Source of the DNA: a virus
IMG/VR virus record: IMGVR_UViG_3300045988_148823
Location: 1-42,182 of that record
Length of the DNA: 42,182 bases
Direction: 5' to 3' (one strand)
Shown: positions 1 to 42,182 of the stretch, one piece after another
Layout: each line of letters starts with the position of its first letter
How positions within the stretch are numbered: the first letter of the stretch is position 1
Translations under genes and position numbers: made by a program
Notes under the pieces: model-generated
Told to the model about the DNA's origin: nothing
Database searches by the model: none
The model's input: the letters and a program-made list of their open reading frames with translations, nothing else

Positions 1-55
1 AGATGAATTAGCTACAGAACAGTTAATAGAAAAAGTAAATACTGTTGGTATAGAT
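1..55. repeat. Terminal direct repeat; bases 1-55 are identical to 42128-42182 (overlap of a circular or circularly permuted molecule)
   Basis: Read directly: agatgaattagctacagaacagttaatagaaaaagtaaatactgttggtatagat occurs at both ends, 55/55 identical. The sheath reading frame is continuous across it. Confidence 0.95.
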
Positions 56-220
56 TTAATAGCACAAAAGAAATGGCTTAAAGATAATACCAACTTAGAT
101 GTAAATGCTATGACTGAACAAGAAATAAAAGAAGCTAATACTCAATCAAATGTATTTATAGCTATATCTCTTAAAGTTGTTGACGCTATGGAAGATATAG
201 TAATAGCAGTTGAAATATAG
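1..220 (+). CDS. Tail sheath protein, C-terminal part (continuation of 41298..42182 across the junction)
   Basis: Frame is open from base 2 to TAG at 218-220 (DELATEQLIEKVNTVGIDLIAQKKWLKDN...MEDIVIAVEI*). Same frame and text as the 3' end of the ORF starting at 41298. Lies directly upstream of the tube gene. Confidence 0.85.
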   Translation, partial: DELATEQLIEKVNTVGIDLIAQKKWLKDNTNLDVNAMTEQEIKEANTQSNVFIAISLKVVDAMEDIVIAVEI

Positions 221-231
221 GAGGTGTATTT

Positions 232-657
232 ATGGCTATAGATGAAAGAAGAATAATGAACGGTACTCATGGTACTGTTTTTTTAGATGGAGAAGAAGTT
301 GCAGAAGTAAAATCATTTCAAGCTAAATTAGAATTCCAAAAGGAAGAAGTTAAGATAGCAGGGAAAATGGCTACTGGAACTAAATATATGGGTTACAGTG
401 GTAAAGGATCGTTAGCTTTACATAAAGTTAATTCGAGAATGATAAAAGCTATAGGGCAACAAATAAAAGAAGGTAAAGAGCCTAGATTTACTATAATAGG
501 TAAATTAGCAGACCCTGACTCTGATGGAGTTGAAAGAATAGCTATAAACAACGTATCATTTGATGATTTAACTTTGTTTGACTTTGAAGTTGGGGCATTA
601 GGTCAGACTGAATGTCCTTTCACATTTACAGATTATGACTTTTTAGATTTAATATAA
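232..657 (+). CDS. Tail tube protein (XkdM-like)
   Basis: 141 aa with RBS ggagg upstream. Sits between sheath and chaperone. Sequence resembles PBSX XkdM-type tube proteins (THGTVFLDGEEVAEVKSFQAKLEF, GYSGKGSLALHKVNSRM). Confidence 0.8.
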   Translation: MAIDERRIMNGTHGTVFLDGEEVAEVKSFQAKLEFQKEEVKIAGKMATGTKYMGYSGKGSLALHKVNSRMIKAIGQQIKEGKEPRFTIIGKLADPDSDGVERIAINNVSFDDLTLFDFEVGALGQTECPFTFTDYDFLDLI

Positions 658-725
658 TTCGTTTTTAGTAAGACTAGGATATTGCTCCTAGTCTTTATTT
701 TTATATACAAAGGAGAATATGGACT

Positions 726-1145
726 ATGAGTAATGTAATAGATTTACTTTTAAATGCAGATATAGAACAAATACAAAGACCTAGTAAAGAGGTTGAAATA
801 AAAAGATTATCTAATATATTTGGAGAAAAATTTACAGTTTTATGTAAGGCTTTAACTTATGACAAGTATAGCGAGATACAAGAAAATTGTATTGATATAA
901 CTACTAAAGAGCCTACGTTTGATTTACAAAAACTTCAAATAGAATTAGTTTTTAATGGTGTTTTTAACGCACAAGATGGAACAAGATTTTTCTCTAATAA
1001 AGAACTTCATAAAAAGTTTAAAGTTCCACATGGGAAAGAGTTAATTAAAAAACTTTTATTAAGTGGAGAAATAAGTGCATTAGCAGACGCTATAACTGAA
1101 TTAACTGGATATAAAGGTGATTTAATAGAAGAAGTAAAAAACTAA
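726..1145 (+). CDS. Tail assembly chaperone (XkdN-like), zero-frame product
   Basis: 139 aa located between tube and tape measure. Ends gtA AAA AAC taa, which contains a slippery heptamer. Confidence 0.75.
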   Translation: MSNVIDLLLNADIEQIQRPSKEVEIKRLSNIFGEKFTVLCKALTYDKYSEIQENCIDITTKEPTFDLQKLQIELVFNGVFNAQDGTRFFSNKELHKKFKVPHGKELIKKLLLSGEISALADAITELTGYKGDLIEEVKN

Positions 1146-1327
1146 TAAAGACTGATGATAATACATTCTTAATGTTTTATTTATTTCATAAGAAAAATAT
1201 CATTAGTCCAAAAGAAAGCTATAATCTATTAAATTCTATGGATAAAGGCGAAAAAGAAATACTTTTAGCTTTTATAAAACAAGAAATGGAAATAGAGCAG
1301 AAGAAAAACTCCTTAGAGGAGGTGTAA
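1136..1327 (+). CDS. -1 frameshift extension of the tail assembly chaperone (G/GT-type long form)
   Basis: A_AAA_AAC lies at 1136-1142 in the zero frame. The -1 frame is open from there to TAA at 1325-1327 (KKLIKTDDNTFLMFYLFHKKNIISPKESYNLL...KKNSLEEV*) and has no start codon or RBS of its own near its beginning. It ends 3 nt before the tape-measure ATG. Confidence 0.6.
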   Translation, partial: KKLIKTDDNTFLMFYLFHKKNIISPKESYNLLNSMDKGEKEILLAFIKQEMEIEQKKNSLEEV

Positions 1328-1330
1328 CAA

Positions 1331-2998
1331 ATGAGTAGTACAGAAAAAGTATTAAAAGCCAAAATTCAAGCAATAGATAATTTTACTAAGCCTATGCAAA
1401 AGGTAATTAGTCAAACTAAAACATTTCAAACTACTGCAAAAGCAGTTAAACCTTTAGTATTGAAAGCTAAAGATATGGCTAGTAAAGTTATATCTAAGGT
1501 AAAAGCACAAGTAGATAAATTTAAGGCTACTAAATTTGGTCAGTTTATCTTAAAAGCTAAGGATATGGCTAGTAAAGTGTTATCTAAAGTAAACGGAACA
1601 CTTCGAGCCTTTGCTGGTAAGGTTTGGAGTGCTACTGTATCAGTAAAAGATAAAGCTTCAAGTGTATTATCAAGTATACAAGGGAAACTAAGTGCATTAG
1701 CAGTTGGTGCTACTATTACAATTGGGGCAAAGACTGGGTTTAATGAATTAGCAAACGAACAAACTGAGAAATTAACCATAAATAGAGTAATCCAAAATAG
1801 CGGGAAATCCAAAGAAGAAGCTAGAAAATCAACTGATGAGTTCTATAAGTACTTAGAAGATTATGCAAATAAAACTCCTTTTGAAACTTCGGCAGTAACT
1901 CAATTTGGTACTAAGGCTATGATGATGTCAAAAGGTAATGTTGGCAATGCTAAAGAACTTACAAGTATGATGGGAAATGTTAAGGCATTTGTAGGAAATC
2001 TTAGAACAGAAACAGAAGTTGCAGAGGCTTTCTTTAGTGCTAGTAATGGCAATATGGAAATGCTTAATAATATGCTAGGAACTCAATATAAAACATTTGA
2101 AGAAGCTAAAAAAGGTATTGCTAAAAATCAAGGTGGATTAGTTGAAGAAATGTCTACTACCTTAGGTGGTTTATTATCTACTATAACGGGTAAAGTTAAA
2201 AATAGCTTAAAAGGTGTTACTAAAGTATTTGCTGATATGCTAAGTGGTAGTATGAGTGGGATAATAAGCTTTATAGATAGTATTTCACCTAAAATGGTTG
2301 CTATGGCTGAAAGTGTAAAAGCAGGTTTTGAAGCTTTCTCTAAGTCCGAACAAGCTAGTCAATATATGCAAATATTTAAAACTGTATTTGAAGTTGCTTG
2401 GAATTTAGTAAAAAGCACTATAGAAGCAGTAAGGCCAGTTGTAGAAGCTATATTTAACTTTATAGCACAACATTCTACTGAAATATCAACTATAGTTCAA
2501 ACATTTGGTATTGTATGGCAATCAGTATGGAAAACAGTCGGTGTACTTTTACAAGGTGCTTGGAGTATATGTGAGCCTATATTAAGTACATTGATAGAAG
2601 CATTAGCTAAAGTCCAAGGTGCAGTTGAAAAAATATGTGAGTGGTGGAACAAGATGACTGAACTTCTTAAAACTCCTATAAACGCAGTTGTGAATGTAGT
2701 GAAAAAAGGTGCTTCATGGGTAAGTGATAAACTTGATAAATTAGGGTTGTCAGAAGGAAACAATGCTTTTGGTAGTGGTAGAATTGCAAGAGATGGAACT
2801 GTAAGAACGCTTCACGAAGGAGAAAAAATTCTGACAAAACAAGAGGCAAATAGATACGACAAAGGTCAAAATACTAATAGCATAAATGTAGTTGTAAATG
2901 GTTTAACAGTAAGAGAAGAATCTGATATTAATAAAATAGCTTCTCAATTACTTAAGAAAATAAATGAAAGTAAAATAGTTTATGCAGGAGGTTATTAA
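1331..2998 (+). CDS. Tail tape measure protein
   Basis: 555 aa and helical. Internal repeat LKAKDMASKV(I/L)SKV occurs twice. Gly/Ala-rich hydrophobic central part. Located directly after the chaperone pair. Confidence 0.85.
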   Translation: MSSTEKVLKAKIQAIDNFTKPMQKVISQTKTFQTTAKAVKPLVLKAKDMASKVISKVKAQVDKFKATKFGQFILKAKDMASKVLSKVNGTLRAFAGKVWSATVSVKDKASSVLSSIQGKLSALAVGATITIGAKTGFNELANEQTEKLTINRVIQNSGKSKEEARKSTDEFYKYLEDYANKTPFETSAVTQFGTKAMMMSKGNVGNAKELTSMMGNVKAFVGNLRTETEVAEAFFSASNGNMEMLNNMLGTQYKTFEEAKKGIAKNQGGLVEEMSTTLGGLLSTITGKVKNSLKGVTKVFADMLSGSMSGIISFIDSISPKMVAMAESVKAGFEAFSKSEQASQYMQIFKTVFEVAWNLVKSTIEAVRPVVEAIFNFIAQHSTEISTIVQTFGIVWQSVWKTVGVLLQGAWSICEPILSTLIEALAKVQGAVEKICEWWNKMTELLKTPINAVVNVVKKGASWVSDKLDKLGLSEGNNAFGSGRIARDGTVRTLHEGEKILTKQEANRYDKGQNTNSINVVVNGLTVREESDINKIASQLLKKINESKIVYAGGY

Positions 2999-3657
2999 TG
3001 GAAATATATCTAGGAACAGATAATGACAAAATAAGATTTCCAGTAGTACCTTCATCTATTGGAGTAAATAGAAGTAATAATATAGATACTCAAGCAGTTA
3101 TAAAACTTGGAGAAGTGCCTATATTTAATGGTACATCACTTAAAACTATTGAATTTACTAGCTTTTTCCCTAATCAAGAATATAGTTTCTGTGATTATAC
3201 TGGATTTATGAAACCTTATGAATTCAGTGAAAAAATACAAAAGTGGATGTATGAGGGTAAACCTTTAAGAGTTATTGTTACTGATAGTCCGACTAATATG
3301 CAGTGCTTAATTCAACAATTTGATACAGTTGAACAAGACGGAACTAGAGATCTATATTTCACATTAAACTTATTAGAATATAGACCTATTGAAGTGCCTA
3401 GTTTAAGCAGTAGTAATACAAGTAGTAATTTAAATAATACTCAAAATACAAGTAGACCTAGTGAAGCAAGTAATAATTCAAGTAGTAGCCAAAAAACTCA
3501 CAAAGTAGTAAAAGGTGATTGCCTTTATGATATAGCCAAAAAATATTATGGTAAAGGTAGTTTATACCCTAAAATTAAAGAAGCTAATAAAAGTAAATAT
3601 CCATCACTAGCTAAAAGCAATGTTATATATACTTCTTGGGAGTTGATAATTCCATGA
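2998..3657 (+). CDS. LysM-domain tail protein (XkdP-like)
   Basis: C-terminal LysM-like segment HKVVKGDCLYDIAKKYYGKGSLYPKIKEANKSKYPSLAKSNVIYTSWELIIP. Ser/Asn-rich linker. Position follows the tape measure. Confidence 0.8.
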   Translation: MEIYLGTDNDKIRFPVVPSSIGVNRSNNIDTQAVIKLGEVPIFNGTSLKTIEFTSFFPNQEYSFCDYTGFMKPYEFSEKIQKWMYEGKPLRVIVTDSPTNMQCLIQQFDTVEQDGTRDLYFTLNLLEYRPIEVPSLSSSNTSSNLNNTQNTSRPSEASNNSSSSQKTHKVVKGDCLYDIAKKYYGKGSLYPKIKEANKSKYPSLAKSNVIYTSWELIIP

Positions 3658-5060
3658 TTAAATTAATATGCCAAAAGGTTAATGGAGAAAAACTTGATCT
3701 AACTAATTTATTAATTAATGTTACTTGGAGTGGGGATTATAAAAGTTGTGCTAGAAAACTTGAATTTTCTTTGATAAGTAGTCCTATGGATAAAAATATT
3801 CCTAAAGTTGATATACCTTTAATGAGTGTTATTAGTTTCTACGAAGATGATAACGAATTATTTAAGGGTTTTGTGTATGAAAGAGAAAAATCAAGTGATA
3901 ATAGTATGAGTTTCCTATGCTATGACTATTGTGCAAAGCTTAATGATATAAAAGTATCTTATAATATAAAGAATGAAACTGCATCTAGTATATATAATAA
4001 ATTCTTAACCGAATATAAGCTTAATAAAGGTGATATAGTTCAAGCTAATACTAAAATCAAGAAAGTATTTTTAGGAACTACTGCTTATGATATGATTATG
4101 ACCGCTTACACAGAAGAAGCTAAAAAGACTGGTAAAAAATATATGTTATATAGTAAAGGTGATAAATTTTATTCTACTGAAAAAGGTATTATTAAGCTTA
4201 GCTTATCTTTTGAAGAGGGTAAAAACATATTATCAAGTAGTTTTAAAGAATCTGTATCAAATATGGTTAATAAAGTATTAATTGTAGATGAAAACGGAAA
4301 TAAAGTATCAGAAGTAAAAAATGATGATTGGCACAAAGCTTATGGATTATTTCAAGATGTTTATAAGCAACAAGAAGGAAAAGACAGTAATACAGAAGCT
4401 AAAGCAATGCTAAAAGATATTGAGCAAACTTGCAGTCTAACTGGTTTTGGTGATACTACTTGTATAACTGGATATGGCGTTCAAGTTAAAGATTCTTATA
4501 CTGGATTAGTAGGTTTATTTTATATAGATAGTGATACTCATACTTGGTGTGGTGGGAATTATACTATAGACCTAGAATTAAATTTTAAAAATATTATGAA
4601 TGAAGTATCTAGTGGGCAAGATGAACAAACCGAAACAAGTTCAAGTTCATCAAGTTCAAGCAGTTCTACTTCAAGTAGTAGCAGTTCAAATTCTATAGGT
4701 GATAAGTTAGTTAGCTTAGCTAAATCAAAGCTTGGTTGCAAATATGTATGGGGTGCAACTGGACCTAATACATTCGACTGTAGCGGACTTACGAGTTGGT
4801 GTTATAAACAAGTTGGTATATCTATTCCTCGTACTTCTTTAGCACAGTCTAAAGGTGGTAAGGCAGTTAGTAAATCTAACTTACAACCTGGGGATTTACT
4901 ATTTTGGAAAACTACAAGTGCTGAAGTTGGTCATGTTGGAATGTATGTTGGTAATGGTCAATTTATTCACGCACCTAACAAGTCTAAGCCAGTAAAATAC
5001 GATAGTTTAAGCAATTCTTATTATTCTTCAAGATTTGTAAGAGCAAGGAGGTATTATTAA
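3654..5060 (+). CDS. Tail/baseplate hub protein (XkdQ-like) fused to a C-terminal NlpC/P60 endopeptidase
   Basis: ATG at 3654 overlaps the upstream stop (ATGA); the track's TTG at 3636 is less likely. Poly-Ser linker at about 4636-4694. NlpC/P60 motifs are FDCSGLTSWCY and GHVGMYVGNGQFIHAP. Confidence 0.8.
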   Translation: MIKLICQKVNGEKLDLTNLLINVTWSGDYKSCARKLEFSLISSPMDKNIPKVDIPLMSVISFYEDDNELFKGFVYEREKSSDNSMSFLCYDYCAKLNDIKVSYNIKNETASSIYNKFLTEYKLNKGDIVQANTKIKKVFLGTTAYDMIMTAYTEEAKKTGKKYMLYSKGDKFYSTEKGIIKLSLSFEEGKNILSSSFKESVSNMVNKVLIVDENGNKVSEVKNDDWHKAYGLFQDVYKQQEGKDSNTEAKAMLKDIEQTCSLTGFGDTTCITGYGVQVKDSYTGLVGLFYIDSDTHTWCGGNYTIDLELNFKNIMNEVSSGQDEQTETSSSSSSSSSSTSSSSSSNSIGDKLVSLAKSKLGCKYVWGATGPNTFDCSGLTSWCYKQVGISIPRTSLAQSKGGKAVSKSNLQPGDLLFWKTTSAEVGHVGMYVGNGQFIHAPNKSKPVKYDSLSNSYYSSRFVRARRYY

Positions 5061-5061
5061 T

Positions 5062-5367
5062 ATGAAAAATCCATTTTTAGAATTATATGAGATTATGGGT
5101 GAAGCTACTAAAATTGAAGCTTCTTTTTTTATTGCTAAAGTAGTATCTCCATTGCCTAATTTAAAAGTTAATCTTAATGATCTAGTATTAGATAAGGATG
5201 ATTTTTTAATAAGTAAAAGCTTATTGCTATCAAATAACGCTAATATAACTGTTTCTGAATGTAGCATTGAACATAATCTTAGAGATACATTAAACGTTAA
5301 TGATAAAGTTGTTTTATTAAAAGTAGATGATAAATTTATAATATTAAGCAAGGTGGTGAGTATATGA
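5062..5367 (+). CDS. Small baseplate-associated protein (XkdR-like)
   Basis: 101 aa. Segment AKVVSPLPNLKVNLNDLVLDKDDFLI resembles the XkdR family. Gene order is conserved. Confidence 0.55.
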   Translation: MKNPFLELYEIMGEATKIEASFFIAKVVSPLPNLKVNLNDLVLDKDDFLISKSLLLSNNANITVSECSIEHNLRDTLNVNDKVVLLKVDDKFIILSKVVSI

Positions 5368-5786
5368 GTTTATTTCCTTTTGTAAGTAATGTTGATGATG
5401 TAAAAGCAGATAATAGCTTCCCCCTATATAAAGAAATAGCTTGGAACTTTAAAAGGAATATTCCTATAATAGAAAACAGGGAATTCAAAATTGTTGAAGG
5501 CAATGAAGCTATAAAGGTATGGGTATATAAAGCATTATTAACTCCGAGGTATCAATATTCAATTTATACTTGGAATTATGGAAGTGAATTAATGGATCTA
5601 ATAGGTAAAGCATATACTCCTTCTCTTACTAAATCAGAAGCTAAAAGACTTATAAAAGAAGCACTTGAAATTAATCCATATATTTTAGAAGTTGAAATAA
5701 CTGATATAAGTTTTAAAGATAGCTTATTAAGTGCTACTGTAAAAGTAAAGACAATTTACGAGGGTGAGGTGATAGTAAATGTCTAA
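5364..5786 (+). CDS. Baseplate protein (XkdS-like)
   Basis: 140 aa. Segment EAIKVWVYKALLTPRYQYSIYTWNYGSELMDLIG is typical of XkdS-like proteins. Overlaps neighbouring genes by 4-8 nt. Confidence 0.7.
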   Translation: MSLFPFVSNVDDVKADNSFPLYKEIAWNFKRNIPIIENREFKIVEGNEAIKVWVYKALLTPRYQYSIYTWNYGSELMDLIGKAYTPSLTKSEAKRLIKEALEINPYILEVEITDISFKDSLLSATVKVKTIYEGEVIVNV

Positions 5787-6813
5787 TACTTATGAAAATA
5801 TAAAACAAAGAATACTTGATAATATAAATATAGATATAGACAAAAGAGAAGGTAGCTTTACTTCAAATATGGTAAGTGCATTAGCAGAAGAACTTGCAAA
5901 AGCTTATATAAATATGAGTGATATACTAAGCCTTGGCTTTATAGAAGATACCTTTGATACTTTCTTAGATAAAAGGGTGAGCGAATTTGGGGTGTATAGA
6001 AAACAAGGAACTAAGGCTATAGGAGAAATAAAAGTTGAAGGTAAAGAAGGTGTAACTATTGAAAATGGCACACTTGTAAAAGCTAACGACTTATATTTTA
6101 CAGTATTAAATGATATAGAACTTCCAACAGATAATATTTTATATGTAGAAGCTAACGAAGTAGGATATAAATATAACTTACTTGCAAATACTGAATTTGA
6201 GCTAGTTGAAAAGAATGATAAAGTAACTAAATTAGTAAATGAAACTGACTTCTCAAAAGGTGTAGATGTTGAAAGTGATGAAGATCTAAGAAAAAGATTT
6301 GTTAAAGTTGTAAATAACCCAAGTACAAGTGGAAATAAGGCACACTATGAAGAATGGGCTTTAGAAGTTGATGGAGTTGGAAGGGTTATAGTTTATCCTT
6401 TATGGAATGGCAACGGTACTGTAAAAGTAATGATAATAGGTAACGATAATAAACCAGTTACGGAAGAAATAATTGAAAATTGTAAACTTCATATTGAAGA
6501 AAATATGCCTATAGGATGCCAATTAACTGTCATTACTCCTAGCTTGTTAAATGTGGCTATAAATGCTTCTGTAGAGGTTAAAGTAGGTTATACCTTAGAG
6601 GATATTAAAGCAGACTTTGAAGCTTCTTTAAATGATTATTTAAAAGAGATTACAACGGAATTAACTTATTCTAAAGTGTATGGGTTATTAGCTAATCATG
6701 TTGGGGTAGAAGATATATCAATGTTAAAATTGAATAATTCTAGTAATAACATAACAATATCAGAAGATAAAATAATAAATATATCAGAAATAAATTTTAG
6801 TGAGGTGGTTTAG
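5779..6813 (+). CDS. Baseplate J-like protein (XkdT-like)
   Basis: 344 aa. Size, position and overall look match the Baseplate_J family (NPSTSGNKAHYEEWALEVDGVGRV). Confidence 0.8.
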   Translation: MSNTYENIKQRILDNINIDIDKREGSFTSNMVSALAEELAKAYINMSDILSLGFIEDTFDTFLDKRVSEFGVYRKQGTKAIGEIKVEGKEGVTIENGTLVKANDLYFTVLNDIELPTDNILYVEANEVGYKYNLLANTEFELVEKNDKVTKLVNETDFSKGVDVESDEDLRKRFVKVVNNPSTSGNKAHYEEWALEVDGVGRVIVYPLWNGNGTVKVMIIGNDNKPVTEEIIENCKLHIEENMPIGCQLTVITPSLLNVAINASVEVKVGYTLEDIKADFEASLNDYLKEITTELTYSKVYGLLANHVGVEDISMLKLNNSSNNITISEDKIINISEINFSEVV

Positions 6814-7356
6814 TTGAGTTTAATCAATAAGCTACCTTCTTTTTATGATAATGATATTACTAAACCTATACAAGATTCTTTTACTGTAGAAGCTAATTCT
6901 ATAAATGATGAAGTTGAAAACACATTAAATCAATTTTATGTTGATAGTGCAACTTATGGGCTTGATAAGTGGGAGGCTATGCTTGGTATATCTAAAAATA
7001 ACTTTGACTTCTTAACTAGGCGAGAAAATGTAAAAGCTAAAATGAGAAGTAAAGGAACAACAACTTTTACTATGATTAAAAATTTATGTGAAGCTTATTC
7101 TAATGGGATAGTTGAAATCAATGTAGATCATAGTAATTATAGCTTTGAGATAGTTTTTATATCAACTATAGGTGTGCCTTTAAGTTTTGAAGAACTTGAC
7201 AGAGTAATAAATGAAATAAAGCCATGTCATTTAGCACATAGTTACAAATTTAATTACAACACAAATAAAGATGTGTCTAAGTATACACATGAAGAATTAG
7301 CTTCCTATACACATGAAGAAATTAGAAACTCAAGTGAATTGAGAGGTGGTCAATAA
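6814..7356 (+). CDS. Tail protein (XkdU/YmfQ-like)
   Basis: TTG start abuts the upstream stop. Segment LPSFYDNDITKPIQ...FYVDSATYGLDKWEAMLGI is characteristic of the family. Confidence 0.7.
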   Translation: MSLINKLPSFYDNDITKPIQDSFTVEANSINDEVENTLNQFYVDSATYGLDKWEAMLGISKNNFDFLTRRENVKAKMRSKGTTTFTMIKNLCEAYSNGIVEINVDHSNYSFEIVFISTIGVPLSFEELDRVINEIKPCHLAHSYKFNYNTNKDVSKYTHEELASYTHEEIRNSSELRGGQ

Positions 7357-7685
7357 TGGCTAGTAAATATTTAAAAAATAGCGAAGGAATAGTAAAAGCT
7401 ATAACAACTAATAATTTACAACTTGAAAAGCCTATGCTAAACGAAAACTATGATATTGATGTTCATAATAGAAACATGGATAAGATAGATAATGCTATTC
7501 AAGAAGTAAAGGGTAGAATTGATGGTTTGGAATTAGTGGCAAGTAATGTAAAAATGGCAGATGGTACAACAGTAGAAGCTACTGTTTCAGCTAATAAATC
7601 AAGTATTTTAGAATTACAAAATGAACTAGGAACAAATAAAACTACTCTACAAAATAATATAAATGCAATAAGAGAGGTGTTATAA
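7356..7685 (+). CDS. Putative tail-fibre-associated coiled-coil protein
   Basis: 109 aa. Contains the LEKP..NENYDIDVHNRNMDKIDNAI motif common at N-termini of Firmicute phage fibre proteins. Start overlaps the upstream stop. Confidence 0.4.
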   Translation: MASKYLKNSEGIVKAITTNNLQLEKPMLNENYDIDVHNRNMDKIDNAIQEVKGRIDGLELVASNVKMADGTTVEATVSANKSSILELQNELGTNKTTLQNNINAIREVL

Positions 7686-8180
7686 ATGGCAACTCTTAAA
7701 CAATTAGTTGATGAAACTACGAAAATAAAAAATGAATTAAAAACTTGTCATACTAATTTGAAAAGTAATCTTATAGAAAAAAGCGTTGAATGTAGCGATA
7801 CAGATAAGTTATTAAGCTTAGTTGGTAAAGTTGGAGAAATTGAACTAGGTAAGAAATGGGCTAATGGAGAACATATCGTAAACTTTCCTAGTACATTTGT
7901 TTATAGTGTAGAGATTGATTTGAGTAATTTATCATTTACACCTTCCGTTGTAGTATGTGAGTTAAAAAATATAGAAGCTTGGAATAGTACAGGAGGGTTA
8001 ACAATTAAAGAACCTGTACTTATGAATGGTAAACAAATATCAGTTACTGATACTCAGCATAATATCACTGCTTGTAGTTGTTCATTTCACTCAAAAAAGA
8101 TTATTTTAAGTCCTACAAATAGGTTTATGAGAGTTTCAACGTCTTTAAGTGCTAAAATTATTTGGTATGCTTACGAATAG
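7686..8180 (+). CDS. Hypothetical tail-module protein
   Basis: 164-aa ORF, tightly packed within the fibre region. No recognisable motif. Confidence 0.4.
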   Translation: MATLKQLVDETTKIKNELKTCHTNLKSNLIEKSVECSDTDKLLSLVGKVGEIELGKKWANGEHIVNFPSTFVYSVEIDLSNLSFTPSVVVCELKNIEAWNSTGGLTIKEPVLMNGKQISVTDTQHNITACSCSFHSKKIILSPTNRFMRVSTSLSAKIIWYAYE

Positions 8181-8192
8181 GGGTGATAAGCT

Positions 8193-8738
8193 ATGAAAAA
8201 AATAGGAACTAAAATATATTATTGCTTGACAAGTGGAAATGTAATAAAAATCATAGGTGATTGTCAAGGATATGTAAGAGAAACAACTTTTGATGAAGAT
8301 TATGAAATATATTCAGAACTAAAAGAAAGAGAAAAATCTAGTATAGGACTTCTTCAATTTGAGTATGGGGAATATCCTAAATTATCTCAAGGTAGTACAG
8401 GAGTAACAGTTAATATTGAAACTAAAGAATTAATATTTAATTATGATGAATTACCACAAGAACCACAAGAGCCACAAGAACCTACTGAAATTGAAAAAAT
8501 CAAAATAGAACAAGAGCAACAAAACAAAGATATATTAATTAATATGTTAGCTACTACGGAAATGTATGAAATCAATAGAACTCTTAATATATCAACGCTT
8601 GAAAGTGATTCAGAGGTAAAAACAATTAAAAAAGCCCCTACTTATATTCAGTCTACTTATCAAAGGCTTTATGAATTAGGAATAAAGAAACTAGAAGAAA
8701 TTCCTTTCGAGATAAGAATAAATTTAAAAGCAAAATAG
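8193..8738 (+). CDS. Hypothetical tail-module protein with PQE tandem repeat
   Basis: 181 aa. PQEPQEPQEP is encoded at 8454-8483. RBS ggggtga upstream. Confidence 0.4.
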   Translation: MKKIGTKIYYCLTSGNVIKIIGDCQGYVRETTFDEDYEIYSELKEREKSSIGLLQFEYGEYPKLSQGSTGVTVNIETKELIFNYDELPQEPQEPQEPTEIEKIKIEQEQQNKDILINMLATTEMYEINRTLNISTLESDSEVKTIKKAPTYIQSTYQRLYELGIKKLEEIPFEIRINLKAK

Positions 8739-8749
8739 GAGGTGCTTAA

Positions 8750-11134
8750 ATGAATACTTTAGATAAAGTTTACGATCTTACTATTGATATAAAAAATATT
8801 GATGTCAAATATAATAGTTATGCAAAATTCTTTGATGATGATAGAGAAACATCTGTTATAAGAATAAAGCTTCTTAATGATAAAACTCCTATCGATTTAG
8901 AAGGTTGTACGGTAGAAGCTGAATTTATACTAGCTAATAATACATATCATGATGAAACTTGTAAAATCATTAATAGTAGTGAAGGTGTAGTCGAATTACA
9001 ATTATGTCAAAAATGTTTAGTTAAAGGTGAAAATATTGTTAGGCTTTCAATATTAAAAGATAATGAAATATCTAATACTCCAGTTATAACATATGAGGTT
9101 AGAAAAGGATTATACAGTGATAATCCAAGCTTTAACGATGATCCATTAACTCCTATTTTAAGTCAGATGCTTTTAGATATTAAAGTAACAAAAGTTAATC
9201 AAATAGAATTACAAGAAAGATATGAAAAATCATTGCCTAAAATAGAAGGTAAAATAAAAGAAGTTGAAAGCCTTATAAATAGGGTTGATACTGCTATAGC
9301 TAGTGGGACACAAGATTTAGAAGTTAAAGAAGCTAGAGCAAATAAAAAAGGTATTGTTTATGCAAAATTAGGTGATAGACTTAACGAAGTTGATTCACAA
9401 TTGGAACATAAAGCGAATTTGAATGCTGTATTTTCAATGGCTAATATGGGGCAAGATGTTAAGGAAGCTATGACTGGTGGAAGTGTTGCGGTAGTTGGAA
9501 GGAACACTATATTAAAGGAAAATGTAGTTGATAAACAAATAACACCGTCTAAAACGTCTTTCATAGATGTAGAGAATTCCGTTAATCTTTTTAATAAGAA
9601 TAGTGGAGAAATTCAGTTAGGAGGTTATTTAGATGCTTCTGGGGAGTTCAAAGAATATACTTCTTACTTTGTAGGGCATAAAATAGATGTAACTGAAGGA
9701 CAAACGTATACAGTAAGTTATGCAGAGCCTAGCTGGGGTGGTTTTTATAATAGTGAAGGAACATTTATTTCTAAAATAGGGACACCTTCAGGGGTATTAA
9801 GTCCGTTTACATTTACAGTACCCGAAGGGGCTTGTTATATGCGTCTAAACGGTATTATTAGTAGTATGAATACTTATATGATTGTTTTAGGAGATAGCTT
9901 ACCAAGTCAATACGTAGCATTTTATAAGAACTTCACTTTAAATGAGAGTGTGAAGATAGAAGATGTTGCAAAGTTACAAGAGGAGTACGAATATAATATA
10001 CCTCTCCTTCAAAACCGTTTTGTAGATAGTTTAAATTTATTTGACAAAACAAGTCCTGAAATAATTTTAGGAAGTTTCATAACTAGTGCAAGTGGGGATA
10101 TGTCTACGTCAACGTCAACAGCTATAAGTCCTTATATGCCCGTAAAACCTAATGAGGTTTATTCGTTTAAGTTTTACCCAGACATATACGGTTCTAATAA
10201 GAACTACGCCTTTTATGATAGGAATAAAAATCCTATTGAAGACGTTTTAAACTGTGTTTTGGACGAGGAAACAAATGTACTAACTATAACAGTACCTAAT
10301 ATAGACACGATAAAATATGTACGTGTTAATTGTAGTGAAAATGATTTAGATTCGTTTATGTTCGTAAAGGGCGAAACGTACCCAAGCGAATATATTTCAG
10401 GGAATGCAACCTTGAGAAGTAATATAGATTTAAATGACCTTCAAAAAGATACTGTAGGTAAGATTGTAAAGGGCATACTAGATACAACATCTATAAATTC
10501 GGTATTAGTCAATAAAGTAATTACTTTTAATGGCGACAGTATATGTGCAGGGGCAGGTTATACTGGGGGGTATGGAAAAATAATCGCAGATAAGTATAAT
10601 ATGACTTACGAGAATGTAGCTGTAAGTGGTGGAACTATAACTGCTGAAACTTATTCTGCTAGTGGTAGTGCAAGACATTGGATAAGTAGAACAATATCTA
10701 AAATGAGAGATGATGCTGATTATATAGTCTTAGAAGGTGGAGTTAATGATGCTTCTTTAAGTATTCCTTTAGGTGAAATAACATCTGATTATATATCTAC
10801 TTTAGACGATACTACTTATTGTGGTGCTTTTGAAAGTATGTTAAAACAAGCGTTAGGAAAGTATCCTAGTAAAAAAATAGGTTATATAATGGTTCATAAA
10901 ATGGAGAAAAATTTTGATAGTAGATACGAAGATAATCATTATCAAATGAGTAAAAAAATATGTGAGAAGTGGGGCGTCCCTTATTTAGATTTAAATATTG
11001 AATGTCCTCCGTTAAATTATATACCTTCATTAAAAGCAACTTATACAAAAGATGGAGATGGTTGGCATCCAAATGAACTAGGATATAAAAAGTATTATGT
11101 TGATAAAATAGTTCATTGGCTTGAATCACTTTAG
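8750..11134 (+). CDS. Large fibre/receptor-binding protein: BppU-like N-terminus, two tandem paralogous modules, C-terminal SGNH/GDSL hydrolase
   Basis: 794 aa. The N-terminal Ig-like region resembles BppU_N. Modules starting (V/L)NLF(N/D)K(N/T)S(G/P)EI(Q/I)LG are encoded from about 9581 and 10031. SGNH blocks are FNGDSICAG, VSGGT, EGGVNDA and DGWHPN (about 10516-11134). Confidence 0.75.
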   Translation: MNTLDKVYDLTIDIKNIDVKYNSYAKFFDDDRETSVIRIKLLNDKTPIDLEGCTVEAEFILANNTYHDETCKIINSSEGVVELQLCQKCLVKGENIVRLSILKDNEISNTPVITYEVRKGLYSDNPSFNDDPLTPILSQMLLDIKVTKVNQIELQERYEKSLPKIEGKIKEVESLINRVDTAIASGTQDLEVKEARANKKGIVYAKLGDRLNEVDSQLEHKANLNAVFSMANMGQDVKEAMTGGSVAVVGRNTILKENVVDKQITPSKTSFIDVENSVNLFNKNSGEIQLGGYLDASGEFKEYTSYFVGHKIDVTEGQTYTVSYAEPSWGGFYNSEGTFISKIGTPSGVLSPFTFTVPEGACYMRLNGIISSMNTYMIVLGDSLPSQYVAFYKNFTLNESVKIEDVAKLQEEYEYNIPLLQNRFVDSLNLFDKTSPEIILGSFITSASGDMSTSTSTAISPYMPVKPNEVYSFKFYPDIYGSNKNYAFYDRNKNPIEDVLNCVLDEETNVLTITVPNIDTIKYVRVNCSENDLDSFMFVKGETYPSEYISGNATLRSNIDLNDLQKDTVGKIVKGILDTTSINSVLVNKVITFNGDSICAGAGYTGGYGKIIADKYNMTYENVAVSGGTITAETYSASGSARHWISRTISKMRDDADYIVLEGGVNDASLSIPLGEITSDYISTLDDTTYCGAFESMLKQALGKYPSKKIGYIMVHKMEKNFDSRYEDNHYQMSKKICEKWGVPYLDLNIECPPLNYIPSLKATYTKDGDGWHPNELGYKKYYVDKIVHWLESL

Positions 11135-11164
11135 ATAAAAAATGCGAACTAAACTAAATAACTT

Positions 11165-11189
11165 AGGACCTATAGTTTAGGTCCTTTTT
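11165..11189 (+). terminator. Rho-independent terminator after the fibre gene
   Basis: AGGACC (11165-70) pairs with GGTCCT (11180-85), followed by a T-run. Confidence 0.7.
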
Positions 11190-11213
11190 AATATAAAAAG
11201 GGTGGTGGAATAA

Positions 11214-11492
11214 GTGGAACAAATGATAACAAACTTTGGCTTTCCTATAGCTTGTGCATGTGCTTTAGGTGTTTATTTTGTACAAAAAGATAAAGCTTCT
11301 AGAGAAGATATAAATAAAATCATAGACAATTTAAGAGAAGATAATAAACTAGATAGGGAACTATACAGAGATACAATAGATAAATTTAACAGTAAATTAG
11401 ATAAATTTGCAATAGCTTTAGAAAGTAACAATAATCGTTTAGAATCTATTGAAGATGATGTGAGAAGCATAAAAGAAAGGGTAGGTGTATAG
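11214..11492 (+). CDS. Holin-like protein (BhlA/UviB family look)
   Basis: Single N-terminal TM (FGFPIACACALGVYFV) followed by a charged coiled-coil tail. Lies immediately upstream of the amidase. GTG at 11214 or in-frame ATG at 11223. Confidence 0.65.
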   Translation: MEQMITNFGFPIACACALGVYFVQKDKASREDINKIIDNLREDNKLDRELYRDTIDKFNSKLDKFAIALESNNNRLESIEDDVRSIKERVGV

Positions 11493-11494
11493 AT

Positions 11495-12172
11495 ATGAAA
11501 ATATTAATATCAGCAGGTCATACTCTTACTGGTAAAGGTACTGGTGCAGTTGGTTTTATAAATGAAAGTCAAGAAAATAGAGTATTAGCTAAATTTATAG
11601 TTGAGCACCTTAAAAAACTAGGTCATGAAGTAGATTATCACGAAGTAAATAGTGGAAGTGATTATATAAACCAACAAGCTAAAAAAGCTAATTCTAAAAA
11701 ATATGATGTTGTAGTTCAAATACATTTTAATTGCTCAGATAATGCAACTGCTAATGGCACAGAAGTTATATACAGAAGTTCTAAAGGAAAAGTATTTGCT
11801 CAAAGAGTTCAAGATAAACTTAAAGCTGAATTTAAAGACAGAAAGATAAAACACGATATAAACGACCTAAAACGTGATTTAGGTTGGTTAAGATTAACTA
11901 AGCCCCCTGCAATATTAATAGAAACTTGTTTCGTATCTAATAAAAGTGATACTGATAAATATACATCTGATAGGAAAAAGATAGCTAAATTAATAGCAGA
12001 GGGAATAGCAAATCAAACTATATCTGAAAATAGTAATTCTAGTGTTTCATCTACTGATAAAAAACTATATGCAGTTTGTATTGGTGCTTATAGTGATAAA
12101 TCTGTAGCAGATTCAAAAGTTGAAGAATTAAAGAAAAAAGGTTATAAAGATACATATTTAATTCCAAGATAA
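11495..12172 (+). CDS. Endolysin: N-acetylmuramoyl-L-alanine amidase (Amidase_3 type) with C-terminal SPOR-like domain
   Basis: N-terminal MKILISAGHTLTGKGTGAVG, then VVQIHFN and ILIETCFVSN, typical of Amidase_3. C-terminal KLYAVCIGAYSDKSVADSKVEELKKKGYKDTYLIPR resembles SPOR. Confidence 0.9.
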   Translation: MKILISAGHTLTGKGTGAVGFINESQENRVLAKFIVEHLKKLGHEVDYHEVNSGSDYINQQAKKANSKKYDVVVQIHFNCSDNATANGTEVIYRSSKGKVFAQRVQDKLKAEFKDRKIKHDINDLKRDLGWLRLTKPPAILIETCFVSNKSDTDKYTSDRKKIAKLIAEGIANQTISENSNSSVSSTDKKLYAVCIGAYSDKSVADSKVEELKKKGYKDTYLIPR

Positions 12173-12301
12173 TGTTTATTTTATTGGTAATATATGTTAA
12201 AATATAATTAAAATAACATTACATAAGTAAGAATATATTATCTTTATTTTAATCTTATTCTAAATGTTTCTATATTTTGTAATTATTATGTATTTTGATT
12301 C

Positions 12302-12338
12302 AAAAGAAGCTATTGTGTTGTTGCGATAGCTTCTTTTA
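12302..12338. terminator. Hairpin terminator closing the lysis operon (A-run and T-run on either side, possibly bidirectional)
   Basis: GAAGCTAT (12306-13) pairs with ATAGCTTC (12326-33), flanked by aaaa and tttt. Confidence 0.75.
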
Positions 12339-12462
12339 CTTGCTACAATATAAGTATATCCAACTTTAATTTGCAACACTCGAGTTGTAGAGTATAAATT
12401 TAACAGTTAATCGGCTAAAGATTACAATATCAACAAACAATCATATAAGTTCAGTAAAAAGG

Positions 12463-12489
12463 GAAGCTATGGGATCAGCTTCTTTTTTT
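12463..12489 (+). terminator. Rho-independent terminator
   Basis: GAAGCT (12463-68) pairs with AGCTTC (12477-82), followed by T7. Confidence 0.65.
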
Positions 12490-12652
12490 ATGTTTAAAAT
12501 TAGGCAAATAAAAAAGACTGCTTAAAAGTATTTACTTTTATTTTTTTTTTGATATAATTAAAATTAGTTATAGGGTAAACCCATATTAATGTATCATCTA
12601 TAAGGATATAAGCTGTCTATTTTGGTAGCCGTTATTATGGTTCCATAACACT

Positions 12653-12671
12653 AGCCCATGAGGGCTTTTTT
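12653..12671 (+). terminator. Rho-independent terminator
   Basis: AGCCC (12653-57) pairs with GGGCT (12662-66), loop atga, then a T-run. Confidence 0.6.
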
Positions 12672-12811
12672 ATTTTTAAAATTATTATTTAAAAATATAA
12701 TTAAGTTGTACAATAAGTTTATAATTATTGTCTAGATTTTTGAAATTCCACAAATTTATATCCAAATTATTCTAACGTTTTAATGGCTTATACTTTTCTG
12801 TATAGGCTATT

Positions 12812-12985
12812 TTAATTTGAATGACACACACAGCATCTATCATATTCAAATCTTTGATACTTACCACAAAATCTACAATATTGAAAATTATTATTATAAC
12901 TACTCTCACTATAAAAGTTATCTTGGTGATTTCTTTCCCAGTAATAGCCTCTATTATCCTTATCTTGATTAAATATATTAAACAT
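12812..12985 (-). CDS. Small Asn/Tyr-rich Cys-containing protein (57 aa), hypothetical
   Basis: My translation of a frame below the track cutoff: MFNIFNQDKDNRGYYWERNHQDNFYSESSYNNNFQYCRFCGKYQRFEYDRCCVCHSN*. It is more protein-like than the two Ile-rich track ORFs covering the same DNA. The RBS is weak. Confidence 0.35.
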   Translation of the reverse strand: MFNIFNQDKDNRGYYWERNHQDNFYSESSYNNNFQYCRFCGKYQRFEYDRCCVCHSN

Positions 12986-13071
12986 ATAACCGACCGCCCT
13001 TTAAAATCTAATTTAAAAGGTATTATAAGCATATCTGAATATATTTATACATAAAAAGACTAGAAATTAAT

Positions 13072-13263
13072 CTAGTCTAAATCAAAATCTAAACATATTT
13101 CAAAATCATTCATAATATATTCATAGCAAGCTTTGTGAATATATTCAAATTTTTCTTCTTCACCCATTCCTTCTAATTCATTGTCATCTATTTCTATTTC
13201 AAAAGAATGATCTCTTCCTCCCACACTATAACCTAAACAATAAACTCCGAAATCTATTTTCAT
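13072..13263 (-). CDS. Small highly acidic protein (63 aa), hypothetical
   Basis: Strong RBS aggagg (complement of 13272-77). Rich in Asp/Glu (EIEIDDNELEGMGEEEKFEY...DFDLD). Confidence 0.6.
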   Translation of the reverse strand: MKIDFGVYCLGYSVGGRDHSFEIEIDDNELEGMGEEEKFEYIHKACYEYIMNDFEICLDFDLD

Positions 13264-13355
13264 TTTATCGTCCTCCTATATAATAAAAGAATTATTTTAT
13301 TTTGTTCTATAAATATTTTCTATATTTTTATTTTCCAAGAAGTCTAAAATTAAAC

Positions 13356-13466
13356 CTATCTCGTGTATTTTGCCGATATTCTTATTTGATTTGGTAGATT
13401 ATCCTCAACTTCCTTTTGTTGTTTTAAAAACATATATCTTAATTTTAAAAAATCTTTAAACTCCAT
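13356..13466 (-). CDS. Micro-ORF (36 aa), hypothetical
   Basis: MEFKDFLKLRYMFLKQQKEVEDNLPNQIRISAKYTR*. RBS aaggaag upstream. Confidence 0.3.
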   Translation of the reverse strand: MEFKDFLKLRYMFLKQQKEVEDNLPNQIRISAKYTR

Positions 13467-13492
13467 AATTAACTTCCTTTTCTAAATAAAGA

Positions 13493-13660
13493 TTATATTT
13501 CATCACATATTTCAAATTTATCACATTCTTCTTCGTTTGTTATATCTACAACTTTACACCAACAATTATATAAAGTTTCATTTTCAAATATAGTGTAAAT
13601 TGATTTTCTCATATGTTTACATTTCCAACATTTGCTTGTTTGGTTTATATCTTGATACAT
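13493..13660 (-). CDS. Small zinc-ribbon-like protein (55 aa)
   Basis: MYQDINQTSKCWKCKHMRKS...YNCWCKVVDITNEEECDKFEICDEI*. RBS ggaggt upstream. CxxC and CxC pairs present. Confidence 0.5.
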   Translation of the reverse strand: MYQDINQTSKCWKCKHMRKSIYTIFENETLYNCWCKVVDITNEEECDKFEICDEI

Positions 13661-13716
13661 ATATACCTCCGTTTAAAATACAATTTTTATCTTAATTTAT
13701 TAAGTTGTTTTATTTT

Positions 13717-13818
13717 TCATAATATTCTTCGATTTTCGTGTCTTGCGATGTATTTAAACCCTAAATAATAGGCGTATTTTAATTCAACATATTCTTTATC
13801 TGTCAATTTGATATTCAT
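13717..13818 (-). CDS. Micro-ORF (33 aa), hypothetical
   Basis: MNIKLTDKEYVELKYAYYLGFKYIARHENRRIL*. RBS aaagga upstream. Confidence 0.3.
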   Translation of the reverse strand: MNIKLTDKEYVELKYAYYLGFKYIARHENRRIL

Positions 13819-13842
13819 AATTTAAATCCTTTCTAATAAAAA

Positions 13843-14019
13843 TTATATTTTATCTTTCTCAATAACTATCTTTCCTTCTGATTCAGTTATTTTTATTTGT
13901 CTATCTTCTATACTAATACCTAACGTTTCAATAACCCAACTTGGCAAACTTAATTTGTAAATGTAAGAGTTTGGTCTATTTTTAACCTTCTGTATGCTTA
14001 TATTCCTAATTGCTTCCAT
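13843..14019 (-). CDS. AbrB/SpoVT/MazE-type DNA-binding protein (58 aa)
   Basis: MEAIRNISIQKVKNRPNSYIYKLSLPSWVIETLGISIEDRQIKITESEGKIVIEKDKI*. RBS ggaggg upstream. The pattern ..LSLPSWVIETLGI..(D)..I.I....G.IVIEK fits the swapped-hairpin AbrB fold. Confidence 0.55.
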   Translation of the reverse strand: MEAIRNISIQKVKNRPNSYIYKLSLPSWVIETLGISIEDRQIKITESEGKIVIEKDKI

Positions 14020-14073
14020 AGTCCCTCCTATCTAATCAGTAAAGGCTTTTTATAATGAGCCACCACTTTTGTA

Positions 14074-14367
14074 TTAAACTTCTTCTGTATAAGTAATATG
14101 TAAATCATTGCCTTCTATTTCCCACCAGTAATGTTCATTATCATTAAATAAATCTATATCTTTAAAAATTTCTAATTCTTCATTTGTCATTGATAAAGCT
14201 ATATATACACTTTCCGTACCCATTTTACCTGTTCTTAACACTTCTCTATCTATTGCACTTTCTATTCTTTCTACTATTTCCCTAATTATTTCGATATTTT
14301 TATCTTTCTTTAACCTATATTCTAATTCATTTGAAACATCAAATATTGTTTGGATATCGAATCCCAT
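14074..14367 (-). CDS. Acidic hypothetical protein (97 aa)
   Basis: Track ORF. RBS aaggagga upstream. Rich in Glu/Asp. Confidence 0.65.
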   Translation of the reverse strand: MGFDIQTIFDVSNELEYRLKKDKNIEIIREIVERIESAIDREVLRTGKMGTESVYIALSMTNEELEIFKDIDLFNDNEHYWWEIEGNDLHITYTEEV

Positions 14368-14508
14368 AAGTAATCCTCCTTTTTTAATTCTTTCATATCT
14401 AATCCCATCCTTTTATTTTTTATTTGATAACTTTTTTAACTTGTTATCTTAATTATATTATATCTCGTTAGTGCCTAACAGTCAACGATATTTATAAACT
14501 TTTTTTAA

Positions 14509-14640
14509 TTATTCTTCTATAACTATAGCAATTATTTTTTTATTTTGGTCAATTATAACTTTCTTGCCTTCTACTAAATGCCATTTCCAATAGTTAGGCA
14601 CTTCGATTATTTTATCATTTTCAAGTAATTTTATTTTCAT
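14509..14640 (-). CDS. Small hypothetical protein (43 aa), first gene of the leftward cluster
   Basis: An internal ATG at 14640 is preceded by aggagg (complement of 14645-50). The track start at 14700 has no RBS. Protein: MKIKLLENDKIIEVPNYWKWHLVEGKKVIIDQNKKIIAIVIEE. Confidence 0.55.
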   Translation of the reverse strand: MKIKLLENDKIIEVPNYWKWHLVEGKKVIIDQNKKIIAIVIEE

Positions 14641-14717
14641 TTTTCCTCCTTTGTGGTATGAGCTGTTTATCTCTACTAGGTGTTTGTAAAATTTTAACAA
14701 TTATATTGTATATGAGT

Positions 14718-14744
14718 TTATCCACAATATCCACATAATCCACA
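14718..14744. promoter_or_regulatory. Three contiguous DnaA-box 9-mers
   Basis: TTATCCACA (14718-26, perfect consensus), ATATCCACA (14727-35) and TAATCCACA (14736-44), head to tail. Confidence 0.7.
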
Positions 14745-14782
14745 AATATTGTTTATAGCTTAAACCGTTGAAAATACTGCAC

Positions 14783-14892
14783 ACGTTCAGTGGAATTGAC
14801 GGTATAAATAAAAATATAATACCCACACGTTCCGTGGAATTGACGGGGTACGTTCCGTGGAATTGACGGGGTTAATTCGATGGAATTGAACA
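14783..14892. repeat. Iteron array: four direct copies of about 20-22 bp, ACGTTCCGTGGAATTGACGGGG
   Basis: Copies lie at 14783-14802, 14827-14848, 14850-14871 and about 14873-14892 (degenerate). The core TGGAATTGA starts at 14791, 14835, 14858 and 14881, giving spacings of 44, 23 and 23 nt. The array is GC-rich against an AT-rich background. Confidence 0.85.
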
Positions 14893-14971
14893 AAGATAGA
14901 TAAGTTATTATAGGGAAATTATTATAGATAATATATATATAATAAAAAAATTTTAGTTTTTAATAAAAAAC

Positions 14972-15000
14972 ATATACATATCCTATTAAGTATGTTATAA
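14972..15000 (+). promoter_or_regulatory. Putative sigma-A promoter for the 15032 operon
   Basis: Extended -10 TGtTATAAT (14992-15000). -35-like tataca at 14972-77, 17 nt upstream. Sits inside the AT-rich tract 14893-15000. Confidence 0.5.
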
Positions 15001-15031
15001 TAATATTAGAAAACAGATAAGGAGGTTAAAA

Positions 15032-15367
15032 ATGAGTGTTAATTTTGAAATGGCTATAAGTAATAATATTGATGTAAAAGATATAACTCTTATAAGCTAT
15101 TTATCTTTAGTATCAGAAAGAGAAAATTTAGGAGAAGAATTTGAATTGCCATATGCAAAAATAATAAATGATTTACCTATCATATTTAATAACAAAAGTT
15201 ACGAAGCTAATTCTGTTAAACTTAGAAGGATGTTAGACAAAGAGGGTATGAAGAAGTTTATAACAAGGGAAATTTTAAAAAAGGGTAGAGAATTTGGAAC
15301 TGTTGTTTTATTTAAGCTTAATAAGCCAAATATAGAAAAGCTTATTATAAAAGGAATAGTAAAGTAA
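15032..15367 (+). CDS. Small winged-helix-like protein next to the iterons (possible origin-binding or accessory protein)
   Basis: 111 aa with RBS aaggagg. Function is inferred only from position and an HTH-like segment (NSVKLRRMLDKEGMKKFITREILKKGREFGTVVLFKLN). Confidence 0.4.
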   Translation: MSVNFEMAISNNIDVKDITLISYLSLVSERENLGEEFELPYAKIINDLPIIFNNKSYEANSVKLRRMLDKEGMKKFITREILKKGREFGTVVLFKLNKPNIEKLIIKGIVK

Positions 15368-15384
15368 TAAAGGGGGATAACTAA

Positions 15385-16269
15385 ATGAAATATATACACG
15401 GTTTTTTAAGCAGCAGATTGAAAGAGGAAAAAATAAGCCATGATGAAAGCTTAGTTATAAGATATTTATTAAACTTTATAAATAGTAACAAGATGGAAAA
15501 GGTGCTTGTAAATGGTGAATTTTATTATTGGGTAAAATATGAAAAAGTAGCTACAGATTTAGAAATATTAGGAGTTAAAAAACAAGCTATAAGCGATATG
15601 TTAATTTATGATTTAGGAGAAAAGCCAAGCGATTGGGAAGAAAGGCTTAACTCAATGAAAGAAAGTAGCAGAAAGAAAAAGATGAAATCTAAATTTATAG
15701 GAATATTTAAAAGATACACTAAAAAAGATGCAGAAGGCACTAAATCTTATTTTGCCCCTACTGAAAAATTATATTCACTTCTTCCAAGCATAACGGAAGA
15801 TGATGAAGATATGAAAAATAAAAAAGCCCCTACTTTGCCACAAGTAGAAGCCGAAGAAATCAAACCTAATAAAAGTATATGCAATTCTGATATAAATAAT
15901 ACTTCATTTGATGAAAAAAATCAATGTAAAAAAGTAGAAAGTGAAGTAGTGAAAGTTATAAATAAAAGTTGTGTAAATATTAGAAAGCAAGATTTAAAAG
16001 ATTGTGAAGAAGAATTTACTGATATAGATAAATTAAAAGAAGCTTTAGAGGTATGCGAGAAAAATAATTCTCACGGTATTAAATCATTAAGAATGGCTTA
16101 TAAATATGGGAATGTTAATATCAATAATTCAAATAAAAAACAAAGTACAATATTTATGGCAGATAGTAAAGTTATTGTAGATGGAAAATTAAAAAGTGTA
16201 GCTGATATGACTGAGGAAGAATTTGAACAGAAGCTTAGAGAAAAATGGGGAAGAAACTTTATAGGCTAA
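15385..16269 (+). CDS. Putative iteron-dependent replication initiator (Rep-like, N-terminal winged helix)
   Basis: 294 aa with RBS aggggga. N-terminal wHTH-like segment (LVIRYLLNFINSNKMEKVLVNGEFYYWVKYEKVATDLEILGVKKQAISDML). Lies immediately downstream of DnaA boxes, iterons and the AT tract. No family recognised by eye. Confidence 0.4.
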   Translation: MKYIHGFLSSRLKEEKISHDESLVIRYLLNFINSNKMEKVLVNGEFYYWVKYEKVATDLEILGVKKQAISDMLIYDLGEKPSDWEERLNSMKESSRKKKMKSKFIGIFKRYTKKDAEGTKSYFAPTEKLYSLLPSITEDDEDMKNKKAPTLPQVEAEEIKPNKSICNSDINNTSFDEKNQCKKVESEVVKVINKSCVNIRKQDLKDCEEEFTDIDKLKEALEVCEKNNSHGIKSLRMAYKYGNVNINNSNKKQSTIFMADSKVIVDGKLKSVADMTEEEFEQKLREKWGRNFIG

Positions 16270-16348
16270 AACAAATTTAAAGGGCATTGAGAGAGGTTTT
16301 AAGCTTCTCTTAATGTAAATATATAATAAAAGGTAGTGAGATATAAAA

Positions 16349-16780
16349 TTGAAAAAGTATAAAGATTTTGTGATTGTAAAAGCATTAAATAGAAATCAAG
16401 ATTTGGGATTAAAGATGATTGATAATAAATTGTATATAAGTATTTTATTTTATAATAAGAAAAAAAGGATATATGAATACGAATATAGCGAAGTATTAGT
16501 TTATGATATAGATAAGTTGATAGTAAAATTAGTGTCTGTTATGAACAATTTAGAAAATAATGTATTTTATAATAATAGAAAAAATAATCAAGATATTTTA
16601 ATGAAGCTAATTAATTACAACAAAGCCTTTAAATTAAAAAATACTTTAAAATTATCTTTGTATAGTTATATTGGAATTAATAATGCTACGCACTCAAATG
16701 TAACTATAAGCATAGATAGTGCTAGGAATTTATACAGAGTTTTGAATAATGCTAAGCTAATTCAAAATACAAATAGATAA
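16349..16780 (+). CDS. Hypothetical protein (Asn-rich)
   Basis: 143 aa, TTG start, RBS ggtagtgag. No recognisable motif. Confidence 0.45.
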   Translation: MKKYKDFVIVKALNRNQDLGLKMIDNKLYISILFYNKKKRIYEYEYSEVLVYDIDKLIVKLVSVMNNLENNVFYNNRKNNQDILMKLINYNKAFKLKNTLKLSLYSYIGINNATHSNVTISIDSARNLYRVLNNAKLIQNTNR

Positions 16781-16815
16781 CAAAGGATAAAATATTAAAA
16801 TAAGAGGGGATATAA

Positions 16816-17397
16816 TTGAATACAAAAGCTAAAAGAACAAGGAAAAAATGGACTAAAGAAGAAGATAATTTTCTAGTTGAGAATTGGGGAAAAATTAAAA
16901 TAGATAATTTATGTAAAAGACTAGGTAGAACTAAAAGGGCAGTAGAAGAAAGGGCTTATAACACTTTAAAGTTAGGGCATCAAACTCAATGGTATACTTT
17001 ATTAGAAATTCAGCATATAACTGGGATAAACAAAGATACTATAAGGAAAAGAATTGTTAAGACTAATTTTAAGTGTATGAGAGCAAGAACTAAGCAAAAG
17101 CCTTATATGTTAGATGAAGTTCAACTTAAAAAGTTTCTAAAACAAAATCAAGACTTATGGCATACAAAGAATTTAACTATAAATATTTTTAGCAATGAAA
17201 AATGGTATTTAGAAAAAGTTGAAACTGATAAATTTAAGACTAATAAATACAATAAAGCTTGGTCAGAGTATGAAGATAATATAATGCTTGATAGATTGAG
17301 TAGGGGCTTTACTTATGAAGATATAGCTAAGGAATTAAATAGAACTGTCGAAGGTGTCTTTGGAAGGCATAAATATAAATACAGACTGAAATTGTAG
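16816..17397 (+). CDS. Protein with two Myb/SANT-like DNA-binding repeats
   Basis: TTG start after agagggga. Repeat 1 is KWTKEEDNFLVENWGKIKIDNLCKRLGRTKRAVEERAY. Repeat 2 is AWSEYEDNIMLDRLSRGFTYEDIAKELNRTVEGVFGRHKY. Both fit the W-x-EED...L-GRT...R pattern. Confidence 0.55.
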   Translation: MNTKAKRTRKKWTKEEDNFLVENWGKIKIDNLCKRLGRTKRAVEERAYNTLKLGHQTQWYTLLEIQHITGINKDTIRKRIVKTNFKCMRARTKQKPYMLDEVQLKKFLKQNQDLWHTKNLTINIFSNEKWYLEKVETDKFKTNKYNKAWSEYEDNIMLDRLSRGFTYEDIAKELNRTVEGVFGRHKYKYRLKL

Positions 17398-17411
17398 GGG
17401 GATAACTGAAG

Positions 17412-17501
17412 ATGAAGATTATATTAGGGGTATTAATTTATATTGTTTTAGTAGCATTTTTCTATTCATTACTTACGATAGGGGGAAGATATGATGATTA
17501 G
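17412..17501 (+). CDS. Hydrophobic micro-peptide (29 aa)
   Basis: MKIILGVLIYIVLVAFFYSLLTIGGRYDD*. RBS gggggata upstream. Below the track cutoff. Confidence 0.35.
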   Translation: MKIILGVLIYIVLVAFFYSLLTIGGRYDD

Positions 17502-17661
17502 AATATTTGATGATAATAAACATATATGTGAATGTTGTGATAATGATAGTGCTATACTTATAGATTTTGCAGAAGATACGAAGCCAAACAACTTAGGGAA
17601 TAGAGTATATCTTTGTAATGAGCATAAAGAAAAGTTAATAGATTTATTATTGCCATTTTAA
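17491..17661 (+). CDS. Small zinc-ribbon-like protein (56 aa), paralog of 23697..23867
   Basis: MMIRIFDDNKHICECCDNDSAILIDFAEDTKPNNLGNRVYLCNEHKEKLIDLLLPF*. RBS gggggaag upstream. CxxC ... CxxH arrangement. Confidence 0.5.
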   Translation: MMIRIFDDNKHICECCDNDSAILIDFAEDTKPNNLGNRVYLCNEHKEKLIDLLLPF

Positions 17662-17700
17662 ATTTAAATAAAATCAAAATTTTAAAGGAAATAAAAGATA

Positions 17701-17799
17701 ATGAGTAAATATATGGTAATTGTATTTGTATTAATGATGTCGTTAATATTTGTATTATGCGTGGTTATCTTAGAATTACTATGGAAATTGAATAAATAA
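17701..17799 (+). CDS. Hydrophobic micro-peptide (32 aa)
   Basis: MSKYMVIVFVLMMSLIFVLCVVILELLWKLNK*. RBS aaaggaa lies 10 nt upstream. Confidence 0.4.
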   Translation: MSKYMVIVFVLMMSLIFVLCVVILELLWKLNK

Positions 17800-17840
17800 A
17801 AATCCAATTAAAATAAAACTTTTATCAAGGAAGTGATAGT

Positions 17841-18065
17841 GTGAAACTTACTGAATTTGGAAAATTCTTAAGAAAGTTGAGAATAGATAATGGAGAACTA
17901 CTTAAAGATATGGCTATAAAATTAAATGTAACTCCATCTTTTTTATCAATGGTAGAAACAGGAAGGAGAAGTATTCCTAAAAAGTGGGAGGAAGAAATAG
18001 AAAAGATTTATAGTTTAAGTTTAAAACAAAAAGAAGAATTAATAAGTATTTTAAATAGAAATTAG
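17841..18065 (+). CDS. XRE-family HTH protein (74 aa)
   Basis: GTG start after aaggaag. FGKFLRKLRIDNGELLKDMAIKLNVTPSFLSMVETGRR is a classic Cro/C1-type HTH. Confidence 0.8.
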   Translation: MKLTEFGKFLRKLRIDNGELLKDMAIKLNVTPSFLSMVETGRRSIPKKWEEEIEKIYSLSLKQKEELISILNRN

Positions 18066-18074
18066 GAGGAAGTT

Positions 18075-18338
18075 ATGGATATCAAAGATATAAAAATAGG
18101 TTGTATTGTTCAAGTATTTGACTATTGTAAACAAGATTTGGAAATGTATAAGGTTTTAAATATTTATGTTTCTGAAGATAATGAAATAGTGTTTAAGTGT
18201 AATAAAATGAAATTTAATGAAAAAAAAGAGTTAGTAATAACCTTAGTAACAACCAATGTTATAAGATTTATTGATGGTAAAGATGTTATGAGTATTTATA
18301 ATAAAATTAATCATGAAAATCCAGAGTCATTAAAATAA
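18075..18338 (+). CDS. Hypothetical protein
   Basis: 87 aa with RBS aggagga. Confidence 0.6.
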   Translation: MDIKDIKIGCIVQVFDYCKQDLEMYKVLNIYVSEDNEIVFKCNKMKFNEKKELVITLVTTNVIRFIDGKDVMSIYNKINHENPESLK

Positions 18339-18358
18339 AGTTTTTAATGGAATATTGC

Positions 18359-18395
18359 GAAGCTATGGAATTAATTTTCTATAGCTTTTTATTTT
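18359..18395 (+). terminator. Rho-independent terminator
   Basis: AAGCTAT (18360-66) pairs with ATAGCTT (18381-87), followed by a T-run. Confidence 0.6.
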
Positions 18396-18476
18396 TATAA
18401 ACTTATGTATCATTTTCATAACTTATACATATAATAAAGTAACAAAACGTTATATAAGATATGAGGGGGATTAATT

Positions 18477-18698
18477 ATGAAAATATATACTTTAGAAAAT
18501 AAAAATGAAATATTAGCTATATTAACTCACAAAGATAATATGAGTTATAGAGATTTTAGAAATATATGTTTAGAGGTTAATGAAGAAGCACAAAATGACT
18601 TTTACACTTTAAAGGATATATTAACTAGCGACTATGGTTTCCAAACTGTAGAAGCTTGTGGAGGATTTGAAGTGGCTAAAAAGAAAGGAAGCTTCTAA
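18477..18698 (+). CDS. Hypothetical protein
   Basis: 73 aa with RBS gaggggga. Confidence 0.6.
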   Translation: MKIYTLENKNEILAILTHKDNMSYRDFRNICLEVNEEAQNDFYTLKDILTSDYGFQTVEACGGFEVAKKKGSF

Positions 18699-18776
18699 TG
18701 GGTATTATTGCAGTTACTTATTTGGGATATATAGCTATTATAGTAGCTTTAATATGAAGAAATAGGAGGGCTTTAA

Positions 18777-18896
18777 ATGGATTGGTCAAAACAATGTTAT
18801 CAATGTAACAAATTTACAATAATTGAAGAATATGAAGATAGATGGATATGTAAATGCGATATATGTGGAGAAATATTTACAAAATGGAAAAGATAA
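18777..18896 (+). CDS. Small zinc-ribbon protein (39 aa)
   Basis: MDWSKQCYQCNKFTIIEEYEDRWICKCDICGEIFTKWKR*. RBS aggaggg upstream. CxxC ... CxC-x2-C arrangement. Confidence 0.45.
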   Translation: MDWSKQCYQCNKFTIIEEYEDRWICKCDICGEIFTKWKR

Positions 18897-19017
18897 AAAA
18901 TAAAGGTGGGGACAATTCCTCACCTACTACTATTACTACTAATATTTTTATCATTTTTATATAAATTCTTTATAATATATTTTTCTTATATTGTAGCAGA
19001 TTTCAAGGGGGCTAGCT

Positions 19018-20184
19018 ATGATAATAAATTTAGGTAAATATTCTTTTTTAAATAATGCAAAAGAAAAAATTATTAATTTAATTTGTGATAAATTTAATAT
19101 AGCAGACTATCCAAATCTGCATAGTTTTATAGATGTTAAGCAGTTAGATGTTATAAATGTATATGATAATGAAGTTTTGTATAAGTTTAAATTAAGACTT
19201 AAAAGACATGGAGAAGTTACAATAAATAATTTAGAAGATTATAGAGAAGTAATTGAAAATATAGTTGAAAGATCTATAAATTTTAAGATAGTTGATTATA
19301 AAAATATATATGTAGAAGTTTTGTATTCAGATCAAGAAAAAGATCAAGAAAATATAGGAATCAGTAACACAATTAAATATGAATATATGCCTACAGAAAC
19401 TTTTGATAAGTATAAAGTTGATAATACTATAAAGTATCAATTCAAAGAAGGAGAAAAGGAAGGGCTTAGCTTTTATTTAGGTAAAGATTTAGAAGGTAAT
19501 GACTTCAAGATAGATATATTAGATGGTAGCTTATTAATAGGTGGCATGACTGGGGCAGGGAAATCTAATATTGTAAATGTATTGATTGCAAGCTTAATGC
19601 TTACTTATACTGAAAAAGAATTAGTTTTCTTAGGTTGTGATATGGCTGAATCTGATGTGTATTATTTCAGAAATCATAAACATTTTAGAGGAATGTCTAC
19701 TACTTGTGGTAAGTTTTTAGAACAAGTTGAATGGTTAGAAAAGAAGTTTAAAGAAAGAGCAAAAATATTAAATGATGCAGGGTGCAGAAATGTAGTAAGT
19801 TATAATCAAAAGCATGATACAAAAATGAGTTACTTTGTATTTGTAATAGATGAAGTTGTATTATTGACTAGAAATAGTAAATGTAAAGATAAGCTTCACG
19901 ATATAATGTGTGTAGGAAGAAAGTATGGATGTTATTTTATATTATGCTTACAAGATGCTACAAAAGACACTATAGGTAAATGCAAAATGAATTGCCCACA
20001 AGTTATAGGACTTAGAACTAATGATGAAACTGATAGCAATACTATTATAGGCAAGGGGCATAATTTACAAGATATAAAAGACGTAGGAAGATGTAAAGTT
20101 AAAAATAAAAATGGAGTTACAGAAGTTCAAAGTTATTTTATAGAAGAAGATTTAATAGATAAATTATTAAAAGGCTGTAAATAG
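19018..20184 (+). CDS. FtsK/SpoIIIE-family P-loop ATPase, with no TM segments and no gamma domain
   Basis: Walker A LLIGGMTGAGKSNIVN, Walker B YFVFVIDEVVLL, and GRKYGCYFILCLQDATKDTIGKCKMNCPQVIGLRTNDETDSNTIIG match the FtsK motor core. The roughly 170-aa N-terminal region is unrecognised. Confidence 0.8.
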   Translation: MIINLGKYSFLNNAKEKIINLICDKFNIADYPNLHSFIDVKQLDVINVYDNEVLYKFKLRLKRHGEVTINNLEDYREVIENIVERSINFKIVDYKNIYVEVLYSDQEKDQENIGISNTIKYEYMPTETFDKYKVDNTIKYQFKEGEKEGLSFYLGKDLEGNDFKIDILDGSLLIGGMTGAGKSNIVNVLIASLMLTYTEKELVFLGCDMAESDVYYFRNHKHFRGMSTTCGKFLEQVEWLEKKFKERAKILNDAGCRNVVSYNQKHDTKMSYFVFVIDEVVLLTRNSKCKDKLHDIMCVGRKYGCYFILCLQDATKDTIGKCKMNCPQVIGLRTNDETDSNTIIGKGHNLQDIKDVGRCKVKNKNGVTEVQSYFIEEDLIDKLLKGCK

Positions 20185-20195
20185 GAGGACTCAAA

Positions 20196-20591
20196 ATGGT
20201 TTCATATTGCTATAGGTTTAAAGATATTAATAATAACGTAATTTATGTTGGTAAAACTGTAGATATAAACAAAAGAATGGCACAACATTTCGGAGGTAAG
20301 GGACACCTTGATAAAGATTGTTATAAATCTGTAGCAGTAATAGAGTATCAAAAGTATAAGACCGAAAGTGATGCTTTAATTTATGAAACTTATTATATAA
20401 CAAAATATTCTCCTAAGTATAATAAATTAGGTCAATCAAGAGATAAACCAACGGTCCAGTTAGAAGAAAAGGAATGGAAAACTTATCAAGTGCTTAAAAA
20501 GCAAGTTGAAAAAGGTGAAGCAAATTGGGGTTGTTTAACTTATATATTAATAATTGCTTTAATATATGCAATATTTCAGTTGATAGCTTAG
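20196..20591 (+). CDS. GIY-YIG nuclease domain protein with C-terminal transmembrane anchor
   Basis: YCYRFKDINNNVIYVGKTVDINKRMAQHF and ALIYETYYITKYSPKYNK fit GIY-YIG. The C-terminus WGCLTYILIIALIYAIFQLIA is a hydrophobic helix. Starts 11 nt after the FtsK-like gene, with RBS aggagga. Confidence 0.7.
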   Translation: MVSYCYRFKDINNNVIYVGKTVDINKRMAQHFGGKGHLDKDCYKSVAVIEYQKYKTESDALIYETYYITKYSPKYNKLGQSRDKPTVQLEEKEWKTYQVLKKQVEKGEANWGCLTYILIIALIYAIFQLIA

Positions 20592-20601
20592 AGGTGTAAA
20601 C

Positions 20602-20772
20602 ATGAATGATAAAATTAATATGGCTATAAAAGAAAGTGGATTAAAAAAGAAGTGGATAGCTGAACAATTAGACATAACTTATAATAGCCTAAGGAGAAAA
20701 TTGAAGGGCGAAATTGATTTTAACAAGTTGGAATTAGAAAAGCTTAACTCTATATTAGAAAAATATCTATAA
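20602..20772 (+). CDS. Small HTH protein (56 aa)
   Basis: MNDKINMAIKESGLKKKWIAEQLDITYNSLRRKLKGEIDFNKLELEKLNSILEKYL*. RBS gaggtg upstream. Below the track cutoff. Confidence 0.55.
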   Translation: MNDKINMAIKESGLKKKWIAEQLDITYNSLRRKLKGEIDFNKLELEKLNSILEKYL

Positions 20773-20908
20773 ATGTGTTATAATTATATTACCATATGTA
20801 GTATTAAAATAAATTTAAATGGGGTATAACACTTTTACCTTGAAATTTTGTAAAATTTTATTGACTTGAAAATGTACTTCCTGAATTGGAGGTATATTTT
20901 TTTATTCA

Positions 20909-20941
20909 TTAGTTGCATAAATGCGACCGAAGTTGTATATT
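20909..20941 (+). promoter_or_regulatory. Promoter P1 with palindromic operator overlapping the -35
   Basis: -35 TTGCAT (20913-18), 17-nt spacer, TG-extended -10 TATATT (20936-41). Operator GTTGCAtaaaTGCgAC at 20912-27. Confidence 0.6.
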
Positions 20942-20974
20942 ATAAATATAAGTTTTTTAAAAGGAGATTTTGAG

Positions 20975-21163
20975 ATGATAGGTAGCAAGATAAAAGAAAT
21001 AAGAGAAGCTAAAGGCATAAGCCAATATAGATTAGCACAAATTACTGGAATAAATAGAAGTACTATAAAAAGATATGAAGAAAATTATATAAGAAAGATA
21101 AATTTTGATAATTTAATTAAGATATGTGAAGCTTTAAATACAGATATAAAAGAATTGCTATAA
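20975..21163 (+). CDS. XRE-family HTH protein (62 aa), Cro-like
   Basis: ATG at 20975 follows aaggag; the track start at 20921 lies in the promoter. IGSKIKEIREAKGISQYRLAQITGINRSTIKRYE is a typical HTH_3 segment. Confidence 0.8.
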   Translation: MIGSKIKEIREAKGISQYRLAQITGINRSTIKRYEENYIRKINFDNLIKICEALNTDIKELL

Positions 21164-21184
21164 AAAATAATTTTTTTTAATAAA

Positions 21185-21218
21185 TTAGTTGCATAAATGC
21201 AACGAAATAGGATATAAT
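21185..21218 (+). promoter_or_regulatory. Promoter P2 with a perfect copy of the same operator
   Basis: ttagttgcataaatgc is shared with P1. -35 TTGCAT (21189-94), 18-nt spacer, TATAAT (21213-18). Perfect palindrome GTTGCAtaaaTGCAAC at 21188-21203. Confidence 0.6.
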
Positions 21219-21268
21219 ATAAATATAGAAACAAGGGAAAGAGAAAATAAAATTTGGAGGTATTGGAA

Positions 21269-21520
21269 ATGAAAATAAAAATAGATGAAAGATTCAAAGA
21301 AGAAGTATATAACGAGTTACAAGAGAAAAGAAGAGAAGTTGATAAAATGAAAAATAAATTCATAGAAGGAAAATGCAGTGATTATGCACTTAGTGGAAAA
21401 ATTGATTTCTATGAAAAAGAAATTAGTTATCTAGAAGGTAGATTAACTACTTTAGAACTTATAGAAAGTGGATGTTTTTACACAATAGTAAATAATGAAG
21501 GGGTTGAAGCTTATGTATAA
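21269..21520 (+). CDS. Hypothetical protein
   Basis: ATG at 21269 follows ggaggt; the track's TTG at 21254 is less likely. 83 aa. Confidence 0.6.
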   Translation: MKIKIDERFKEEVYNELQEKRREVDKMKNKFIEGKCSDYALSGKIDFYEKEISYLEGRLTTLELIESGCFYTIVNNEGVEAYV

Positions 21521-21653
21521 GTTTGATAGTGAAGCTTTTATAAAAGAAATGGAAAGGCTTGAGGGAGTAGAGGAAACTCCCCTAGACTATGAAGATTTTG
21601 AATTAGAGGAATATGAGAAAATGAATGAAAGAGATTTAAAAGGAGGTATGTAA
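21513..21653 (+). CDS. Small acidic hypothetical protein (46 aa)
   Basis: MYKFDSEAFIKEMERLEGVEETPLDYEDFELEEYEKMNERDLKGGM*. Overlaps the upstream stop. Confidence 0.4.
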   Translation: MYKFDSEAFIKEMERLEGVEETPLDYEDFELEEYEKMNERDLKGGM

Positions 21654-21654
21654 T

Positions 21655-21801
21655 ATGTGTGAAGGGTATTGGGAAACTTGCAAGTGTGAAGATTGTAAAA
21701 AGGTTAAAGAATTGTTTTCAGATATAAGCTTTTACTGGGATAATGAAGAGGAAATAAAAGAGATAGAAAGAACAATAGAAAGTATGGGCTATTCAATATA
21801 A
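21655..21801 (+). CDS. Small Cys-containing hypothetical protein (48 aa)
   Basis: MCEGYWETCKCEDCKKVKELFSDISFYWDNEEEIKEIERTIESMGYSI*. RBS aggaggt upstream. Confidence 0.45.
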   Translation: MCEGYWETCKCEDCKKVKELFSDISFYWDNEEEIKEIERTIESMGYSI

Positions 21802-21876
21802 AACAAATGGGGCTAGGTTGGGGACACTCAATACTAGCCCATAAGAGGTGAAAAGACATTTAAAGGAGGGGATAAA

Positions 21877-22098
21877 ATGGAGGAATTAGAATTTATAAAA
21901 AACGAAAGGCTAAAGCTTCAAGAAGAATACTTAAAACAAAGTAAAAACATATGGACTAATTTTGAAGGTGTAGAAGCTGATAAGAAGCACAAGAAAGTTT
22001 ATAACGAATATAGAAACAAGGATTACTTTTTAGAGGGCTTACAGGTTAAAATAGAGGATATTTTAAAGGATTTAGAATATTACAAGAAGAATAAATAA
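21877..22098 (+). CDS. Hypothetical coiled-coil protein
   Basis: 73 aa with RBS aggagggg. Confidence 0.6.
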   Translation: MEELEFIKNERLKLQEEYLKQSKNIWTNFEGVEADKKHKKVYNEYRNKDYFLEGLQVKIEDILKDLEYYKKNK

Positions 22099-22114
22099 GA
22101 GGGAGTACAATAAA

Positions 22115-22219
22115 ATGAGTATAGTTATATTACAAGAGTTTATAAAGGAATTTGGAGTAAAAGCAGATAAAAGATTTTTTCATTTAAAACAATATAAAAA
22201 AATAAAGGAAGGTAAATAG
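22115..22219 (+). CDS. Micro-ORF (34 aa), hypothetical
   Basis: MSIVILQEFIKEFGVKADKRFFHLKQYKKIKEGK*. RBS agagggag upstream. Confidence 0.35.
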   Translation: MSIVILQEFIKEFGVKADKRFFHLKQYKKIKEGK

Positions 22220-22221
22220 GA

Positions 22222-22908
22222 ATGGAGATAAGATTATTAAAAGCTAATGAAATAGAGTGCAGAATAGGGACTTTTAAAGAAGGTAAGGGAATTAGCTTAT
22301 TACTTTACAAAGATGCTAGGGTTGACATGAGAATACTTGATGAAGTATTTGGGTTTGACGGTTGGGAAAGAGAACATCAGCTTATAGACGGTAAATTATT
22401 TTGTACAGTAAAAGTGTGGAGTGAAAAAAGGAATTGCTGGATAAGTAAGCAAGATGTAGGAACTGAAAGTAATACAGAAAAAGAAAAAGGGCAAGTATCA
22501 GACAGTTTTAAAAGAGCGTGTTTCAACTTGGGAATAGGTAGAGAATTATATACTTCACCTTTTATATGGATCCCAGCTTCAATGGGGTATAGTAAATATG
22601 AAAAATTTGAAGTTAAAGAAATAGGCTATAATGATGATAGAGAAATAAATATGCTAGTTATAGTTGATAGTAAAGGTAAAGAATGTTTTAGATTTGGAGA
22701 TAAAATCAAATCAACGAGAAGCGAAGTTACAGAAGCTATGGTAAAAGCACTTTATAAAATAGCTAACGATAAAGGCTATAGTGATGATATAGTTGAGAAA
22801 GCTTCTAAAAGAGATTATGGAGATAATGTAATAGATATATCAATGAAAAATTATATGACTTTAAAAGCTAAGTTGGAAGGGCTTGAAGCTAAAAAAGTAG
22901 GGGCTTAA
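22222..22908 (+). CDS. Rad52/Sak-type single-strand annealing protein
   Basis: DARVDMRILDEVFGFDGWEREH...KQDVGTESNTEKEKGQVSDSFKRACFNLGIGRELY matches the Rad52_22 signature (..LdevFG..gW.. and ..SDa.KRA...fGIGr.LY). Confidence 0.8.
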   Translation: MEIRLLKANEIECRIGTFKEGKGISLLLYKDARVDMRILDEVFGFDGWEREHQLIDGKLFCTVKVWSEKRNCWISKQDVGTESNTEKEKGQVSDSFKRACFNLGIGRELYTSPFIWIPASMGYSKYEKFEVKEIGYNDDREINMLVIVDSKGKECFRFGDKIKSTRSEVTEAMVKALYKIANDKGYSDDIVEKASKRDYGDNVIDISMKNYMTLKAKLEGLEAKKVGA

Positions 22909-22939
22909 TTGCCCTTATTTTTCAGTATAGGGGGAAGGT

Positions 22940-23038
22940 ATGAATTTATTTAATGATTTAATTTTGATGATAGCAGGATTTGATTTATTTGTGATGTATT
23001 TAATATATAAAGCTATAAGCTTTTACAGAAATAATTAA
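22940..23038 (+). CDS. Hydrophobic micro-peptide (32 aa)
   Basis: MNLFNDLILMIAGFDLFVMYLIYKAISFYRNN*. RBS ggggaagg upstream. Confidence 0.35.
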   Translation: MNLFNDLILMIAGFDLFVMYLIYKAISFYRNN

Positions 23039-23049
23039 GGGGGCATAAA

Positions 23050-23664
23050 ATGGGGGAAAAAAAAGGAATTGATATAAAACGCTGCAAATACAAGGTTGTA
23101 GTTGATAGCAGGGAGAAAGTTAATAAGCATATATTAAATAGCTTTGAAAAGGGCTTTGAGTATAAAGTATCTCACCACGATATGTATAGAGGGAAGAAAT
23201 CTAAAATAGGTGATCCAATAGAATATTACATTCAAGAAAAAGGTTTAAAAGTTGGAGATTATACTATTGCAGTACAGTTGCCAAACAAAGAAGTTATTAA
23301 TTTTAAAGATAAAGTAGTCATAGAACGTAAAACAGATTTAAATGAGTTGTGTTGTAATCTATTTGATAAGAAAGACGAAGAAGGGAAAACAAGATTAGAA
23401 AGAGAATTAGAACGAGCAAAAGAACAAGGAATAAAAGTTTATTTAGTAATTGAAACTACTGATATGCACAGTAAAATATTATCTAGTAAACATTTTAGAT
23501 ACGACAAAGCTTCTAAAGTATCTCCTGCTTCATTTAATGCTATTCTAATGGCTTTGTGTAGCAGATACAATATAAATGTATGGTATACAGATAAAGCTAA
23601 TTCAGGCAGATTGATACATGATTTATTATATTATGAAGCTAGAGAATATTTAAAAAATATTTAG
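23050..23664 (+). CDS. ERCC4/XPF-type (PD-(D/E)xK) nuclease, putative recombination or resolution nuclease
   Basis: VVVDSREK ... LKVGDYTIAV ... VVIERKTDLNEL fits the ERCC4 pattern D..E / GD(Y/F) / ERK..D. Lies next to the annealase. Confidence 0.6.
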   Translation: MGEKKGIDIKRCKYKVVVDSREKVNKHILNSFEKGFEYKVSHHDMYRGKKSKIGDPIEYYIQEKGLKVGDYTIAVQLPNKEVINFKDKVVIERKTDLNELCCNLFDKKDEEGKTRLERELERAKEQGIKVYLVIETTDMHSKILSSKHFRYDKASKVSPASFNAILMALCSRYNINVWYTDKANSGRLIHDLLYYEAREYLKNI

Positions 23665-23696
23665 TTAAAATCAAAATTTTAAAGGAAGTGATATGT

Positions 23697-23867
23697 TTGA
23701 AGGCGTATAGAGTAGAATCTAAAAATATTAATAAGTGTAATGATTGTGGAAAAGATATAGATAAATTTAATATCTTTTATAAGTTTGTAATTGAACAAAG
23801 TGAAATTAAATTTTATTTATGCAAAGAATGTAAAAATAAACTTAAAAATATATTGAAAGCAGAATAA
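23697..23867 (+). CDS. Small zinc-ribbon-like protein (56 aa), paralog of 17491..17661
   Basis: TTG start 9 nt after aaggaag. (M)KAYRVESKNINKCNDCGKDIDKFNIFYKFVIEQSEIKFYLCKECKNKLKNILKAE*. Same CxxC...LCxEx architecture as its paralog. Confidence 0.45.
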   Translation: MKAYRVESKNINKCNDCGKDIDKFNIFYKFVIEQSEIKFYLCKECKNKLKNILKAE

Positions 23868-23915
23868 AGAATAAATTCTAATTAAAATAAAGTTTTTAAC
23901 AAAATTAATTAAAAG

Positions 23916-23939
23916 GACTATAGAATATAGTCTTTTTTT
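23916..23939 (+). terminator. Rho-independent terminator
   Basis: GACTATA (23916-22) pairs with TATAGTC (23926-32), loop gaa, then T7. Confidence 0.75.
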
Positions 23940-24026
23940 GTCGTAATAAAGAGAACGATTGTATATAACAAATATCACAAAAAGAGATATTATATATTAT
24001 ATAAAGTTTTTTAAAGGGGGAGGAAT

Positions 24027-24206
24027 ATGAAGGTAAAAGAATATAGGCTTTTAAATGGATATACACAAACTGAAATTGCTAATATTTTGAATATAAAACA
24101 AAATAGTTATAGTAATAAAGAATTGGGGAAAAGATCTTTTACAATCGAAGAAATAAAACTATTAAAAGAATTGTTTAAGGTTACTTATGAGGATTTACTG
24201 AATTAG
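24027..24206 (+). CDS. XRE-family HTH protein (59 aa)
   Basis: MKVKEYRLLNGYTQTEIANILNIKQNSYSNKELGKRSFTIEEIKLLKELF... RBS gggggagg upstream. Below the track cutoff. Confidence 0.65.
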   Translation: MKVKEYRLLNGYTQTEIANILNIKQNSYSNKELGKRSFTIEEIKLLKELFKVTYEDLLN

Positions 24207-24222
24207 TGCAAAGGGGGATCAA

Positions 24223-24954
24223 ATGAGTTATACAGTAATAGAAAATGATTTTTTTGATAACAATAGTTTAAAAATTAATACATGGGCAGTATTAATGTTT
24301 TTGTTAAGATATGAAAATAAAGATAAGGGATATGCTTACCCTTCACAAAGTATGCTTTTAAAGAAAACTGGATTAAGTAAAGTTACTCTTTTAAAATGCT
24401 TGAATGAGTTAGAAGAGAGAGGATATATAACCATAAAAAAAAGCAATGGGGAAAATAATAAATATTACATTAATGCAAATATAAAAAATGATACCAATAC
24501 TAAAATTAGTACCGGTACTAAAAATAGTAGTACTGAAATTAGTACCGATACCTGTACTAAAAATAGTACCCTACAATTACTAAATAAAAATAATAAAAAA
24601 GAAAAAGGAAAAAAGAAAACTAGTTTAGATGAAATTATAGAAACTTATACTGAAAATGATTCATTAAAAGAAACTATAAAAGATTTTATTAAAATGAGAA
24701 AAACTATTAAGAAACCAGTTACAGATAGAAGTCTTAAATTAACATTAAATAAATTAGATCAGTATGGGAGAAATGATTTGGAAAAAATAGAGATACTTGA
24801 AAATAGTATTATGAATTGTTGGCAAGGAGTATTTGAATTAAAAAATAAAAAAGAACCTACTGCAATAGGTTCTGATAAAAATAAAAATATTAAAGTTAAT
24901 CCTAGTATATGCAATAGTGGGAGAAAATATTCAAGGGGAGTTGAAATGTTGTGA
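24223..24954 (+). CDS. Replisome organizer / DnaD-like replication protein (wHTH N-terminus, DnaD-like C-terminus)
   Basis: N-terminal YAYPSQSMLLKKTGLSKVTLLKCLNELEERGYITIKK. C-terminal LKETIKDFIKMRKTIKKPVTDRSLKLTLNKL...ILENSIMNCWQGVF is typical of phage replisome-organizer C-termini. Followed directly by the primase-helicase. Confidence 0.7.
   Translation: MSYTVIENDFFDNNSLKINTWAVLMFLLRYENKDKGYAYPSQSMLLKKTGLSKVTLLKCLNELEERGYITIKKSNGENNKYYINANIKNDTNTKISTGTKNSSTEISTDTCTKNSTLQLLNKNNKKEKGKKKTSLDEIIETYTENDSLKETIKDFIKMRKTIKKPVTDRSLKLTLNKLDQYGRNDLEKIEILENSIMNCWQGVFELKNKKEPTAIGSDKNKNIKVNPSICNSGRKYSRGVEML
24497..24569. repeat. Array of four 16-bp palindromes (GTACT-N6-AGTAC) inside the replisome-organizer gene; candidate lytic origin
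   Basis: aTACTaaaattAGTAC 24497-512; GTACTaaaaatAGTAg 24515-30; GTACTgaaattAGTAC 24530-45; GTACTaaaaatAGTAC 24554-69. Confidence 0.8.
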
Positions 24955-26783
24955 TAGATATTAAAAAAATAATTGATGATATAAAAAATCAAATAAGAGC
25001 AGAAGAAGTTAAAAATAAAATAGCTTCTGATTTAAATTTAAAATTAGATAAATCAAATAAATGCTTATGTTTTAACCATAATGAAAAAGTTCCAAGTATG
25101 AGTTTTGATATGAAAGCTAAAAAATTTAGATGTTTTAGTTGTGCTCATACTTACGATATATTTAATCATTATCAAGAATATTATAATAAATCATTCATAG
25201 AAGCCGTAAAATCTATTGTAAACGATTTTAATATATCAACTGATAAATTAATCATTAACACAGAAAGAAAAGCTATAAAGACACCTACAATCCACAAAAA
25301 CAATATTTCTAAATCTATTTCATATATAAATAAAAGATGTATAAGTGAAAACACAATAAAGTATGCAGATGTTAGAGAAGATGATAAAGGTAATATAGTG
25401 TTTATTTATAAAAATGAATTAGGAGAACATATAACAAATAAATACAGACCTAGTTACAAGATAGATAAAAGTAAAAAACAATTAAAGACTTGGTTTGAAG
25501 CTGAAACTAACATAAATACTTTGTACTTAATGGATAAAGCAGATATAACTAAACCATTGGTAATATGCGAAGGTGAATTTGACTGTTTAAGTCTTATCGA
25601 AAGTGGGATTAAAAATGCAGTAAGTGTTCCGACTGGATGCAAATCTACTGAATGGATCACAACTAACTGGACTTGGTTAGAGCAATTTGAGGAAATAATT
25701 CTTTGGTTTGATAATGACGAAGCTGGTAAAGAAGGGGTAAAAGAAGTATTTAACAGATTACCTAACAAAACTGTAAAAATAGTTTATTCAGATATATGCA
25801 ACGATATAAATGAAATATTATTTAAGTATGGTAAATTAGCAGTATTAAAGCAATTTGAAAAAGCTTCTATTCCTCTTATTGACGGAGTTAAAAGCACTAA
25901 GCAAATATCAACTTTTAACATATACGAAGCTGAAACAATTCAAATAGGAATAAAAAAAATAGATGATAGAATAATTGGTTTGCCTCTTGGAAGCTTAAAT
26001 GTAATAACTGGAAGAACTGGAGAAGGTAAATCGACTATATTAAATCAATTTTTTATAGGGGAAAGTATAAGGCAAGGATATAAAGTATTTTTATTTAGTG
26101 GAGAACTTACAGAAAGTAATGCTAAAGGTTGGCTTTTAGATACTTTAGCTAACAAAGATGATTTATTAGAATTTACAAATAAAAAAGGATATAAATATAA
26201 AAAACTTTCATCAAAAGCAGTAAGCAAAATAGATGATTTTTTAGAAGATAAATTTTTCCTATATACAGAAGAAGATTACACTATAAATGCAATTATATCT
26301 AAAATGGAAATCATGGCTAAAAGATATGGTGTAAAAGTATTCTGTATAGATAATTTAATGGTTACTGAAAATGACGAAAAAGAAGAGTTGAGAAATCAAA
26401 CTGAAATAGTTAAAAAATTAAAAAGTTTTGCTAAAAAATATAATGCAATAGTTCATTTAGTAGCACATCCAAGAAAGGCACAGAACGGTCAAACTGGACT
26501 TGATAAATCTGATATAAGTGGATCGGCTAATATAACTAACCTAGCAGATTATGTAATGATAGTTCAGAGAATAAAAGATGAAGAAGATGCGACTAAAGAT
26601 AAGCATACTATATTAACTATAGATAAAGATAGATATATGGGTAATAGATTAGGAATTGAATTATTATTTGATAAAGATAGAAGAAGATTTTATTGTTTGA
26701 ATGGTAATGGAGAAGAATTAGAAGTTAATTATTTATTAGAAGAATTTGAACAAATAGAAGGGGAATGGACATGGGAAGATTAG
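24951..26783 (+). CDS. Bifunctional primase-helicase (zinc finger + Toprim + DnaB/RecA-type helicase)
   Basis: Zn motif CLCFNHNEKVPSMSF..FRCFSCAHTYD. Toprim VICEGEFDCLSL...WFDNDEAGKEG. Walker A ITGRTGEGKST, Walker B VFCIDNLM, and HLVAHPRK. GTG start overlaps the upstream stop. Confidence 0.85.
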   Translation: MIDIKKIIDDIKNQIRAEEVKNKIASDLNLKLDKSNKCLCFNHNEKVPSMSFDMKAKKFRCFSCAHTYDIFNHYQEYYNKSFIEAVKSIVNDFNISTDKLIINTERKAIKTPTIHKNNISKSISYINKRCISENTIKYADVREDDKGNIVFIYKNELGEHITNKYRPSYKIDKSKKQLKTWFEAETNINTLYLMDKADITKPLVICEGEFDCLSLIESGIKNAVSVPTGCKSTEWITTNWTWLEQFEEIILWFDNDEAGKEGVKEVFNRLPNKTVKIVYSDICNDINEILFKYGKLAVLKQFEKASIPLIDGVKSTKQISTFNIYEAETIQIGIKKIDDRIIGLPLGSLNVITGRTGEGKSTILNQFFIGESIRQGYKVFLFSGELTESNAKGWLLDTLANKDDLLEFTNKKGYKYKKLSSKAVSKIDDFLEDKFFLYTEEDYTINAIISKMEIMAKRYGVKVFCIDNLMVTENDEKEELRNQTEIVKKLKSFAKKYNAIVHLVAHPRKAQNGQTGLDKSDISGSANITNLADYVMIVQRIKDEEDATKDKHTILTIDKDRYMGNRLGIELLFDKDRRRFYCLNGNGEELEVNYLLEEFEQIEGEWTWED

Positions 26784-26950
26784 AAATAAGTCAATGGGGA
26801 CACAATATAAATAACGAACTTAAATATACATATGAAAAAGCATACGAAGAATCAGAAGTAAAAAATATAAGTATGAGCAAAGAAGAATTTGACAAATATA
26901 TAAAAGAATTAGAAATGAAGAATAGATGGAAAAATAGGGGGATAAGATGA
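26765..26950 (+). CDS. Hypothetical protein
   Basis: 61-aa track ORF. ATG at 26765 or in-frame ATG at 26771. Confidence 0.5.
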   Translation: MDMGRLEISQWGHNINNELKYTYEKAYEESEVKNISMSKEEFDKYIKELEMKNRWKNRGIR

Positions 26951-27147
26951 AAACTTATACAACTGATGAAATGATTATAGTATTAAGTAAAATAGATTTT
27001 GATATAACTTTTTTATTAGAAGAAAATAGAGATATACATGTATTTAATGATATTTATAGAAATATATGCAAAGGTGAATATGGAAGTGGAGATATAGTTA
27101 AATTTAATAAAAACGATTATATAAATAAAAAATGGGTGATTAAATAA
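26947..27147 (+). CDS. Hypothetical protein
   Basis: 66 aa. Start overlaps the upstream stop. RBS aggggga. Confidence 0.55.
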   Translation: MKTYTTDEMIIVLSKIDFDITFLLEENRDIHVFNDIYRNICKGEYGSGDIVKFNKNDYINKKWVIK

Positions 27148-27308
27148 TGAATGATAAATGTGATAATAAAACTTGCATATATTATAAAACTTGCTTAATA
27201 GATAATTTTAGTAGGGATAAAAAGTGTACTGGAAATTTAAGTATTAAAAATCCAGCACATCCTAATTATCAAGCTATTACAAGGGGTAATGATGAAAAAA
27301 AGGAGTAG
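27147..27308 (+). CDS. Small Cys-containing hypothetical protein (53 aa)
   Basis: MNDKCDNKTCIYYKTCLIDNFSRDKKCTGNLSIKNPAHPNYQAITRGNDEKKE*. ATG overlaps the upstream TAA. Confidence 0.35.
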   Translation: MNDKCDNKTCIYYKTCLIDNFSRDKKCTGNLSIKNPAHPNYQAITRGNDEKKE

Positions 27309-27316
27309 ATACACAA

Positions 27317-27526
27317 ATGATAAGTAGTGTTATTGAAGATAGAGATAAATTAATTAGTGAATATGAAAAACTAATAGATAGGCTTTATAAGGCAGAAAAA
27401 TGGGCTAATGATAATAACTATTGTTGGGAATTTGTAAAGGCTCACAAGTACAAAATATGGCACGAGAGAGATAATATAATTAAAGAAATAGAGTTTGTGA
27501 GAGAGTTACTAGGCTTACCAAATTAG
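27317..27526 (+). CDS. Hypothetical protein
   Basis: 69 aa with RBS aaggag. Confidence 0.6.
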   Translation: MISSVIEDRDKLISEYEKLIDRLYKAEKWANDNNYCWEFVKAHKYKIWHERDNIIKEIEFVRELLGLPN

Positions 27527-27539
27527 GTAAGTCTTTTTT
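27514..27539 (+). terminator. Rho-independent terminator
   Basis: CTTACC (27514-19) pairs with GGTAAG (27526-31), followed by a T-run. Confidence 0.7.
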
Positions 27540-27578
27540 ATTGTCAAAATAAGGCGAACGAAAGTTGGAATAAATATA

Positions 27579-27617
27579 TATGTACATGCATACATACGCA
27601 TAATTTTGTGATATAAT
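27579..27617 (+). promoter_or_regulatory. Promoter with extended -10 and an inverted repeat over the -35 region
   Basis: TGaTATAAT at 27609-17. TATGTA (27579-84) and TACATA (27591-96) form an inverted repeat with a 6-nt spacer. Confidence 0.5.
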
Positions 27618-27647
27618 ATAGTTATAAGGCAGTTAAGAGGTGAACAA

Positions 27648-27782
27648 ATGAAAACAAATAAAAATATAAGTATAGATATTGAAATATTAAAAGAAATGCT
27701 TGAGTATTGTGAAAGATACAATGTTTCTTTTAGTAAGTTAGTAGTAGACTTATGGACTTATTTTAAAAAGAAAAACAAGTAG
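27648..27782 (+). CDS. Ribbon-helix-helix (CopG/Arc-like) protein (44 aa)
   Basis: MKTNKNISIDIEILKEMLEYCERYNVSFSKLVVDLWTYFKKKNK*. Beta-strand ISIDIE followed by two helices. RBS agaggtg upstream. Confidence 0.5.
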   Translation: MKTNKNISIDIEILKEMLEYCERYNVSFSKLVVDLWTYFKKKNK

Positions 27783-27792
27783 GGGGATTAAT

Positions 27793-27927
27793 ATGCTAGA
27801 AGAAGCTAGGGAGTTAATGGTTAAATTTATTGAAACTTATGGGTTTAATGACGAGGTAACGATAGCATCTAGTGTTTTAGTTGATAAAATATTGAACAAA
27901 GAGGGGGAGAAAAAGTGTCAAGCGTAG
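27793..27927 (+). CDS. Spo0E-like small protein (44 aa), putative Spo0A-P phosphatase family
   Basis: MLEEARELMVKFIETYGFNDEVTIASSVLVDKILNKEGEKKCQA*. Layout resembles Spo0E/YisI/YnzD (helix, G(F/M), helix with S-x-x-x-D-x-(I/L)(I/L); B. subtilis has SQELDxLI). RBS aggggga upstream. Confidence 0.45.
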   Translation: MLEEARELMVKFIETYGFNDEVTIASSVLVDKILNKEGEKKCQA

Positions 27928-28247
27928 CAGATATTGTTTACAATCATATAGTTTGCAGCAAAGGGGATGAAGTTGTATCCGTAGAAGTTGATTTCAATGA
28001 AAACTTAATTCATATACTCACTCAATATATGTACAAAAGTGCTAACAAAACTTTTAAAAGTTTGATAGAAAAAGAAGAAGCAGAAAAGAAAGCTAAATTT
28101 AATAGTGTTATACTTATGCCACACTTCTTAAAAGAAAGTAAAAAGTGGGAAAATAGAATAGGAATACCTTTGAAATATTGGTCAGAAGCTGAACATATAA
28201 AGTTTAAAGCCTACTTTATGAAAAAGTATGGTGATATGATTAAATGA
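27915..28247 (+). CDS. Hypothetical protein
   Basis: 110 aa, GTG start after gagggggag. Confidence 0.55.
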   Translation: MSSVADIVYNHIVCSKGDEVVSVEVDFNENLIHILTQYMYKSANKTFKSLIEKEEAEKKAKFNSVILMPHFLKESKKWENRIGIPLKYWSEAEHIKFKAYFMKKYGDMIK

Positions 28248-28324
28248 GATTAGTTATATTAATATTAACTTGTTATTTAATGCTTGAACTAGCAATAATA
28301 TTAGCAGAAAAGGAAGGTAAATAA
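28244..28324 (+). CDS. Hydrophobic micro-peptide (26 aa)
   Basis: MRLVILILTCYLMLELAIILAEKEGK*. ATG overlaps the upstream stop (ATGA). Confidence 0.3.
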   Translation: MRLVILILTCYLMLELAIILAEKEGK

Positions 28325-28326
28325 AT

Positions 28327-28728
28327 ATGAATAAAATAATAATTAGTGGTCGTTTAGTTAGAGATGCAGAGCTTAGCTATATAGCTTCTACTGCTACACC
28401 TAAAATGAGTTTTTCAATAGCAGTAGAAAGAGCATATCAAAAGGATAAAAATAATAAAAAAGTTGATTTTATAAACTGTGAAATGATAGGGAAGCATACA
28501 GAAAATTTATGTCAGTATGTAACTAAGGGAAAACAAATATTAGTAGAAGGCGAGTTAAACATTGATAATTATGAAAAAGACGGAGAGAAAAGAAGCTTCA
28601 CTAAAGTAAAAGTTGATAGATTAGAGTTTTTAGGTGGGAATTCTAATGCTAATACTGAAAATAAGCAAAATAATGAATATAAGATAGAAGAATTCAACGA
28701 TTTTGACGAAGATGAAATACCATTTTAG
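28327..28728 (+). CDS. ssb: Single-stranded DNA-binding protein
   Basis: MNKIIISGRLVRDAELSY...VDFINCEMIGKHTENLCQYVTKGKQILVEGEL...VDRLEFLG has an OB-fold SSB pattern. The acidic tail ends DEDEIPF. Confidence 0.9.
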   Translation: MNKIIISGRLVRDAELSYIASTATPKMSFSIAVERAYQKDKNNKKVDFINCEMIGKHTENLCQYVTKGKQILVEGELNIDNYEKDGEKRSFTKVKVDRLEFLGGNSNANTENKQNNEYKIEEFNDFDEDEIPF

Positions 28729-28749
28729 GTAGTAGGGGGAGTAAGAGTT

Positions 28750-29043
28750 ATGAAAACAAGTCCTTTCAAAGAAATAACAAATGAAATGTTTAATTTATAT
28801 GAAATAAAAAATAAAAACTATGGAGATAGCTTTTCTAAGCAATTTGAAGAGTATGGTTTAACAAGTGTATGTATAAGACTAGAAGATAAATTAAATAGGC
28901 TCAAAAGTTTGAATAAGCAGATTTCAGAGGCTAAAAATGGAATAGTTGATATTAATGTGGATGATGAAAGTATAAAAGATACACTTATAGATTTAGCTAA
29001 TTACAGTGTATTGGCAATAATGGAAATATCTAAGGGGGAGTAA
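28750..29043 (+). CDS. DUF1599-like (nucleotide-modification-associated, all-alpha NTP-PPase-like) protein
   Basis: KNKNYGDSF...SVCIRLEDKLNRLKSL...IKDTLIDLANYSVLAIME matches my recollection of the DUF1599 pattern (K..DYG.. / R..dK..Rl / D...Dl.nY). Confidence 0.5.
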   Translation: MKTSPFKEITNEMFNLYEIKNKNYGDSFSKQFEEYGLTSVCIRLEDKLNRLKSLNKQISEAKNGIVDINVDDESIKDTLIDLANYSVLAIMEISKGE

Positions 29044-29045
29044 TT

Positions 29046-29732
29046 ATGGAAGTAAAAGGCTTTGAAGTTGAAGGAGTAATAAAAATTGATAATGTTAGGA
29101 TTTATGGATTAAATGAAAGTGTAATAGCAAGTGGTTACCCTATGCAAATTGAAACTCATGATATGAATAAAGTTGTTATAGGTGAAAAAGATTTAAAAAG
29201 AGTTAAACACTTAGGAAATGCAGTTCCTGGAAGTGGACACGATTGTTTTGCTAAAGGTATAACAGTGCAATTTGATTTACAAGTACCCGAGTACATATGG
29301 CGACAATTAGATAGGTACCATTTTATAGATTATGTTAGTAGTCAAAGCAAGATGCACAGAATACTTAAAATGGATATAGATGAAGCTTGTAATAAGTATG
29401 TGCTACAAGAAACGATAGATAGTTTAAATGAATTGATAGGTTATTATAATAATTTTGATAGAGAGGTTGAAAAGTGCAAGGAAGATTATCCAAATGAACC
29501 TCTTCGATATAAACTTAGAGATGAAACTCTTATTGAAGGAACTAAAGAAAATCTATTCAATATTATAATAGCTAATACTCCTTGTGGATTAATGCTAACG
29601 GCTAGGATGACAACTAATTATTTACAATTAAAATCTATAGTTAATCAGAGAAGTAACCACAAAATGCAAGAATGGAGATTACTATGTGATTATTTTAAAA
29701 CATTACCTATGTTCGATTTAGTTTGTAAGTAG
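29046..29732 (+). CDS. Divergent ThyX-like (flavin-dependent thymidylate synthase fold) protein
   Basis: GSGHDCFAKGITVQFDLQVPEYIWRQLDRYHFIDYVSSQSKMH aligns by eye to the ThyX core (HE..fEH..ftF.i...sr....Ql.RHR..S...qSqRY), but RHR is replaced by RYH. The C-terminal part LTARMTTNYLQLKSIVNQRSNHKMQEW resembles the ThyX R...HAQ.EI region. Confidence 0.5.
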   Translation: MEVKGFEVEGVIKIDNVRIYGLNESVIASGYPMQIETHDMNKVVIGEKDLKRVKHLGNAVPGSGHDCFAKGITVQFDLQVPEYIWRQLDRYHFIDYVSSQSKMHRILKMDIDEACNKYVLQETIDSLNELIGYYNNFDREVEKCKEDYPNEPLRYKLRDETLIEGTKENLFNIIIANTPCGLMLTARMTTNYLQLKSIVNQRSNHKMQEWRLLCDYFKTLPMFDLVCK

Positions 29733-29756
29733 TTTTAAGTAGGGGGATAACTAAAG

Positions 29757-30218
29757 ATGAAATTATTTGTATCAAAGAAAAAATATGATTTACTTAATAA
29801 AGAATATCTTTTGCTTAATGATAATTATGAGGAATTAAAAAGTGCTTATAAAGAGAAGTGTGATAATATTTTAGATTTAAAATATAAAAATGAAATGCAA
29901 TACTTTGAAAAAAATGATTTAGAAAATCAAATATCAATATTAAATCAAGAAGTTGAATTGTATGATAAAACAGTAAAAGATCTAGAAGAAGAAAATGAGA
30001 AGCTTAAAAAAGCTAATGAAGAGTTAGCGAAGCTTTGGAATGATGCTAACAGAAAATTGTGGTGCAACAATGAAAGTGCTAGACAATTAAGAAAGTTATC
30101 AAAAGATATATTAAACTCACAAAAGATAGATAAAACCCAACTAGCTACTTACATACATGACATATCATTTTACGTAGGTGGTGGTGTAGGTGTTGAATTA
30201 AAATCAAAAGATAAATAA
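29757..30218 (+). CDS. Coiled-coil hypothetical protein
   Basis: 153 aa with heptad-rich sequence. RBS aggggga. Confidence 0.6.
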   Translation: MKLFVSKKKYDLLNKEYLLLNDNYEELKSAYKEKCDNILDLKYKNEMQYFEKNDLENQISILNQEVELYDKTVKDLEEENEKLKKANEELAKLWNDANRKLWCNNESARQLRKLSKDILNSQKIDKTQLATYIHDISFYVGGGVGVELKSKDK

Positions 30219-30232
30219 AGGGGAATAAGGAA

Positions 30233-30400
30233 ATGAGAATAGTAAAAGGGGATAAAGTAAAATATTTAGATTTAGAAGGTACTGCTATAAGCAATCCATA
30301 TATGTATATAACGGATATGGAAACTTATATAGATGTTTATTGTAATGATATAAAAGAAACGATGACATTAAAAATAAATGATTTAGAGAAGGTTGATTAA
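30233..30400 (+). CDS. Hypothetical protein (55 aa)
   Basis: MRIVKGDKVKYLDLEGTAISNPYMYITDMETYIDVYCNDIKETMTLKINDLEKVD*. RBS aggggaataagg upstream. Confidence 0.45.
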   Translation: MRIVKGDKVKYLDLEGTAISNPYMYITDMETYIDVYCNDIKETMTLKINDLEKVD

Positions 30401-30652
30401 ATGAATAGAATACATAATTTAGAGATATATAAAAAACTTAGTGCAGTCAATATGTATAATAAACTTGATGAAGAAGTGAAAGAAGTTGCAGGGGCTATAT
30501 TAATGAATGATAGAGAAAATCTAACAGAAGAATTACTTGACGTCATTCAATGTTGTTACGGTATAGCTTTTACTAAGGGAATAAACTTAGAAGAACATAT
30601 AAAAGAGCATAATGAGAAATTATTAAATAGAAATCATAAGTTTATAGATTAA
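30401..30652 (+). CDS. MazG-like nucleotide pyrophosphohydrolase (small)
   Basis: KLDEEVKEVAGAILMNDRENLTEELLDVIQCCYGIA fits the MazG EExxE....E(E)xxD metal-binding helix pair. Confidence 0.55.
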   Translation: MNRIHNLEIYKKLSAVNMYNKLDEEVKEVAGAILMNDRENLTEELLDVIQCCYGIAFTKGINLEEHIKEHNEKLLNRNHKFID

Positions 30653-30883
30653 TGGTAATATACGGAAGCTATTTAAATCAATTCTAAGGGGGCAGAAATT
30701 AAGCTCCTTGTATTTTATCATTAATAGAAAATAAATATAAATAAATGGTTATTAGAAATAAATATAGATACATAATTTACCATAAATGGTGTTAAATAAA
30801 TATCAAGTAAAAAGTAGCGATTTTTGAAAGTATTGAAATTGCTATATTTCGACAAAGTATACTGAAAATGTATATTTAACGGA

Positions 30884-30912
30884 TAGTAACATAATGTTTT
30901 GTTATGTAAAAT
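30884..30912. promoter_or_regulatory. dif/cer-like Xer recombination site candidate
   Basis: TAGTAACATAA-TGTTTTG-TTATGTAAAAT. The right arm is 10/11 to the B. subtilis dif right arm TTATGTAAACT and 10/11 to E. coli TTATGTTAAAT. The left arm shares the inner CATAA with E. coli dif. The central region is 7 nt. Reference sites are recalled from memory. Confidence 0.45.
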
Positions 30913-30960
30913 GAATTGATATTTTAGATAGATATAATTTAATTTGGAGGGTGATATAAT

Positions 30961-31047
30961 ATGAAAAACACTTTAGGTGATTTGAATAATCATTTATTTA
31001 TGCAATTAGAAAGGCTAAATGATAAAGCTAAGAAAAGAAGTAAATAA
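30961..31047 (+). CDS. Micro-ORF (28 aa), possibly a truncated remnant
   Basis: MKNTLGDLNNHLFMQLERLNDKAKKRSK*. Strong RBS ggagggtga upstream. Confidence 0.3.
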   Translation: MKNTLGDLNNHLFMQLERLNDKAKKRSK

Positions 31048-31173
31048 AACACCGCAAAAACGGATAGGAAAATAAAAAACATATTTTAGGTAGTGTAGCA
31101 CCTATATAGTATCGGCAGACTACACCTTACACCATGACCGATACTAAAAAACATATTTTAAACGGAGGAAGTT

Positions 31174-31329
31174 ATGAAGCACAAGTTTTGGATTAGAGTT
31201 AGATTTTGTGGAGAAATCATAGATAGATTTTTCTTAGATTATCCTAAGATGAATTATTTTATAACTAAACATAATATAAAAGATAAAGACATTATTTTTA
31301 TAAAAACTAGAAAAGAATTAATAAGGTAA
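31174..31329 (+). CDS. Small basic hypothetical protein (51 aa)
   Basis: MKHKFWIRVRFCGEIIDRFFLDYPKMNYFITKHNIKDKDIIFIKTRKELIR*. RBS ggaggaag upstream. Confidence 0.45.
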   Translation: MKHKFWIRVRFCGEIIDRFFLDYPKMNYFITKHNIKDKDIIFIKTRKELIR

Positions 31330-31355
31330 TAAAACAATAATATCTAGGAGGTATT

Positions 31356-31571
31356 ATGACTAAAGATAAAGATTTGTTGCAATATTGCAAAGATAAAAAG
31401 CTTCCAGTAGAAGAAATGACAATAAAAGATTTTCAATCTATAGAAAATATGTTAGATTTTCAACTTTATAAATTAAGATTAGAATTTAAATGTTTAGGAC
31501 TAGAAATTTTAAATGCAATGAAAAAGATTGAACATAGGAAGAAAAGTTGCAAAAACTTTAAATGTAAATAA
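31356..31571 (+). CDS. Hypothetical protein
   Basis: 71 aa with RBS aggaggt. Confidence 0.6.
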   Translation: MTKDKDLLQYCKDKKLPVEEMTIKDFQSIENMLDFQLYKLRLEFKCLGLEILNAMKKIEHRKKSCKNFKCK

Positions 31572-31599
31572 ATAGTAATTGTTTTATGGGAGGGTAAGC

Positions 31600-31944
31600 A
31601 TGAGAGAATTAAAATTAAAGACTAAATATAAACATTTTAAGAATAAGGAATATTTTACATTATGTAAGTCAATTCCAGTTGATGAGGGGATTATAGATTC
31701 ATTACAAAGACTATCCTTTATATGTAATCATACTGAAAACAATGACATACTTCATATATTTCCATTAACAAATGGGGAATATGTTCATTGGGATAAAAAT
31801 TGTTCTGATGAATTAGTCATTTATATGGCTTTATATGACAACTTCAAAATATATGCTAGACCTTACGATATGTTTATGAGTGAAGTGGATAAAGTTAAAT
31901 ATCCAAATGTAAAACAAAAATACAGACTTGAGGAATTGAGATAG
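31600..31944 (+). CDS. DUF1653-like protein
   Basis: ATG at 31600 follows gggaggg; the track's TTG at 31579 is less likely. [12 protein letters not shown]...[25 protein letters not shown] resembles the DUF1653 pattern (Y.HFKG..Y...vvY.alY....w.RP..mF). Confidence 0.5.
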
Positions 31945-31990
31945 AATATTAAAGTAAATAAACGATAATTTTCTTTTATAGGGGGATTAA

Positions 31991-32389
31991 ATGACTAAAG
32001 ATAAATATAAATATGTTGAAGGGTTATTAAGAAATTATAAAAAAAATAAATCAAGAATTAAAATATTAGAGTTAGGGTTAGTTACTGATGATGATTATAC
32101 GCTTACTGCGATAGATTATTCAAAAGATAAAATACAAACTTCTAATAAAAGTGATCTATCAGATGCAATAGTTAAAAGAGAAAAAGAATTAGAAAAACTT
32201 AAGTATGAAGTAAGCCTAACAGATGCGCTCTTAGAAAGTCTAAATAATAAAGATAGATATATAATTGAAGCTTTTTATATAGAAAATATTAGAATGAATA
32301 AAATTGCAGTAAAATTAAATTACTACGAAACTAAAACAGTATGGAGTAATAAAGATAGAATAATGAATAGCTTAATAGAATTAGTGTAG
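31991..32389 (+). CDS. Late-gene transcriptional activator (RinA/ArpU-like, sigma region-4-like C-terminus)
   Basis: KYKYVEGLLRNYKKNKSRIKILE at the N-terminus and RYIIEAFYIENIRMNKIAVKLNYYETKTVWSNKDRIMNSL at the C-terminus. 132 aa. Last gene before the terminase region. Confidence 0.6.
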   Translation: MTKDKYKYVEGLLRNYKKNKSRIKILELGLVTDDDYTLTAIDYSKDKIQTSNKSDLSDAIVKREKELEKLKYEVSLTDALLESLNNKDRYIIEAFYIENIRMNKIAVKLNYYETKTVWSNKDRIMNSLIELV

Positions 32390-32409
32390 GCGTAAAAGCC
32401 TACTTTTTT
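32386..32409 (+). terminator. Rho-independent terminator
   Basis: GTAGGC (32386-91) pairs with GCCTAC (32398-403), followed by T6. Confidence 0.8.
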
Positions 32410-32639
32410 ATTGCAAAAAACCTTACAAGTGTTGAAATGACTATATTTTAACTATGAAATGACGTTTATTTTACATTTTAGATGTAGTATTATATTAACA
32501 TAGATATTTTATGATAATTTCATAATTATTCTTAATCTCCTTATTACTTATATTGTTTTTAATATTTTTGTTTTGATTTTTTATCCTAGCATATCAGTTT
32601 AAATTGATGTGCTAGTATTAAAACTCAAAGGTGGTAGAG

Positions 32640-32786
32640 TTGAAGGAGAGAAAAACTAAGGTTAAAACTAAGGTATGGAAAGATGTAGATGAAGTTGTAA
32701 AAACTTCTACAGTTCCGAAAAAACTTAAGTGGTACGAAAGAGAAATGATAATAGTACCAAATGGGGAGAAGGCGTCTAATAGATAG
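32640..32786 (+). CDS. Small basic hypothetical protein (48 aa)
   Basis: TTG start after aaggtgg. (M)KERKTKVKTKVWKDVDEVVKTSTVPKKLKWYEREMIIVPNGEKASNR*. Confidence 0.35.
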   Translation: MKERKTKVKTKVWKDVDEVVKTSTVPKKLKWYEREMIIVPNGEKASNR

Positions 32787-32820
32787 GCGTCTTTTTTATT
32801 TTATTTAAGGAGGTGAAACT

Positions 32821-33264
32821 TTGAGTTTAACCATAAAACAAGAAATATTCGTACAGAGATTGATTGAAGGCTATTCTCAAAGAGAAGCCTATAAATTCGC
32901 ATATAATTGCGAGAAAATGAAAGATGAAAGCATAGATATAGAAGCTTCTAAATTATTTAATAACCCTAAGATTTCCCTAAGGTATCAAGAGTTGTTAGAT
33001 GAATATAAGGAAAAAGCTAAATGGAACAGAAGTAAAGCAGAAGAAAAGCTTATGTGGTTACTTGATAAATCTCAAGAAGATATTGAGTACAAAGGATTGA
33101 AACAAGCTAATAGTTCATCAATGCTTAATGCTATAAAAGAATTGAATACCCTTACTGATTTATATCCTAAAAAGAATAAAGAGGATAATAATCTAGAAGA
33201 TAGAGAAGCCGAAAAAATAGCTAATGCAATTCTTGAGTTAAGAGGTAGAAATGGAACTAGATAA
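32821..33264 (+). CDS. terS: Terminase small subunit
   Basis: TTG start after aaggaggtg. LTIKQEIFVQRLIEGYSQREAYKFAY...ASKLFNNPKISLRYQELL is typical of Terminase_2/P27-type small subunits. Confidence 0.8.
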   Translation: MSLTIKQEIFVQRLIEGYSQREAYKFAYNCEKMKDESIDIEASKLFNNPKISLRYQELLDEYKEKAKWNRSKAEEKLMWLLDKSQEDIEYKGLKQANSSSMLNAIKELNTLTDLYPKKNKEDNNLEDREAEKIANAILELRGRNGTR

Positions 33265-33898
33265 TTATACCGAAAAACAAATAGAGGTTTTAGAAAGTTT
33301 CGCTATTGATAATCCTAAGATATTAATATGTAGTGGAGCAAAAAGAGCAGGTAAGACTTTTATACTTATTAAAATATTTTTAGCTCATGTATCATTATTT
33401 AAAAATCAAGGATTAAGCTTCATAATTGGGGGAACTACTCAAGCTTCAATTAGAAGAAATATATTAAATGACTTAGAAGCTATTTTAGGCAGAGAAATAA
33501 AGTTTAAAGATGATGGACATTTTCCTTTATATGGAAATAAGATTTATTGCTTTCATGGGGCTAATGCCGACAGTTACAAAGCTATGAGAGGTTTTACGAG
33601 TGCAGGTGCTTTACTTAATGAAGCTACTACATTACATGATACTTTTGTAAAAGAAGCTATTTCAAGATGTTCTTATGATGGTGCTAGAATTTTTATGGAC
33701 ACTAACCCAGAGAACCCTACTCATACAGTAAAAGTTAATTACATAGACAAAGATGGTCAAAGACTTAAAAATGGTCAATTAAATATAAAAGCTTTTAATT
33801 TTACTTTGTATGATAATACTTTTTTAAATAAAGAATATGTGGAAAGTATTGAAGCTTCTACACCTAGTGGAATGTTTTATGATAGAGATATTTTGGGT
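33251..33898 (+). CDS. terL: Terminase large subunit, exon 1 (ATPase domain)
   Basis: Walker A ILICSGAKRAGKTF and Walker B-like ALLNEATT. The protein-like sequence stops making sense after ...YDRDILG. The track ORF runs on 21 codons into the intron. Confidence 0.8.
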
Positions 33899-34937
33899 AA
33901 ACCTATTGCCCCGTATATCAGTAATGGTATATTGAAAATCGGGTTAAAATTGGAAGGCTAAGTTAATGATGAATAAGTTAATAGAATTGTGTTATAATAT
34001 ATATAAGGAGTGTGGGTGTTATGATTATTATATATTCTATAACAAATACTATTAACAATAAAAGATATATTGGTATATCACAAGATTATAAGAACAGAAA
34101 AAGAGTTCACGAATGGGCTATGAAAAACAATAAGCACAGAAACATTAAGCTTCAAAGAGCAGTTAATAAGTATGGGTATGATAATTTTAAATTTGAAGTA
34201 CTTGAAGAAATTGAAACTGATGACAGAATCGAAGCACTTACTTTAGAAAATAAATATATTATTAAATATGATACATATAAAAATGGTTATAATCAAAGTG
34301 AAGGTTTTGAAGGTAGCACTTTGCAAAAGTATTCAAAAGAAAGACTTGAAAAAATGCGAGTTAATATGCTTGGGAATACAATATGGGAAGGGAGAAAGCA
34401 TACAGAAGAAGCTAAAGCCAAGATAGGCAAGGCTCACAAAGGTAAAATTGTAAGCCTAAAAACTAGAGAAAAAATAAGTAAAGCTAATAAAGGCAAAGCT
34501 ATTGGAGAAAATAATCATTTTTATGGTAAAAACCATACAGAAGAAACTAAATCTAAAATAAGAAAAAAGAATGGTAAACCTATTATATGTATAGAAACAT
34601 CTATAAAATATGATAGTATAAACCAATGTGCTAATGATATGAATATAGATAGGAAAGCTATTGAACGAGTTCTTAATGGTAAATACAAGCAAACAAAAGG
34701 ATATACATTTAAATATATATAATCATTAATATGCTAATCAATTACCAATCCTAAAGAGAAATCTTAGGAAGGTTTAACGACTAGATAAAGTAAGCTAAAT
34801 ATTAAAGACCGAAAGGTCTTTTTTATATGCAGAAATATCCACGAAATCCGAGTTCCTAATGGGAATATGAGATAGTCTGAACTTATAGGAAACTATAAGA
34901 AGTAGAGGATAAAGAGCCTTTACGATAACAATAATTG
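33899..34937 (+). mobile_element. Group I intron interrupting terL, carrying a homing-endonuclease ORF
   Basis: Exon 1 ends in T (33898), which can wobble-pair with G33908 in a short P1 (GGGT/GCCC). The intron ends in G (34937). AGATAGTC at 34870-77 resembles the conserved J8/7-P7 element, with a complementary GACTA at 34779-83. GNRA hairpin AAAGACC-gaaa-GGTCTTT at 34804-21. Joining the exons gives ...YDRDILG|TWVASEGVVYQDF, the conserved terminase junction. Confidence 0.7.
34021..34722 (+). CDS. GIY-YIG homing endonuclease (I-TevI-like, with NUMOD3-type repeats)
   Basis: ATG at 34021 lies 10 nt after aaggag. MIIIYSITNTINNKRYIGISQDYKNRKRVHEW is the GIY-YIG segment. Three repeats: GRKHTEEAKAKIGKAHKGK, SLKTREKISKANKGK and GKNHTEETKSKIRKKNGK. 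Confidence 0.85.
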   Translation: MIIIYSITNTINNKRYIGISQDYKNRKRVHEWAMKNNKHRNIKLQRAVNKYGYDNFKFEVLEEIETDDRIEALTLENKYIIKYDTYKNGYNQSEGFEGSTLQKYSKERLEKMRVNMLGNTIWEGRKHTEEAKAKIGKAHKGKIVSLKTREKISKANKGKAIGENNHFYGKNHTEETKSKIRKKNGKPIICIETSIKYDSINQCANDMNIDRKAIERVLNGKYKQTKGYTFKYI

Positions 34938-35510
34938 ACATGGGTTGCTAGTGAAGGAGTAGTGTATCAAGACTTTAATAAAGATAAACATTATATAAAA
35001 AATATAGATAAAGTTGATATTAAAAAATACTTTTGTGGTGTCGACTTTGGGTGGGAACATTATGGCTCAATAGTAGTAATTGGAAAAGATATAAATGATA
35101 ATTATTACTTAATAAAAGAATATGCTTACCAACACAAAGACATAGAAGAATGGATTGATATAGCCAAAGAAATTAAAGCTAAGTATGGCAATGTTAATTT
35201 TTATTGCGACCATGCTAGACCTGATTATATAGATAAACTTAAAAGAAGCGGTATAAGAGCAATAAATGCTAATAAAGAAGTATTAGAAGGTATTTCAATG
35301 ATAGCTAAATTATTTAAAACAGATAAGCTTTTTATACTTGAAGATAATGTAACTAGATTTAAAGATGAAATATACAATTATGTATGGCAAAAAGGGAAAG
35401 ATGAACCAGTTAAACAATTTGATGATGTTTTAGATAGTTTAAGATATGCAATTTATTCAGAATCAAAGAGAACTGGCAAAATGTTTGATAGAAACAAATA
35501 TAACGTATAG
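34938..35510 (+). CDS. terL: Terminase large subunit, exon 2 (nuclease domain)
   Basis: TWVASEGVVYQDF...CGVDFGWEHYGSIVVIG...FYCDHARPDYI...DDVLDSLRYAIY is a RNaseH-like terminase nuclease pattern. It has no RBS or ATG of its own. Confidence 0.8.
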   Translation, partial: TWVASEGVVYQDFNKDKHYIKNIDKVDIKKYFCGVDFGWEHYGSIVVIGKDINDNYYLIKEYAYQHKDIEEWIDIAKEIKAKYGNVNFYCDHARPDYIDKLKRSGIRAINANKEVLEGISMIAKLFKTDKLFILEDNVTRFKDEIYNYVWQKGKDEPVKQFDDVLDSLRYAIYSESKRTGKMFDRNKYNV

Positions 35511-35520
35511 GAGGTGTATT

Positions 35521-36888
35521 ATGAGAAAAATAAAAATAGATAAAGATTATACTTTAACTAATGATTTAATACTTGATTTAATAGATAAACATTCAGCAGA
35601 AAAATCAAGATTAGAAAAGCTTCTAAGATATTACAATAACGAAAATGACAAGATAAGTAATAGAGTATATAAAAATAAAAATAAACCACAGAATAAGCTA
35701 TCTCACCCTTACGCTCAATATATAACTGACACAGCAGTTGGTTATCTATTAGGTAAACCTATTGCTTATACTACAGAAGATAAAAAGCTTCTTGAAGAAC
35801 TTACAGATATATTTAAATATAATGATGAAACTGATAATAATACAACTTTAGCAAAGATGGCTTCTATATATGGTTATGCTTATGAAATAATGTACATAGA
35901 TAAATTTGCTAAGCCTAGATTTAAAGCAATAGATCCTTCTCAATTAATAGTTTGCTATGATAATACTTTAGAAGAAAATATAATATTAGCAATTAGATAT
36001 TATGATGAAATAGTTAGAGTTAATGATGAAGATGAAAAAATAACTAGACTTGAAATATACACTAAACCTACTCAAAATGATAAAGGGCAAATAATTGCTA
36101 ATGGTAAAATCATAAGAGGAACTGTGAAAGATAAGAACATAGTTTTATCAGATGAAGAAGATTGTTATTTTGATGATATACCAGTAAATGTATATATCAA
36201 TAATGACGAGTTATATGGGGATTTTGAAAAAGTAATAAGCTTAATAGATGCTTACGACCAAAGTCAATCTGATACTGCTAACGATTTTGAACTATTTACT
36301 AATTGTATGCTTGTAGTTAATGGTGAATTAATAGACGACGAACAAGCTAAAGACTTAAATGACATAAATTTAATACAATTTTTAAATTCAGATAGTGATG
36401 CAAAATATCTTATAAAAGATATACAAGATACTGCTTTAGAGAATTATAAAAATAGATTAAATGAAGATATACATAGATTTAGTTTTGTGCCTAATATGAC
36501 TGATGAAAATTTCAGTAATAATGCTAGTGGTATCGCGATGAAATTTAAACTTATGGGACTTGAAAACTTAGTAGGAGTTAAGGAAAGTAAATTTAAAAAA
36601 GGTTTAATGAGAAGAATAGAGTTATTATGTGCTTATACTAAGATGAAAAATAATAGCGACTATTCTTATTTAGCTATTGAGCCAGTCTTTACTAGAAATA
36701 CTCCTAATAATGAGTTAGAGTTATCACAAATAATGCAAAACTTAGATGGAATTTTAAGTGAAGAAACTATAATTGGGATGTCGCCTAGAGTTAGTGATAT
36801 TCAAGCAGAAATAGAGAAAAAAGAAAAAGAAGCTAATAAGCTTTATGAGGATAATTATTCTGAATTAGGTGATATAGATGAAGAATAA
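35521..36888 (+). CDS. Portal protein (SPP1 gp6-like)
   Basis: ATG at 35521 follows ggaggtg; the track start at 35446 lies inside terL. 455 aa. N-terminal ...RLEKLLRYYNNENDKI resembles the SPP1-type portal. Confidence 0.8.
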   Translation: MRKIKIDKDYTLTNDLILDLIDKHSAEKSRLEKLLRYYNNENDKISNRVYKNKNKPQNKLSHPYAQYITDTAVGYLLGKPIAYTTEDKKLLEELTDIFKYNDETDNNTTLAKMASIYGYAYEIMYIDKFAKPRFKAIDPSQLIVCYDNTLEENIILAIRYYDEIVRVNDEDEKITRLEIYTKPTQNDKGQIIANGKIIRGTVKDKNIVLSDEEDCYFDDIPVNVYINNDELYGDFEKVISLIDAYDQSQSDTANDFELFTNCMLVVNGELIDDEQAKDLNDINLIQFLNSDSDAKYLIKDIQDTALENYKNRLNEDIHRFSFVPNMTDENFSNNASGIAMKFKLMGLENLVGVKESKFKKGLMRRIELLCAYTKMKNNSDYSYLAIEPVFTRNTPNNELELSQIMQNLDGILSEETIIGMSPRVSDIQAEIEKKEKEANKLYEDNYSELGDIDEE

Positions 36889-37909
36889 TTTATCTAATGA
36901 AGAATATTGGACCAAAAGAGAAGCTTATAAACTCAAAAAAGGTTTAAAAGATTTAAAGAAAATAGAAAAAGAATTAGTTAATGAATATAAAAAAGCTATG
37001 AATGAGATAGGTAAAGAAATTAGTAATTTATTTTATAAATATGCTAAAGATAATAACCTATCTTATTCTGATGCAAAAAAATATTTAAACAGTAGCGAAT
37101 TTAGAGAATTTAAAAGAGATTTAAAATCTTATATGAAGCTTATCGAGGAAACTGGTGATGATGAACTTTTACTTGAATTAAATACTTTATCAATGAAAAG
37201 CCGTATAAGCCGTTTAGAAGAAATATTTTATCAATGTGGTAAATATATCAATAAAGTATATGAAAACACTAATAAAAGGCTTCAAATAGCTTATAGTAGC
37301 ACTATAAAGGATAATTATTACCAAACTATATATGATATACATAAAGCTATAGGTATTGGTGTTAGTTTTTCATATATTGATAATGATATGATAAAAGAAA
37401 TATTAGCTTTTCCCTGGAGTGGTAGACATTATAGTCAAAGGTTATGGAGTAACAGAACTAAATTAAAAAATGCTATGGTTGAGGAACTTACTCAAATGCT
37501 TATACAAGGTAAAGGAGTAAGAGAAACTTCTAGGGCATTATCTAAAAGATTAGATGCAGATTTAAAGAATTGTATTAGGCTTATACACACTGAACATAGT
37601 TACTTTATGGGAGAGTCAACTGCAAAAGCTTATGAAGAATTAGAAGTGGATAAATACCAATTCCTTGCTACTTTAGACAATAGGACTTCTGAAATATGCC
37701 AAAAGTTAGATGGAAAAGTATTTGATTTAAAAGATAGAGTAGTTGGAGTTAATGCTTCGCCTATGCACCCAAGATGTAGAAGTTGTGAGATCCCTTATAT
37801 AGATAATAATTACTCAACTAGATTTGCAAGAGATAGTAAAGGTAAAAGAATAGAAGTCCCATCAAGTATGACTTATAAAGAATGGAAAGAAATTTATAAA
37901 ATAGATTAA
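36878..37909 (+). CDS. Head morphogenesis protein (SPP1 gp7 / Mu F-like)
   Basis: C-terminal LATLDNRTSEICQKLDGKVFDL...ASPMHPRCRSCEIPY is the family signature. Confidence 0.8.
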   Translation: MKNNLSNEEYWTKREAYKLKKGLKDLKKIEKELVNEYKKAMNEIGKEISNLFYKYAKDNNLSYSDAKKYLNSSEFREFKRDLKSYMKLIEETGDDELLLELNTLSMKSRISRLEEIFYQCGKYINKVYENTNKRLQIAYSSTIKDNYYQTIYDIHKAIGIGVSFSYIDNDMIKEILAFPWSGRHYSQRLWSNRTKLKNAMVEELTQMLIQGKGVRETSRALSKRLDADLKNCIRLIHTEHSYFMGESTAKAYEELEVDKYQFLATLDNRTSEICQKLDGKVFDLKDRVVGVNASPMHPRCRSCEIPYIDNNYSTRFARDSKGKRIEVPSSMTYKEWKEIYKID

Positions 37910-37973
37910 TACATTTAGTAAAAGCTAAATTACTTTTTCTTTTTTATATAGTATTTATTATAGTACTTATAGG

Positions 37974-38049
37974 GTACTAAAATTAGTACGGGTATCGGTA
38001 CTAAAAATAGTACGGGTGCTAAAAATAGTACCGGTACTAAAAATAGTAC
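37974..38049. repeat. Second array of four GTACT-N6-AGTAC palindromes, in a non-coding gap of the head module
   Basis: GTACTaaaattAGTAC 37974-89; GTACTaaaaatAGTAC 37998-38013; GTgCTaaaaatAGTAC 38016-31; GTACTaaaaatAGTAC 38034-49. Same motif as 24497-24569. Confidence 0.85.
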
Positions 38050-38255
38050 GGGTGAATAAAAAAATAAAGAGAAGGGTGCCATTTAGATTTTTATAGAAAG
38101 TATGGTCATAAAGATAACACTAAAGAACAATTTGAAGAATTTATTAAGACTAGGTAACTGGTCTTTTTTTTATTGTCTTTTTACTTGTTGTAGACACTAA
38201 AGAATAACTCGGAAAACTTAAAAGCCTACTATGGCTATAAACTAGGAGGATTAAA

Positions 38256-38858
38256 ATGGAAAAAACTAAAAACAACGTTGTTAATAATGAAGTAGATAAA
38301 ATAGCTTCAGATGTTCATGATAAGCTAATTAAAGGAACAGATGTAGAAGCTAAAGATGTTAAGACTTTCACTCAAGATGAAGTTGATAAGATGATTTCTA
38401 AAAGACTTCAAAGAGAAAGAAAAGATATAGAAGCTAAGATTGAAGCTGAACGAAAAGAAGCAGAAGAATTAGCTAAATTATCTGAACAAGAAAAACAAAA
38501 GAAATTATTTGAAAAACAAGTTAGGGAATTTGAGGAAACTAAAAAAGCATTTGAAGCTGAAAGGTTATTAAATGAAACGTCAAAGCAATTAGCTTCTAAA
38601 AATTTACCTATAGAATTTGCTCAAATGTTAAAAGGTGAAGATGCTGAAAGCACTTTTAATAATATAAATGTGTTTGAAGCTAAATTTAATGAAGCCTTAG
38701 AAAAAATGGTAACTGAAAGACTAAGAGGGGCGACTCCAAAAGTTGCAACTACAAGCAATGGAATAACTAAAGAAGAATTTAAGAAAATGTCTTTAGCACA
38801 ACAAGCAGAACTTGCAAAAAAAGATAAAGATTTATATTTAGAACTATCAAAAAATTAA
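38256..38858 (+). CDS. Capsid scaffolding protein
   Basis: 200 aa, highly charged coiled coil (FTQDEVDKMISKRLQRERKDIEAKIEAERKEAEELAKL). Lies immediately upstream of the capsid gene. RBS aggagga. Confidence 0.75.
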   Translation: MEKTKNNVVNNEVDKIASDVHDKLIKGTDVEAKDVKTFTQDEVDKMISKRLQRERKDIEAKIEAERKEAEELAKLSEQEKQKKLFEKQVREFEETKKAFEAERLLNETSKQLASKNLPIEFAQMLKGEDAESTFNNINVFEAKFNEALEKMVTERLRGATPKVATTSNGITKEEFKKMSLAQQAELAKKDKDLYLELSKN

Positions 38859-38879
38859 TTAATTATGAGGTGAAAAACT

Positions 38880-39671
38880 ATGGCATGGAATGAAAACGTA
38901 GTATATGACAATTTTGTATTAGAAAATAAATTTAAAGATATATTAGAAACTAAATTAGACGCAATAAAGTTTATGACTGTTGACACTGATTTACAAGGCG
39001 TTGAAGGTATGAAGAAAACTATAAACACTTACACTTATGAAGGTGCAGTAGAAGCAGTTGAAGAAGGTGCAGGAAATACTGAAAGAGGTAAAGTTACTTT
39101 CGTTGATCAAGATTATGATGTTATAGTTAAGCAACAAGTATTTGACTATACTGATGAACAAGCTATGAAAGATAGAAATGTAGTAGAAGTTGGTGTAAAA
39201 GGATCAGCTACTGAAATGGTAAATGATTTAAACAATGATTTCTTTACTGAAATAGCTAAAACATCTACTTTACATACTCACACTGGAACATTATCTTATG
39301 ATGTAATAGTTGACGCTATAGAAAAAATGAACATAGAAGATGAAGTTGGATTATTCTTACTTATAGGAACTGATTTAAAAGCACAAATAAGAAAAGATCC
39401 AGACTTTAAAGCTTCTCGTTTAGGAGAAATGTTATATCATGGTCAAATAGGGGACATATGTGGAGTACCAGTTGCAGTTTCTAAGAAAGTTCCTAAAAAC
39501 ACTGCGTATTTAGCTACTAAAGAAGCAGTTACTTGTTTTATTAAGAAACAAAATGAAGTTGAACAAGATAGACAAAAAGAAAAGAGAATAAATACTGTTA
39601 TAACTAGAAAAGTAGCTTTAGTAGCTTTAACTGATGCAACGAAAGCAGTTAAAATAACAGTTACACCCTAA
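38880..39671 (+). CDS. Major capsid protein
   Basis: 263 aa. Called from its position after the scaffold, a strong RBS (gaggtga) and capsid-like composition. The family was not pinned down by eye. Confidence 0.7.
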   Translation: MAWNENVVYDNFVLENKFKDILETKLDAIKFMTVDTDLQGVEGMKKTINTYTYEGAVEAVEEGAGNTERGKVTFVDQDYDVIVKQQVFDYTDEQAMKDRNVVEVGVKGSATEMVNDLNNDFFTEIAKTSTLHTHTGTLSYDVIVDAIEKMNIEDEVGLFLLIGTDLKAQIRKDPDFKASRLGEMLYHGQIGDICGVPVAVSKKVPKNTAYLATKEAVTCFIKKQNEVEQDRQKEKRINTVITRKVALVALTDATKAVKITVTP

Positions 39672-39754
39672 TCAAGACCTAGGCGAAGATCTAGGAGTTG
39701 CAAAAGCATCTATAGAAGATGTTAAGCCTAAAAGAACTAGAAAAACTAAGAAGG

Positions 39755-39780
39755 TAGAGGAATAATCCTCTATCTTTTTT
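39755..39780 (+). terminator. Rho-independent terminator after the capsid region
   Basis: TAGAGGA (39755-61) pairs with TCCTCTA (39766-72), loop ataa, then a T-run. Confidence 0.8.
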
Positions 39781-39795
39781 ATATAGGTGATAATT

Positions 39796-40140
39796 ATGTT
39801 AGAAAACATAAAATTAATATTAAATATTACTGATGATTCACAAGATAACTTAATATTATTGTATTTAGCTAAAGTAGAAACTATGGTTGTAGACTATTGC
39901 AATGTAAATGAGTTGACTGGTGGACTAGAAAGCTTTATAGAAGATAAAGTTGTATCTATTATGAAGCCTTTAGTAACTGGTGGAACTCAAAATACTGGTG
40001 AAATCAAGTCTATAAGCAGAGGGGACACTAAAATAGAATACAACGTTGGAGAAGCAGTTGTAGCTACTACAAATGGTGCTACTTTAACTTCATCTGATAA
40101 AGAATTTTTAAAGCAATATAGAAGGGCTAGGTGCTATTAA
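39796..40140 (+). CDS. Head-tail connector protein (gp6-like)
   Basis: ATG at 39796 follows aggtga. MLENIKLILNITDDSQDNLILLYLAKVETMVVDYCN is typical of gp6-like connector/DNA-packaging proteins. Confidence 0.65.
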   Translation: MLENIKLILNITDDSQDNLILLYLAKVETMVVDYCNVNELTGGLESFIEDKVVSIMKPLVTGGTQNTGEIKSISRGDTKIEYNVGEAVVATTNGATLTSSDKEFLKQYRRARCY

Positions 40141-40487
40141 TGACTGATATTGAAATATTAGAAAGCACTTACTTTGATAGATGCACTATCAAGAGAAAAG
40201 TTAAAGCTAAAAATGAAAATACTGGTGTAACTGAAACTGTAGAAGAAATAATAGCTGAAAATGTTAAATGTGCTTTATCTAAAAAAGATACTCCTGTAAT
40301 GACGTCTGATGGAGTAGGCAAATTAGCTTTTTCACACTTGTTATTTTTAAATCCTAATATTGATTTGCAAGAAGGTGATACAGTAGAAGTTACTGTAATG
40401 GGTAAAATATCTATTTATTTAGCTTCTAAGCCTTTTTATTATTCCTCCCATATGGAAATTTCATTAAGCTATAAAGAGAGGGCTTAA
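40140..40487 (+). CDS. Head closure / head-tail adaptor protein
   Basis: ATG at 40140 overlaps the upstream TAA. 115 aa. Called from position and size only. Confidence 0.5.
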   Translation: MTDIEILESTYFDRCTIKRKVKAKNENTGVTETVEEIIAENVKCALSKKDTPVMTSDGVGKLAFSHLLFLNPNIDLQEGDTVEVTVMGKISIYLASKPFYYSSHMEISLSYKERA

Positions 40488-40488
40488 A

Positions 40489-40848
40489 ATGGAAATTCAA
40501 GGATTAGATGAATTTGCTAAAACTCTAAATAATGCTCAAGACAATTATAAAAAAGAAACAAAAAAACTACTCAATGAAATAGGTATGAAATTAAAAACTA
40601 GAGTGGTCTTAAAAACTCCTGTAGATACGGGAGTATTAAGGCGAAGTTGGAAATATAAGACTATTAATGAGAATGAGGGGATATTGAGCAATGGCGTTCA
40701 TTATGCTCAATATGTTGAGTACGGACACCGAACAAGAGGTGGAAAGTCCTTTATAGATGGAGTTTATATGCTTGAAAAATCAGTAAAAGAAATTGAATCA
40801 GAACTTGATAAAGAATTTTCTATAATGATAGACAATCTTTTTAAGTAG
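40489..40848 (+). CDS. HK97 gp10-like tail component
   Basis: LKTPVDTGVLRRSWKY...VHYAQYVEYG is the gp10-family signature. Confidence 0.7.
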   Translation: MEIQGLDEFAKTLNNAQDNYKKETKKLLNEIGMKLKTRVVLKTPVDTGVLRRSWKYKTINENEGILSNGVHYAQYVEYGHRTRGGKSFIDGVYMLEKSVKEIESELDKEFSIMIDNLFK

Positions 40849-40861
40849 AAAGTAGGTTAAT

Positions 40862-41293
40862 ATGATAACTTACAAAAATATTTTATATTCTACTACTAAA
40901 ATTTTATCTGATAATTTTGATTGTGATGTAATAGTTGAAAATCAAGAGGGGACTTTTGAAAACGAATGTTTTTATGTAACTTTGGTACCAGTTACAAGTA
41001 AAGCTTCTACTTTAAAGACTAACGAAAAGCAATTAATGATTTCAGTAAAATATTTTGGTGGTAGTAAATTAGATAATTATGATATAGCAGATAGATTAGA
41101 AGGTTTATTTGCTAGAAGTTTAAAAGTTAATAATAGAGTTTTAAATATATCTAACGTTGAGCCTAATTTTCTAGTTGATGAAGTAGGCGATATGTTAGAT
41201 TTTTTAATTTATATAACTTATTTTGACTTTATAAAAATTGACAATGAAACTTGTGAAAATATGCAAGATGTAAATTTAAATATGAAGGGGTGA
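40862..41293 (+). CDS. Putative tail terminator / completion protein
   Basis: 143 aa. Last gene before the sheath. Called from position only. Confidence 0.45.
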   Translation: MITYKNILYSTTKILSDNFDCDVIVENQEGTFENECFYVTLVPVTSKASTLKTNEKQLMISVKYFGGSKLDNYDIADRLEGLFARSLKVNNRVLNISNVEPNFLVDEVGDMLDFLIYITYFDFIKIDNETCENMQDVNLNMKG

Positions 41294-41297
41294 TTGA

Positions 41298-42182
41298 ATG
41301 GGATTACCAATAATAGATATATCATTTAAGCAATTAGCTAAATCAGCAGTAATAAGAAGTCAAAGAGGTATAGTCGCTTTAATATTAAAAGATACTACAA
41401 AGGCTTCTTTAACTGTATTTGATGAAGGGGATATACCATCCAGTTTAGCAGAAGCTAATCAAGGATTGATAAAAGATGTATTAAAAGGATCTCCTAATAA
41501 GATAGAATTGTTTGTATTGGGTACTTCGACTAATATATCAGAAGCATTAACATATTTTGAAGGTGTAGAGTTTAATTTAATGTGTATGCCTTCGGCTGAA
41601 ACTTCTGATGTAACTGCTATAAAAACATTTATAAAGAAAATGAATGATGTTGTTAAATATAAATGTGATGCAATAATTGCAAATGACAAAGCAGATAGTG
41701 AAGCTATAATAAACTATACTGCTAAAAATATAGTTGTAGGTGGCGAGTCTGTAACTACTGCTAATCATAGTGCAAGGATAGCTGGACTTATAGAAGGGAC
41801 TCCTCTACATCAGTCTATAACTTTTGCTACTTTATCAGATGTTGATGCTATAGAAAATTTAACTAAAGAACAAGCTGATACTCGTATAGATAATGGGGAG
41901 TTAATCCTAGTAAGAGAAATGGGAAAAGTGAGAGTTGCAAGAGGTGTAAACTCGCTTACTACTTTAACTGATATTAAAGGTAATGCTTTCCAAAAGATAA
42001 AATTAAGAAAAACTTTAAATCTAATACATAACGATTTAAGAAGGGTCATAGTAGAAAAATACATAGGTAAAGTTCCTAATAACTATGATAATAAATGTGT
42101 TCTTATAACTGAAATAAAGAACTATTTAGATGAATTAGCTACAGAACAGTTAATAGAAAAAGTAAATACTGTTGGTATAGAT
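41298..42182 (+). CDS. Tail sheath protein, N-terminal part (open to the window end; continues at base 56 after removing the 55-nt overlap, stop at 218-220)
   Basis: ATG at 41298 follows gaagggg. MGLPIIDISFKQLAKSAVIRSQRGIVALILKD...ARIAGLIEGTPLHQSITFA...GELILVREMGKVRVARGVNS is XkdK-type sheath-like. Not in the track because it has no stop within the window. The joined product is 349 aa. Confidence 0.85.
   Translation, partial: MGLPIIDISFKQLAKSAVIRSQRGIVALILKDTTKASLTVFDEGDIPSSLAEANQGLIKDVLKGSPNKIELFVLGTSTNISEALTYFEGVEFNLMCMPSAETSDVTAIKTFIKKMNDVVKYKCDAIIANDKADSEAIINYTAKNIVVGGESVTTANHSARIAGLIEGTPLHQSITFATLSDVDAIENLTKEQADTRIDNGELILVREMGKVRVARGVNSLTTLTDIKGNAFQKIKLRKTLNLIHNDLRRVIVEKYIGKVPNNYDNKCVLITEIKNYLDELATEQLIEKVNTVGID

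Follow-up and report, generated by a model that had tools for sequence, protein, structure and literature searches.

Whether an origin laid out like that of a plasmid makes its carrier a phage-plasmid is the question raised by a short cassette in the genome of an uncultured, tailed gut Clostridium phage. An earlier note on the window (the whole 42,182-nt stretch of DNA analysed here) had described at this locus a plasmid-type origin with Rep-like genes in a genome lacking an integrase, and had proposed a candidate phage-plasmid. The genome is closed as assembled, as that note had assumed, by a 55-nt terminal overlap and a sheath gene running across the junction, and domain scans of its ORFs found a complete complement of genes for the virion, packaging and lysis. 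Because megablast with 13–19 kb gave no match in cultured phages and the portal protein reached at most 36% identity (tblastn) to any phage or plasmid record, the lifestyle of this phage cannot be borrowed from relatives. The element that carries the cassette is known from circularly permuted metagenome contigs of 40–54 kb and from two MAG contigs; searches found it in no isolate genome and no PLSDB plasmid, and a relative in the phage database was likewise not found. The phages of human-gut Clostridium to which it belongs are an abundant but uncultured group, and the cassette supplies this group with a testable origin and initiator.

The control region and its repeats

The left edge of the divergent control region is formed by a conserved 43-aa gene on the minus strand (14509..14640, from the ORF list), the first of a leftward unit, whose counterpart is annotated at 42–43 aa in relatives L009–L012, L023, L040 and L041; the small leftward ORFs belong to no characterised family in Pfam and PHROG scans. 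On the plus strand there follows a conserved block, CTCTACTAGGTGTTTGTAAAATT (14671..14693), which is kept in L018, L014, L020, L040 and L041, where the repeats and initiator domains differ. The three head-to-tail DnaA boxes described earlier are present at 14718–14744 on the same strand (TTATCCACA, ATATCCACA and TAATCCACA), and no perfect DnaA box occurs elsewhere in the 42 kb. Since boxes with at most one mismatch are not enriched genome-wide (17 found against 14.5 expected), it is the in-phase cluster that constitutes the DnaA signal, and two to four tandem boxes occur at the same place in every relative examined. A minus-strand promoter-like site, TGGATA-17-TACAAT (14733 to 14705), overlaps the boxes. 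Between the boxes and the repeats lies a second conserved block, AGCTTAAACCGTTGAAAATACTG (14757..14779, plus strand; alignment A4), which served as the anchor in searches for relatives.

The first repeat begins 39 nt downstream of the boxes. Repeat comparison places four iterons on the plus strand, at 14783–14804, 14827–14848, 14850–14871 and 14873–14894, each consisting of a dyad, TTCC-GT-GGAA, followed by TTGAC. Their core, TTCnGTGGAATTGA, starts at 14786, 14830, 14853 and 14876 and is found nowhere else in the window. The core and its spacing of 44, 23 and 23 nt are as the note gave them, but the 22-mer quoted there is exact in copies 2 and 3 only; copy 1 agrees with it at 19 of 22 positions and copy 4 at 12 of 22, the latter being better preserved in relatives than in the window. 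The array has the features by which iteron origins are recognised, namely at least three co-oriented direct repeats of about 17–24 bp at roughly two-turn spacing, and DnaA boxes lie next to it. No second iteron set or handcuffing array was seen.

Beyond the repeats, the AT-rich tract of roughly 100 nt with its extended −10 promoter was also correctly read, and it is the AT maximum of the genome. By its composition this tract (14893..15000; 87% A+T) is a candidate unwinding element: the AT-richest of all 108-nt windows in the genome starts at 14906, and 0.2% of windows reach that value. Short direct repeats, TTATTATAG, were read by eye within it at 14905–14913 and 14919–14927. The rightward promoter, TATACA-17-TATAAT, has its −35 element at 14973–14978 and its TG-extended −10 element at 14996–15001, and promoter, RBS and two genes stand directly downstream of the boxes, the repeats and the AT maximum. 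GC skew mirrors only the coding strand and gives no origin position, and an Rfam scan of 12–17 kb returned nothing.

The initiator-like protein and its small partner

Both downstream genes, named here by their start positions, are real ORFs that are kept in more than 100 metagenome contigs. Gene 15385 (15385..16269, plus strand) encodes a 294-aa, two-module protein that homology, model and fold mark as initiator-like, with a DNA-binding domain at residues 1–135, a linker at about 142–170 and a C-terminal module at about 185–290. Neither half matches Pfam, PHROG or NCBIfam, so that both lie outside every curated family. A phmmer search with residues 4–150 matched proteins carrying Phg_2220_C or DnaB_2; one relative of this domain (L017) is encoded between cro and a DnaB helicase gene in an integrase-bearing temperate phage; and the predicted structure matched phage replication proteins in BFVD, the best being a Phg_2220_C protein (E 5.5e-7) and others being named replication initiator or replisome organizer. 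By all three lines the N-terminal winged helix is of the organiser type. Searches for a plasmid Rep family, which the note had suggested for both genes, found none by Pfam or NCBIfam: 15385 matches neither the two-winged-helix Rep_3 type nor the RepA_N N-terminus (PF06970), its N-terminal profile aligning with RepA_N at an hhalign probability of 1%. In a Foldseek search of the PDB its model had no significant counterpart, and neither RepE nor any other Rep protein is among the 50 PDB matches listed. The C-terminal module is common to RepA_N proteins (33–52 bits, with a cut-off of 30) and is also found in DnaD_N/HTH_36 proteins. A DnaD-like C-terminal domain was not found by Pfam, and hhalign gave at most 0.2% against Phg_2220_C and DnaB_2; because the module is unrelated to these domains, a link from 15385 to a helicase stays speculative.

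The first gene of the operon, 15032 (15032..15367, plus strand; 111 aa), is a candidate for a Cop-like, DNA-binding autoregulator. It has no match in Pfam, PHROG or NCBIfam, and its model (pLDDT 70) gave only non-significant winged-helix matches and no significant Foldseek match in the PDB, RepE appearing only at E >4. In relatives the same slot holds HTH_36/MarR-like (small wHTH), RHH or MazE/AbrB-type proteins. Thus, of two genes that had been called winged-helix-like and Rep-like, 15385 retains both descriptions (pLDDT >90 for residues 1–135), whereas the fold of 15032 is weakly supported and its position is that of a small regulator rather than a Rep. From this position and its interchangeable counterparts, the 15032 product probably autoregulates the operon in the manner of Cop proteins.

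Two further features lie in or after gene 15385. Its linker-coding part contains, on the minus strand, a candidate antisense element (15809..15897; 85.8 bits) with a TATACT −10-like box, a hairpin at 15852–15825 and a T-run, of which a second copy (24836..24927, minus strand; 72 bits) occupies the 3′ part of gene 24223, directly upstream of the primase-helicase start codon. In both initiator genes, then, the antisense strand holds a conserved hairpin with a T-run after it, and a peptide motif common to their products is more readily accounted for by this nucleic-acid element. After the 15385 stop codon, a stable hairpin without a U-tract (16284..16316, plus strand; −18.6 kcal/mol, z −4.0) may end the two-gene unit. 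A site composed of AAAAATAAAAAAG plus a hairpin is a candidate frameshift site.

Cassette exchange, a second module and the rival readings

The intergenic region is near-invariant in relatives with 80–95% identical proteins. When more distant cassettes are included, six types can be distinguished, that of the window being one, and the DnaA boxes persist in all of them. The repeat of the window cassette is ACGTTCCGTGGAATTGACGGGG; in L016, where the initiator N-terminal domain is 64% identical, the repeat core is the same with its flank flipped; in L014, where that domain is 47% identical, the repeat is TCATATGATAAGACGGG; L031 has ACACCCTACATTTTTATAGAGTGT; L018, with a RepA_N N-terminus, has TTCTAAAAGT; and L023, with a DnaD_N N-terminus, has CCCCCCTATGTAAAATTTAAA. 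By sequence comparison, the repeats follow the type of the initiator N-terminal domain and not the small protein: L014 and L018 differ in their repeats while their small HTH_36-type proteins are alignable (alignment A6), and the repeat core is common to the window and L016, whose small proteins differ. As judged from these exchanges the cassette is modular, with boxes and flanking blocks fixed and with iterons, small regulator and initiator DNA-binding domain swapped together. It amounts to a natural swap experiment in which host-factor sites are held constant, and it lends itself to mapping specificity and to finding out what the C-terminal module recruits. An initiator-like gene occupies the slot in every case, a siphovirus-tailed relative included, and a search through the neighbouring gene 16816 for an integrase or par module in place of the cassette found that all relatives recovered keep an initiator cassette there. 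A DnaB_2 domain guessed in the L040 and L041 initiators was not confirmed by Pfam. An apparent host-phage junction in L005, where the promoter adjoins T2SSE, DUF881 and NTPase genes, was rejected: the evidence is one 5.2-kb scaffold that contains an N gap and has non-phage sequence at either end, and the join falls inside the AT tract.

Our analysis suggests that the region from 14.65 to 16.3 kb is probably a self-contained, functional origin with its own initiator. The DnaA-assisted iteron origin of the earlier proposal is therein preserved, but its plasmid-type label is not supported: the nearest N-terminal relatives of the initiator are phage organisers, and only its C-terminal module occurs with RepA_N. 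We propose that host DnaA would bind the three tandem boxes, that the N-terminal winged helix of 15385 would bind the four iterons, as the co-variation implies, and that the two together would open the adjacent AT-richest tract. The C-terminal module, DnaA or both might then bring in a helicase, speculatively by way of host DnaD/DnaB/DnaI-DnaC or of the phage primase-helicase, and the promoter in the AT tract would drive the operon that 15032 would regulate.

The phage-type replication module that had been noticed 9 kb away was confirmed. It comprises a replisome organiser gene on the plus strand whose product has an HTH_36/DnaD_N N-terminus by profile matches (24223..24954) and whose internal repeat cluster at 24491–24575 is a candidate lambda-type origin, a primase-helicase gene (24951..26783, plus strand; phrog_239, E 8e-93, with Pfam domains in homologues) and a gene for a single-strand DNA-binding protein (28327..28728, plus strand; phrog_44, E 4e-42). 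The phage would accordingly possess two initiator/origin pairs, the second of lambda type inside 24223 and associated with the primase-helicase, and both pairs are kept throughout the group. That a complete initiator/helicase set exists elsewhere, leaving the cassette not obviously needed, was counted against the origin reading, as were the overlap of the boxes with a promoter-like site and the iteron-free intergenic region of L040 and L041.

Might the repeats have a function other than initiation? DnaA is a known transcription factor, which stimulates lambda pR, and the whole region could be a transcriptional control region in which DnaA acts in this capacity on the leftward or rightward promoter and in which 15032 and/or 15385, as regulators of the divergent early promoters, have the repeats as their operators. 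Its place between divergent transcription units, the promoter-like site that overlaps the boxes on the side of the leftward genes and the typical repressor folds of the first-gene products (MarR-like, RHH, AbrB) would fit such a role; moreover, because L040 and L041 retain boxes and promoter in an intergenic region without iterons, the boxes could serve promoters and not an origin. We nevertheless consider this improbable, since the repeats do not overlap the promoter but lie some 100 nt ahead of its −35 element, their four co-oriented 22–23-nt units beside the AT maximum resemble an origin and not an operator, the repeat occurs at no other promoter, and the co-varying protein has both halves in common with replication initiators. 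Type II and III centromeres are direct-repeat arrays adjoining a gene whose small product has a winged-helix or RHH fold, and a partition centromere bound by a TubR- or ParR-like 15032 would supply the stability function missing from the phage-plasmid reading; the chance of this is the slimmest of all, for no ParA, ParM or TubZ gene follows, the next gene being initiator-like, and it is with the 15385 N-terminal domain, rather than with the small protein, that the repeats co-vary. It is also very unlikely that the box array is non-replicative and titrates or anchors host DnaA for take-over or for membrane tethering of incoming DNA, a role that has been proposed for the T5 injection-stop region. 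No part of the region is more conserved than the boxes, which persist without iterons, and conserved DnaA-box arrays in T5-like phages have been proposed to be unrelated to replication (bioRxiv 10.1101/866236). However, two to four boxes are too few for titration, a permuted circle has no fixed leading end for injection control, and the boxes always stand directly beside the initiator-gene cassette.

With an origin as the preferred reading of the cassette, there remains the lifestyle that it serves. Lytic phages commonly replicate from iterons with winged-helix initiators, as with lambda O and SPP1 G38P, and the step from iterons plus a Rep to a phage-plasmid is not supported. In our estimation there is not quite an even chance that the phage is non-integrating, possibly virulent, and uses the cassette as an early or alternative origin dependent on the host; this is somewhat likelier than a stable plasmid prophage. 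The latter, which we regard as doubtful, would make the cassette a maintenance replicon and 24223 with the primase-helicase the lytic one, like oriR and oriL of P1; DnaA-dependent, Cop-limited and perhaps antisense-limited replication would keep the circle in lysogens. It draws on the lack of an integrase or other recombinase, claimed before and borne out by Pfam scans of nearly all ORFs of at least 100 aa (the junction-spanning sheath gene excepted), on the group-wide retention of two initiator/origin pairs, on the fact that none of more than 100 contigs, the longest of 40–54 kb, is embedded in host DNA, and on one copy of the element binned into a Clostridium MAG. In addition, host-initiator dependence, a small regulator before rep and a candidate countertranscript are traits of controlled plasmids (PMC5703833), and the 15385 N-terminal domain has relatives on phage-like plasmids of C. 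difficile and C. botulinum. These plasmids, however, carry ParA, unlike the window genome, in which Pfam, PHROG and NCBIfam scans recognised no ParA or ParM, as previously remarked, and no ParB or TubZ either; an FtsK-like protein is the only segregation-type ATPase found, and a partition gene would be expected in a phage-plasmid of such size (PMC7969092). No divergently transcribed repressor or S24-type CI was found; the scans showed only small XRE-type HTH proteins, co-oriented within the rightward early genes. Several homing endonucleases and a split terminase gene, both found by Pfam scans, are more usual in virulent phages. Finally, neither an isolate genome nor a PLSDB plasmid carries the element, and headful packaging, even by a virulent phage, gives the same circularly permuted contigs. 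Lacking a partition system, a clear repressor module and a carrier isolate, and with contigs that fit headful packaging, the phage-plasmid conclusion is not sustained. A more elaborate version, that the group consists of partition-less or novel-partition phage-plasmids switching between two initiators under coordination by the antisense hairpin, is to our minds improbable; if true, it would set a DnaA-dependent iteron replicon, checked by a Cop-like protein and a countertranscript of about 50 nt, beside a lambda-type origin that relies on the phage primase-helicase. For metagenomic phages at large, iterons plus Rep plus no integrase are insufficient for a phage-plasmid call. Should the cassette replicate alone, it might yield vectors for low-GC gut anaerobes.

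Known replicons compared

Like this phage, P1 has two origins, each with an initiator of its own, and at one of the two DnaA boxes are combined with iterons, but its parABS, C1 immunity and Cre/lox have no detectable counterpart in the window. The RepA of PLE, satellites of Vibrio cholerae, is a modular initiator that binds iterons and supports replication only in lytic infection (PMC7145576), and therefore iterons with a Rep do not imply a plasmid state; PLE differs in being an integrated satellite, in having a Gram-negative host and in lacking any described DnaA boxes. In pMV158 (copG-repB with RNAII) and pIP501 (CopR with RNAIII), as in the cassettes, a small DNA-binding protein precedes the initiator, and the candidate short countertranscript of the window likewise ends in a hairpin and T-run (PMC5703833), although its place is the linker region instead of the leader or translation start of rep, and the element recurs in the second initiator gene.

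Among phage proteins, the closest likeness is to organisers such as lambda O, SPP1 G38P and the Phg_2220_C/DnaD-like family, since the 15385 N-terminal domain is homologous to those bearing Phg_2220_C or DnaB_2. The window has an organiser of this kind in 24223, with repeats inside the gene. In contrast, 15385 has no DnaD-like C-terminal domain and no helicase or loader gene next to it, and DnaA boxes form part of its putative origin, which is external to the gene. RepA_N plasmids have their iterons inside rep, whereas those of the cassette lie upstream of the initiator gene. The antisense RNA of pSK41 targets the leader, unlike the mid-gene candidate of the window. RepA_N replicons such as pSK41 and pAD1 share with 15385 a two-domain initiator, and although the 15385 N-terminal domain is not RepA_N, its C-terminal module is fused to genuine RepA_N in sister cassettes. 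In RepA_N initiators the N-terminal domain binds iterons and the C-terminal domain is thought to contact host replication proteins (PMC5703833).

RK2 oriV, P1 oriR, F ori2 and pSC101 resemble the cassette in overall plan. The 15385 protein is not of their Rep_3/RepE two-winged-helix type, and its setting is a tailed phage of a Firmicute host. Like the cassette, each of these origins combines DnaA boxes, phased repeats of 17–24 bp and an AT-rich element with a winged-helix initiator encoded alongside, and the order of parts in RK2 oriV, from DnaA boxes through iterons to DUE (PMC4980987), is matched by that of the cassette.

The origin-like region and its counterparts in relatives

The elements that the earlier note had assigned to a plasmid-type origin (DnaA boxes, repeats, an AT tract with a promoter, and two genes) were all found. 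The three DnaA boxes lie head to tail at 14718–14744 and include the sole perfect box of the genome; because near-consensus boxes are not enriched genome-wide, the signal is the in-phase triplet. The core TTCnGTGGAATTGA occurs in four copies (spacing 44, 23 and 23) and nowhere else in the genome. As 22-mers, copies 2 and 3 are the same; copy 1 agrees with them at 19/22 and copy 4 at 12/22 positions, and in every unit the dyad TTCC-GT-GGAA is flanked on one side by TTGAC. The AT tract (14893–15000; 87% A+T), which contains the AT-richest 108 nt of the genome, ends in TATACA-17-TATAAT with TG upstream, followed by an AAGGAGG ribosome site and the start codon of 15032, the small gene of the cassette. 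Between iterons and promoter it holds a pair of short direct repeats (14905–14913 and 14919–14927). Analogous pairs of cassette-specific sequence, all but one identified by eye, are present in the relatives' loci L014 (1308–1359), L016, L018, L023 and L031; they may serve as operators to which the small protein binds, or as DUE repeats. A stable hairpin (z −4) without a U-tract stands immediately past the stop codon of the initiator-like gene 15385 (16284–16316), and its sequence recurs in L005 after a downstream gene.

Hundreds of close homologues of the 15385 protein are found among gut metagenomes. The intergenic region is almost unchanged among close relatives, and the distant cassettes are more informative. 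In L016, the initiator N-terminal domain is 64% identical to that of the window, the small gene encodes a different 78-aa protein, and the repeats, within which the contig begins (DnaA boxes not covered), have the same core with the TTGAC flank on the opposite side. L014 (47% identity) combines an 88-aa HTH_36/MarR-like small protein with two DnaA boxes and one plus four copies of TCATATGATAAGACGGG spaced 22–23 nt apart. L031, whose initiator N-terminal domain resembles that of the window by eye, unaligned, has a MazE/AbrB-type small gene, three DnaA boxes, the first degenerate (TTATCAACA), and three 24-mers, ACACCCTACATTTTTATAGAGTGT. A RepA_N-type initiator N-terminus is accompanied in L018 by a MarR-like small gene, three boxes and repeats TTCTAAAAGT, and a DnaD_N/HTH_36-type N-terminus in L023 by a 47-aa ribbon-helix-helix protein, four boxes and repeats CCCCCCTATGTAAAATTTAAA. 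Two blocks flanking the DnaA boxes, CTCTACTAGGTGCTTGTAAAATT (14671–14693) and AAACCGTTGAAAAT (14757–14779, including TTGAAA), are kept across all cassette types despite the different iterons.

As judged from sequence, the host-factor part of the cassette is fixed, and the repeats track the DNA-binding domain of the initiator rather than the small protein, which is the pattern expected of an iteron and its initiator. It is chiefly because of this co-variation against a constant host-factor part that we read the region as an origin. Two relatives, L040 and L041, have the DnaA boxes and promoter without intergenic iterons, and given these DnaA may have a part in promoter control; a non-replicative role has been put forward for the conserved DnaA-box arrays of T5 (10.1101/866236).

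The contigs of L003, L015 and L016 start at position 1 inside tandem iterons; the simplest explanation is that assembly broke off at the tandem repeat, not that the genome physically ends there. In L005 (1–3146), host-like T2SSE ATPase, DUF881 and NTPase genes adjoin the cassette promoter in place of boxes and iterons. This single 5.2-kb scaffold contains an N gap, its two ends are non-phage, and it is probably chimeric; its host-like junction would matter if real.

An antisense element in both initiator genes

Opposite the peptide motif NKKxPT...N.SICNS, common to 15385 and to the second initiator gene, 24223, the other strand carries a conserved element consisting of a TATACT box (TG upstream), 26–38 nt, a 10–11-bp hairpin and T6(A/G)T4-5. 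It lies at 15809–15897 (−) in 15385 and 24836–24927 (−) in 24223, and in L016 (861–946), L031 (928–1025), L040 (10730–10821) and L041 (17260–17351). The stem is preserved while the encoded peptide varies (PTLPQVE, STVPPVK, STGGTVK, STLAEVE, EPTAIGS): pairing is kept in 97.7% of cells and both sides change in 5 of 11 pairs, values reached by none of 500 shuffles. Covariance-model matches fall only inside initiator genes of this phage group and extend to loci outside the building set (L031, L016 and the L040 and L041 organisers); the unrelated organisers searched with the model did not yield the element. It could terminate a short countertranscript, cause frameshifting or pausing on the sense strand, or mark a joint at which modules recombine. 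As to frameshifting, the hairpin is preceded by an A-run, and in all variants a shift into the −1 frame would meet a stop within eight codons.

Genome layout and lifestyle

The window, from human gut metagenome ERR1190613 (contig k127_79369), is a tailed-phage genome of ~42.1 kb and 27% G+C, assembled as a circle. Because its ends share 55 identical bases (1–55 and 42128–42182) and the sheath ORF (about 41300–42182 plus 1–231) is continuous across the join, it is a circular assembly cut within a gene. Virion and lysis genes, including tail tube, baseplate J, Mu gp48, amidase, SPP1-type portal and large terminase, run from 33 kb through the join to 12 kb. The terminase is encoded in two pieces, an ATPase ORF for the N-terminal part and a nuclease ORF for the C-terminal part, with a GIY-YIG/NUMOD3 homing-endonuclease gene in between (33251–33961, 34012–34722 and 34935–35510). 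A leftward cluster of short ORFs follows the lysin (12.7–14.6 kb), all genes from 15032 on are rightward, and the origin-like region is the 390-nt gap separating the two units. L041 (1–5700) has a siphovirus-type tail module (Sipho_tail, Prophage_tail) where the window (232–12172) is a myovirus; the whole early and replication region is common to both despite the different tails, indicating large-scale mosaicism.

The earlier note had proposed a phage-plasmid lacking both integrase and partition system, and these two absences hold: ORF scans of the window revealed no recombinase of any kind and no partition ATPase. That the element is a plasmid prophage seems doubtful to us. None of the contigs bearing 15385 homologues, the longest of 40–54 kb, is embedded in host DNA, and the varying offset of the gene in those of similar size indicates circular permutation; circular contigs never joined to host DNA fit a plasmid prophage and, just as well, a virulent phage with headful packaging. 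Features that speak for controlled replication are the antisense element, the small regulator encoded before rep and the conserved dependence on DnaA. Against a plasmid prophage stand the several homing endonucleases, a self-sufficient replication set, and the want, in the window, of a partition ATPase and of a repressor in the usual divergent position, although partition and lysogeny functions are expected in phage-plasmids of this size (PMC7969092); nor was any isolate or database plasmid bearing the element found. The sole candidate for a DNA-segregation function in the window is an FtsK/SpoIIIE-like ATPase (19018–20184), kept in all relatives with a GIY-YIG gene always next.

Two initiators and a small regulator

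The 15385 protein has no match in Pfam, PHROG or NCBIfam, and its two-module make-up was revealed by an exhaustive phmmer search. Residues 1–150 match the N-termini of proteins ending in Phg_2220_C or DnaB_2, DnaD-like domains of phage replisome organisers. One such homologue belongs to a temperate module with serine integrase, cI, cro, organiser, DnaB helicase and SSB, and tblastn matches on C. difficile pCd18_3 and C. botulinum p6CSt are to this domain, at the organiser position. Residues from about 135 to 294 match the C-termini of proteins starting either with DnaD_N/HTH_36 or with a RepA_N domain that scores above the Pfam cut-off. Profile comparison sets the N-terminal domain apart as a separate family, shows the RepA_N and DnaD_N types to be mutually related, and finds the C-terminal module unrelated to Phg_2220_C and DnaB_2. 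In the AlphaFold model a confidently predicted N-terminal helix/hairpin domain is followed by a C-terminal bundle of four helices. This model has no significant match in the PDB, the non-significant ones being winged helices including DnaD-N; in BFVD it significantly matches phage proteins, best a Phg_2220_C protein (E 5.5e-7), with weaker matches annotated as replication initiator, replisome organizer and lambda O N-terminal domain. Homology and predicted fold lead us to class 15385 as an initiator-type protein from an undescribed family.

Of the two Rep-like genes proposed earlier, 15385 thus retains that description, and 15032 is no second Rep. The latter has close homologues only, and its mediocre model gave no significant match in a fold search of the PDB. 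Because its slot in other cassettes holds small wHTH, RHH or AbrB-type proteins, 15032 would fit a Cop-like autoregulator of the operon, and its position before 15385 recalls copG-repB of pMV158, in which a small regulator likewise lies ahead of rep (PMC5703833).

A second, phage-type replication module, also noted previously, is borne out around 24223, where primase-helicase, SSB, an Erf/Rad52-type annealing protein and an ERCC4 nuclease are encoded. The 24223 protein has an HTH_36/DnaD_N N-terminus and matches O-like and DnaD-like initiators of PHROG, and both initiator slots are kept in relatives, even in one whose tail is of siphovirus type. Five to six TACTAAAAnTAGTAC palindromes cluster at 24491–24575, within the gene and between its domains, as a candidate lambda-type origin; in lambda, too, the origin repeats lie inside the initiator gene.

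Follow-up and report, generated by a model that had tools for sequence, protein, structure and literature searches.

SNIPE (PD-lambda-1) from E. coli is a membrane-anchored GIY-YIG nuclease that has been shown experimentally to cut phage DNA during injection. Its anchor prevents autoimmunity, and it joins a conserved nuclease to a hypervariable N-terminal membrane adapter (PMC13190303). In Bacillota IME/ICE, an FtsK-related gene, tcpA, is the immediate 5' neighbour of a gene encoding a non-canonical nicking relaxase, and TcpA genes have been lost, gained and replaced between elements (PMC5357655). FtsK/SpoIIIE-like genes have also been annotated in Bacillota phages for about two decades; the papers retrieved on them only propose roles in sporulation or segregation (PMC3359378, PMC4113786, PMC11526630), and the ATPase gene of phage Fah was reported to be delayed-early in the lytic cycle (PMC4113786).

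Here, we describe a phage operon that pairs an FtsK-like ATPase with a GIY-YIG nuclease carrying a predicted membrane anchor, reveal the strict linkage of the two genes and the cassette-like diversification of the motor, and propose that the pair may act as a motor-assisted exclusion device. An earlier note on this DNA knew of no described phage or defence module with such a pairing, and a full-text literature search likewise found no paper describing an FtsK-like ATPase together with a membrane-anchored GIY-YIG nuclease.

An operon between two terminator-like hairpins

The window, by which we mean the whole 42,182-nucleotide stretch analysed, comes from an uncultured gut Clostridia phage with a complete, circular genome of 42,127 bp. 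The phage has its own packaging genes (TerS, a split TerL and a portal protein). Its initiator is related to a RepA_N-containing protein through the C-terminal half of the latter, the genome has iteron-like repeats, and no integrase and no ParA- or ParM-type gene was present among the non-structural genes scanned. The phage is probably maintained as a plasmid. Rfam and tRNA scans of the window were both empty, and we found no DNA-modification gene in it that could shield the phage's own DNA. A megablast search with 17–23 kb of the window gave no match to cultured close relatives in the phage collection, and tblastn with the primase-helicase returned nothing close; the lineage is uncultured. 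A megablast search with 1–25 kb against plasmids matched only phage-plasmids of Paraclostridium and C. difficile, over short stretches of tail genes, and the hosts named for relatives are Clostridium, Paraclostridium and Peptostreptococcaceae.

The earlier note had read a two-gene unit at this locus. The pair is real, and both ORFs lie at the positions first given for them, but the unit is larger, with five ORFs between two terminator-like hairpins:

18359–18388, + strand: intrinsic-terminator-like hairpin (12-bp stem, then a T-run) that closes the preceding transcription unit; upstream module boundary
18477–18698, + strand: p73, 73 aa, first gene of the unit
18777–18896, + strand: 39-aa zinc-ribbon ORF (CxxC...CxC...CxxC, read from the sequence) with its own AGGAGG site; variable accessory gene
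18948–18976, + strand: candidate sigma-70-like promoter, TTATCA-17-TATAAT, 40 nt 5' of the ATPase start
19018–20184, + strand: FtsK/SpoIIIE-family hexameric-motor ATPase, 388 aa (PF01580, 3e-16; PHROG 1358, 1.4e-53)
20196–20591, + strand: UvrC-type GIY-YIG nuclease, 131 aa (PF01541, 7e-17), with a tail anchor predicted from hydropathy
20602–20772, + strand: HTH56, 56 aa, Fis/CII-like DNA-binding protein with a helix-turn-helix; the unit ends with this gene
20868–20901, + strand: intrinsic-terminator-like hairpin (14-bp stem, then a T-run); downstream module boundary
20921–21163: XRE-type regulator gene, the next gene after the downstream terminator, which opens the recombination/replication block

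The unit comprises four to five genes. Terminator-like sites are enriched between 14.5 and 22.3 kb (5 found, 0.6 expected from shuffles). The promoter candidate agrees with the consensus at 10 of 12 positions, a consensus match only, in AT-rich DNA in which promoter-like sites are not enriched over shuffles. The ATPase stop and the nuclease start are 11 nt apart, and the AGGAGG ribosome-binding site of the nuclease overlaps the ATPase stop codon.

By tblastn, 22 of 23 related loci have p73 ahead of the ATPase, at 45–97% identity; it is absent from the very divergent locus L116, and no 73-aa gene was called upstream in L121. It matches no Pfam or PHROG family and could possibly be a regulator or inhibitor of the machine. 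The zinc-ribbon ORF occupies the same position in only 5 of 23 loci. HTH56, which matches HTH_8 (4e-4), Phage_CP76 (1.5e-3) and PHROG repressor families, adjoins the pair in 18 of 23 loci; in L004 and L118 its gene precedes that of the ATPase. Searching the unit for oriT-like or other cis elements gave just short repeats at chance level, and no relaxase or T4SS gene was found in the window or in any related locus. The module as a whole has the plasmid-type replication region on one side and the early genes, led by the XRE gene, on the other. Downstream and in the same orientation are Erf, ERCC4, DnaD-like, primase-helicase and SSB genes, with that of the Erf/Rad52-type annealing protein about 1.6 kb from the module.

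An FtsK-like motor and its nuclease partner

Pfam and PHROG support the original call of an FtsK-like ATPase followed by a GIY-YIG domain. The FtsK_SpoIIIE match covers ATPase residues 147–287 (60 bits, cutoff 24), and the motifs first quoted for the protein, GGMTGAGKSN (Walker A), FVFVIDE (Walker B) and a QD...GKCKMNCPQVIGLRTNDETDS block, are present, with G176, G181, K182, D278, E279 and Q312 invariant among 54 relatives. Structural prediction (AF2 model, pLDDT 79) gave the FtsK motor and TcpA as best Foldseek matches, at about 1e-21, and profile comparison with PDB sequences returned EccC (3e-23), FtsK (5.5e-23) and TcpA (5e-17). HerA-NurA and SIR2-HerA are also among the fold matches, with HerA at 1e-9 to 1e-6 as against 1e-21 for FtsK and TcpA.

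The region N-terminal to the motor core (residues 147–388) had been described as a single unrecognised domain of about 170 aa. It is instead made of three predicted parts: a low-confidence helix (1–29), a folded, soluble alpha/beta domain (30–108, pLDDT 80–89) and a conserved linker predicted to be disordered (109–146). The domain stays close to unrecognised, as the sole structural matches to a separate AF2 model of it are weak ones to the N-terminal part of FtsK/TcpA motors (E about 0.06–0.1). As the earlier note held, the protein lacks N-terminal membrane segments and a gamma domain: the highest Kyte-Doolittle (KD) window, 1.29, falls on the Walker B strand, no transmembrane segment is found, FtsK_gamma is not matched at E up to 1, and in the AF2 model the protein ends with the motor core. 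The description as soluble holds for the window protein, but not for many relatives. Among 96 homologues, a soluble N-domain is found in 20, whereas about 40 have an N-terminal hydrophobic helix (22 reaching KD 1.6, the rest 1.4–1.6) and about 30 an amphipathic N-terminus of the LEPLVD or FRPLIN type. By hydropathy, none has a multi-pass membrane domain, and the number of N-terminal hydrophobic helices in a relative never exceeds one.

Several other identities for the ATPase were considered and rejected. It does not group with packaging ATPases of the A32/PRD1 P9 type, a grouping that the earlier note had said would count against its reading: in the BFVD library of predicted structures, FtsK-like phage proteins come first (1e-38 to 1e-14), A32-type proteins follow at about 1e-7, and the phage has TerL. 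A chromosomal FtsK/SpoIIIE does not fit a 388-aa protein without a membrane or gamma domain, and true FtsK proteins retrieved by the profile carry PF09397 (P0222–P0224). EssC/EccC gives the best NCBIfam and PDB sequence scores because of the shared motor domain only; the protein has no FHA domain or tandem ATPase domains, the phage has no T7SS genes, and FtsK/TcpA folds fit better than a T7SS EssC-type translocase. It is no TcpA-type coupling protein in the strict sense, having neither two N-terminal TM segments nor accompanying relaxase/T4SS genes, and a HerA-NurA complex is excluded by a partner that is GIY-YIG rather than NurA and by the far weaker match to HerA structures. Nor is the pair a known defence system: PADLOC gave weak matches to mad8 (4e-11), SspH and HerA in the ATPase domain and weak GIY-YIG matches, no model matched at family level, and the MADS preprint offered no mechanistic lead. 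Finally, the conserved ATPase cysteines (C256, C289, C322, C326 and C359) were considered as a metal site but are not essential, since their conservation breaks down among the most divergent pairs.

The nuclease consists of a catalytic domain (residues ~3–80; 61.9 bits, cutoff 22.6) and a C-terminal hydrophobic helix (~114–130) that ends the protein with LTYILIIALIYAIFQLI at KD 2.46. Its closest solved structure is the UvrC N-terminal domain (1yd6, 1.4e-11). All 115 aligned sequences, the window protein and 114 full-length cluster representatives, keep Y6, Y17, R27, E64 and N76 unchanged. Among the representatives, 113 of 114 reach a C-terminal KD of 1.6 or more, and the helix is kept despite sequence drift. 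This hydropathy agrees with the membrane anchor first suggested for the protein and predicts that the nuclease is held at the membrane through a C-terminal tail anchor. No DNA-binding module was found on it by Pfam. In Tsamsa-like Bacillus phages, a nuclease core of 42% identity is joined to a different, non-hydrophobic C-terminal extension in place of the anchor. UvrC-type GIY-YIG domains are nickases, and GIY-YIG enzymes cut hydrolytically, forming no covalent 5' adduct. A homing endonuclease of the I-TevI or Seg type was rejected: the nuclease has no NUMOD, IENR1 or HTH module and its gene is core rather than patchy. True homing endonucleases do occur in the same genomes (34012–34722 in the window; 4122–4979 in L092).

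Linkage of the pair and cassette replacement of the motor

Loss of co-conservation had been set beforehand as the result that would speak against the pair. We found the two genes strictly kept together: a GIY-YIG gene follows the FtsK-like gene in 31 of 31 related contigs with enough DNA, usually after a gap of 0–30 nt. Searching from the nuclease side recovered the pairing in 5 of 5 contexts having upstream sequence, and approaching through the flanking ERCC4 gene recovered it in all 12 loci with enough upstream DNA. Pairing is kept at 32–36% ATPase identity (L116 and L118), including at 32% identity with different flanking genes, and it survives where a homing-endonuclease gene has been inserted between the two. 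Other genes of the region come and go (an 87-aa gene in 2 of 18 loci, a 74-aa gene in 0 of 18, the zinc ribbon in 5 of 23).

Every occurrence of the pair falls in one lineage of uncultured Clostridia/Peptostreptococcaceae phages, where it is core and syntenic; plasmids, chromosomal islands and other phage types yielded no instance. Among phage records matching FtsK-like genes, 181 of 225 are Bacillus phages. Of at least 50 distant FtsK-like loci, none has a GIY-YIG gene of this family within 5 kb, and downstream genes at 47 such loci are heterogeneous (Replic_Relax 4, primase zinc ribbon 3, integrase 3).

Within the lineage, near-identical phages exchange the ATPase as a cassette. Comparing the window with L031, the flanks share 88–100% DNA identity and the ATPase ORF only 57–71%, its N-terminus is replaced, and the breakpoints coincide with the ATPase ORF boundaries. 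More broadly, when six neighbouring genes are compared over 105 locus pairs, the ATPase core ranks lowest in conservation in 47 of them; chance would give about 17.

A possible exclusion machine and the alternatives

We tentatively favour the view that the pair is a split, motor-assisted analogue of SNIPE, serving in superinfection exclusion or against other invaders; among the three roles first proposed for the locus it is the best supported, given the SNIPE precedent (PMC13190303) and a like pattern of conservation. The operon would then encode a two-part DNA-destroying machine on the cytoplasmic face of the cell membrane. The tail anchor would hold the nuclease at the membrane, away from the nucleoid and the resident phage genome, and the ATPase would act as a ring motor gripping double-stranded DNA. 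In the window phage the motor could get to the membrane solely via its nuclease partner, while in many relatives its own N-terminal hydrophobic or amphipathic helix may add a second membrane route. DNA appearing at the membrane, whether a superinfecting phage genome with its free end or some other DNA on its way in, would be caught by the motor, reeled in and handed to the nuclease to be nicked or cut, and self would be told from non-self by location and free ends rather than by sequence. The sequences themselves show the domains, the intact motifs, the conserved hydrophobic helices, the gene linkage, the operon limits and the turnover of the motor; we infer that the two proteins form a complex, how they sit in the membrane, which DNA they act on and that they serve in exclusion.

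Several features support this exclusion reading: the obligatory pairing of the two genes, the invariant catalytic residues and near-universal C-terminal hydrophobic helix of the nuclease, its lack of a DNA-binding domain, and the variable membrane targeting of the motor. The experimental precedent of SNIPE, with its constant nuclease and variable membrane/adapter part, points the same way, as do the cassette replacement of the motor, which repeats that pattern, and the autonomy of a module that is bracketed by terminators between the replication region and the early genes. Pairs of a translocase and a nuclease are moreover an established design in defence and repair (HerA-NurA, SIR2-HerA, the DndFGH nickase/translocase), and the weak PADLOC matches to mad8, SspH and HerA are in line with it. 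Against it, PADLOC gave no family-level match and nothing like the SNIPE/PD-lambda-1 model, the pair belongs to the syntenic core of a single phage lineage, unlike defence cargo, which is typically mobile, and the Replic_Relax partner in Bacillus phages and the delayed-early ATPase gene of Fah fit a role on the element's own DNA.

The main rival, which we consider unlikely, is conjugation-type mobilisation of the element's own DNA by a TcpA-type coupling ATPase and a GIY-YIG nickase. The nick would perhaps be guided by HTH56, the motor would feed a resident FA-type T4SS, and the phage genome would spread as a mobilisable plasmid. The earlier suggestion of a remnant of conjugative coupling is wrong as to "remnant", because the genes are intact and under selection, but survives in the form of this working TcpA-like ATPase and nickase module. 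Gene order and cassette swapping match the tcpA/relaxase pattern of Bacillota IME/ICE, the element is plasmid-like (circular, without an integrase, with a RepA_N-related initiator and iteron-like repeats), pCW3 TcpA aligns along the whole motor (5e-17) and is a top fold match, and UvrC-type domains nick DNA. The Replic_Relax partner in Bacillus phages also fits mobilisation, and small C. perfringens plasmids that bear ftsK/spoIIIE-like genes are believed to be mobilisable (PMC10210947). However, the family profile scores TcpA at 63 bits as against 119–133 for the Bacillus phage clade and leaves TcpB unmatched, and the window ATPase has no TM segment and its relatives at most one, as against two TM-like segments in TcpA. 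The unit and its surroundings contain no relaxase, T4SS gene or recognisable oriT-like repeat. A hydrolytic GIY-YIG enzyme cannot pilot DNA as relaxases do, and a tail-anchored one would be unable to travel with it; no GIY-YIG enzyme is known to act as a relaxase.

Somewhat less probable still is a role in lytic-cycle DNA processing, either in degrading the host chromosome, for which T4 EndoII, a small GIY-YIG enzyme, would be the model, or in HerA-NurA-like end resection feeding the Erf/Rad52-type annealing protein. All members of the lineage have the module as part of their core, the Erf, ERCC4, DnaD-like, primase-helicase and SSB genes follow it closely on the same strand, HerA-NurA and HerA-effector complexes are among the fold matches, and the Fah homologue is delayed-early in lytic growth, as reported (PMC4113786). 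Such a role nevertheless leaves the nuclease anchor and the membrane-targeting N-termini of the motor unexplained. A terminator, the XRE gene and several small genes lie between the unit and the recombination genes, no DNA-modification gene to protect phage DNA was found in the window, and cassette-like diversification is unusual in housekeeping replication and recombination enzymes.

We also consider doubtful a role as a conduit for the phage's own DNA, with the tail-anchored GIY-YIG nickase replacing a relaxase and the FtsK-like pump exporting the plasmid form through a resident conjugation channel or moving it from the mother cell into the forespore.

The odds are poor for episome segregation or spore carriage, another of the original suggestions, in which a SpoIIIE-like pump would keep the phage-plasmid in daughter cells or move it into the forespore in place of a partition system. 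A sporulation link has repeatedly been proposed for Bacillus phages (PMC3359378, PMC4113786). Among phages, it is mainly those of spore-forming Bacillota that carry FtsK-like genes, the hosts named for relatives also fit, and the scanned non-structural genes include no ParA/ParM-type gene or integrase. Against segregation, a pure pump has no use for an invariant, catalytically intact nuclease. The pump lacks a gamma or other sequence-reading domain to set direction, and a septal channel would need the multi-pass membrane domain that is absent. Furthermore, a free circular plasmid is not trapped in the closing septum as the chromosome handled by SpoIIIE is.

That the two genes are neighbours through lineage-wide gene order only, with independent functions, is very improbable: every context does come from one phage lineage with a broadly syntenic early region, but the pair is never split where other genes come and go, its linkage survives ATPase cassette replacement, homing-endonuclease gene insertion and divergence to 32% identity with changed flanking genes, the nuclease ribosome-binding site overlaps the ATPase stop codon, and the pair's sole membrane anchor in the window is on the nuclease.

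The motor's obligatory and interpretable nuclease partner in this lineage turns a vague annotation into a concrete, testable model, and the pair is small and modular and can readily be cloned, mutated and assayed. If the exclusion reading is true, the spatial self/non-self principle of SNIPE would extend to a phage-encoded system, to Gram-positive gut anaerobes and to an ATP-driven, two-protein version, and the cassette-like turnover of the motor would be explained. If instead DNA transfer is the function, a phage genome would be using conjugation-type machinery, and a true conduit would provide a second, virion-independent transmission route for a tailed phage and a new, non-covalent type of transfer initiator.

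Comparison with known systems

The module resembles SNIPE in having a GIY-YIG nuclease with a single hydrophobic helix, here placed at the membrane by hydropathy prediction, and in combining a conserved nuclease with a highly variable membrane/adapter part. SNIPE, however, is one polypeptide (N-terminal TM, DUF4041 DNA-binding domain, GIY-YIG) without an ATPase. In the module the anchor is C-terminal rather than N-terminal, DNA engagement would come from the separate FtsK-like motor, and the system is phage-encoded and belongs to Gram-positive anaerobes. Neither protein matches DUF4041, PADLOC gave no PD-lambda-1 match at E up to 0.1, and no sequence relationship to SNIPE beyond the GIY-YIG fold is detectable.

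The nearest relative of the ATPase outside the family is that of the Bacillus phages gamma, Wbeta, Fah, BtCS33 and SpaA1 (PHROG 1358; 119–133 bits, 27–29% identity), and the BtCS33 protein, like the window protein, has 388 aa and no transmembrane segment. In these temperate phages the order in the lysogeny/early region is small membrane protein, FtsK-like ATPase, Replic_Relax; the partner thus lacks a nuclease domain, and the membrane anchor is a separate upstream protein.

TcpA of pCW3 (PDB 6o1w–6o1z) shares with the ATPase a single PF01580 motor without a gamma domain and a fold match equal to that of FtsK. In both systems the ATPase gene stands directly upstream of a gene for a DNA-nicking enzyme and is replaced between related elements. 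TcpA differs in its two N-terminal TM-like segments (~40–90 in pCW3 TcpA) and in a T4SS locus beside the relaxase, whereas the module has neither T4SS nor relaxase, an affinity to TcpA of 63 bits and a hydrolytic GIY-YIG partner that is predicted to be membrane-anchored.

HerA-NurA, HerA-SIR2 and DndFGH likewise encode a ring translocase of the same superfamily beside a nuclease, nickase or other effector. Their ATPases are soluble and of the HerA clade, and their effectors are NurA, SIR2 or REase/HNH-type proteins, none of them tail-anchored. For the nuclease core, UvrC is the nearest kin in structure and sequence and shares the Y, Y, R, E, N set, but has further domains and works with UvrB. 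The Tsamsa-like 'excinuclease' in turn differs by its non-hydrophobic C-terminal extension and by having no FtsK-like neighbour.

The ATPase and nuclease genes

The FtsK-like ATPase and GIY-YIG nuclease genes lie within a unit of five ORFs enclosed by two terminator-like hairpins, structures of which the scanned region contained five against 0.6 expected from shuffles. The unit is laid out as follows, with retention given among 23 loci:

18359–18388, terminator-like hairpin, upstream boundary
18477–18698, plus strand, p73 (a 73-aa protein), kept in 22/23 loci
18777–18896, plus strand, 39-aa zinc-ribbon ORF, 5/23 loci
19018–20184, plus strand, FtsK/SpoIIIE-family ATPase, 388 aa (Pfam FtsK_SpoIIIE, PHROG 1358)
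20196–20591, plus strand, GIY-YIG nuclease, 131 aa (Pfam GIY-YIG)
20602–20772, plus strand, 56-aa helix-turn-helix protein, 18/23 loci
20868–20901, terminator-like hairpin, downstream boundary

The gene after the downstream hairpin encodes an XRE regulator, and the recombination and replication block starts there. The ATPase and nuclease genes are 11 nt apart, and the TAG stop codon of the former shares bases with an AGGAGG site, an arrangement that suggests, at the level of sequence, coupled translation of the two proteins. The p73 protein gave no family match. In the related contig L116, whose module is the most divergent, a 90-aa protein encoded directly upstream of the ATPase (6625–6897) has two hydrophobic segments enclosed by two CxxC pairs, a membrane zinc ribbon that may correspond to the window's soluble 39-aa zinc ribbon or to the membrane protein whose gene precedes the ATPase gene in the Bacillus phage BtCS33.

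The ATPase matched Pfam FtsK_SpoIIIE over residues 147–287 (3e-16) and PHROG 1358, 'FtsK/SpoIIIE-like protein' (1.4e-53). All of the motor motifs quoted in the earlier note were found in the sequence, and an alignment of 54 relatives revealed invariant residues in Walker A (G176, G181, K182) and Walker B (D278, E279) and at Q312. The description of the protein as lacking a gamma domain and N-terminal membrane segments also held, as we detected neither a gamma-domain match nor a hydrophobic segment. An AF2 model (pLDDT 79) placed the RecA-like core at residues 147–388, preceded by a small folded domain (30–108) and a linker (109–146) that is predicted to be disordered yet is conserved at N117, Y121, Y123, P125, E144, G145, K147 and G149. 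The best structural matches were the FtsK motor and TcpA, the coupling ATPase of pCW3 (~1e-21), followed by EccC/EssC and then HerA; modelled alone, the N-terminal domain gave weak matches limited to FtsK and TcpA, in their N-terminal portion. Among viral structures FtsK-like phage proteins ranked closest and packaging ATPases matched much more weakly, so that the protein does not show the grouping with packaging ATPases that the earlier note had named as a refuting result. With the family profile, the Bacillus phage proteins of SIOphi (133 bits) and BtCS33 (119 bits) outscored TcpA (63 bits). Most of the family shares five invariant or almost invariant cysteines (C256, C289, C322, C326 and C359, including a GKCKMNC motif), at which the most divergent members have other residues (GKMKINF in contigs L116 and L118); the cysteines may form a lineage-specific metal or redox site.

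The nuclease matched Pfam GIY-YIG over residues 3–76 (7e-17), and its core is nearest to the N-terminal incision domain of UvrC (1yd6, 1.4e-11; NCBIfam uvrC, 2e-14). Residues Y6, Y17, R27, E64 and N76 are invariant in 115/115 aligned sequences, comprising the window protein and 114 full-length cluster representatives, and no DNA-binding module was found on the nuclease. The protein ends in LTYILIIALIYAIFQLI, with a Kyte-Doolittle hydropathy (KD) of 2.46; 113 of the 114 representatives carry a hydrophobic helix at this end (mean KD 2.2), and it is kept, with other sequence, in the most divergent pairs. Since the window ATPase is without a hydrophobic segment, this helix would be the pair's sole membrane anchor in the window, and because basic residues precede it the catalytic domain should face the cytoplasm. 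In contrast, Tsamsa-like Bacillus phages encode a 42%-identical nuclease core that bears a different, non-hydrophobic C-terminal extension and has no FtsK-like neighbour. A second, more distant paralogue of the nuclease family (E ~1e-20) occurs on the opposite strand ~3.5 kb upstream in contigs L035–L037 (~1343–1750, minus strand), L106 and L107, and further GIY-YIG paralogues lie ~7–8 kb downstream in L101, L102 and L110.

Conservation and turnover of the pair

The ATPase as query retrieved 96 clusters at 43–92% identity, and a profile search added members at 32–36%. In every related contig reaching past the ATPase (n=31, window excluded, several being near-identical to each other), the GIY-YIG gene comes after it, mostly 0–30 nt away. 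Starting instead from the nuclease (272 homologous clusters), we found an FtsK-like gene directly upstream in 5/5 contexts with upstream sequence, so the pair passed from both sides the co-conservation check that the earlier note had proposed. The pair was likewise present in all 12 loci in which the flanking ERCC4 gene had enough upstream DNA, and it is therefore a core gene of the lineage as opposed to patchy cargo. Small neighbouring genes are gained and lost among loci while the pair is never split. By contrast, no GIY-YIG gene of this nuclease family lay within 5 kb of distant phage FtsK-like genes (≤31% identity) in more than 50 loci, where downstream neighbours were heterogeneous and a Replic_Relax gene was the commonest (4/47). 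As all positive contexts come from one broadly syntenic phage group, the sequence comparisons indicate strict co-conservation within one lineage only.

Four contigs (L092–L095, ~4122–4979) carry a gene for a 285-aa NUMOD3/I-HmuI-like homing endonuclease exactly between the two genes, and the pair is not displaced. SegE-type homing-endonuclease genes adjoin ERCC4 in the same phages, and together these genes mark the lineage as rich in homing endonucleases. The early region of L094 contains an inserted IS605-type OrfB/TnpB (Cas12f-like) gene (602–1747). A C5 DNA methyltransferase gene neighbours Erf and ERCC4 in two other contigs (L121, 6148–7101; L123, 4285–5347); none was found in the window.

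The motor itself turns over. Between the window and the related contig L031, flanking DNA is 88–100% identical and the nuclease 88–99%, while the ATPase ORF is 57–71% identical; the N-terminal third of the ATPase has been replaced, with breakpoints at ORF boundaries. Six neighbouring genes were compared across 15 loci (105 pairs): the ATPase core ranked last in conservation in 47 pairs, where ~17 would be expected by chance, and it fell below both small flanking genes in 69 pairs, as did the nuclease in 62. Cassette exchange that makes large enzymes diverge faster than tiny neighbours is typical of genes facing variable partners. The ATPase N-terminus is modular as well: 20 of the 96 clusters share the soluble domain of the window protein, ~40 begin with a hydrophobic helix (e.g. 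MLIQTILGSVAVGSMAGIYKIL, KD 1.4–2), and ~30 with an amphipathic segment of LEPLVD or FRPLIN type.

The carrier genome

The first and last 55 bases of the window (1–55 and 42128–42182) overlap exactly, so that the window is a complete genome of 42,127 bp assembled as a circle. Its G+C content is 25–30% and one strand holds nearly all genes. These include tail and baseplate genes, an endolysin, TerS, a split TerL and a portal protein, along with an Erf-type annealing protein, an ERCC4 nuclease, a DnaD-like initiator, a primase-helicase and SSB. The large terminase gene (33251–35510) is in two parts with a homing endonuclease gene between them, and Rfam returned no group I intron; the arrangement may be an intron, an intein-less split or a free-standing insertion:

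33251–33961, N-terminal ATPase part of TerL (Terminase_6N)
34012–34722, homing endonuclease, GIY-YIG + NUMOD3 + I-HmuI-like, inside TerL
34935–35510, C-terminal part of TerL (PHROG 5653 TerL)

Positions 14786–14889 contain four direct repeats that resemble iterons or operators, TTC(C/A)GTGGAATTGA(CGG) / TTCCGTGGAATTGA(CGG), at spacings of 44, 23 and 23 nt. They form a G+C-rich island in a divergent region between a minus-strand small-gene cluster (13.0–14.7 kb, with negative GC skew) and plus-strand initiator genes, upstream of the gene for a 294-aa protein (15385–16269). Over residues 145–290 that protein shares 61% identity with a RepA_N-containing protein of the related contig L001, in the C-terminal half of the latter; its N-terminal half is unrelated to the L001 protein and gave no family match, a pattern that resembles a domain exchange in a plasmid-type replication initiator. 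Given these repeats and this initiator, and as the scan of non-structural genes turned up no integrase, resolvase, ParA or ParM, the element is probably maintained as a plasmid. We found no close cultured phage or plasmid relative; named relatives derive from metagenome-assembled genomes of Clostridium sp., Paraclostridium and Peptostreptococcaceae.

Possible roles and known systems

As read from the sequences, any explanation must account for five features: the nuclease is apparently active and lacks a DNA-binding domain, it nearly always carries a membrane anchor, its obligatory partner is a dsDNA motor, and this motor varies in its membrane targeting and turns over in cassette fashion. We tentatively favor, at somewhat less than even odds, a membrane-tethered translocase-nuclease that would catch DNA arriving at the membrane, because interception covers all five features and has an experimental precedent. 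SNIPE, a membrane-anchored GIY-YIG nuclease of Escherichia coli, cuts phage DNA during injection and is prevented from self-damage by its anchor; SNIPE proteins combine a conserved nuclease with a hypervariable N-terminal membrane adapter (PMC13190303). Counting against interception, the pair is a core gene missing from other mobile contexts, and the partner in the Bacillus module is not a nuclease. Among the hypotheses of the earlier note, exclusion or defence has the most support.

Mobilization of the element's own DNA by a TcpA-like coupling ATPase and a nickase is unlikely. In integrative mobilizable and conjugative elements of Bacillota, the gene for a nicking relaxase immediately follows FtsK-related tcpA, and tcpA genes are exchanged (PMC5357655); gene order, cassette exchange and the plasmid-like genome agree with this, but the GIY-YIG chemistry, the anchor and the lack of a T4SS context are at odds with it. 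We consider lytic-cycle DNA processing, whether to break down host DNA or to resect ends for Erf, slightly less probable still, as it leaves the membrane anchors unexplained. For Bacillus phage FtsK-like genes, reported to be expressed as delayed-early in phage Fah, sporulation or segregation has been proposed (PMC3359378, PMC4113786); a pure segregation or spore pump, which the earlier note had also raised, is improbable here as it gives the nuclease no role. That the two genes are merely syntenic is very improbable.

The module is real, well defined and previously uncharacterized, and its function we infer; as the earlier note had supposed, the pairing appears undescribed, a full-text search finding no paper on a phage FtsK-like and GIY-YIG pair. 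It offers a concrete, testable model for long-unexplained phage FtsK-like genes. Bacillus gamma/Wbeta/BtCS33/SpaA1 phages encode a membrane protein, a soluble 388-aa FtsK-like protein and a Replic_Relax protein, in that order. The module is a variation on the FtsK/HerA-superfamily design of motor plus nuclease, seen in HerA-NurA, SIR2-HerA and DndFGH, where a translocase of this superfamily is coupled to a nuclease or another effector, and equally on the membrane-tethered GIY-YIG nuclease. Membership of the SNIPE family is ruled out by the anchor at the opposite end, the separate ATP-driven motor and the absence of any DUF4041 or SNIPE profile match in the module; with the same logic and conservation pattern, the module may nevertheless extend the SNIPE principle.

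Follow-up and report, generated by a model that had tools for sequence, protein, structure and literature searches.

The stretch of DNA analysed here, hereafter the window, is the whole virus record IMGVR_UViG_3300045988_148823 (42,182 nucleotides), from a phage of the human gut. Its head module is SPP1-like (PF05133), with a portal gene (SPP1_portal, 5e-106) upstream of the MuF-like head-morphogenesis gene. Between the end of the MuF-like gene at 37909 and the start of the scaffold ORF at 38256 lies a non-coding gap of 346 nt (37910-38255), as the original prediction had it, and this gap is the largest one among the structural genes of the window. The accompanying claim that all other structural gaps are shorter than 25 nt did not hold, since gaps of 115 nt (39672-39786), 212 nt (34723-34934, beside a homing endonuclease) and 68 nt (658-725) exist. 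The features of the locus and of the replisome-organizer gene are collected in Table 1.

Table 1. Coordinates of the head gap, its flanking genes and the organizer gene in the window.
Feature	Position	Strand	Evidence or remark
Replisome-organizer (initiator) gene, 243 aa	24223..24954	+	HTH_36 (3.6e-11) and DnaD_N (Pfam)
Intragenic array, oriL-like copy	24497..24569	+	Four 16-bp sites: ATACTAAAATTAGTAC, GTACTAAAAATAGTAG, GTACTGAAATTAGTAC, GTACTAAAAATAGTAC
MuF-like head-morphogenesis gene, SPP1 gene 7 counterpart	36878..37909	+	PF04233 (6.9e-16); left border of the cassette slot
A/T-rich left arm, candidate DNA-unwinding element	37910..37972	.	Weak hairpin (37913-37930), then T-rich run; extra AGTAC half-site at 37962
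Head-gap array, oriR-like copy	37974..38049	.	GTACTAAAATTAGTAC, GTACTAAAAATAGTAC, GTGCTAAAAATAGTAC, GTACTAAAAATAGTAC; start-to-start spacing 24/18/18; kept in L353 with changes in the A/T spacer only
3' end remnant of HNH homing-endonuclease gene	38068..38157	+	29 sense codons and a stop, no start
Intrinsic-terminator-like hairpin AAGACTAGGTAACTGGTCTT and T8 run	38146..38171	+	T8 at 38164-38171; right edge of the exchangeable cassette
Conserved block TTTTTTATTGTCTTTTTACTTGTTGTAGACACTAAAGAA	38166..38204	+	Almost unchanged across 9 aligned phages, L173 (MuF only 37% identical) among them
Small hairpin/palindrome AGCC-TACTAT-GGCT	38223..38236	+	8 nt 5' of the scaffold ribosome-binding site (AGGAGG, 38244-38249)
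Scaffold gene, SPP1 gene 11 counterpart	38256..38858	+	DUF4355 (1.8e-28); right border of the slot

A scan of the whole window with up to three mismatches to GTACTAAAAATAGTAC returned eight sites, four in the gap (starts at 37974, 37998, 38016 and 38034) and four inside the organizer gene (starts at 24497, 24515, 24530 and 24554; spacings 18/15/24), and none outside these two arrays. The predicted positions and spacings of the gap sites were thereby recovered, as was their sharing with the organizer gene 13.4 kb away; only the exact identity of the third gap site had to be corrected, as it reads GTGCT..AGTAC, with one mismatch. Exact GTACT-N6-AGTAC occurs five times in the window (24530, 24554, 37974, 37998, 38034) against 0.05 expected, and none of 100 shuffles reached five. 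The mismatches per site are 1, 0, 1, 0 in the gap array versus 2, 1, 2, 0 in the organizer-gene array, so that the non-coding copy is nearer to the consensus. In Tandem Repeats Finder, the gap array (period 18) outscored all other tandem repeats of the window, with 102-121. A coding-like frame, GTKISTGIGTKNSTGAKNSTGTKNSTGE, runs across the array with stops on both sides, as had been noticed before.

The organizer is made up of an N-terminal winged-helix domain, a low-complexity linker with the origin repeats, and a C-terminal domain of its own. The intragenic array corresponds to residues ~92-116 of the 243, in the linker-coding part, and A/T tracts flank it at 24450-24489 and 24560-24619 (least-stable 4-6% of 40-mers in this genome of 27% G+C). 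The protein matched PHROG 678, 'replication initiation O-like' (5.7e-31). Its N-terminus gave weaker matches to PHROG 428 (2.3e-9) and PHROG 186 (2e-11), both of which are also matched by SPP1 gp38, a similarity that is remote only. The last 36 residues are 69% identical to those of the organizer of the relative L035, this tail being common to the gp38-type organizers of the relatives. The Phg_2220_C domain was absent from the window organizer by Pfam, gp38 scoring 2e-20 and the L035 protein 3.4e-27; BLASTP against gp38 gave an E value of 2.7, and homology to gp38 was not detectable over the C-terminal two thirds. An XRE-like gene (24027-24206) is the neighbour of the organizer gene. The window also contains an Erf-like gene (22222-22908), an ERCC4 nuclease gene (23050-23664) and an SSB gene (28327-28728) for recombination, and a fused primase-helicase gene (24951-26783).

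Origin repeats within an initiator gene have a precedent in phage lambda, where the ori repeats lie inside gene O, in the linker between the DNA-binding and interaction domains, and beside an A/T-rich region. The window resembles lambda in having origin repeats in the initiator linker, and the PHROG label of the window protein is in line with this. To our knowledge, lambda has a single origin, with no second copy among the head genes. In Stx phages, the ori is inside gene O as in lambda (PMC7466680).

On the left of the head-gap array, the 40-mer 37930-37969 belongs to the least-stable 0.8% of the window, a value that discriminates poorly in a genome of 27% G+C. The weak hairpin and T-rich run of the left arm could possibly act as a weak terminator of the MuF transcript. 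This arm can be aligned with that of L173 and is identical in L353. On the right, the T8 run was found as predicted; the T-run and all the sequence 3' of it are kept in all the relatives, and the stem of the terminator varies with the cassette. The conserved block is read as the right-hand recombination border of the cassette, and is a candidate late-promoter or regulator site, a sigma-70 promoter consensus being absent from the gap, this block included. In relatives, the small hairpin preceding the scaffold gene shows symmetric double changes (AGTC..GACT and AGCT..AGCT). A minus-strand ORF at 37930-38082 (50 aa) was not taken as a gene, as it amounts to the reverse reading of the palindromic array and lacks a Shine-Dalgarno-like motif 5' of its ATG. 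The GC-skew profile merely tracks the direction of transcription and gave no origin or terminus signal.

The startless frame that had been noticed after the array (...GCHLDFYRKYGHKDNTKEQFEEFIKTR*, 38068-38154, stop at 38155-38157) is indeed present, and is preceded by the array and by a stop at 38065-38067. Positions 38080-38148 (69 bp) match Staphylococcus phage S-CoN_Ph26 with 81% DNA identity (E 3e-8); the counterpart there closes a frameshifted HNH endonuclease gene (...LCKDHHFNFHKQYGYKNNTKEQFEEYLK) of the head module. At the HNH C-terminus, 14 of 23 residues are common to the two, and the similarity takes in the final portion of the HNH motif. A tblastn search with the 29-codon peptide returned genes annotated as HNH endonucleases in phages of Vibrio, Bacillus and Sporosarcina. 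An intact frame with start codon and catalytic core was looked for at 38068-38157 and only the 29 codons are left. These matches identify the segment as what is left of an HNH homing-endonuclease gene at its 3' end; it does not derive from the replication gene of another phage, as had been suggested for a recombination scar. The frame was also compared with the organizer gene. Here, the local protein alignment was marginal (38 vs 23±3.6; 5 of 2000 shuffles reach it) and that of the post-array DNA segments was non-significant (176 of 1000 shuffles), and the HNH match was preferred.

The closest known layout is that of the Bacillus subtilis phage SPP1. There, oriL is part of gene 38, and oriR occupies non-coding DNA among the head genes, ~13 kb away on the circular map. 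Protein gp38 binds both with similar affinity. The SPP1 literature calls oriR an origin, and its role as a fork barrier is a proposal; replication in vitro has been demonstrated from oriL alone (PMC6316719, PMC3485210, PMC5737612). In the SPP1 record, a 335-bp gap (4729-5063) between genes 7 and 8, after the MuF-like gene 7, holds AAAGACAC repeats and an A/T-rich tract. These repeats are paralogous to the middle of gene 38, oriL lying at residues ~98-135 of gp38. SPP1 and the window thus both have repeats in the linker-coding part of the organizer gene, with a second, non-coding copy between the MuF-like and scaffold genes of an SPP1-like head module. They are also alike in the distance between the copies (~13 kb vs 13.4 kb), in the bracketing transcription signals, in the morons or mobile genes that share the oriR segment and, as far as a genome of 27% G+C allows this to be judged, in the A/T-rich tracts beside the repeats.

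The two systems also differ in several respects. SPP1 has direct AB boxes whereas the window has 16-bp palindromes (GTACT-N6-AGTAC) in an 18-bp array; gp38 has the Phg_2220_C domain whereas the window organizer is devoid of it and cannot be aligned to gp38 by BLASTP; SPP1 uses the gp39 loader and gp40 helicase whereas the window encodes a fused primase-helicase; and the host of the window phage is a low-G+C gut bacterium instead of B. subtilis. The palindromic sites and an organizer without the gp38 C-terminal domain are new with respect to the known SPP1 layout. Also, because the window organizer is not gp38-like over its C-terminal two thirds and its sites are palindromic, the SPP1 mechanism may not transfer to this phage. 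We found no further phage with the two-origin layout of SPP1 in the literature.

Alignment with related genomes, suggested in the original prediction as a check, showed that an array is kept at the same MuF/scaffold slot in 13 of 13 close IMG/VR relatives (MuF 80-92% identical), in a cassette that is exchangeable. The arrays of these 13 relatives are built from at least five unrelated repeat units, natural variants including the GGGCAA and CTAACAACAAT types. The scaffold protein of the window is 100% identical to that of L002, yet the L002 cassette is completely different. Judged from such alignments, the slot is sharply bordered and a hot spot of recombination. Sites of the window type also occur in other phages. 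One metagenome yielded L353, whose head-gap cassette departs from that of the window only in the A/T spacers and keeps the arms of the sites, and L354, whose organizer gene (71% identical) holds such sites. They are present, too, in the head gap of L173, a phage with another type of head module.

Four contigs, SPP1 and the window allowed both arrays to be compared, and in all of these pairs the slot carries the repeats of the phage's own organizer gene. Two of the contigs, L003/L035 and L002/L246, have CTAACAAYAAT at both places, and the two others, L010/L037 and L007/L040, have GGGCAA. The matrix of shared 9-mers is dominated by its diagonal, with 12 for the window vs at most 3 off the diagonal, 18-34 for the others and 24 for SPP1. 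In the non-coding copy, the GGGCAA cores have 0 variable columns out of 42, vs 14 of 120 for the other columns (p = 0.012), which speaks for purifying selection on this copy. The close relatives L034, L035, L037, L040 and L246 have gp38-type organizers and are plain members of the SPP1 type. The matching extends to a distant prophage with a Prim-Pol/VapE module (L198), which carries an 83%-identical ori-like segment of ~265 bp both after its helicase gene and between MuF and scaffold. For the cassette type of L004 and L013, no matching second array was found in the contig parts covered, which lie outside the organizer regions: an exact scan returned the head gaps and one chance match in a terminase gene, and there was no array in the 10 kb upstream of the terminase. 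Also, the majority of the distant MuF-bearing phages surveyed had no obvious repeats in the MuF/scaffold gap.

Paired arrays were searched for with a gap-anchored screen, a generic k-mer screen being too noisy in this A/T-rich DNA. An exact scan of IMG/VR for GTACTAAAAATAGTAC gave at least 119 scattered single matches, none with three or more sites, and a two-site pattern scan gave none in IMG/VR and two informative contigs in a metagenome collection. Megablast against INPHARED found no close phage, and distant blastn returned only short coding matches and the HNH remnant. Among representative genomes there was no close prophage, the best being 71% (Zhenhengia) and 62% (a Fusobacteriaceae MAG).

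The exclusive sharing of sites, the synteny with SPP1 oriR and the covariation of repeats across relatives together support the array as a site for the organizer. We put at roughly 0.7 the probability that the head gap is a selected, organizer-binding equivalent of SPP1 oriR. That the organizer would bind both arrays is inferred from the covariation of the repeats with its N-terminal domain. On the same comparative grounds, this domain is the determinant of specificity and the XRE-like gene is not, since the XRE-like protein is 98% identical in the window and L246 despite their different repeat classes. On these three lines of evidence, the predicted second origin-type array and organizer-protein site stood, in contrast to the centromere-like and neutral-scar options that had been listed beside it.

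As a neutral scar, the gap would be a decaying duplicate of part of the organizer gene, with homing-endonuclease debris and without function. We consider this very improbable: the array is kept in all 13 close relatives and matches the phage's own organizer in all readable pairs, the cores are invariant while the spacers drift, and degeneracy is lower among the sites of the gap than in the coding copy. The points in its favour are the dead HNH 3' end, a slot that is a hot spot with sharp borders, and the spacings of 24/18/18, which are multiples of 3 and, with the coding-like frame, suggest descent from coding sequence. Partition of a plasmid prophage through a centromere-like site is scarcely credible. 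Clustered repeats in a non-coding region and the absence of an integrase among the ORFs scanned would suit such a site, but no ParA/ParB-type or other partition gene was found among the ~40 ORFs scanned (Pfam and PHROGs), the repeats match the initiator's own intragenic sites, and the virulent SPP1 has the same layout.

The RNA of the gap folds much better than shuffled sequences (z = -6.1), arms of 5 bp with a 6-bp spacer are typical of dimeric HTH operators, and terminator-like signals bracket the gap. These observations would agree with an RNA element of the late transcript in which the palindromes form four hairpins (an attenuator, or an element for processing or stability), or with a set of operators, for example of the XRE-like protein. 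However, the arrays of L003, L007 and L010 in the same slot are direct repeats without hairpin potential, the same sites recur inside a coding region 13.4 kb away, and an Rfam scan of 37600-38500 matched no family, its sole match being a chance lncRNA (E 0.69). The near identity of the XRE-like protein in a phage with unrelated repeats also speaks against the operator version, and we give an RNA or transcriptional element extremely little credence.

If the head gap is an organizer-binding equivalent of oriR, its main role can be thought of in several ways. By analogy with SPP1, we tentatively suggest, as the likeliest of them but at clearly less than even odds, a fork barrier that serves as a theta-to-sigma switch. 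Dimers of the winged-helix domain of the organizer would bind the four GTACT-N6-AGTAC sites, and a nucleoprotein complex would form beside the easily melted tract 37926-37972. Replication would start at the intragenic origin, as extrapolated from SPP1, and, 13.4 kb farther downstream, the complex of organizer and head-gap array would act as a late origin or a fork barrier. Collision of a fork with this complex could then turn theta replication into recombination-dependent concatemer synthesis, a switch for which the phage supplies an Erf-like annealase, an ERCC4 nuclease and an SSB. The dead HNH 3' end and the terminator are read as passengers from earlier traffic through the hot spot.

A true second origin, either as a back-up or late origin that doubles the initiation capacity or as a start for the late region, appears rather unlikely as the main role of the same element. 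The cassettes of relatives and SPP1 copy a whole origin architecture (two repeat groups, spacer and A/T-rich tract), the window array lies beside a 40-mer that ranks among the least stable in this genome, and the SPP1 papers name oriR an origin with an affinity similar to that of oriL. Nevertheless, we found no report of initiation from oriR in the SPP1 literature, where reconstitution concerns oriL only, and the window cassette keeps the sites without the A-rich tract that follows the intragenic array 3', the HNH remnant standing there instead.

Iteron plasmids offer another model, as extra initiator-binding arrays away from their origin control initiation by handcuffing and titration. The working may be the same here, the window element being instead phage-borne and fixed in the head operon. 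The array would then be a sink or handcuffing site for the organizer, limiting re-initiation or timing the end of theta replication without fork collision. Equal numbers of sites in the two arrays, their matched specificity and a non-coding copy closer to the consensus, which would suit a high-affinity sink, are in its favour. Yet four extra sites are few for an abundantly expressed early protein and titration alone leaves unexplained why different phages keep the array at one position in the head operon, so that we hold this role to be improbable.

The oriR of SPP1 has been known for almost 30 years, and its role is still a proposal in the literature that we found. Our data indicate that the two-copy layout is not an oddity of SPP1: Firmicutes phages from the gut and elsewhere have it in the same slot. 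Replication modules have been exchanged repeatedly, also for an unrelated organizer type and for a Prim-Pol/VapE module, with the second copy keeping its match to the initiator, and this constitutes comparative evidence for selection on initiator binding at the slot. The relatives thus form a panel of natural specificity variants for probing the theta-to-sigma trigger. For annotation, repeats after MuF that match repeats in or near a replication gene would point to the phage origins and to the initiator binding site.

We also propose, as a speculation that we regard as rather unlikely, that the MuF/scaffold segment is a dedicated, exchangeable slot for origin cassettes in many different siphoviruses of Firmicutes whose head modules resemble that of SPP1. 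A copy matching whichever replication module is acquired (gp38-type, O-like or Prim-Pol/VapE) would be installed there, and a programmed encounter between fork and initiator complex would set the concatemer switch just upstream of the genes of the packaging substrate.

Replication fork barriers are known from Tus/Ter and from RTP/Ter of B. subtilis. Under the SPP1 model the working is possibly the same, a winged-helix protein bound tightly to short repeats stopping the fork, except that the protein in the window is the initiator itself and not a dedicated terminator. In some relatives (L001, L008), the slot contains genes for stand-alone origin-binding domains, and TGTGATAT and AGACAGTT repeats adjoin the stand-alone binding-domain ORFs of the slot. 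These genes are the nearest to the dedicated terminator proteins of Tus/Ter and RTP/Ter and, with their own repeats, could encode dedicated fork-barrier proteins or decoys against competing phages.

A human gut metagenome contains a 42,254-bp contig that encodes a MuF protein identical to that of the window, a phage genome of 42.2 kb and 27% G+C. The window has an SPP1-like head module (portal PF05133, E 5e-106) in which 346 nt separate the MuF-like gene from the scaffold gene. This head gap contains four 16-bp sites with palindromic arms, and four further sites lie within the replisome-organizer gene (see table). The strict pattern GTACT-N6-AGTAC was observed 5 times in the window against 0.05 expected, no site with up to 3 mismatches was found in the window beyond these two arrays, and the gap array is the top-scoring tandem repeat of the entire window. 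Thus, the original prediction of a gap holding four palindromes with twins in the organizer gene was correct; all four are present, although the third, given as GTACT-N6-AGTAC like the others, has one mismatch. Its statement that structural genes are tightly packed elsewhere has to be softened, as a few other gaps of 68-212 nt exist.

Coordinates of the features discussed, on the strand presented
Feature	Position	Sequence or family
23-nt tandem repeat, 2.6 copies, first two exact	14827-14889	TTCCATGGAATTGACGGGGTAAA
FtsK/SpoIIIE-like ATPase gene	19018-20184	
Organizer gene	24223-24954 (+)	
Intragenic sites (4)	24497, 24515, 24530, 24554	
Organizer, last 36 aa	24880-24954 region	...NKNIKVNPSICN...
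Large terminase gene, split	33251-35510	
ATPase part	33251-33961	
Homing endonuclease gene	34012-34722	GIY-YIG/NUMOD3
Nuclease part	34935-35510	Terminase_6C
MuF-like head-morphogenesis gene	36878-37909	PF04233
Easily melted tract	37926-37972	
Gap site 1	37974	GTACTAAAATTAGTAC
Gap site 2	37998	GTACTAAAAATAGTAC
Gap site 3	38016	GTGCTAAAAATAGTAC
Gap site 4	38034	GTACTAAAAATAGTAC
29-codon frame	38068-38154	
Terminator	38146-38171	
Near-invariant block	38166-38204	TTTTTTATTGTCTTTTTACTTGTTGTAGACACTAAAGAA
Hairpin/palindrome	38223-38236	AGCC-TACTAT-GGCT
Scaffold gene	38256-38858	DUF4355

The organizer, assigned to PHROG 678 ("replication initiation O-like"), begins with a winged-helix domain (HTH_36, DnaD_N), and its intragenic sites fall in the low-complexity linker past this domain (aa ~92-116), with A/T-rich tracts on both flanks. 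The next gene encodes a fused primase-helicase (Zn-ribbon, Toprim, DnaB_C), and close by lie the genes of an Erf-like annealase, an ERCC4 nuclease and an SSB.

This kind of feature is already known from Bacillus phage SPP1, and the window appears to have a variant of it. In SPP1, oriL is located within organizer gene 38, and oriR lies in a non-coding segment ~13 kb away on the circular genome which, with three moron genes, breaks the head-gene order (PMC6316719, PMC3485210, PMC5737612, PMC3561973). Both origins share one design, with repeats and an A/T-rich unwinding element, and both are bound by gp38, which was proposed to stall the fork at oriR and so to cause the theta-to-sigma switch (PMC6316719, PMC3485210, PMC5737612, PMC3561973). 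In the SPP1 record, a terminator, two groups of AAAGACAC-type repeats and an A/T-rich tract are found in the gap between MuF-like gene 7 (end at 4728) and gene 8 (start at 5064), and this whole content is paralogous to the central part of gene 38. The window shares this layout, its arrays being 13.4 kb apart; unlike SPP1, it has palindromic sites, a fused primase-helicase, a gut host, and an organizer devoid of the gp38 C-terminal domain (Phg_2220_C absent; E 2.7 against gp38).

Among the close relatives (13 IMG/VR contigs, MuF 80-92% identical to that of the window), a repeat array was found directly past the MuF stop codon in 13/13, with differing units: CTAACAACAAT (L003; in part L001/2/5/6/8), AGGGCAA with an 11-bp period (L007, L009-L012), AGACAGTTGAT (L008), TTATGTGATAT (L001/2/5/6) and a GTATG-N7-CATAC palindrome (L004, L013). 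The A/T-rich tract follows the repeats in direct-repeat cassettes and precedes them in palindrome-type cassettes (L004, L013, window), and a terminator ends every cassette type. The borders are sharp, with the MuF stop codon on the left and the terminator T-run on the right, past which all phages aligned have the block TTTTTTATTGTCTTTT(T)ACTTGTT..TAGAC..TAAAGAA with hardly any variation. In L002, the scaffold protein is 100% identical to that of the window and the cassette is completely different.

Other observations were made around this slot. The near-invariant block of the window, retained in all relatives and even in L173 (MuF only 37% identical), forms the border at which the cassette recombines on its right-hand side, and is also a candidate for a late promoter or an activator site; the sigma-70 consensus is not present in it. 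The hairpin, 8 nt ahead of the scaffold ribosome-binding site, shows symmetric double changes in relatives (AGTC..GACT and AGCT..AGCT), a pattern suggestive of a conserved RNA stem or dimer-binding site. In L001 (5117-5395) and L008 (5163-5441), as well as in L002, L005 and L006, the slot additionally contains a gene for a stand-alone origin-binding domain of 92 aa, which resembles the N-terminus of gp38-type organizers (38-40% identity, E 4e-17 and 5e-16). The repeats proper to this domain (TGTGATAT or AGACAGTT) are found in its promoter region and downstream, adjoining those of the resident organizer. It may serve as a dedicated barrier protein or as a regulator, or may act as a decoy against other phages. 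Also, L005, L006, L008 and L010-L013 have ~900 bp extra between the portal and MuF genes, without counterpart in the window, probably another inserted gene of the head module.

In the 4/4 contigs readable at both places, the repeats of the head gap match those within the contig's own organizer gene: CTAACAAYAAT (L003/L035, L002/L246) and GGGCAA (L010/L037, L007/L040). The entire architecture is duplicated in these relatives, with a repeat group, a ~40-bp spacer, a second repeat group, CACTATCAAAGAA, and the A/T-rich tract last. When the 9-mers shared between head gaps and organizer genes were counted, the resulting matrix was diagonal-dominant (window 12, against at most 3 with foreign organizers; others 18-34; SPP1 24). 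L007, L009 and L010 show no variable column in the GGGCAA cores of their non-coding copies (0/42), vs 14/120 elsewhere (p = 0.012). The organizers of the matched relatives are gp38 homologues (Phg_2220_C; 36% identity over the gp38 C-terminal domain, E 1e-18). Specificity would lie in the organizer N-terminal domain. The small XRE-like gene directly upstream of the organizer was ruled out as determinant because the window and L246 have it at 98% identity, despite their unrelated repeats. The last 36 aa of the window organizer are the sole part common with the gp38-type organizers of L034, L035 and L246, which are otherwise unrelated and sit beside the same primase-helicase. This tail presumably contacts the conserved primase-helicase, and suggests a portable helicase-docking element and a recombination joint within the gene.

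Window-type sites also occur elsewhere. Metagenome ERZ1034678 provided two informative contigs: L353 (37.5 kb; MuF 92% and scaffold only 38% identical), whose cassette is nearly identical to that of the window (4 sites, spacing 24/18/18, changes confined to A/T spacers), and L354 (9.7 kb), whose organizer is 71% identical and has 4 intragenic sites (spacing 18/15/24). L173 has GTACTAAAATTAGTAC and GTACTAAAATTGATAC sites in the same slot, past an A/T-rich tract and immediately followed by a terminator, and the organizer gene of L033 (66% identical) contains GTATTAAAATTGATAC sites. The distant prophage L198 has, directly behind its genes for Prim-Pol and a VapE-like helicase, a segment of ~265 bp in which GTTAGGTT repeats are accompanied by an A/T-rich tract and a GTTGATATATCAAC palindrome; this segment is 83% identical to one between the MuF (PF04233) and scaffold (PF06810) genes of the prophage. 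The two-copy layout is thus recurrent and not universal, as most other distant MuF-bearing phages surveyed show no obvious repeats in the MuF gap. The slot appears to receive origin cassettes that can be exchanged and yet keep their match with the initiator, in at least three replication-module types. The gap feature is real, functional-looking and largely explained by a known system; the comparative picture, with matched cassettes and stand-alone origin-binding-domain genes in some relatives, goes beyond the published accounts that we found.

What was seen directly is that the site is exclusive to the two arrays, that the slot is conserved, that repeats covary with the organizer N-terminal domain, and that cores and arms are conserved. 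A neutral scar and a centromere, both options of the original prediction, are disfavoured together with an RNA or operator element: relatives have direct-repeat cassettes, the partner array lies in a coding region, and there was no Rfam match; the XRE-like gene served as a control, and the ORFs scanned included no partition genes. We propose that organizer dimers would bind the four gap palindromes and form a complex beside the easily melted tract, which includes one of the genome's least stable 40-mers. By extrapolation from SPP1, this complex would be a late origin or fork barrier, starting recombination-dependent concatemer synthesis with the phage annealase, nuclease and SSB. Rival readings are a second origin that fires and a titration or handcuffing site. 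The matched cassettes give a useful new comparative handle on the mechanism.

The 29-codon frame after the array had been considered a possible piece of a replication gene. Such an origin from the organizer gene was rejected, the protein similarity being marginal and the DNA similarity not significant. Over 69 bp, the DNA of the frame matches at 81% identity (E 3e-8) the terminal part of a frameshifted HNH endonuclease gene, which belongs to the head module of Staphylococcus phage S-CoN_Ph26 (...HHFNFHKQYGYKNNTKEQFEEYLK against ...CHLDFYRKYGHKDNTKEQFEEFIK), and the remaining database matches of the peptide are annotated HNH endonucleases. The frame is a defunct remnant of the 3' end of such a homing-endonuclease gene, and comes with the terminator of that gene. 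This remnant is present in L353 and absent from L173. In the window, a GIY-YIG endonuclease gene splits the large terminase gene; such elements are therefore active in this lineage. An intact terminase may be made from two subunits or by way of an intron.

Downstream of the primase-helicase gene of a relative (contig IMGVR_UViG_3300029820_000108, L035:6982-7472 = L162:3289-3779), a CRISPR-like array contains 8 exact copies of GTTTTATACTAACTATGTGGTATGTAAAT with unique ~37-nt spacers, and a variant exists in L036; no copy of this repeat occurs in the window. The repeat is similar to the type I-B repeats of Clostridioides difficile, and this would be a hint of a host in the Peptostreptococcaceae. 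The window ORFs scanned include no gene for an integrase, none of repressor size and none for partition. In the 12000-15000 region, the minus-strand block consists of small ORFs only, one of them DUF7167. The 23-nt tandem repeat sits where the small ORFs of the minus strand (12.7-14.7 kb) and the early genes of the plus strand diverge, and has the appearance of an operator or control region. The window also encodes an FtsK/SpoIIIE-like ATPase.
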